Source: Opitutales bacterium
Lineage (GTDB): Bacteria; Verrucomicrobiota; Verrucomicrobiia; Opitutales; UBA9783
Direction of reading: 5' to 3'
Length of the DNA stretch: 32,000 bases
Assembly: GCA_024407725.1 (NCBI GenBank)
Contig: JAKSVZ010000003.1
Location: forward strand, 43,557 to 75,556
Positions 1-32,000 of the stretch are shown one piece after another (position 1 is the stretch's first letter; every line of letters begins with the position of its first letter). The notes below the pieces were generated by a model, which saw nothing but the letters and a program-made list of their open reading frames with translations, was not told where the DNA came from and searched no databases. A program made the position numbers and the translations under genes.

Positions 1-663
1 GTGACAGTAGCGTTTGCTATATTACTAATGCCTGCTGTGTATGTACAGGGATTAGCGGTGTTAAACGAAAGCCGTTGGTTGTTTATTTTAATTCTCTTCA
101 AAGAAGCTTTGTTGGGAATGATTTTGGGGTGGTTGACCAATTTTTGGTTTTATGCGGCTCAAAGCGTCGGATTTATTTTGGATACGCAACGCGGAGCATC
201 CATGGCTAGTTTGTTTGACCCCTTATCCAATTCCCAAACCAGCCCCTTGGGTGACTTTTTGATCAAATTTACTATGGTATTGGCGGTATGCTGTGGTGGG
301 TTGTTTCTTATTTTGAAAGGCATTTATGTCACGTATGAATTATGCCCTATATTTACGTTCCCAACTGATTTAGGAAAGGCATGGATTCACTTCTTTAATC
401 ATGGAATGGGAACGGAATTGTTTAACCAAATTGCCTTATTGGGAGGTCCCGTTTTGTTCATTTTGTTCTTGGCGGAATTTGGATTGGGCTTGGTAACGCG
501 CTTTGCCCCTCAGTTAAACGTGTTCTTTTTATCCATGCCGATTAAAAGTGAACTATCCATGTTCTTCTTTATCCTGTATTTATATTATTTAGCTCAATAT
601 TTTGCGGGGCGTTTTGATTGTCGTGCGGTCGTTTTACAATTTTTAAGGTTGTTGCATGAGTGA
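1..663 (+). CDS. sctT: Type III secretion export-apparatus membrane protein SctT (YscT/FliR family), probably 5'-truncated by the window edge
   Basis: The ORF is polytopic and hydrophobic, with the FliR/SctT-like segment SVGFILDTQRGASMASLFDP. It overlaps the downstream sctU start by 8 nt. At 220 aa it is shorter than typical SctT, and the GTG at position 1 is probably internal. Confidence 0.85.
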   Translation: MTVAFAILLMPAVYVQGLAVLNESRWLFILILFKEALLGMILGWLTNFWFYAAQSVGFILDTQRGASMASLFDPLSNSQTSPLGDFLIKFTMVLAVCCGGLFLILKGIYVTYELCPIFTFPTDLGKAWIHFFNHGMGTELFNQIALLGGPVLFILFLAEFGLGLVTRFAPQLNVFFLSMPIKSELSMFFFILYLYYLAQYFAGRFDCRAVVLQFLRLLHE

Positions 664-1729
664 AAAAACAGAACAGCCAACCGCTAAAAAAATACGGGAT
701 GCCCGCAAAAAGGGGCAGGTTGCTAACAGTAAGGATGTCACCTCTACTGCGTTACTGATCATTATTTTTGCGTATTTTGGGATACGTCGAGAAGCTGTTT
801 TGCAAACGATAGGAGAATTAATAGAGCTTCCAGCTACCTTGTACAACGAACCGTTTATAGGAGCGTGTCAGCGAATTATAGCTGATGGGCTTTCGGTGTT
901 TGTTCAGGTGGTTTTGCCCCTCTTATTGTTGGTGGTCATTACCGGTTTGGCAGCTCATATGCTCCAGTTCGGATTGCTTTTGGCTTTTGAGTCGATTAAG
1001 CCGGATTTAAACAAACTCAATCCCATTTCTAAATTGAAGCAGATGTTTTCCATGAAAAACTTGGTGGAATTCCTAAAATCTGCGTTCAAAATTATATTTT
1101 TGGGGGTTTTGCTGTATTTTGTTATCCGCAATGCGCTCGATCCGCTATTAAAAACCCCGTTTATGAACTTGGAGGATTTGATGGATGTTATGCCCAGCAT
1201 CATGAAAACCTTCGTTTGTAATGTGATTTTTGCCTATGTCGTGGTGGCGTTTATCGATTTTGTTTTTCAGCGCAGAAATCACCTGAAGCAGCTGATGATG
1301 ACCAAGGATGAGGTTAAGCGTGAATTTAAAGAACAAGAAGGGGACCCTACGATTAAGGGTAAGCGTAAGCAGATGCATCGGGAATTATTGCAAGGGGGGC
1401 CGGCGGTACGTACAAAGCGTGCTTCGGCTGTCATTGTGAATCCAACGCACTATGCGGTTGCTATTTACTATAACCGTCTGGTGACCAAATTGCCCTTAGT
1501 TTTGGCCAAAGGAATCGATTTTCAGGCGCAATTGATGAAGCAAATGGCTCGACAGTACGACATACCGATTTTGGAGGATGTTCCGTTGGCTCATGCGTTG
1601 TATGATTTGGTTGATGAGGGGGACTATATTCCGCATGAATTAATTGAGCCGATTGCGCACGTCATTCGTTGGTTGCAAGAGAACAAAAATAAGGTGGAAA
1701 AAGCACCGTATGTCCCCATGAAACGCTAA
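656..1729 (+). CDS. sctU: Type III secretion substrate-specificity switch protein SctU (YscU/FlhB family)
   Basis: The N-terminus SEKTEQPTAKKIRDARKKGQVANSKD is the canonical YscU/FlhB start. Four TM segments follow, then the autocleavage motif N262-P-T-H (nt 1439-1450) within VIVNPTHYAVAIYY. Confidence 0.95.
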   Translation: MSEKTEQPTAKKIRDARKKGQVANSKDVTSTALLIIIFAYFGIRREAVLQTIGELIELPATLYNEPFIGACQRIIADGLSVFVQVVLPLLLLVVITGLAAHMLQFGLLLAFESIKPDLNKLNPISKLKQMFSMKNLVEFLKSAFKIIFLGVLLYFVIRNALDPLLKTPFMNLEDLMDVMPSIMKTFVCNVIFAYVVVAFIDFVFQRRNHLKQLMMTKDEVKREFKEQEGDPTIKGKRKQMHRELLQGGPAVRTKRASAVIVNPTHYAVAIYYNRLVTKLPLVLAKGIDFQAQLMKQMARQYDIPILEDVPLAHALYDLVDEGDYIPHELIEPIAHVIRWLQENKNKVEKAPYVPMKR

Positions 1730-1878
1730 GGTGCTTACAATGCTGTTAAAATGGCTATTGGACTGCGTTGATTGGCATCTGGACTGCATCAAAAATTATC
1801 AAAAAATTTTGCAAAAAACCACTTGCTTTATGACCCCCAAAAGTAATAATGAATTTAATCCTATAAAACCTTTTTATT

Positions 1879-4269
1879 ATGCCTGAACTTTCTATTCGAA
1901 AACGTAATGGGTCTATCGTTCCGTTTGACTTGGAACGCATTTTTAGTGCGATCCATAGAGCTTTTTTAGCGGTAAGTCCCCAATGTGATGTCTCCTTGGT
2001 ACAACGCTTAAGTGAGAAGGTGTTGTCTGAGCTAGAGCGTTATCCTGAGCATGCAATCCCATCAGTTGAAGAGGTTCAGGATTTGATAGAGCATTGCTTG
2101 ATGCAAGAGCACTTTGAAAAAGTTGCTAAAGCGTTCATCTTGTATCGTGATCAACACCGCCAAATCCGCGAAGGTCAAGCGTTGGTGTTAGATATCGGGA
2201 AAACGATGGAAGATTACCTGCATCAAAGCGATTGGCGCGTGCATGAAAACAGCAGCATGCATTATTCGGTCGGTGGGCTTATTTTGCACAACGCAGGAGC
2301 GATTACTGCCAATTATTGGTTGAGCCGTATTTACGATGAAAAAATTGCTCAGGCTCATAAAAATGGGGATTTCCATTTGCATGATTTATCCATGTTTTCT
2401 GGGTATTGTGCCGGTTGGAGCTTGCGTCAATTGTTAGAATTGGGCGTCAGTGGAGTTGAGGGTAAGGTTGGATCGAAGCCAGCCAAGCACTTTTCAACGG
2501 CTATTTGGCATATCATTAACTTTTTAGGGACGATGCAAAACGAATGGGCAGGTGCTCAGGCGCTTTCTAGTTTTGATACCTATTTAGCTCCTTTTGTTAA
2601 ACAGGATCACCTAACGTTTGAACAAGTGAAGCAGTGTATTCAAAGCTTTGTTTTTAGCATGAATACATCCTCGCGTTGGGGATCACAGCCTCCTTTTTCA
2701 AACATTACGTTAGATTGGGTATGTCCAAAAGATTTAGCGGATAAAAAGGTTATTGTTGGCGGTAAGGAATGCGATTTCTGTTACAAGGATTGTCAGAAAG
2801 AGATTGATATGATCAACCGTGCCTTTTTAGAGGTGATGCTTGAAGGGGATGCGAATGGTCGTGGGTTTGCTTATCCTATCCCAACTTACAATATTACAAA
2901 GGATTTTAATTGGGAGGGTGAAAATGCAGACTTGTTGTTTACAATGGCTGCTAAATACGGAACCCCTTACTTCCAGAATTTTATTAATTCTGACCTAAAT
3001 CCATCGGATGTACGGAGTATGTGCTGCCGTTTAAGTTTGGACAAACGAGAATTAAGGCGCCGTGGCGGTGGATTGTTCGGAGCCGATGAATTTACAGGAT
3101 CCATTGGAGTGGTAACCATCAACATGCCGCGTTTGGGCTATTTAAGCACTTCTGAAGCTGAATTTTTCCAGCGCTTGGATACCTTGATGGATTTGGCAAA
3201 GGATTCATTGGAGTGTAAGCGTAAGGTGATTCAATCGTGGTTGGATCAAGGATTGTTCCCCTATACCAAGCGTTATTTACATACATTTAATAACCATTTC
3301 TCCACGATTGGATTGGTGGGTATGCATGAATGTTGCTTGAATTTCTTGCATCAATCGATTGCAAGTGAGGCAGGACATGCGTTTGTCCAACGGGTATTGT
3401 TGCATATGCGCGATCGGTTACGGGATTATCAGGAAAAAACTGGTAATTTGTACAATTTGGAAGCAACGCCCGCTGAAGGAACTTCGTATCGTTTAGCTAA
3501 AATCGATAAAAAGATGTTCCCAGAGATGATTCAATCAGGGAGCGAGGATCCTTATTATACCAATTCGTCTAACCTGCCTGTGGATTATACATCGAATGTA
3601 TTTGAGGCGTTAGAGCATCAGGAGGAGATTCAAACAAAATATACAGGAGGTACCGTATTCCATGTGTTTTTGGGAGAAGCGTTACCGGATGCTCTGTCAT
3701 GCCGTACGTTGGTGCGTAAGATTGTGAGCAATTATCGGGTGCCTTATGTGTCGATTTCACCGACGTTTTCGGTGTGCGGAACCCATGGCCGTTTTGAAGG
3801 TCAGGTGGAACATTGCCCGAAATGTGGAGCAGAAATGGAAATCTACAGCCGTATTACCGGTTATTACCGAGCGGTTAAGTTTTGGAACAAAGGTAAGAAG
3901 GAAGAATTTAAGCAGCGGTTAACGTATGACGCAGTGCATTCCCATTTGCCGTTTGGTAAGAACGATGCAACCGCAGGTATGGGTGAAGCGGAAGCTGCTG
4001 GTTGTGAAACGAAACAAGAGGAACCCATGCCGGCTGTTCAACAAGCGTTGTTTTTCCATAGCGATTCCTGTGTTAAATGCCGTGCCTTAAAGCCATTTTT
4101 AGCTGAAAAACATTTTAACGGAACGTATGTAAACACATCCGAAACTTCAGGATTGGAGCTTGCCAAACGTTATCATATTCACAACTTGCCAGCCTTGGTG
4201 GTTCCGAACCGACCTGAAGTGGTATACGATTCAGAAGAAATTAAACGGTACGTAAGCGCTGGGTCTTAA
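1879..4269 (+). CDS. nrdD: Anaerobic (class III) ribonucleoside-triphosphate reductase NrdD with N-terminal ATP-cone and an extra C-terminal NrdH/glutaredoxin-like CxxC domain
   Basis: The N-terminus has an ATP-cone (IRKRNGSIVPFDLERI). A Zn-ribbon-like CGTH...CPKCG follows, then the glycyl-radical motif SRITGYYRAV (G661, nt 3859-3861). After that come a low-complexity linker of about 38 aa and a thioredoxin-fold-like tail of about 73 aa with C731-V-K-C734 (nt 4069-4080). Confidence 0.92.
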   Translation: MPELSIRKRNGSIVPFDLERIFSAIHRAFLAVSPQCDVSLVQRLSEKVLSELERYPEHAIPSVEEVQDLIEHCLMQEHFEKVAKAFILYRDQHRQIREGQALVLDIGKTMEDYLHQSDWRVHENSSMHYSVGGLILHNAGAITANYWLSRIYDEKIAQAHKNGDFHLHDLSMFSGYCAGWSLRQLLELGVSGVEGKVGSKPAKHFSTAIWHIINFLGTMQNEWAGAQALSSFDTYLAPFVKQDHLTFEQVKQCIQSFVFSMNTSSRWGSQPPFSNITLDWVCPKDLADKKVIVGGKECDFCYKDCQKEIDMINRAFLEVMLEGDANGRGFAYPIPTYNITKDFNWEGENADLLFTMAAKYGTPYFQNFINSDLNPSDVRSMCCRLSLDKRELRRRGGGLFGADEFTGSIGVVTINMPRLGYLSTSEAEFFQRLDTLMDLAKDSLECKRKVIQSWLDQGLFPYTKRYLHTFNNHFSTIGLVGMHECCLNFLHQSIASEAGHAFVQRVLLHMRDRLRDYQEKTGNLYNLEATPAEGTSYRLAKIDKKMFPEMIQSGSEDPYYTNSSNLPVDYTSNVFEALEHQEEIQTKYTGGTVFHVFLGEALPDALSCRTLVRKIVSNYRVPYVSISPTFSVCGTHGRFEGQVEHCPKCGAEMEIYSRITGYYRAVKFWNKGKKEEFKQRLTYDAVHSHLPFGKNDATAGMGEAEAAGCETKQEEPMPAVQQALFFHSDSCVKCRALKPFLAEKHFNGTYVNTSETSGLELAKRYHIHNLPALVVPNRPEVVYDSEEIKRYVSAGS

Positions 4270-4278
4270 AGGATAACT

Positions 4279-4965
4279 ATGCCTAAGCGGTATGGTTTTT
4301 TAGCCCAATCGTTAAGCGATTATCCGGGTGAAGTATGTAGCGTAGTATTTATACCAGGGTGTAATTTTCATTGTCCCTATTGCCATAACAAAACCCTTGC
4401 GGACGATGTTCAGCGTGATGGGTTGGAATTACCTGCTATTGAAGCTTATCTGCAGAAAGCGCGTAAACTCATCAGCGGGGTGTGTATCAGCGGGGGAGAA
4501 TCAACCTTGTATCCATCCGATTTAATGCTTTTGATCGAACGCTTTAAGCGCTTAGGGTTAAAAGTAAAGGTCGATACCAACGGAAGCCATCCGGAGGTGG
4601 TGCGGTTGATCAGCCCGTTAGTTGATTATATTGCAATGGATCTCAAAACGTCTCTAGAGCGTTATCCCCAGCTTGTTGAACCAGCTGAACAAAGCAAGTT
4701 AGTAGCTAATATAAAAGCATCGATTCAAGCACTGTTGCAGCGTGCGCCTAGTACCTATGAATTCCGTACTACGTTAGCGCGTGATTGGGTTGATGAAGCT
4801 GCCTTGCGGAACTTAGGCTCCCTAATTCATCCTTCAGCCTATTGGTATCTACAGCGTTGTTATAGTGCGCAGAACAAACCTGAAACACCCCAAGATGGGG
4901 AAACGATTGAACGTTATTTGGCAATTGCTAAAAATTATTGTAATAACGTGTTTTTTCGCCCCTAA
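4279..4965 (+). CDS. nrdG: Anaerobic ribonucleotide reductase activating protein (radical SAM)
   Basis: It has the radical-SAM cluster motif C28-NFH-C32-PY-C35 (CNFHCPYCHN). It lies 10 nt downstream of nrdD and its size is typical for NrdG. Confidence 0.88.
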   Translation: MPKRYGFLAQSLSDYPGEVCSVVFIPGCNFHCPYCHNKTLADDVQRDGLELPAIEAYLQKARKLISGVCISGGESTLYPSDLMLLIERFKRLGLKVKVDTNGSHPEVVRLISPLVDYIAMDLKTSLERYPQLVEPAEQSKLVANIKASIQALLQRAPSTYEFRTTLARDWVDEAALRNLGSLIHPSAYWYLQRCYSAQNKPETPQDGETIERYLAIAKNYCNNVFFRP

Positions 4966-4990
4966 TTAGGGGAGTAAGGAGGTTTTTTTC

Positions 4991-5737
4991 GTGGACACTT
5001 CATCGGTATACCTGCATCAGCTGTTGGTGTTTAATTGGATGAGCATGGCGTTCGTGATGGTTCGGGTGTATTTCATCGCCATCATTGTGCTTTCGGGTAT
5101 CCTATTGGGTTCGCGCAAAACTTATCTGCATGTGTGGATGGTATATGCCGCTACCGTTGTCTTTGGTTCGTTATTAAAAGAGTGGTTTCAGATAGAGCTG
5201 TTTACGCCTTGGGGCTATGGCTATGGTTTTCCATCAACCCACATGCAAGCATTGACCGCTGCTTGGGGTTATTGGTTGTTACGGCAAAAAAAGCTTTGGT
5301 TGGTAGTGCTATGGTTGACTGTATTAGCCTTAACGGCACAGTCAATAGTCTACTTTAAATGTCATACTTGGATTTGCGTATGGGGAGGTATTGTATTTGG
5401 GATACTGGAATTACCTGCGCTAGGGTGGTTAGAAAAAAATAATTGCTTGGAACAAGGTCTATTCCTATGGGTCATGGGTTGTACTATTCTATGGTTAATG
5501 TGTTCCAATACTCAAACGCACCTAATGCCTCCTTTGGCCTGTTTCATGGGTGTTTTTATAGGAATGAGAAGTACGTATGCTGTTAAACAATGGATTGGGA
5601 TAGGTGCGATCCTTATCATTTGTACTTGGTTAAGTGAGGTAATCAAATCATCTATTGATTATTATCTGGGATTAGCCAGTATTGCTTTTATCCTTACCTG
5701 TTTACCCAATTTTAAATTCTTAAAGCATTACGAATGA
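4991..5737 (+). CDS. Polytopic membrane protein, divergent PAP2-like (paralog 1, catalytic motifs degenerate)
   Basis: A strong SD (taaggagg, 4974-4981) sits 9 nt before the GTG start. There are about 7 hydrophobic segments. It has FPSTH in place of the PAP2 PSGH motif, and YFKCHTWIC in place of the PAP2 HxxxD motif. It is a paralog of the next ORF. Confidence 0.75.
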   Translation: MDTSSVYLHQLLVFNWMSMAFVMVRVYFIAIIVLSGILLGSRKTYLHVWMVYAATVVFGSLLKEWFQIELFTPWGYGYGFPSTHMQALTAAWGYWLLRQKKLWLVVLWLTVLALTAQSIVYFKCHTWICVWGGIVFGILELPALGWLEKNNCLEQGLFLWVMGCTILWLMCSNTQTHLMPPLACFMGVFIGMRSTYAVKQWIGIGAILIICTWLSEVIKSSIDYYLGLASIAFILTCLPNFKFLKHYE

Positions 5738-6468
5738 GCCTATTCTTTACGCTTTGTTATGCGCTATCCAATTCCTTAATTATGGGAGGGCTGATTGCTA
5801 TGGGTGTTTTGTTTGGATCCCGTCGTATGTTTATACGGGCTTTGTTATTGCTCTTGTTAGTGGGGACTTGGAATAGTGTATTGAAGCAATACTTTGCTTG
5901 GCCCTGGTTTACCCCTTATGGAGGTTATGGATTTCCGAGTGGGCATACCCATGCGTTAACGATTGTTTATGGGTATCTATTATGGCGCACGAAACGATTT
6001 TGGGGATTAGGCATTGGGTTAGGTTTAATACTTTGCGCAGGAGCCGGTATGGTCTATTTTGAGGATCATCGGCCCTTAGAGGTGCTGGGTGGGTTTTTGT
6101 TTGGAGTCATGGAGCTACCGATGGTATTGTGGTTAGATCGTTATGATTATGCTGAATGGGTGCTGACGGCATTGGCTTGTTTGTTCGTTGGCTTATGGTT
6201 GAATGTGACAAGTCCTATCCATACCTGCATATGGGAGCCTTTTGTTTGTTTGATGGGAGTGATTACAGGGTTGGTGTTAAGTAAGGTTGCGGTTTGGATG
6301 CGTGTTTTGGGATTGGAATTGCTGTGTATAGCTCTGATTCCGCTGCAGCTCTTGGGTTATGATTGGCGATTACAATTTCATACACCAAGTGACTACGTAG
6401 CCTTGTTTATTTTTGGATTTATCTTTACTTGCTTACCCTCTTTAAGGTGCGTCTTAAGCCGAAAATGA
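5734..6468 (+). CDS. Polytopic membrane protein, PAP2-like putative lipid phosphatase (paralog 2)
   Basis: Its start overlaps the stop of paralog 1 in ATGA. It has GFPSGH (the PAP2 motif-2 PSGH) and YFEDHRPLE (HxxxE in place of HxxxD). It shares blocks with paralog 1: GSR[KR], LK.[WY]F, YGFPS.H, VYF..H, GG..FG..ELP, F..TCLP. Confidence 0.75.
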   Translation: MSLFFTLCYALSNSLIMGGLIAMGVLFGSRRMFIRALLLLLLVGTWNSVLKQYFAWPWFTPYGGYGFPSGHTHALTIVYGYLLWRTKRFWGLGIGLGLILCAGAGMVYFEDHRPLEVLGGFLFGVMELPMVLWLDRYDYAEWVLTALACLFVGLWLNVTSPIHTCIWEPFVCLMGVITGLVLSKVAVWMRVLGLELLCIALIPLQLLGYDWRLQFHTPSDYVALFIFGFIFTCLPSLRCVLSRK

Positions 6469-6476
6469 CCGGTTGC

Positions 6477-7583
6477 TTAGCGTAATAAAATTTCTACAGC
6501 CAAGCTATCAGCTAAGAGCATTCCGTGTTGAGTGCAGCGTAAGATAGAATGGTTCAAGGTCGTAAGTCCTTGAGCACAAAAATGCTGCCAAAGCGATTGA
6601 TAACGCTCCAAATTGACCGATGGGAATTGTTTTTGTAATTCGCGCAGGTTGATTCCTTCGCATAAACGTAAGCCGAAGATCAGGTGATCCTTGCAAAGCT
6701 CGTCTGGGGTAAGCGATGGAGTGGAGCTATGAGGACCTGAATTATAAGGCAAATGGGTGGGGTTTTGGAAGCGTTGATAATTCCATTGAGAAGCGGCGCT
6801 GGGGCCCCAACCCAACCATTCTTGCATGAGCCAAGTGTTTTTGTTGTGGCGGCATTCAAAGTTGGGTTTGGCAAAATTAGACACTTCGTATTGCCGATAT
6901 CCGTGTTCGTTTAAAAAGTCCCAAGTAAACAGGTAAAAGCTTGCTTCTTTATCGACATCGACCGTTTGGTGATGCTGAGGGGTAAAGGGGCCTGAGGTAG
7001 TTTCGTAGGTCAAACAGTAAGTGGATAAGTGCTCAGGGTTTAAGCTAATGGCTGTTTCTAGGTCTTTACGCCAAAGGGTTAAGTCAGAAAAATCCGGTGG
7101 AAAAATGAGATCCAAATTGATGTTGTTGAATCCCGCGGATCGTAAGGCATCGTAAGCCTTAAAAACGTCTGCTGGGGTTTGTCGGCGTCCCAGTTGATGT
7201 AAAATGGTAGGGTTGAAGCTTTGAACACCCATGGATAGGCGTGTTACGGGCAACGAACGCAAGGCTTGTAATTTAGCTTTATCGATGGCAGTGGGGGATA
7301 CTTCCACGGACCATTCTTTTAGGTTTGCGGATGTGGGGCACAAATTTCCTAAGGCGATCAATTCATCAGGGGTTAAGCAGCTTGGATTGCCTCCTCCCCA
7401 AAAGATGGTTTCAAACGGGCGTTGTTCCCAAACAAACTGCCAATAATCCCGTTCCTGTTGGAGGTTCTGAAAAAACTGTTGGATAGCAGACTGAGAGGGG
7501 GATTGTTTATAGAAATGGCAGTAATCGCACCGATTGGTGCAAAACGGAACATGGATATAAAGGCCTAATGCGGGGAGTTTCAA
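6477..7583 (-). CDS. hemW: Radical SAM heme chaperone HemW / oxygen-independent coproporphyrinogen-III oxidase-like protein
   Basis: The N-terminus LGLYIHVPFCTNRCDYCHF carries the HemN/HemW CxxxCxxC motif. The GGGNPS motif is also present. At 368 aa it fits HemW better than HemN. The start is TTG and there is no nearby ATG. Confidence 0.85.
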   Translation of the reverse strand: MKLPALGLYIHVPFCTNRCDYCHFYKQSPSQSAIQQFFQNLQQERDYWQFVWEQRPFETIFWGGGNPSCLTPDELIALGNLCPTSANLKEWSVEVSPTAIDKAKLQALRSLPVTRLSMGVQSFNPTILHQLGRRQTPADVFKAYDALRSAGFNNINLDLIFPPDFSDLTLWRKDLETAISLNPEHLSTYCLTYETTSGPFTPQHHQTVDVDKEASFYLFTWDFLNEHGYRQYEVSNFAKPNFECRHNKNTWLMQEWLGWGPSAASQWNYQRFQNPTHLPYNSGPHSSTPSLTPDELCKDHLIFGLRLCEGINLRELQKQFPSVNLERYQSLWQHFCAQGLTTLNHSILRCTQHGMLLADSLAVEILLR

Positions 7584-7693
7584 TACCTTTTTATGGAATC
7601 ATGAGTGAGGGTAAAATCAAGCGTTGGTTCAGTGGGATGCAAAATCAGTGATTGCTATTTGGACAAAGAATCCATAAATTATAACTGTTTGTT

Positions 7694-8608
7694 ATGAGTA
7701 TTCGTTGTTTTTTATTTAAATTACTATCGTTAACGGCCTTGTTGAGCCTGATGGGATTGTCCGGTTGTCGGGAAAAGTTAACAGATTTAACCGTTAATTG
7801 TCCGCGTAATCCCTCTAATTTATATCGTTTTACCGTTGGCAGTAAAATTTCTAAATCCAAAGCGATTGCGGGTACCTTTGCGCCGATGTTAGTCATTGAT
7901 GGCAAGAGAGTGCCTTTGGAAGCGGATGCTATTAAGCCAGATGTTTACTATGTAGATTATAACTTAGGAAATGATCGAAAGAAGGCGAGGTATTACTTTG
8001 AGGTAAGTTATCAATCGATATCCAGTTCCAAATCTATCCGTACGTATACGTACACAACCCCGTTGACAGAATACGTTATTTCAGAGCATGGAGCTTCTAT
8101 GTTGCAGTTTGAACGAGCCCCAGTAGGAGCGGAAGTGCGTATCATTGGGAGCGAATTTACAGCGAACGATCGCGTGGTGATTGGACAATGTGAAGTATGG
8201 ACGACCTTTTACTCTGAAAACGCTATTTCATTTGTTGTGCCTCATTTAATGAGCGGCAAGGCTTATCCTGTATATTGCATACGGGAACGCAAAACGGATT
8301 TCGTAGGTAATTTGTTGATCGATAGCAAGCAATTGATGGTTCAACCGTCTCAATTGGAGATTGGTCAAGGCGAACAAGTGGCTTTAACAGTTAAGTTGGA
8401 TAGTCCGGTTACGGATTCGTTGGCTGTTAATGTAACAACCAATATTCCCGATAGCGTTATCATGCCCGAAGTTAAAATTGCTGCGGGAGAAGATAGCGCG
8501 ACCATAAGCCTTGAAGGCGGTGAACCAGGCGACGGAAAGCTTTATATTTCGGCCATGGGGTATGAAGAGGTAATCGTACCGATCAAGGTTTGTGCTCCGA
8601 TACAATAA
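7694..8608 (+). CDS. Lipoprotein with IPT/TIG-like and Ig-like beta domains, function unknown
   Basis: It has a signal peptide with lipobox LSG-C25. The central segment VRIIGSEFTANDRVVIGQCEVWTTFYSENAISFVVP resembles an IPT/TIG repeat. The C-terminal segment is beta-rich. Confidence 0.7.
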   Translation: MSIRCFLFKLLSLTALLSLMGLSGCREKLTDLTVNCPRNPSNLYRFTVGSKISKSKAIAGTFAPMLVIDGKRVPLEADAIKPDVYYVDYNLGNDRKKARYYFEVSYQSISSSKSIRTYTYTTPLTEYVISEHGASMLQFERAPVGAEVRIIGSEFTANDRVVIGQCEVWTTFYSENAISFVVPHLMSGKAYPVYCIRERKTDFVGNLLIDSKQLMVQPSQLEIGQGEQVALTVKLDSPVTDSLAVNVTTNIPDSVIMPEVKIAAGEDSATISLEGGEPGDGKLYISAMGYEEVIVPIKVCAPIQ

Positions 8609-8659
8609 GTTGGGCGGTTTAAGCTGAACGGTGGGCGATTCATAAGGCGGTTAGGTTGT

Positions 8660-10093
8660 TTAACCGCGTTGATTGAAAGCCCACTGATAGACTGATTCGT
8701 ATTGTGTGCTAGAGTGTGCCCAAGAAAAATCGGCTTCCATAGCTGTTTTTTGCATCTTTTGAAACAAATGAGGCTTTTCGGTATAGATGCGGTAAGCCCA
8801 ATGAACGGTATTGTAGATAGCGTCGTTGTGGAGATCGGAAAATACAAAACCGTAGCCTGTTTCGTCTGATTCGTTTAACGACTGAACGGTATCGGCTAAG
8901 CCGCCGGTTGCGCGTACAATGGGTAAAGTTCCGTAGCGCATAGCATAAAGCTGAGCTAAGCCGCAGGGTTCGTAACGACTGGGGAGGATGAACAAATCGC
9001 ATCCAGCTTGTAATCGATGGGCGAGTCCTGAGTCGTATTGGGTAATCATTCGGACTTGATTGGAGAATGGCTGTTCTAACGAGCGAAATTGGTTTTCTAG
9101 GTTCATATCACCCGTTCCCAAGATAACGACCTGCAGTTGAGTGTTGTTTAAGAGGTAGGGAAGTACATTAGCAAAGACATCCAATCCCTTTTGCCAACAG
9201 ATGCGGCTGACCACTCCTAATAGGGGGGCTTGTGTGTGTGGCAAATGAAATTGGTCGCGAATGGACTTTTTACATTCCTCTTTGGGACCTAAATTGTTTG
9301 AGGTGAAGTGGCTGGGAATCAGCGGGTCGGTTTCTGGATTCCACACATCGGTATCGATACCATTTAAAATTCCGATGAGATCCCCTGCTTTAAAGCGAAG
9401 TACGGGGTCTAATCCGCAGCCAAATTCGGTAGTTTGAATTTCTTGTGCATAGCGAGGGCTAACGGTGGTTATTTTGGTGGAATGATAAAGGGCGCCTTTT
9501 AGGAAGTTTACCTGTCCTAATGCTTCTAGGCTGGTGGAATGAAATTCGGAAAAAGGGATGCCTGCGAAGGATAAAATGGAGGGGGAAAATATGCCCTGAT
9601 ACTGAAGGTTATGGATGGTGAAAACGGTTGCGGCGGCGCTGATGGGATGGCAAGAACGTAAGGTGTTGCAGTAGACGGGGATCAGCCCTGTGGCCCAATC
9701 ATGGCAATGTATGACTTCTGGAGCCCATTGCAACGTACTACAGCTATCGAGTACCGCTCGGCAGAAGAAGGCAAAACGTTCGCCGTTATAAGTCCCATCG
9801 ACATAAATCGCGGCATCTTTAAAGTAATTAGGAGCGTCGATAAAGTAGAAGGTAATTCCATTTTGGACGACTTCATATACTTGGCATTTTTCAATCTTTT
9901 GCCCCATGTACACTGAAATATCTCTATGGCAAAACCAATCGTTTTGTGGGTGGATAAATCCATAGAGGGGCAAGAACAGCCGTACGTCATGATGGCGATT
10001 AGCTAAGGCTTTTGCGAGGCCGCTTACCATGTGACCGAGACCTCCTGTTTCCGCAAAGGGAGCGCATTCGGGGCTAGCCATTAAAATTCTCAT
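8660..10093 (-). CDS. glgA: Glycogen synthase (ADP-glucose type)
   Basis: The N-terminus MRILMASPECAPFAETGGLGHMV is the GlgA KTGGL-type motif region. The GT5 architecture is present at 477 aa. Confidence 0.93.
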   Translation of the reverse strand: MRILMASPECAPFAETGGLGHMVSGLAKALANRHHDVRLFLPLYGFIHPQNDWFCHRDISVYMGQKIEKCQVYEVVQNGITFYFIDAPNYFKDAAIYVDGTYNGERFAFFCRAVLDSCSTLQWAPEVIHCHDWATGLIPVYCNTLRSCHPISAAATVFTIHNLQYQGIFSPSILSFAGIPFSEFHSTSLEALGQVNFLKGALYHSTKITTVSPRYAQEIQTTEFGCGLDPVLRFKAGDLIGILNGIDTDVWNPETDPLIPSHFTSNNLGPKEECKKSIRDQFHLPHTQAPLLGVVSRICWQKGLDVFANVLPYLLNNTQLQVVILGTGDMNLENQFRSLEQPFSNQVRMITQYDSGLAHRLQAGCDLFILPSRYEPCGLAQLYAMRYGTLPIVRATGGLADTVQSLNESDETGYGFVFSDLHNDAIYNTVHWAYRIYTEKPHLFQKMQKTAMEADFSWAHSSTQYESVYQWAFNQRG

Positions 10094-10193
10094 CGTTGTA
10101 TATTTTTAGTATAATGCTTTTGAATTCAAAACTCAATTGAGGGATGCGGGAAAAAGTTGACCTTGGGGGTAATAAAGCGTAGGACTATGAATA

Positions 10194-10856
10194 ATGAATT
10201 CCCAAAAGCCATCCATCGTTAAATTTCCGGGGAACGCGGATGACCCATCCGTTAAGAGCGTAAAACCGGTATTCGATTGGTATACTTTCAGCGCATGGTT
10301 ACAGGCGCAAGCAGGACGCTTAAGAGCCATTGCTATTATTGCATTAACGATAGGGGCTGTTGTTGGGATTTTTAAAGGTTGGCAAGCGCACCGCATTAAC
10401 CATTATGTGGCGGAGTATGCAAAGTGCCCAACCTTGGGAGATCAGGTGGCTTGGGCTAAATTAAGCGTACCTAGCCAATTGAGCAACCTACAGGCATTTG
10501 TGTTTTTACGCCAAGCACATGAGTACGAGCACAAAGGGGAATGGAGCGATGCATTGGAATGCTATCGGCAGGCAAAAACCTATGGAACCCTATCGCCTTT
10601 GAAAGAACAAGCGCGCATGGGATACGCATTTATCGCATTGCAATTGGATCAGTTGGATGCTGCCGAAGCGGAATTTAAAACCTTATATCAAGGCACGTTG
10701 AATTATTTAAAGGCGCAAGCGCTGTATGGTTTGTGTTTTATTGCTCACAAACGGAAAAATGGGGAGCAATTAAAGCGGTATCTACAACAGCTGCAAAGTT
10801 TGAAAGAAGGGGCGGCGTTTTTACGTCAGTGGGAATCGTTTCAGGTGAACGATTAA
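10194..10856 (+). CDS. Single-pass membrane protein with TPR-like C-terminal domain (YfgM-like architecture)
   Basis: It has a cytoplasmic N-terminus and one TM segment (AIAIIALTIGAVVGIF), followed by helical repeats resembling TPR (EWSDALECYRQA, AEAEFKTLYQG). No function can be assigned from the sequence alone. Confidence 0.6.
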   Translation: MNSQKPSIVKFPGNADDPSVKSVKPVFDWYTFSAWLQAQAGRLRAIAIIALTIGAVVGIFKGWQAHRINHYVAEYAKCPTLGDQVAWAKLSVPSQLSNLQAFVFLRQAHEYEHKGEWSDALECYRQAKTYGTLSPLKEQARMGYAFIALQLDQLDAAEAEFKTLYQGTLNYLKAQALYGLCFIAHKRKNGEQLKRYLQQLQSLKEGAAFLRQWESFQVND

Positions 10857-11431
10857 CGCGCATTAGAGGCGTTTTTTACCTCTTTTTTAACCGCAGGTCT
10901 TTGTTCCTGTGAAGATGGTCTAATAAAGGCGCATGCGTATTCATCGAATTTTTCCTGTAAATTGCCGGTATACCCCAAAGAGAGTTGTCGGATTTCGTCA
11001 GGGGGAAGGTAGGAGATGGTATAGAGGAAGATGGCGCTGACAATGGACATTTGGATAGTGGGTTGGTTCGCTTGAGCTTCGCCTAAGAATGGAGTCAGTA
11101 TTTTTTTGAGCTGCCCCTTTACGGTAATCGTGGTAGCTAGGATGGATTGAGAATTATTACGGGAAATGTTCGCTTCTAATTGTGAGATAAAATCTCTCCA
11201 ATCTTCATCGCACGTAATGCATAGGTACTGCAATTGTTCATATAAGGTATGCAGTTCCATCGAATGCGATTGCGTAAGGATTGCGTTAACCAATGGAGCA
11301 TCGGGAATATGATTATACGCTACTTGTTTGAACGTAGCATCGACCATAGAACCATCGTGAATAACAGGATAGGCGAAACAGTGAGTAGCAAATAACAAGG
11401 AACAACAAAGGCTACTGAAACCGAACCTCAT
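10853..11431 (-). CDS. Hypothetical secreted protein
   Basis: The 192-aa ORF has an N-terminal signal-like segment MRFGFSSLCCSLLFATHCFA. I recognise no motif. Its stop overlaps the stop of the convergent ORF in TTAA. Confidence 0.55.
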   Translation of the reverse strand: MRFGFSSLCCSLLFATHCFAYPVIHDGSMVDATFKQVAYNHIPDAPLVNAILTQSHSMELHTLYEQLQYLCITCDEDWRDFISQLEANISRNNSQSILATTITVKGQLKKILTPFLGEAQANQPTIQMSIVSAIFLYTISYLPPDEIRQLSLGYTGNLQEKFDEYACAFIRPSSQEQRPAVKKEVKNASNAR

Positions 11432-11464
11432 ATTAATGATAATTCGGTTTAATTGGCAAAAAAT

Positions 11465-12343
11465 TTACCCGAAAATCAGCGGATACCTACCCTGTTGCGT
11501 TTGGGACCTTAAATAATCCTGTATGGGATTTACATCGGCAGGATAGGTTATTTCTAAACACTTATCTTTTAGATTAGGAAGTAGATGAATAGGGCGCTGT
11601 TGTTGGGCTGCAATGGCTTGAATGGCGGTTGGCAAATAGAATTCTTCGATTTCCGGATGCGTCATGTGTTGGATAAACACCTGCCATTGTTCTTCTAAAG
11701 CAGAAAGGACGTTTTGTTGCAGTACCCAAAAGTTTACCGAAGTATAAGCATCGGGTGCAAGAAGAACGGTTTCTGTATCCTGATGATGGACAATACCGTT
11801 AGGGGTTTGTTCGATATGGGTATATTCTTGCAAACGCGTAATTTTGCCGTTTTGAACGCTGCAAATAGCTCTAGAAACGCTTCCGTTGGGAGATAAGACT
11901 GTTTTAAGCGGGTATCCAACCAACGCGCACTCTTGGTGATTAGAGGATAGGAATTGCATGGCTTGCGCATAGGCTTCGTACCCATACCAATTGTCGCCAT
12001 TGTTAATGACGAAGGGGGTAGTAATTGCATGGCGAGCGGCATACAATGCGTGTCCGGTTCCAAAAGGTTTGGTTCGATGGATTCCTAGCTCAAGCGATGG
12101 ATCTTCTTGCAAAACGCATTGCGAACGATTTTTGAGGCCAAATTGGTCAAAAATATGCTCAAAAAACGGCTGAGTTTCGGGGTTTACGATAGCGACAAAG
12201 TAATGAAATCCGGCCTGTAAGGCGTCCCATATTCCATAGCTTGCTAACGGAGCATGTTGAGGCTCAAAGGTATGTATTTGCTTGGGGCCTCCGAAACGGC
12301 TTCCTTTCCCAGCAGCTAATAAAACCAGAGTGGCTTTAATCAT
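11465..12343 (-). CDS. Sugar-phosphate nucleotidyltransferase family protein (substrate unknown)
   Basis: It has the N-terminal NTP-transferase signature LLAAGKGSRFGGPKQ. The ORF-track start at 12361 is TTG. The ATG at 12343 (MIKATLV) overlaps the upstream GT2 stop (CATGATTAA), which suggests translational coupling. Confidence 0.8.
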   Translation of the reverse strand: MIKATLVLLAAGKGSRFGGPKQIHTFEPQHAPLASYGIWDALQAGFHYFVAIVNPETQPFFEHIFDQFGLKNRSQCVLQEDPSLELGIHRTKPFGTGHALYAARHAITTPFVINNGDNWYGYEAYAQAMQFLSSNHQECALVGYPLKTVLSPNGSVSRAICSVQNGKITRLQEYTHIEQTPNGIVHHQDTETVLLAPDAYTSVNFWVLQQNVLSALEEQWQVFIQHMTHPEIEEFYLPTAIQAIAAQQQRPIHLLPNLKDKCLEITYPADVNPIQDYLRSQTQQGRYPLIFG

Positions 12344-13103
12344 GGTTGTGCTTGAGTTCAATTGCGAACAGATACTTAAAAAAGACGTAGATAGCGGATA
12401 GGCTTGCTACATAAAAGCCTGCAATGCCATTACGGTAGCACCGTTGCTGAAAATAGCTCTTAATAAAGGCGTGCCAAGGATACGTGAGGAGGTTAAACGC
12501 TAAACGTTTTTGGGAGTAGCGCTGAGCCAATTCGGTTGCTTTTAGCTGCGCATAATGGATGTTTTTTTGTAGGGTATGAGCTACATCACGTTCGGTGTAA
12601 TGGAACAAGGGGCCGAATAAAGTTTGTGCAGGGCCTGAGAAACATAGGCGTTCATGAACTACGCCTTCCCAATGAGCATGGTTTTTATCAAACAGAATCA
12701 GTTGATGGTCGTTCATCTTTAACCACTGACCTAAAAATCGATTGATACGGTAGCAATAACAGGCGCTGTAACGGGTATGGTTGGAATTGGCAAAAAACGC
12801 TTCAATAGCCGTGCGTAATTCAGGCGATACCACTTCGTCGGCATCGATACGGAAAATCCATTGGGTGTTGGCGTATTGAGTTCCGATGTTGCGCTGCTGA
12901 GCGTATCCTTCCCATGCGTGTTCTACGATGCGTGCGTGAAAGCTTTCAGCAATGGCGCGTGTACGATCGGTGCAATCATTGAGTACCACAACGATGTCTT
13001 GAACCCAGCCGCTTAGGGATTGCAAACAGGCAGTAATGCGATCTGCTTCATTCTTCGCAATAATCACAGCGGTTAAGGGTACCATATGGGTATCATGGGG
13101 CAC
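12336..13103 (-). CDS. Family 2 glycosyltransferase (LPS/LOS core-type, KdtX/WaaE-like)
   Basis: It has LTAVIIAKNEADRITACLQSL and IDADE (a DxD-type motif), both typical of GT2. The 13103 start is GTG, and an alternative ATG lies at 13085 (MVPLTAV). Confidence 0.8.
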   Translation of the reverse strand: MPHDTHMVPLTAVIIAKNEADRITACLQSLSGWVQDIVVVLNDCTDRTRAIAESFHARIVEHAWEGYAQQRNIGTQYANTQWIFRIDADEVVSPELRTAIEAFFANSNHTRYSACYCYRINRFLGQWLKMNDHQLILFDKNHAHWEGVVHERLCFSGPAQTLFGPLFHYTERDVAHTLQKNIHYAQLKATELAQRYSQKRLAFNLLTYPWHAFIKSYFQQRCYRNGIAGFYVASLSAIYVFFKYLFAIELKHNHD

Positions 13104-13132
13104 AGAGCAGCATTAAGTCAACTTCGAACGTA

Positions 13133-13543
13133 TTATACAAGCGGCAATACGCGTCTTTTATGCGTTTGGGCTGAATCCTTCGATAAGGCGCGTATGGCTT
13201 GTTTCAGGGTGTCATAGATCGGGGCGATGGCCTGAAGTCCGCTTAAACCCCAGATGGTACGAATCAATTCGGTAGGGTTGGCGAGTGCCATAGACCGTTT
13301 GGTTGGCTTTACCCGTTGTATGAATTTTAAAAACACTCCTAATCCCGTAGGGGTTACGAACTGCCAATTGCTTCCGTCGATAATAATCGGAAGGTTGGCG
13401 CCTTGTGAAAGTTCTTTGAATGCGACTTCCAGTTTGGGTGTTAAATCTGCATCGAGATAATTTTGAATGCTGAGAACAATAACTCCATCGACCTTTTTCC
13501 AATGAATGGCGCGGTCAAAGGTAGCGTATTCGTTAATAGACAT
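13133..13543 (-). CDS. STAS-domain anti-sigma-factor antagonist (RsbV/SpoIIAA-like)
   Basis: The motif DGSNWQFVTPTGLGVFL aligns to SpoIIAA LSFMDSSGLGVIL. The phospho-acceptor position is Thr here. At 136 aa it is a single STAS domain. Confidence 0.75.
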   Translation of the reverse strand: MSINEYATFDRAIHWKKVDGVIVLSIQNYLDADLTPKLEVAFKELSQGANLPIIIDGSNWQFVTPTGLGVFLKFIQRVKPTKRSMALANPTELIRTIWGLSGLQAIAPIYDTLKQAIRALSKDSAQTHKRRVLPLV

Positions 13544-13590
13544 CTTGTTGGTTTATTATAACGGAAAAAATTGCTTTTTTTTTAGGAACA

Positions 13591-14121
13591 ATGGATGATT
13601 CAAGTATGCGGATACGTATCAGCGCACTTTTATTGCTCTTGTTGTTGAATGCGTGCCATTATCAGGCAGGGTATCCGGTGGCTCAATGTCCCCTGAAAAC
13701 GATTTATGTTCAGCCCATCATTAAGGATGCCTTGGTGGCTAATATCTCCGGTGTATTGACTCGCCAATTGCGTGAAGAGTTGGTTCGTACTAGCATTTTG
13801 AAGGTAGTGACCAAGGAATCAGGTGCGGATGCTCGGTTGGAAACCCACTTAGTGCGTTATGATCCGAGTGTGAGTAGTGTAAGCACGGACGACGCATTAA
13901 CTGCGCATTCTTTGTCCTTAAAAGCTACCGCCCGTTGCAGCCTGCAGGATACGAACACAGGGTATTATTACTTTAAGGATCGTGAATTTACAGTAGACGT
14001 GTCCATACGGAGTGCGACAGAAGGTCAAACGGCTGAGTACCAAGCAATTCCGTTGTTAGCGCGCGATTTAGCCAAGAAAATAATCGTAGCGATTGGCATG
14101 CAAAAAGGGTTGAAGGAATAA
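13591..14121 (+). CDS. Lipoprotein, possibly LptE-like
   Basis: It has lipobox LNA-C22. Its size and alternating beta/alpha pattern resemble LptE, with C-HYQ after the lipid Cys and a QTAEYQ segment. The functional call is weak. The start could instead be the ATG at 13606. Confidence 0.45.
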   Translation: MDDSSMRIRISALLLLLLLNACHYQAGYPVAQCPLKTIYVQPIIKDALVANISGVLTRQLREELVRTSILKVVTKESGADARLETHLVRYDPSVSSVSTDDALTAHSLSLKATARCSLQDTNTGYYYFKDREFTVDVSIRSATEGQTAEYQAIPLLARDLAKKIIVAIGMQKGLKE

Positions 14122-14124
14122 TCC

Positions 14125-14727
14125 ATGAGTGCTTTTGAATGGATTCCATCGCTATTTGCGGCGGATCCTTTGTGCTTTGGTGATGCTTTAAAGCGGGTCA
14201 GCGCAGATTATGCAAGCATTCATGTGGATATTATGGATGGACATTTTGTCCCCAATATCAGTTTCGGTTCTGCTATGGTGGCTGCGGTTAAACGGATTGC
14301 GCCTCGTTTGTTGATCGAAGTTCATCTGATGGTTACCAATCCAGAGAATTTTATTCACCCCTGCATTCAAGCAGGAGCCCAGCGTATCTTTGTCCACGTT
14401 GAAGTTCCATCGGCTGCTGAAACGTGTAAAACCTTGCAAGCAAGCGGTATCCAATGGGGATTGGTCATCAATCCAGAAACGCCCTTGGAATGCCTTCCGA
14501 AAGCATTACTTCAGGAATCAGGCAATTGCTTAATCATGAGTGTCCATCCAGGGTTTTGTGGCCAAAGTTTTATCGAAGCCACCTATCAGCGCGTAGCAGC
14601 TATCCATCAAGCTTATCCGCAGCTAACGTTAACGGTTGATGGAGGTATTAATCCTGAAATTGCCGCCAAACTAGCGAACTTAGGGGTCGCCCATTGCGTT
14701 GCCGGTTCTTATTGCTTTAAACAATAA
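14125..14727 (+). CDS. rpe: Ribulose-phosphate 3-epimerase
   Basis: IPSLFAADPLCFG...HVDIMDGHFVPNISFG is the Rpe signature. The ORF lies 3 nt after the upstream lipoprotein gene. At 200 aa its C-terminus is somewhat short. Confidence 0.9.
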   Translation: MSAFEWIPSLFAADPLCFGDALKRVSADYASIHVDIMDGHFVPNISFGSAMVAAVKRIAPRLLIEVHLMVTNPENFIHPCIQAGAQRIFVHVEVPSAAETCKTLQASGIQWGLVINPETPLECLPKALLQESGNCLIMSVHPGFCGQSFIEATYQRVAAIHQAYPQLTLTVDGGINPEIAAKLANLGVAHCVAGSYCFKQ

Positions 14728-14748
14728 TTTTTTGGAGCCTTACCGTGC

Positions 14749-15609
14749 TTAGAAGGTTCTTCCTACGCCCAAATAGATTTGATCGGAATGGAAATTAGCG
14801 AGCTTGGGGATTTCCAATCCATAACATTTAGCACCAAACATTTGATGCAGCCCGATATGGCGGTAACCGACTTCGAATAGCGTTTCAAATTTCTCTGCGC
14901 GTACAAACAGACTAAAATTGTACAGCAACGAACCGGAATGGACGTACTTACGGCGGCTGTCACCTAACCAAGTACAAGTGACCAAATTATTAGGAGTCCA
15001 TATTCGCCAAAAGTCTAATGTCGTAAATTTGGTGCAGATATAAGCACCACCGATACCCCCACCAATACCAGCGGATAACCAATCTAAGATATAGTGTTCC
15101 CAATAGACATTGACTTGAGCTCCAGCAATGCGTTGGTTTTTAAGGTAAAACATTATATAATTCCTGTTCCATATCGGATGTCCAGCCTCATCTCGTAAAT
15201 AGCTACATCTTATGGCATAGAAATCGGGGCGATAGGGAATGTTAACATCCCACCATTCATCATTGAAGGGTGCGCGTTTCTTTACGCTGACATAAGCTCC
15301 TAATATTTCTATTTCTAAGCCTAAAGATCCAATATTGAATACATCGAACCGTCCGCCTAAAGCAACTGATAAATTGCGGTGATTGCTGTATGGAATTTTA
15401 CCCGATGTACAATCATTGTCTCGCGATATGCGATTATTTGTTACGCCAATGACATTTGGGTCTTCCAACTTTCCTTTAGAAAACTTTCCCCAATCGTCTC
15501 CCTTTAACTCCCCGAACCCCGAACGTACCATGACGTACAAACCATAACAGGGGGTGTGTATTCCTAAAGCAATGCTTAGAGCTAATAATAGGCTTATTCT
15601 TTTAGTCAT
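14749..15609 (-). CDS. Outer-membrane beta-barrel protein (hypothetical porin/OMP)
   Basis: It has a signal peptide MTKRISLLLALSIALGIHTPCYG. The sequence is rich in alternating aromatic/Gly beta-strand patterns. The C-terminus ends in GVGRTF, a terminal Phe typical of BAM substrates. Confidence 0.7.
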   Translation of the reverse strand: MTKRISLLLALSIALGIHTPCYGLYVMVRSGFGELKGDDWGKFSKGKLEDPNVIGVTNNRISRDNDCTSGKIPYSNHRNLSVALGGRFDVFNIGSLGLEIEILGAYVSVKKRAPFNDEWWDVNIPYRPDFYAIRCSYLRDEAGHPIWNRNYIMFYLKNQRIAGAQVNVYWEHYILDWLSAGIGGGIGGAYICTKFTTLDFWRIWTPNNLVTCTWLGDSRRKYVHSGSLLYNFSLFVRAEKFETLFEVGYRHIGLHQMFGAKCYGLEIPKLANFHSDQIYLGVGRTF

Positions 15610-15666
15610 TTCCTTATAAGGCGTTTCCTTATAAGGCGTTTCCTTATAAGGCGTTTCCTTATAAGA
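15609..15666 (-). repeat. Tandem 15-bp repeat (3.7 copies) carrying four phased 10-bp palindromes CCTTATAAGG, abutting the OMP start codon
   Basis: The plus-strand unit tccttataaggcgtt occurs at 15611-15625, 15626-15640 and 15641-15655, with a partial copy at 15656-15665. The palindromes are at 15612-21, 15627-36, 15642-51 and 15657-66; the last is 9/10. In gene orientation the final copy reads TAAGGAAATG. Confidence 0.95.
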
Positions 15667-15750
15667 TTTTGGGCGTTTTCCGGAAATTGCAAGCTTTTTT
15701 ATAGAGCACGAGAAGCTTTAATAAGGTGGCTGGCTCATTTAGTGACCCTG

Positions 15751-15788
15751 AAAAACAAAAAAGCCAGGTAAAATTACCTAGCTTTTTT
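15751..15788 (-). terminator. Rho-independent terminator downstream of the NTT gene (bidirectional architecture)
   Basis: The stem is agccaggta (15762-15770) paired with tacctagct (15775-15783), with one C.A mismatch and loop aaat. On the minus strand it is followed by TTTTTTGTTTTT, and on the plus strand by TTTTT. Confidence 0.8.
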
Positions 15789-15805
15789 ATAACTGTTGTT
15801 AAAGC

Positions 15806-17338
15806 TTATTCAGCTTTTGCTTTATTGGCTGCTTCTACTTTTTTACCTAAGGATTTAACCGATAGGAGCCATAAAGTAACGATTACCAAGAAGATACCGA
15901 ACAAGTAAGGTACGATTTGGAAGTAGGTTGCTTTGGTTCCCATGATAGATCCGACAACCGAGAACAGCAATACTTGGCAGAAAGCACCACCGGATTTTCC
16001 GAGACGTCCACCGACTACATCGACCACCGCTTTACCTTTAACCTTCATTTCTTCATCCAATGGGATGTAAGCCATTTCCTTTGTTAGGTCAAACAAGGCA
16101 TATTTGGTAGCTTTGGAGATGGTTACGATGATAGCTCCTAAGATAACTGCGACTGCAACTGGATTGGTTCCGATGTTGCTTAACATGCCTGCTAAATTGT
16201 CTTTAAAGATAATGAAGGAGAAGAATGATATACCTCCGACAATAAAGACGCAGGGGGTAATAGCGGCAGCGGTTGTCCAGCGGAACATACGTAATATATT
16301 ACCACCAATAATCAGCATAATAATCGACATAATACCGGTCCACGTCGTTACATTACTCATGAAGGTATTGTAATCGTTTTCGTTGGTATAACGTACCTTG
16401 ATTTGGCTCTTCCAAAGACCTTCGATAACGTTGACGCTAATTCCGTAGGAAATAACCAACATAGCGATTAATCCTAAGTAAGGTGAAGTAAAGATGGTCT
16501 TGAGGCTTTCGATCAAACCAGCTTTTGCTTTTTTCTTTTTGACGCCTGGTAATTCAGGTTTATCGTAGAAGCGTTTATCAGTTAATACATTTTTGTAGAT
16601 CCAGCGATAAAGCACCATGGTGCAGATACCGCAAATAACGACAACGGTCATTAAGTAGTTAAGGGTGATTTGCCAAGGATCTTCTCCCGGTAAAACTTTA
16701 GAACGGATATCTGAAGACCATTTACCAACGGCTCCGGCGAATAACAGCGAAAATTGAGCCATTAATCCGAAGAAAGCGTACATACGTTTTGCTTCAGATG
16801 TTTTGGTAATTTGGTTCGCGAACTGCCAGAAGGATAGCGATAGAATGGCGCTTCCCCAAAGTTCGGCTAATACGTAGAACAAACCATAGCTCCAGACCCC
16901 TAATAAAGCGATCGGCCAGTGCAAAGACGGGAATTGTCCTTGTAGCGCTGTAATGGTGGCTACAGATGGGTGGAAGAATTCACGATGGGGATAAATGACA
17001 AAAGCAAATAACCCGAAGAAGATGATGAACGGGGATAAGGTAGCGTAGAACAGGTGTTCATTGCTAAGAATATCGCTTGCTTTAGCGTAAATCAGCATGA
17101 ATAAGATGGCTGATGGGGTTACGCAAAACAACTTTAAGTACGAAAGTGCCTCAGCTCCTGTATTGGTAACTACCAAAGAATCCTTGATGTTACGAACGCA
17201 GGTGTAGTTGAACAGAATGAAGAAAAAAATGAAACCCATGGGGATTGCCTTCTTCAATTCATAAGAATGAATTGGGAAGAATATTTGCCGCAACTTCGAG
17301 AACTCGGGTTGTGGTTTTGATACATTAGGAATAGCCAT
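15806..17338 (-). CDS. Nucleotide transporter NTT (ADP/ATP translocase, Tlc/Npt family)
   Basis: It has about 12 TM segments. The N-terminal block EFSKLRQIFFPIHSYELKKAIPMGFIFFFILFNYTCVRNIKDSLVV is characteristic of chlamydial and rickettsial NTTs. The ORF-track start at 17389 is TTG, so I prefer the ATG at 17338 (MAIPNV). Substrate specificity (ATP/ADP versus other nucleotides) cannot be read from the sequence. Confidence 0.92.
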   Translation of the reverse strand: MAIPNVSKPQPEFSKLRQIFFPIHSYELKKAIPMGFIFFFILFNYTCVRNIKDSLVVTNTGAEALSYLKLFCVTPSAILFMLIYAKASDILSNEHLFYATLSPFIIFFGLFAFVIYPHREFFHPSVATITALQGQFPSLHWPIALLGVWSYGLFYVLAELWGSAILSLSFWQFANQITKTSEAKRMYAFFGLMAQFSLLFAGAVGKWSSDIRSKVLPGEDPWQITLNYLMTVVVICGICTMVLYRWIYKNVLTDKRFYDKPELPGVKKKKAKAGLIESLKTIFTSPYLGLIAMLVISYGISVNVIEGLWKSQIKVRYTNENDYNTFMSNVTTWTGIMSIIMLIIGGNILRMFRWTTAAAITPCVFIVGGISFFSFIIFKDNLAGMLSNIGTNPVAVAVILGAIIVTISKATKYALFDLTKEMAYIPLDEEMKVKGKAVVDVVGGRLGKSGGAFCQVLLFSVVGSIMGTKATYFQIVPYLFGIFLVIVTLWLLSVKSLGKKVEAANKAKAE

Positions 17339-17433
17339 AACTAATCTTTTCTTTTTATATTTTAAAGGTAGCGTAAAATTTTTAAGCAAACCGTCAATTT
17401 ATTTTTTGATAAATAGGATGGAAATTGAGCCTG

Positions 17434-17832
17434 TTATTGTGCTTTTAGGCGTTCAATGAAAAAGTGCGGCGGTTGGATCAACTTATGGTCTTTGTTTAAA
17501 AACACATGAACCGTAAACCCTTGAGTTAAGACGGTTGTGTCGCGCTTAATCAGGTAATTTAAGGTGAAACGTACGTGTCCCAAATCAGTAGGGGGGGTTA
17601 ATTCAATCCGAAGCTCATCATCAAAAAACGCTGGGGATTTATAGGTTAAATCGGCTTGTACAACGGGTATGGAAAATCCTTCGCGCTCCATGACCTTGTA
17701 GTCCAAATCGAGAGACCTTAGCCATTCAATACGAGCCATTTCCAGCCAAACGAAGTAGCGGCTATGATGAACAATACCCATGGCATCGGTTTCGGCGTAA
17801 CGTACGCGTAGGGTTGTTTCAAAAGCCCTCAT
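17434..17832 (-). CDS. Acyl-CoA thioesterase, YbgC/4HBT hot-dog fold family
   Basis: RVRYAETDAMGIVHHSRYFVWLEMARIEWL is the YbgC-type catalytic Asp region. The ATG at 17832 is preceded by GAGG and lies 9 nt after the atpC stop. The track start at 17838 is TTG. Confidence 0.85.
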   Translation of the reverse strand: MRAFETTLRVRYAETDAMGIVHHSRYFVWLEMARIEWLRSLDLDYKVMEREGFSIPVVQADLTYKSPAFFDDELRIELTPPTDLGHVRFTLNYLIKRDTTVLTQGFTVHVFLNKDHKLIQPPHFFIERLKAQ

Positions 17833-17841
17833 CAACAACCT

Positions 17842-18258
17842 CTAATGTTTGATAGTTTTGGTTAATTTTTGCGCGACTTGGAAACGCAAAATCTTATCTA
17901 AACGATCCAATTCTTCTTCATCCAACTGACGTTCAGTTTTTGCTTTTTCCAGCGCTTCTTTGGCCCGTTTAACCGCTTCGTCAATCGCCCCTTCATCCAT
18001 GCTGTTTACATCAATAGCAGCTTCGGTTAAAACCACTAAGTCCGATCCCAGCAGTTTGAAAAAACCAGTGTCGATAGCAATGGAGGTTGTGGATTGTGCG
18101 CTGCGATAGGTTAACGTTCCAGCCTCAATAATGCCGATAATCGGTAAGTGGCCATCTAAAATCTCAATTTCCCCCAAAGCGGTTGGCAACGTAACCGATG
18201 TCACTTGTACATCCATTACCAAACGCTCAGGAGTGATGATTTTTAGACTAAACGCCAT
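17842..18258 (-). CDS. atpC: F-type ATPase epsilon subunit
   Basis: It is last in the atp operon order. It has a beta-sandwich N-terminus (ITPERLV...) and a helical C-terminus at 138 aa. Confidence 0.9.
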   Translation of the reverse strand: MAFSLKIITPERLVMDVQVTSVTLPTALGEIEILDGHLPIIGIIEAGTLTYRSAQSTTSIAIDTGFFKLLGSDLVVLTEAAIDVNSMDEGAIDEAVKRAKEALEKAKTERQLDEEELDRLDKILRFQVAQKLTKTIKH

Positions 18259-18264
18259 AGGTTT

Positions 18265-20579
<2,315 letters not shown>

Positions 20580-20583
20580 ATGC

Positions 20584-22128
20584 TTAGGCCTGCTTTAAAT
20601 TTTGGGCACCCCATTCTTTGAAAATACTTTCCATCTGTTGTTCTAAGGATTCCGATAAAACCTTTTCGCGCCGTAATTGAGCCAAAAAGTCTTTCTTAAG
20701 ATCCATGACATAATCGGTTAACGATTTTAGGATGGTAGGCATATCGGTTAAGGAAACGGCATCAAAAAATCCCTTTTGCATGCCCCACAAGAGCACTACC
20801 TGCAATTCTGCTGGTCGCGAAACATGGGCGCCTTGCTTGATGAGCTCCAAAATATGCTGTCCGCGCGTTAATTGTTGGCGGGTTTTTGCATCCATATCCG
20901 AACCGAACTGCGTAAAGGCTTGGAGTTCTTGATACTGTGCCATATCGAGTTTTAACTGACCCGCAACCTTCTTTAGGGCTTTAATTTGAGCAGCAGACCC
21001 TACGCGCGAAACGGAAATTCCGACCGAAATAGCTGGGCGTAAGCCTTGATTGAACAGATCGGTTTCCAGAAACAGCTGTCCGTCGGTGATGGAAATAACA
21101 TTGGTTGGAATGTAAGCGGATACATCGCCTGCTTGGGTTTCAATGATAGGCAAAGCGGTTAAGGAACCACCGCCGTAATTGGAATTGAGGCGCGCTGAGC
21201 GTTCCAACAAGCGTGAATGAAGGTAGAATACATCTCCTGGGTACGCTTCACGACCCGAAGGACGCTTTAACACCAATGAAATTTGTCGGTAGGCAGCTGC
21301 ATGTTTCGATAGATCGTCGTAAACAATCAACGCATCCATGCCGTTTTGCATAAAATATTCGCCCATAGCTGTACCCGCATAAGGCGCAATGTACTGATTG
21401 GTTGCGTTTGCAGAGGCAGGAGCGGCTACCACAATCGTATATTCCAATGCACCCTGATCTTCTAAAAGCTTTAAGGTACGCGCTAAGGTTGCATTTTTCT
21501 GACCAATACACACGTAAATAGAGTAAACTGGGCGAAAATCAGGGTTGTTATCTGCAAGCCCTTGGCGGTTTAACTCTGCTTGGTGAAGAATGGCATCGAG
21601 CGCCAACGTAGTTTTACCGGTTGAGCGATCCCCAATGATCAACTCACGCTGTCCACGGCCGATAGGGAACATGGCGTCGACTGATAAAATACCCGTTTGT
21701 AAGGGTTGATCAACCGATTTACGGGTAATAATTCCAGGAGCAATTTTTTCAACGGGGTAATAGGTTTTAGTTGCTAAATCGCCTTTGCCGTCGATCGGAT
21801 GACCTAACGCATCAACCACGCGCCCTAGTAATTCTTTACCTACTGGAACGGACAATAAGTGTCCGGTGGTTTTGCAGGAATCTCCTACCTTTAGTTGGCT
21901 ATAATCACCAATTAAAATGGTTCGTACTTCATCTTCTTCCAAGTTCAAAGCAATGCCGTAAACGGAATTAGGAAATTCCACCATTTCGTTGTACATGACA
22001 TCGGATAGACCCGAGATCTTTGCAACTCCATCGGCTAACTCTTCAATCTTGCCGACGTTGGTGCGAATAGCCTTGGGTTGGAAAGAGCTGATCGCTGCTT
22101 TAATATCTGTATAAATGCTCGTTGTCAT
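20584..22128 (-). CDS. atpA: F-type ATPase alpha subunit
   Basis: It has the Walker A motif GDRSTGKT, is 514 aa, and shows alpha-type conserved blocks throughout. Confidence 0.98.
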
Positions 22129-22515
22129 CTAAGATAAATGTTGTTTGATGTTTTCTAATTGTCCTTTTAACGAGACGTCCCAACGGTTATCGCCGATTTG
22201 GAAGCGAAAGCCCCCTAATAATTCAGGATTTTCTTCTGCTACCCATTGGGTGTTTTTGTCGCTGAGCGCTTGGGCTTTGATTTGTTCCAACAATTCGCTT
22301 TGTAATTGATGGGCATACTCCAAGACAGCATAGCGATTTTTGTATTCTTTCAGGAGACAAAAGCCATAGTATTCCAAAAAGCATTTAGCATCGCGCGGAT
22401 AGCTATGAATGAGGAAGTCGACAACCTCTTTAATGCGTGCTTGCAAAGAGGATTCCTGCCCCTCAAAGGTGATACGGGCAAGCGTTTGGATCAATGCTTT
22501 ATGCTTGCGTTCCAT
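22129..22515 (-). CDS. atpH: F-type ATPase delta (OSCP) subunit, unusually short
   Basis: The C-terminal LLGGFRFQIGDNRWDVSLKGQLENIKQ matches the OSCP C-terminal domain. It is only 128 aa, against about 180 typically. The start overlaps atpF by 17 nt, and its TAG stop directly abuts the atpA ATG. Confidence 0.8.
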   Translation of the reverse strand: MERKHKALIQTLARITFEGQESSLQARIKEVVDFLIHSYPRDAKCFLEYYGFCLLKEYKNRYAVLEYAHQLQSELLEQIKAQALSDKNTQWVAEENPELLGGFRFQIGDNRWDVSLKGQLENIKQHLS

Positions 22516-23068
22516 GATCTTCCTTTTCCGCTAATAGCGTTGCTGCTTTTTGGTTAAGCTTTTGGCGCATATCATCTGTTAGGATGGAACTCAAAAGCTT
22601 TTCGGTTGCCGCTACTGCTAGGCTGGCCGTTTCATGCCGTACCTCGGATAGTAATTGGGCACGTTCCGTAACCAATGCGTTTTGGGATTGTTCTAACAAC
22701 CGAGCCATCTTTGCTTCCGTTGCCTTCGTCTGTTCGCTCGTATACAGTTCACAATCAGCTTTGGTTTTGGCCAATAGTGCTTGTGCTTCCTTTTGAGCTT
22801 TGGCTAACGTATTGAGGCGCTCTTGCTCCGCTGATGCCAATTGGGCTTTCATGTCCTCTGTGTACTTTAGCCCTTCGGCAATCTTGCTTTTGCGTTCCTC
22901 AACGGTTTTGAGAACAGGCTTGATAGCGAAGCGATAAAGGAGGTAGGAGACCAAACAAAAGTTGATCATCTGTGCCACCAACAATTCAGTTTGTACTCCA
23001 AACGAATTGGCAAGGCGCACAACCGCATTGTCAGGCGTTCCTGCTACGGCCAAAACTCCAAGAATCAT
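22499..23068 (-). CDS. atpF: F-type ATPase b subunit
   Basis: It has a single N-terminal TM segment followed by a long charged coiled-coil (KPVLKTVEERKSKIAEGL...). Its operon position also fits. Confidence 0.88.
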   Translation of the reverse strand: MILGVLAVAGTPDNAVVRLANSFGVQTELLVAQMINFCLVSYLLYRFAIKPVLKTVEERKSKIAEGLKYTEDMKAQLASAEQERLNTLAKAQKEAQALLAKTKADCELYTSEQTKATEAKMARLLEQSQNALVTERAQLLSEVRHETASLAVAATEKLLSSILTDDMRQKLNQKAATLLAEKEDHGTQA

Positions 23069-23074
23069 AAAGTA

Positions 23075-23284
23075 TTACCCTTGGTATAAGAAGAGCGAAT
23101 AAGACGCTACTGCTTGCGCGGAAGCCGTACCTGAATTGGCCTGGACCAAGATTATAGCAGAAGCGCTTGGGTTACGACCTACCTTTTCGACTGCTTTCAT
23201 TCCGATTAGGCTAACACCAATAGCTGCTGCTAAGCAACCCAATGAGGAGGTTAATCCTCGTGCGATATCTCCAACAATATTCAT
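23075..23284 (-). CDS. atpE: F-type ATPase c subunit homolog lacking the conserved ion-binding carboxylate
   Basis: It is a 69-aa two-helix hairpin with loop VEKVGRNP and lies between atpB and atpF. The position 18 residues after R-N-P, where Glu/Asp is expected, is Q57 (CAA; plus-strand ttg at 23114-23116). Confidence 0.85.
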   Translation of the reverse strand: MNIVGDIARGLTSSLGCLAAAIGVSLIGMKAVEKVGRNPSASAIILVQANSGTASAQAVASYSLFLYQG

Positions 23285-23330
23285 GTTTTTATCTTTTTTT
23301 AAATGTTTTGTACGACTTCAATGAACCTCA

Positions 23331-24173
23331 TTACTCATGAGCTTCTTCATGGTTGCATATGCTACCAATATAGACTGCTACGAGTAAAGTAAAAACGAAC
23401 GCTTGGACAGCGCCAATTAAAATTTCGAGGAAATAGAAGGGAATGGGCACTAGGAATTTTGCCCATGGAGCTAAAGCCATGATGTTGTTGATGAGGTTTT
23501 CGCCCCCAAACACATTACCGTACAAACGAAAGGATAAGGAAATCAAGCGGAACAGGATCGAAATACATTCGATAAATCCAACTGCTAAGAAGATGAAGAA
23601 TAAAAAGGTGTAAATACCAAAAGATAATTCTGATCGATCCGCCTTATTTCCAAAGATATGCAGGAGCGTTCCCTTAAGCCCTTCGTTTTTGATGACGAAG
23701 TATCCCCAAGCGAGCATGGAGATAGCCGCTAACGCCAAAGTTGCGTTAAGGTCGGCGTTGGATGGACGGAAAAAGTAAGTAAAATGATTTCCTTGATAGA
23801 AACCAATAGTACCCACTCCCGGCAACAAACTGCTCCAATTTTGTATTAAAATGTAGATGAAAAACCCAATTAACAAAGGAAATGCTTGCCCCATAACGCG
23901 CTTGCCAACAATGGGTTCTACCAGCGAATAAATGCTCTCAATAATGCCTTCAATCACCAATTGGCGTTTGTTGGGTACCATCTGCGGCTTTTTGATCAAC
24001 AAGCGCATCAGGATAATGATGGCTGCTGAAATAATCCATGTGTACAGCATCCCATTGGTAATGGGAAAATGCCCAATGTGATAAAGGACGTAGGGTTTGG
24101 GGCTTACTGCAACGCCTGCATACGCGTTACCGCTGAGTAAGCAAGCTAAAATGATAATTCCCCATTTGTACAT
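23331..24173 (-). CDS. atpB: F-type ATPase a subunit
   Basis: It has LSFRLYGNVFGGENL, which contains the essential Arg, and the helix-5 motif IGAVQAFVFTLLVAVYI. Confidence 0.93.
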   Translation of the reverse strand: MYKWGIIILACLLSGNAYAGVAVSPKPYVLYHIGHFPITNGMLYTWIISAAIIILMRLLIKKPQMVPNKRQLVIEGIIESIYSLVEPIVGKRVMGQAFPLLIGFFIYILIQNWSSLLPGVGTIGFYQGNHFTYFFRPSNADLNATLALAAISMLAWGYFVIKNEGLKGTLLHIFGNKADRSELSFGIYTFLFFIFLAVGFIECISILFRLISLSFRLYGNVFGGENLINNIMALAPWAKFLVPIPFYFLEILIGAVQAFVFTLLVAVYIGSICNHEEAHE

Positions 24174-24207
24174 GTCCGCTTTATCTTATCGTTTTTTTAA
24201 ACGTTTT

Positions 24208-25095
24208 TCAATAGGTAATTTTTGATGCCTTAATGAACCGTTTTTTAGCCCAAAGTGTCCACAGGTAGATCACCAGTAAAACGCATAGGACGAACCAAGA
24301 ATGGGTTAAGCTTCCGTTGCCCCACCAAGAGGGTGGTTGGGGGAAAAAATAATACCATTGCCGCGATAATAAAAGGACAAACACAAGACCTTGGTGAAAT
24401 CCGATGCTTGCCCATAGCGTTTGGCATTGGGTGCGTAAATTGATTAATAGGCCGCTCAAAAGGAATAGGCATAGGAAATAAGTCAGTTGAAAGCCATGCA
24501 CAATGTTAACTAGGGAACTTTTGGCGCACAAAAAACTTTGAATCCACAAGGATGGATGTTCGCTGTCGGTGCACATGGAAAAGTGCATCAAGGCAAACAG
24601 GAGCGATAAGAATAGGGTGCTTAAGCCTACGGAATAGCGTGTGCGTAACGCGTCCCATAAGAATCCACGGAACATGATTTCTTCCAAGCATACTAAGAAG
24701 AAACTGCCGACAAAAGCCCCACCGAAGCGCAAATGTCCGTCGGGGTAATGGAATACAGGGGGAATAACGGCCATGATGATGGCAAATAGCACGCACCAAA
24801 GCAAGCAGCCGGCAACAAAGGTGCTTAGGTAGTATTTAAAGGTGCTGCGTAAGTGCCAATTGCCCCAAAAATGGTTGGATTTGGATAGCCAGAGAACCGT
24901 TGCAAAGAAGCTGACCATGCGTATGCGATCGAGGTATTGCGATAAAGGTTTTGTGGCTAAATGATGGAGGGCTTTTAGCGAACACGCATGATCGATGAGC
25001 TGTACGCATTGATGAAGGAGGGGGGTTAAGATGGCTGCTCCCAAAAGGACGCACAGATATAATCCGATAAGCCAAATTAAGCTGAATTTTCTCAT
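24208..25095 (-). CDS. CPBP-family (CAAX/Abi-like) intramembrane glutamic endopeptidase
   Basis: It is a polytopic membrane protein with the motifs EEIMFRGFLWD (EExxxR) and FALMHF. It lies 34 nt upstream of atpB, in the position usually held by atpI. Confidence 0.75.
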   Translation of the reverse strand: MRKFSLIWLIGLYLCVLLGAAILTPLLHQCVQLIDHACSLKALHHLATKPLSQYLDRIRMVSFFATVLWLSKSNHFWGNWHLRSTFKYYLSTFVAGCLLWCVLFAIIMAVIPPVFHYPDGHLRFGGAFVGSFFLVCLEEIMFRGFLWDALRTRYSVGLSTLFLSLLFALMHFSMCTDSEHPSLWIQSFLCAKSSLVNIVHGFQLTYFLCLFLLSGLLINLRTQCQTLWASIGFHQGLVFVLLLSRQWYYFFPQPPSWWGNGSLTHSWFVLCVLLVIYLWTLWAKKRFIKASKITY

Positions 25096-25102
25096 GAAAA
25101 CA

Positions 25103-25179
25103 TGGTGGGAAGTACTGGATTCGAACCAGTGACCCCTAGCGTGTCATGCTAGTGCTCTAACCAACTGAGCTAACTCCCC
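25103..25179 (-). tRNA. tRNA-Val (anticodon GAC), CCA encoded
   Basis: I folded the cloverleaf by hand. The minus strand reads GGGGAGT-TA-GCTC-AGTTGGTTA-GAGC-A-CTAGC-AT[GAC]AC-GCTAG-GGGTC-ACTGG-TTCGAAT-CCAGT-ACTTCCC-A-CCA. The acceptor stem is 7 bp with one G.U pair. The T-loop is the canonical TTCGAAT. Confidence 0.93.
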
Positions 25180-25274
25180 GATGGTAAGCTTACAATGAAG
25201 CGTTGACTTGGGTTAAGCAAGCAAAAACGTATCCTTAAGCTTGTGGGGCTGTTTTTAGCCGGTATTTAAGCGAT

Positions 25275-26543
25275 TTATAGAATGGTGTTATCCGGTATAA
25301 TGCCATTTTTTTCGATGCACAAAATACCGTCTTGAATATGAATAGAGCCTTGATGAAAGCCATTTGGTTTCCCTTCGGGCGACAAGCGTACGTTGTTGCC
25401 AATGCGTACATTGCGATCCAAAATAGCATTGCGAATGTAGCAGTTCTCCCCAATGCCAATCAGCGGTGCGTTGGTTGGGTTTTCGATAGGCTCATAGTGG
25501 TCTGCTCCCATCATGTAGACGTTCTCCAATTGGCTGTTGCTGCGAATGATGGAACGGATTCCGATGACCGACCGATTGAGTTGAGCGTTGGTGATAATGC
25601 ATCCTTCGGCTACGATGGAATGGTCGACCGAGCAACTGTTCAACTTTGAGGCAGCTAGGTTGCGCGGTTTCGAGTAAATAGGAGCCCATTCATTGTAAAA
25701 ATCGAACATGGGCAGGGGGTCAGTGAGCATCAAATTGGCTTCAAAAAAAGCTCCAATGGTTCCAATATCTGCCCAGTAATCATCAAATAGATAACCGGAT
25801 AATCGGTACTTACCTAATGCGTGCGGTACGATATCCTTGCCAAAATCATGGTCTTCAGAATTTAAACATTCTTTGAGCACCTTGGCTTTAAAGGCATAGA
25901 TTCCCATGGACGCCATGCAGTAGGGTTGATCGCTGCTATCCTTTAGTTGGTTGCGTAACGAGGGGGGTAAAAATAATGTTTTAAGAACTGCTTTGTCCTG
26001 CGGTTTTTCAACAAAGCGTTTAATTTGATGATCTTCGGTTATTTCCATCAAACCAAATTGATGAGCCTGTGTAGCGGGCATAGCTTTAGCCGCAATGGTA
26101 ATATCTGCTTGGCTTTGCAGATGGTGGCGAACGAAGGCATGAAGATCCATGCGGTACAGTTGGTCGCCAGATAAAATGAGAACCACCTCATCATCGGCCC
26201 ATTGAATATGGATTAAGTTCTGACGTACGGCATCGGCGGTTCCACGGTACCAATCGTCGTTCACATTGGTTTGTTCGGCGGATAACACTTCTACAAATCC
26301 ACCGGAAAAATAATCGAAGCGGTAGCTTTCTTGAATGTGACGATGCAGCGATTCCGTGTTGAATTGGGTCAACAAGTAAATTTGATTGTAACCGGCGTGT
26401 AAACAGTTACTAATAGGGATATCAACCAATCGGTATTTCCCTCCCAAGGGTACGGCAGGTTTACAGCGTACTTGGGTTAAGGGAGCCAAACGGGATCCGC
26501 GTCCTCCGCCTAAGATAATACAGCAAACGCGTGTAGGATTCAT
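25275..26543 (-). CDS. glgC: Glucose-1-phosphate adenylyltransferase
   Basis: ILGGGRGSRLAPLTQVRCKPAVPLGGKYRLVDIPISNC is the GlgC signature, and the C-terminus has a left-handed beta-helix. The track start at 26579 is TTG, so I prefer the ATG at 26543 (MNPTRV). Confidence 0.93.
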   Translation of the reverse strand: MNPTRVCCIILGGGRGSRLAPLTQVRCKPAVPLGGKYRLVDIPISNCLHAGYNQIYLLTQFNTESLHRHIQESYRFDYFSGGFVEVLSAEQTNVNDDWYRGTADAVRQNLIHIQWADDEVVLILSGDQLYRMDLHAFVRHHLQSQADITIAAKAMPATQAHQFGLMEITEDHQIKRFVEKPQDKAVLKTLFLPPSLRNQLKDSSDQPYCMASMGIYAFKAKVLKECLNSEDHDFGKDIVPHALGKYRLSGYLFDDYWADIGTIGAFFEANLMLTDPLPMFDFYNEWAPIYSKPRNLAASKLNSCSVDHSIVAEGCIITNAQLNRSVIGIRSIIRSNSQLENVYMMGADHYEPIENPTNAPLIGIGENCYIRNAILDRNVRIGNNVRLSPEGKPNGFHQGSIHIQDGILCIEKNGIIPDNTIL

Positions 26544-26606
26544 GATGCTTGAGGGGATAAATACTGCTTGACGAACCAATGGGTTATCATACGTTTCTTA
26601 ATATCC

Positions 26607-28466
26607 ATGTGCGGTATTATTAGTTATATCGGAAAACAGGATGCCTTGCAAATTCTTATTAAGGGCCTGAAGTGCGTTGAATATCGCGGTTACGATTCAG
26701 CAGGGATTGCGATTGGCGATGAACAGCATCCCTTCCGGATTGAACGTTCGGTTGGGTACATTGAAGATTTAATCAAGCATGTGAGCCCTTTAGGATTAAA
26801 GGGGCATGTGGGTATTGGCCATACGCGTTGGGCTACCCACGGAGGCATTTTTGAAAAGAATGCCCATCCGCACGTCAGCAACGATAAGAAGTTTATCCTT
26901 GTCCACAATGGGGTAATTGAAAACTATGCTGCGTTAAAAGCCACTTTGTTAAAAGAAGGGTTTAAGTTCTACAGCGATACGGATACGGAAGTATTGGTTA
27001 ACCTGATAGCCCAGTATTATCAACAATTGGATCAATTACCTACGTCTCAACGCTTTGAGGAAAGCGTACGTAAAAGCTTGGCGGAAGTTCAAGGTACGTA
27101 TGGAATCGTGGTCATTTGTACGGATTGTCCGAATGAATTGATTGGGGTGCGTAAGAGCTCGCCGTTGGTTTTGGGAATCAATCCGGATGGTTTGTTTTTG
27201 GGCAGCGATGTAGGGGCTTTTTCGGGTCATATTGAAAATGTTGTTTACCTGTCGGATCATGAGATGGTGCATATCAAGGGCATGGATTATCAAATCACGG
27301 ATTTGATGAATGGCTCCGTAACGTCCCCATCGATTGAAACCATTGATCGTGAACAGAATACTGCCGATTTGGGCGATTTTCCAAACTATGCCAAAAAAGA
27401 GATTTTTGAACAAGGCACGGCGCTGGAAAACATGTATTTAGGGCGCTTTTCGTCCGATGGAAGCTCAGCGCATTTGGGTGGATTACAAATTACTCCTTAT
27501 GAATTGCGGCAGGTGGAACGTATTTTGTTGTTAGGCTGTGGATCTTCGCTTTATGCCTGTAAAATTGGTGCTTCGTTGATTGAAACCTACGCGCGTATTC
27601 CGGTTGATGTAGAGTATGCGTCGGAATTTTGTTACCGCAATGCTCCGTTAAATAAAAACACCTTGGTTTTTGTGGTCAGCCAATCCGGCGAAACCTTGGA
27701 TACCCTCAATGCGTTGCGCGAGGTAAAACGGAAAGGATTCCCGACCTTGGCGATTACCAATGTCGTAGGTTCGACCATTGCACGCGAAGCCGGTTGTGGT
27801 ATTTATTTGCATTTAGGAATGGAAGTTGGGGTCGCGGCTACCAAATCTTTTACCGGTCAAGTGGGTATGTTGGCGCTATTAGCTCTGTATTTAGGGCGTA
27901 TGCGCGATATGAGTTTTACCGATGGGCGTCAGTTCGTTCAGGCCCTGCAAAGCTTGCCCCAAAAGGTGAATGAGGTATTGGCCTTATGCGACAAACCGAT
28001 GCAAAAGCTCGCGAAAACCTATGTTGATTATCAGCATTGCTTTTTTATCGGCCGCCAATTGCTGTATCCGATTGCGATTGAGGGTGCGTTAAAGCTCAAG
28101 GAATTATCGTATATGCATGCAGAAGCTTATCCGGCTGGTGAGCTCAAGCATGGAGCGCTTGCGTTGATTGATCCATCCGTCCTAACCATTGTGTTGGCCA
28201 CCAACGAGGAAGTAATGGGTAAAAACATCAGTAATATGATGGAAATCAAGGCGCGGCACGGAAAGGTGATTGCCATTGGCCTTGAGGGTTGTGAAATTCC
28301 CAAAAAGGCTTACGACGAAGTGATCTATTTACCAAAAGTTTACGCAGCGTTGTTGCCCATTATTACGGTTTTGCCGCTGCAATTATTTGCGTATTATCTT
28401 GCGAGTGAACGGAACTGCAATGTAGATAAGCCGCGCAATTTAGCCAAATCGGTGACGGTTGAGTAG
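26607..28466 (+). CDS. glmS: Glutamine--fructose-6-phosphate aminotransferase
   Basis: The true start is M-CGI (ATG at 26607), giving the obligatory N-terminal Cys nucleophile. It has two SIS domains and the C-terminus KPRNLAKSVTVE. The track's 13-aa N-terminal extension is not credible. Confidence 0.96.
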   Translation: MCGIISYIGKQDALQILIKGLKCVEYRGYDSAGIAIGDEQHPFRIERSVGYIEDLIKHVSPLGLKGHVGIGHTRWATHGGIFEKNAHPHVSNDKKFILVHNGVIENYAALKATLLKEGFKFYSDTDTEVLVNLIAQYYQQLDQLPTSQRFEESVRKSLAEVQGTYGIVVICTDCPNELIGVRKSSPLVLGINPDGLFLGSDVGAFSGHIENVVYLSDHEMVHIKGMDYQITDLMNGSVTSPSIETIDREQNTADLGDFPNYAKKEIFEQGTALENMYLGRFSSDGSSAHLGGLQITPYELRQVERILLLGCGSSLYACKIGASLIETYARIPVDVEYASEFCYRNAPLNKNTLVFVVSQSGETLDTLNALREVKRKGFPTLAITNVVGSTIAREAGCGIYLHLGMEVGVAATKSFTGQVGMLALLALYLGRMRDMSFTDGRQFVQALQSLPQKVNEVLALCDKPMQKLAKTYVDYQHCFFIGRQLLYPIAIEGALKLKELSYMHAEAYPAGELKHGALALIDPSVLTIVLATNEEVMGKNISNMMEIKARHGKVIAIGLEGCEIPKKAYDEVIYLPKVYAALLPIITVLPLQLFAYYLASERNCNVDKPRNLAKSVTVE

Positions 28467-28484
28467 CTTTTTAGGGAGGATGAA

Positions 28485-29249
28485 ATGAATTCAGTACCCT
28501 TAGCAGAGATTGTTGGTTTTTTGGATACGACCCTACAAACCAAGGAGGTTGTTGATTTCCCGAATGCGTGTAATGGGCTGCAGTTGGCGAATCGTGGAAC
28601 CGTAACGCGCATTGCAGGAGCAGTGGATGCGAATATGCATAGCATACAAGCTGCGATTAAGAACGGAGCGGATTTGTTAGTGGTTCATCATGGTCTTACA
28701 TGGGGTGGGGTTCAAATCATCGTTGGTCCGTGGTATGATCTGTATTGTTCTGCAATTGAGGCGAATTTAGCTATTTATAGTGTGCATTTGCCGCTGGATG
28801 GTCATCCGCAGTACAGCCATAATGTTGGCATTGCTAAGGCGTTAGGTGTGTCGATTACGGGCAGCTTTGCTCCTTATCATGGCCATTCCTATGGAATTAT
28901 TTGTTCCGGCATGAAGCGGGATGAACTAGAGCAGCGTTTACAGAAGGTGTTTCCTAAGTCTTTGCGGCCTATTTGCTATGGTTCGGAAGCCCCAAAGGCG
29001 ATTGGTATTTTAAGCGGTAGTGGCGGACAAACGCTTTTCTTAGAAGCGTTGGTTGCAGCGGGTGTTGATACCTTGGTGACAGGCGAAGTGCATTATTCAG
29101 CCGTGAGTTTTGCGCAATTACATCATTTAAATTTATTTTGTTGTGGGCATTATGCAACGGAATCCTTTGGGGTTCACAGCTTGATGAATTTGTTGCACGA
29201 ACACACGCAGCTACCGTGTACCTTTCTTGAGGATTTTTCACCTTTTTAA
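28485..29249 (+). CDS. NIF3-family dinuclear metal-centre protein (YbgI/GTP cyclohydrolase 1 type 2 homolog)
   Basis: NGLQLANRGTVTRIAGAVDANMHSIQAAIKNGADLLVVHHGL and the C-terminal GHYATE are typical of NIF3. An SD (GGGAGGA) lies 7 nt upstream. Confidence 0.85.
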   Translation: MNSVPLAEIVGFLDTTLQTKEVVDFPNACNGLQLANRGTVTRIAGAVDANMHSIQAAIKNGADLLVVHHGLTWGGVQIIVGPWYDLYCSAIEANLAIYSVHLPLDGHPQYSHNVGIAKALGVSITGSFAPYHGHSYGIICSGMKRDELEQRLQKVFPKSLRPICYGSEAPKAIGILSGSGGQTLFLEALVAAGVDTLVTGEVHYSAVSFAQLHHLNLFCCGHYATESFGVHSLMNLLHEHTQLPCTFLEDFSPF

Positions 29250-29265
29250 TGATCAAAAGCATTGA

Positions 29266-30024
29266 GTGATTATGGCTTCGTATAGTATTGCAATTCCGGC
29301 TCGTTTAGCATCCACGCGCTTACCGGGGAAAATGTTAGCTCTGTTGGGAGGAAAACCCGTTGTCCAGTGGGTGATTGAACGGGCATTGAAGGTTAGAAAT
29401 TGTCAGGCTGTGTATGTGCTGACCGACAGCGAATCCGTTGTCCAGTTGGCTCAATCGTTAGGAGCCACAGGGCTTATGACTGACCCCGCTTGCCGCTGCG
29501 GGACAGAACGGATTGCATCGGCGTTGGATCGTATTAAGACTGATTGGGTGATCAATGTGCAGGGAGACGAGCCCTTTGCGGATACTCAGTTTTTGGAGCA
29601 GATGATTGATTATATCCCATCGATTGATGCGGATCTTTTAACGCCGGTCTATCGGTTAACATCGTTAGAGGATATCCAAAATCCGAATATTGTTAAGGTT
29701 GTGTGTGATGTCAAACAATGCGCACTGTATTTTTCGCGCAGCCCGATTCCTTATGTACGCGATACCGATCCATCGCAATGGTTAACCCGCAGTACCTTCT
29801 GGGGACATTGTGGGGTTTACGCTTACCGTCGGGATGTTTTGCAAGCTTATACGCACTTAACACCGCATCCATTAGAACAAGCGGAATCGTTGGAACAATT
29901 GCGTTTTATTGCCAATGGTTATCGCATAGCCACGTTGGAAACCAAAGGACGTTCAATTGCTATTGATACAGCGGCAGATTTAGCCTTGGCCGAACGCTGG
30001 ATTCACACGCATCCAGAAGTTTAA
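29266..30024 (+). CDS. kdsB: 3-deoxy-manno-octulosonate cytidylyltransferase (CMP-Kdo synthetase)
   Basis: It has IAIPARLASTRLPGKML and NVQGDEPF, the KdsB signatures. The start is either the GTG at 29266 or the ATG at 29272. Confidence 0.92.
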   Translation: MIMASYSIAIPARLASTRLPGKMLALLGGKPVVQWVIERALKVRNCQAVYVLTDSESVVQLAQSLGATGLMTDPACRCGTERIASALDRIKTDWVINVQGDEPFADTQFLEQMIDYIPSIDADLLTPVYRLTSLEDIQNPNIVKVVCDVKQCALYFSRSPIPYVRDTDPSQWLTRSTFWGHCGVYAYRRDVLQAYTHLTPHPLEQAESLEQLRFIANGYRIATLETKGRSIAIDTAADLALAERWIHTHPEV

Positions 30025-30132
30025 TCGTATTGGAGTATTTTTGGGAATAGATCTCGTGGGTGGAGCTTGTTCGACTGAACCCAATGGATGAATTTTTAAT
30101 TAAGGCGTTATGGATTGTCTTTTAAAAAAGGA

Positions 30133-30161
30133 TTGACATAGTTTTAGCATTTATATATAAA
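30133..30161 (+). promoter_or_regulatory. Sigma-70-type promoter P1 (TTGACA-17-TATAAA) overlapped by a 20-bp perfect palindrome
   Basis: The -35 is TTGACA at 30133-30138, the spacer is 17 nt, and the -10 is TATAAA at 30156-30161. The palindrome agcatttatatataaatgct spans 30146-30165. Confidence 0.55.
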
Positions 30162-30167
30162 TGCTTT

Positions 30168-30270
30168 ATTGCAGTTGAAGTATTAATTTCATCAAAAAAA
30201 TTTTATCATAAAAATCTTAAATAGCAAGTAAAAAATGTCCCCTATGTTTTAGGGGATGCATTATTTTCAA
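30168..30270 (+). ncRNA. Candidate small RNA 1 (about 100 nt), paralogous to candidate 2
   Basis: It runs from the predicted P1 start site to the hairpin tccccta-tgttt-tagggga (30239-30257), which is extended by atg/cat and followed by tattttc. The conserved motif gcaagtaaaaaatg lies at 30225-30238. It contains no credible ORF. Confidence 0.35.
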
Positions 30271-30317
30271 CCATTTAAAGATAAATGTGACAAGGGGACA
30301 GTAAAGGGAGAAAAACC

Positions 30318-30346
30318 TTGACGATTATATACTAAGGTTTTATAAT
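30318..30346 (+). promoter_or_regulatory. Sigma-70-type promoter P2 (TTGACG-17-TATAAT)
   Basis: The -35 is TTGACG at 30318-30323, the spacer is 17 nt, and the -10 is a consensus TATAAT at 30341-30346. Confidence 0.55.
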
Positions 30347-30352
30347 TTTAAT

Positions 30353-30465
30353 ATTAGTGGCTCCAAACCACTGCTAAACAAGAGCACTTTAACACGAAAG
30401 AAGTTCTTTTGCAAGTAAAAAGTGCTCCCTATGACTATGAATAGGGAAGGTTTCTTATTTTAGGA
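30353..30465 (+). ncRNA. Candidate small RNA 2 (about 110 nt), paralogous to candidate 1
   Basis: Its hairpins are gtgg-ctccaaa-ccac, a long stem gagcacttt...aaagtgctc, and a terminal tccctat-gactatga-ataggga (30426-30447) followed by the U-rich gtttcttatttt. The conserved motif gcaagtaaaaagtg lies at 30411-30424, 93 nt from the -35. In module 1 the same distance is 92 nt. Confidence 0.35.
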
Positions 30466-30509
30466 AACAGCTTCAATTAAAGAATCTAATAGAGTATTAA
30501 AATTTTAAA

Positions 30510-30607
30510 GCAACCAGGCACTCTACGGCACAAGCGTTTTTGACTACCGTTGCTGCATTCCTGCCCTGGCGGGGTTCACAAACCCACCTTGCATAGAACC
30601 CAGTTGC
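30510..30607 (-). ncRNA. ffs: Signal recognition particle RNA (4.5S / small bacterial SRP RNA)
   Basis: The minus strand reads GCAACUGGG...CCGC-CAGG-GCA-GGAA-UGC-AGCA-ACGG...CCUGGUUGC. It contains the domain IV signature: a CAGG/AGCA symmetric loop flanking a 3-bp stem capped by a GGAA tetraloop (30558-30561). It is closed by a 9-bp terminal helix (30599-30607 with 30510-18), and inner helices CUAUG/CGUAG and GUUUG/CAAAAAC pair by hand. The hairpin is about 98 nt. Confidence 0.7.
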
Positions 30608-30613
30608 AAAGCA

Positions 30614-30643
30614 ATCATAGCATCTTAGTTTTTGGTTAATCAA
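30614..30643 (-). promoter_or_regulatory. Putative promoter of the SRP RNA gene (TTGATT-18-TATGAT)
   Basis: On the minus strand the -35 is TTGATT (30643-30638), the spacer is 18 nt, and the -10 is TATGAT (30619-30614). The -10 ends 6 nt before the first base of the terminal helix. Confidence 0.45.
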
Positions 30644-30725
30644 GGAAGAATTAAGGGTTTAAAGCTAAAATTGCTTTACTTTTGGGGTTGTCCATTGAGA
30701 TGAATCTTCATTGTATAGAGACAGT

Positions 30726-32000
30726 ATGGATAAAACAGGTATTACTCCGACCCGTAAGGAAAATTATGCTGAATGGTATCAGCAGGTGATTCGCGCAGCT
30801 GATTTAGCGGAAAACGCTCCCGTTCGTGGGTGCATGATTATTAAACCCAATGGGTATCAATTGTGGGAAACGTTACAGCACAAGTTTGATCAAGCGTTTA
30901 AAGCAACGGGGCACGTTAATGCCTACTTTCCGTTATTTATTCCGGTTCGTTTTTTGCAAAAAGAAGCAGAGCATGTAGCAGGATTTGCAAAAGAATGCGC
31001 CGTTGTAACCCATTCGCGTTTGCAAGCCAATGAACAGGGTGTGTTGGAGCCTGCATCACCGCTAGAAGAACCTTTGATTGTACGTCCTACGTCAGAAACC
31101 ATTATTGGAGAAGCTTTTTCGCGTTGGGTACAATCGTACCGTGATTTACCTTTGTTGATCAATCAATGGGCTAATGTGGTACGTTGGGAAATGCGTACGC
31201 GTTTGTTCTTACGGACATCCGAATTTTTGTGGCAAGAAGGGCATACGGCTCATTCAACCGCAGAAGAAGCGCGCCAAGAAACCTTACAGATGCTCGAAAT
31301 TTATCGTAGGATTATTGAAGAAGATTTGGCGATTCCGGCGGTTGTGGGCGAAAAGACTGCCAGCGAACGCTTTCCGGGTGCCTTAGCGACCTATACCTTG
31401 GAAGGCATGATGCAAGACCGCAAGGCGTTACAGTTGGGGACTTCGCACTTTTTAGGGCAAAATTTTGCTAAAGCGATGAACATTCAATTTGTGGATGTCG
31501 ATGGCAAATCGCAGTATGCATGGACAACCTCATGGGGAGTAACGACCCGCCTCATTGGAGCCTTGGTGATGGTGCATTCAGATGATAACGGTCTTGTGTT
31601 GCCTCCAAAAGTTGCCAATGTACAGGCGGTTATTATGCCGATTGTTCATGACGAAGCGCAACGTGGGCAGATTGAGGCTTATTGCGATCAATTACAGCGC
31701 CAATTGCAGGCGAATGACCTAAGGATATCGGTTGATAAACGCGCTATGCGTGGAGGCGAAAAACGGTGGCAGTGGATCAAACGCGGCGCGTGTTGCCTCG
31801 TCGAAATCGGAATGAAGGAAATGGAATCGCAATCAGTCACGCTCAGTTGGCGGGATACGTTACAAAAAGAAAACCTTTCGTTAACGCAATGCGTAGCAAC
31901 GTTTGCGGATGGGTTGAAGGCAATGCAACAACGGTTGTTTGAGCGCGCGAAAAGCACTCGCGAAGCAGCAACGCAGCGGATTTCGAGCGTAGCGGATTTC
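30726..32000 (+). CDS. proS: Prolyl-tRNA synthetase (archaeal/eukaryote-like class IIa type), 3'-truncated by window edge
   Basis: It is not in the supplied ORF track because it has no stop codon in the window. I translated it by hand from the ATG at 30726 and it is open for 425 codons to position 32000. Motifs include MDKTGITPTRKENYAEWYQQVIRAADLAE, NAYFPLFIP, VRPTSET, VVRWEMRTRLFLRTSEFLWQEGHTAH and HSDDNGLVLPPKVA. Confidence 0.93.
   Translation, partial: MDKTGITPTRKENYAEWYQQVIRAADLAENAPVRGCMIIKPNGYQLWETLQHKFDQAFKATGHVNAYFPLFIPVRFLQKEAEHVAGFAKECAVVTHSRLQANEQGVLEPASPLEEPLIVRPTSETIIGEAFSRWVQSYRDLPLLINQWANVVRWEMRTRLFLRTSEFLWQEGHTAHSTAEEARQETLQMLEIYRRIIEEDLAIPAVVGEKTASERFPGALATYTLEGMMQDRKALQLGTSHFLGQNFAKAMNIQFVDVDGKSQYAWTTSWGVTTRLIGALVMVHSDDNGLVLPPKVANVQAVIMPIVHDEAQRGQIEAYCDQLQRQLQANDLRISVDKRAMRGGEKRWQWIKRGACCLVEIGMKEMESQSVTLSWRDTLQKENLSLTQCVATFADGLKAMQQRLFERAKSTREAATQRISSVADF

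Follow-up and report, generated by a model that had tools for sequence, protein, structure and literature searches.

As deposited, the F-type ATP synthase c subunit gene (atpE) of the window, that is, of the whole 32,000-nucleotide stretch of DNA that was analysed, encodes glutamine at position 57, where every relative has glutamate. The codon lies in an 82-nt patch that is probably a sequencing or assembly error: an error-rich read would have bridged a coverage dropout, and the organism would have an ordinary Glu57 c subunit. The patch was private to the MAG, statistically extreme and biased in its spectrum, and it was contradicted by an independent assembly at every site that could be checked. 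The gene, the codon and the patch are located as follows.

23075-23284, minus strand: atpE, F-type ATP synthase c subunit of 69 aa, deposited as MCQ2955809.1; normal in helix 1 and in the R37-N38-P39 loop, anomalous in helix 2
23114-23116, minus strand: codon 57, CAA (Gln) in the window (ttg on the plus strand), GAA (Glu) in every relative
23103-23184 (82 nt), minus strand: anomalous patch of 13 substitutions private to the MAG, namely M34K, G43A, K44I, I50N, L51S, M53T, L55S, E57Q, F61S and four synonymous changes

The protein MCQ2955809.1 comes from the MAG 'Opitutales bacterium' GCA_024500545.1. The open reading frame at 23075-23284 on the minus strand was translated as MNIVGDIARGLTSSLGCLAAAIGVSLIGMKAVEKVGRNPSASAIILVQANSGTASAQAVASYSLFLYQG, and this translation and the CAA at codon 57 matched the preliminary description exactly, as did a helix 2 that contains neither Asp nor Glu and ends 12 residues past Q57. 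Gln57 was thus confirmed as a property of the deposited sequence. A frameshift was ruled out, the other two frames having no c-subunit-like helix. The earlier placement of Q57 at the ion-binding column was borne out by phmmer alignments without gaps, in which the Glu of solved c subunits stood opposite Q57 (9itj_H, FTEAL; yeast subunit 9, LSEAT). The polar R-x-P loop was present, and R37-N38-P39 was invariant in the alignment of c subunits; the gene was located between atpB and atpF of an F1Fo operon. The mid-helix 2 position of Glu or Asp was occupied by Q57. The Pfam profile ATP-synt_C (PF00137) matched the window protein over helix 1 only (residues 9-44), with 21.2 bits against a cut-off of 24, and the score on TIGR01260 was 20.8, so a match across both helices above the curated cut-off was obtained with neither PF00137 nor TIGR01260.

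The distribution of the normal residue among relatives was explored with more than 20 syntenic contigs (L001-L014 and L017-L026) from cow rumen (PRJEB21624), buffalo and other samples, including the GTDB representative UBA3869. These contigs had 89-95% DNA identity to the window and the same gene order, including the TLC/NTT transporter gene. Together with the proteins P0002-P0007, they encode ...GKILVQAILGMALAEAVAF..., and the normal helix 2 of the canonical relatives reads …ILGMALAEAVAFYSLFLYQG. The preliminary description had looked to sister genomes for a GAA at codon 57 as evidence against its own claim, and GAA was present in every one of them. The nearest proteins (P0002, P0003, P0005 and P0006) were 84-87% identical and ended in ...NPSASGKILVQAILGMALAEAVAFYSLFLYQG, and the remoter Chthoniobacterales proteins P0004 and P0007 had MALAE at the same place. 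Moreover, the bases at all 13 patch sites were identical across all relatives, which represent at least four lineages from cow, buffalo and horse gut. The c subunits of canonical relatives reached 45-47 bits on the Pfam profile across both helices, and E57 of P0006 was aligned with the ion-binding Glu of solved c subunits. The ion-binding column was reached by 82 cluster representatives, of which 78 had Glu there; the other four (P0034, P0046, P0051 and P0082) were visibly frameshifted, fused or truncated gene calls, which shows that the same type of false 'carboxylate loss' exists elsewhere in public protein sets. The exact window protein was the sole member of its cluster among 5.8 billion clusters, with NCBI as the only source, and the mutated 46-nt DNA was absent from the GTDB species representatives. 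The window base at codon 57 is probably wrong.

The search for a canonical copy in the same strain gave the following results. P0006 was considered as a full-length canonical atpE of that strain because it had the predicted sequence, but it was rejected since its contigs (L017 and L018) belong to another lineage, with 94.7% identity. An exact scan with the canonical 47-mer matched only UBA3869 and one rumen contig, both of other lineages, and a lineage-specific 53-mer of helix 1 was absent from JGI metagenomes. The canonical c subunit of the clade is itself unusually short (69 aa, with helix 2 ending 12 residues past Glu57 in YSLFLYQG), and it scored 38.4 on TIGR01260, below the cut-off of 43.95.

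The state of the rest of the operon was evaluated from its gene content, its motifs and the selection acting on it. The operon had been described as otherwise intact, and the complete series a-c-b-delta-alpha-gamma-beta-epsilon was found from 24173 down to 17842. The partner motifs reported previously were also located, that is, SFRLYGN at residue 214 of the a subunit, GGAGVGKT at 154 and a second motif at 185 of beta, and GDRSTGKT at 166 of alpha, and the NTT gene reported near the operon lay at 15806-17389. The dN/dS values refer to the window branch.

23331-24173, minus strand: atpB (a subunit), intact, with SFRLYGN; dN/dS 0.036
22499-23068, minus strand: atpF (b subunit); dN/dS 0.075
22129-22515, minus strand: atpH (delta subunit), short, 128 aa; dN/dS 0.041
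20584-22128, minus strand: atpA (alpha subunit); dN/dS 0.022
19692-20579, minus strand: atpG (gamma subunit); dN/dS 0.082
18265-19680, minus strand: atpD (beta subunit); dN/dS 0.026
17842-18258, minus strand: atpC (epsilon subunit); dN/dS 0.030
15806-17389, minus strand: TLC/NTT nucleotide exchange transporter, of 510 aa if it starts at 17338, as is likely; dN/dS 0.057; adjoins the operon in all relatives

The seven ATP synthase genes other than atpE had dN/dS values of 0.02-0.08, with 14 amino acid changes in ~2,020 codons. Purifying selection of this strength on the a subunit and F1 speaks for an enzyme that works and is coupled.

The patch itself was characterized after substitutions had been polarised with five relatives from two clades. 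A total of 372 window-specific substitutions were counted in 14.3 kb, with a mean of 2.2 per 84 nt. Within the 14.3 kb, no 84-nt segment was denser than 23103-23186, which held 14 substitutions, and the next best held 9 (corrected Poisson P ~1e-5). The 14th change, at 23171, is a synonymous AAT>AAC at codon 38; it was reproduced in a Logan contig and is real. The 13 patch sites were atpE nt 101, 128, 131, 141, 147, 149, 152, 158, 164, 165, 168, 169 and 182. All window-specific changes in the gene fell in codons 34-61, and codons 1-33 and 62-69 had none. Gradual decay of a pseudogene was rejected on this account, as all hits lay within 82 of the 210 nt, the remainder of the gene had none, and the other genes of the operon were strongly constrained.

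The patch had a dN/dS of 0.73, against 0.02-0.08 for the other ATP synthase genes. Simulations of 13 random hits in the stretch gave 8-9 amino acid changes (95% range 5-12), and 9 were observed. Hence, the patch looks unselected, the amino acid outcome being that of random hits. On the coding strand, 9 of the 13 hits were from T and 9 of the 13 were into C, three were G>C, and there were no C>T, G>A or A>G changes. The bias in derived bases relative to the spectrum of the lineage itself was significant (P = 0.001-0.0025), and the patch was unlike the natural spectrum of the branch, which is transition-rich and symmetric. Helix 2 became rich in Ser, Thr and Ala because the hits fell on coding-strand T at the second position of hydrophobic codons, and its hydropathy decreased from 1.83 to 0.81.

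An independent assembly was available for comparison. Exact-protein look-ups of the a, b and beta subunits, GlmS and KdsB of the window returned one further source each, namely Logan contigs of SRR17543914, and the look-up of NIF3 found no Logan contig. Logan contigs are built from 31-mers with a minimum count of 2. The run SRR17543914 is one of 11 horse faecal metagenomes under PRJNA438436 (PMC9529974), and the MAG GCA_024500545.1 was very probably built from this same read set, judging from the 100% identity, the study description and the matching dates. Four Logan contigs tile 14.1 kb (17842-31966).

17842-23106: Logan contig L027, SRR17543914
23137-25421: Logan contig L016, SRR17543914
25395-28531: Logan contig L028, 100% identical to the window
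28520-31966: Logan contig L029, 100% identical to the window
23107-23136: sole hole in the Logan tiling, atpE nt 149-178 (codons 50-60), covering the other seven patch sites, including codon 57

Contig L016 differed from the window at five positions, all of which were patch sites (codons 34, 43, 44, 47 and 49), and L027 differed at codon 61 as well as at four third-position sites of atpD, all synonymous (19006, 19015, 19033 and 19036). The ancestral base was found at all six patch sites within the Logan contigs; the comparison spans these 6 of the 13 sites, and codon 57 itself lies inside the hole. In the range checked (17842-28531), 240 of the 250 window-specific substitutions were reproduced, including AAC at codon 38, and the Logan contigs are for this reason assigned, by sequence, to the window's own lineage. 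Furthermore, nt 101, 128, 131 and 141 are close enough to the lineage marker C114 (codon 38) to share a 31-mer with it, and therefore the canonical states sit on the haplotype of the window. At the other two junctions of the tiling, the contigs overlap by 27 and 12 nt and agree in sequence. These overlaps point to small coverage dropouts caused by low coverage, and the hole in atpE points to a larger one. Of two internal junctions, one would land in the patch with a probability of ~0.016.

The way in which such a patch could enter a MAG was considered in light of the source study. The horse faecal metagenomes were sequenced from PCR-free libraries on HiSeq3000 with 2x150 reads, and they were processed with the ATLAS pipeline, in which reads were trimmed at base quality 10 and each sample was assembled on its own by metaSPAdes 3.13.1, a minimum average coverage of 1 being accepted; the study deposited 372 MAGs and names Verrucomicrobia among their phyla (PMC9529974). 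This pipeline is permissive toward low-coverage sequence. The coverage of a low-abundance genome would have fallen to about one read at atpE codons 50-60, and the read, or read tail, that bridged this stretch would have been rich in errors. The assembler would then have closed the gap with it and trimmed away, on both sides, the short dead ends with the correct sequence. We infer this exact assembler path, and a point against it is that, with two or more clean reads available over nt 101-148, a path supported by one read would be chosen only under a particular scenario of tip clipping or gap closing. The density of hits climbs along the coding direction, which weakly fits a decaying read. The patch resembles the errors that coverage gaps and low-quality reads leave in short-read MAGs, in that a private, clustered, unselected and spectrum-biased set of changes was located at the sole hole of an independent assembly, after trimming at Q10 and with a minimum coverage of 1.

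Two further sources of error were examined. Two-colour 'dark G' base calling was suggested by 10 of the 14 plus-strand changes ending in G, and it was dropped because the likely source study used the four-colour HiSeq3000. When 22950-23350 was scanned for repeats, the inverted repeats found were all short and weak, and they gave no lead to a structure-driven sequencing error. Among the three explanations of the preliminary description, a single-base GAA-to-CAA error on an already divergent helix came closest, as far as a sequence error is concerned; the helix was not already divergent, given that the polar helix and E57Q form one patch of 13 substitutions absent from all relatives. The organism most likely has an ordinary proton-type F1Fo ATP synthase whose c subunit carries Glu57.

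A second strain in the sample would offer another origin for the patch. The four synonymous sites of atpD also separate the MAG from the Logan contigs, which is a point against an error: these differences fall within 31 nt (19006-19036), the states of the window are found in no relative, and they suggest that the sample contains either a second real strain or a short recombination tract. A second genotype therefore exists, and the patch could in principle be its allele. On this explanation, the main rival to an error but unlikely, the patch would be a real allele of a minor or co-occurring strain, or of a single DNA molecule, from the horse gut, generated in one clustered event and encoding a dead c subunit. 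Its origin would be error-prone repair synthesis or the import of a short stretch from a lineage that is unsampled and whose atpE has decayed, and the strain might bear the dead subunit briefly by importing ATP through the NTT. Two alleles at half coverage each would also make dropouts likelier inside the patch. Short clustered patches of synonymous changes, which suggest recombination tracts, are common on the branch, 16226-16307 being an example. Dense clusters of window-specific substitutions were found at 16226-16307 (NTT) and 28513-28596 (start of NIF3), with 9 per 84 nt each, and every hit in the NTT cluster was at a third codon position; these two clusters suggest short recombination imports from unsampled relatives. 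However, all the other clustered patches were filtered by selection (all synonymous), whereas the atpE patch was not, and its spectrum was unlike natural divergence on the branch (P ~0.001-0.003). A ruined atpE would not be found in a donor whose atpD is under purifying selection. Moreover, the Logan contig follows the canonical path through nt 101-148, 48 nt into the patch, the mutant path being absent or removed as low coverage, and the mutant helix was found in no other protein among the 5.8 billion clusters. Should the patch be a real allele, then it arose very recently, in a single event, as a loss-of-function variant. That the 13-site haplotype belongs to a living, NTT-bearing anaerobic Opitutales strain of the horse gut, in which a carboxylate-free c-ring is tolerated or exploited through ATP import, is improbable; if true, it would be a natural experiment in uncoupling the F1Fo ATPase.

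The earlier proposal of a functional c-ring without a protonatable carboxylate, whether uncoupled, repurposed or using another ion chemistry in an ATP-importing symbiont, is very unlikely. The frame remained open without a stop, although a stop would arise in ~30-35% of random patches of 13 hits, and the rest of the operon is intact, with the NTT nearby. A real carboxylate-free rotor ring is contradicted by the GAA at codon 57 of every sister genome, and the change was not fixed even in the same strain background. The idea of an uncoupled or repurposed complex in an ATP-importing bacterium did not hold up either, as sister lineages pair the same NTT with a canonical c subunit and the purifying selection on the a subunit and F1 of the window branch argues against it. 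Synonymous and non-synonymous hits were both raised in the patch, with the amino acid outcome expected from random hits, and the fall in helix 2 hydropathy (1.83 to 0.81) speaks against a working ring. Furthermore, broken gene calls aside, no natural single-hairpin c subunit without Glu was seen in the 82 aligned representatives. Such a ring, if real, would challenge the rotary mechanism or represent an uncoupled ATPase in an energy parasite.

The comparison with known c subunits leads to the same assignment. Like the canonical proton-type c subunit (PF00137; yeast subunit 9 and E. coli AtpE), the window protein has a single hairpin, a Gly/Ala motif in helix 1, an R-N-P loop and a gene between atpB and atpF; unlike it, the protein carries Q57 along with five changes from hydrophobic to polar residues in helix 2 and does not reach the Pfam cut-off, and the form of this clade has only 69 aa even when canonical. 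Substitution mutants of D61 in E. coli atpE are engineered or selected single changes, and replacement of the carboxylate by an amide would abolish proton translocation. The window shares with them the replacement of the essential carboxylate by an amide, but its E57Q is joined by 12 other hits within 82 nt. In a hand alignment, V24, A58 and V59 occupied what we take to be the Na+-binding positions of the Ilyobacter tartaricus c subunit. Natural rotor subunits with one hairpin that lacks the ion-binding residue are found among the duplicated proteolipids of V-type and A-type ATPases and in Acetobacterium woodii c1 (PMC9171764). These proteins have at least four helices and keep the carboxylate in another hairpin or in their ring partners (PMC9171764), whereas duplicated hairpins (~16 kDa, at least four helices) with the carboxylate kept in at least one of them were not seen in the window protein, which is a single hairpin of 69 aa encoded by the only atpE in the operon. 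The true gene of the window is an ordinary proton-type c subunit. As biology, a carboxylate-free rotor is not supported, and it is likely not a real feature.

A diversity-generating retroelement hypermutating the plus strand is exceedingly improbable: 9 of the 13 patch changes were at plus-strand A, to G, T or C, but the other 4 were not at A, only 9 of 28 A positions were changed (hand count), no second (template) copy of the region was found within the 32-kb window, and the relatives had zero variation at the patch sites. No Pfam match to a reverse transcriptase was obtained among the 30 window ORFs scanned. To our knowledge, a patch lying antisense inside a housekeeping membrane protein is also unlike the known targets.

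Several features of the surrounding genes were recorded. Only the C-terminal half of the delta subunit matched the OSCP and TIGR01145 profiles, below their cut-offs, and atpH overlaps atpF by 17 nt. This overlap and the length are common to all relatives, and therefore the short delta subunit is a clade feature and not damage. The operon has no atpI; in all relatives, the position immediately upstream of atpB is taken by an Rce1-like/CPBP intramembrane protease gene (24208-25095). A tRNA-Val(GAC) gene is found just past it, at 25103-25179. The C-terminus of the protease has a real window-specific cluster (L282W, P287F and T288I), which was reproduced in a Logan contig. The region 656-10093 encodes FlhB (flagellar or type III export), the anaerobic ribonucleotide reductase NrdD and its activase, a HemN-like radical SAM protein and glycogen synthase, and GlgC is encoded at 25275-26579. 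These genes suggest a strict anaerobe that stores glycogen and is possibly motile.

The deposited protein MCQ2955809.1 is unfit as evidence for carboxylate-free c subunits, and the apparent loss of an essential residue in a low-coverage MAG needs first to be checked against sister genomes and independent assemblies. The lineage itself is of modest interest: it is an Opitutales that is anaerobic, lives in the gut of herbivores and has an ATP/ADP-type transporter gene near its F1Fo operon. The TLC/NTT gene scored 564 bits on TIGR00769 and, with its dN/dS of 0.057, is under purifying selection; it is located downstream of the operon, and only a 4HBT thioesterase gene (17434-17838) lies between the two. 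A literature search for publications on the lineage, including as a ciliate symbiont, returned nothing specific. All relatives, whether from cow rumen, buffalo or horse gut, keep the NTT next to the operon (e.g., L001-L010), and the NTT gene suggests that these anaerobic gut Opitutales take up ATP from a eukaryotic host or partner.
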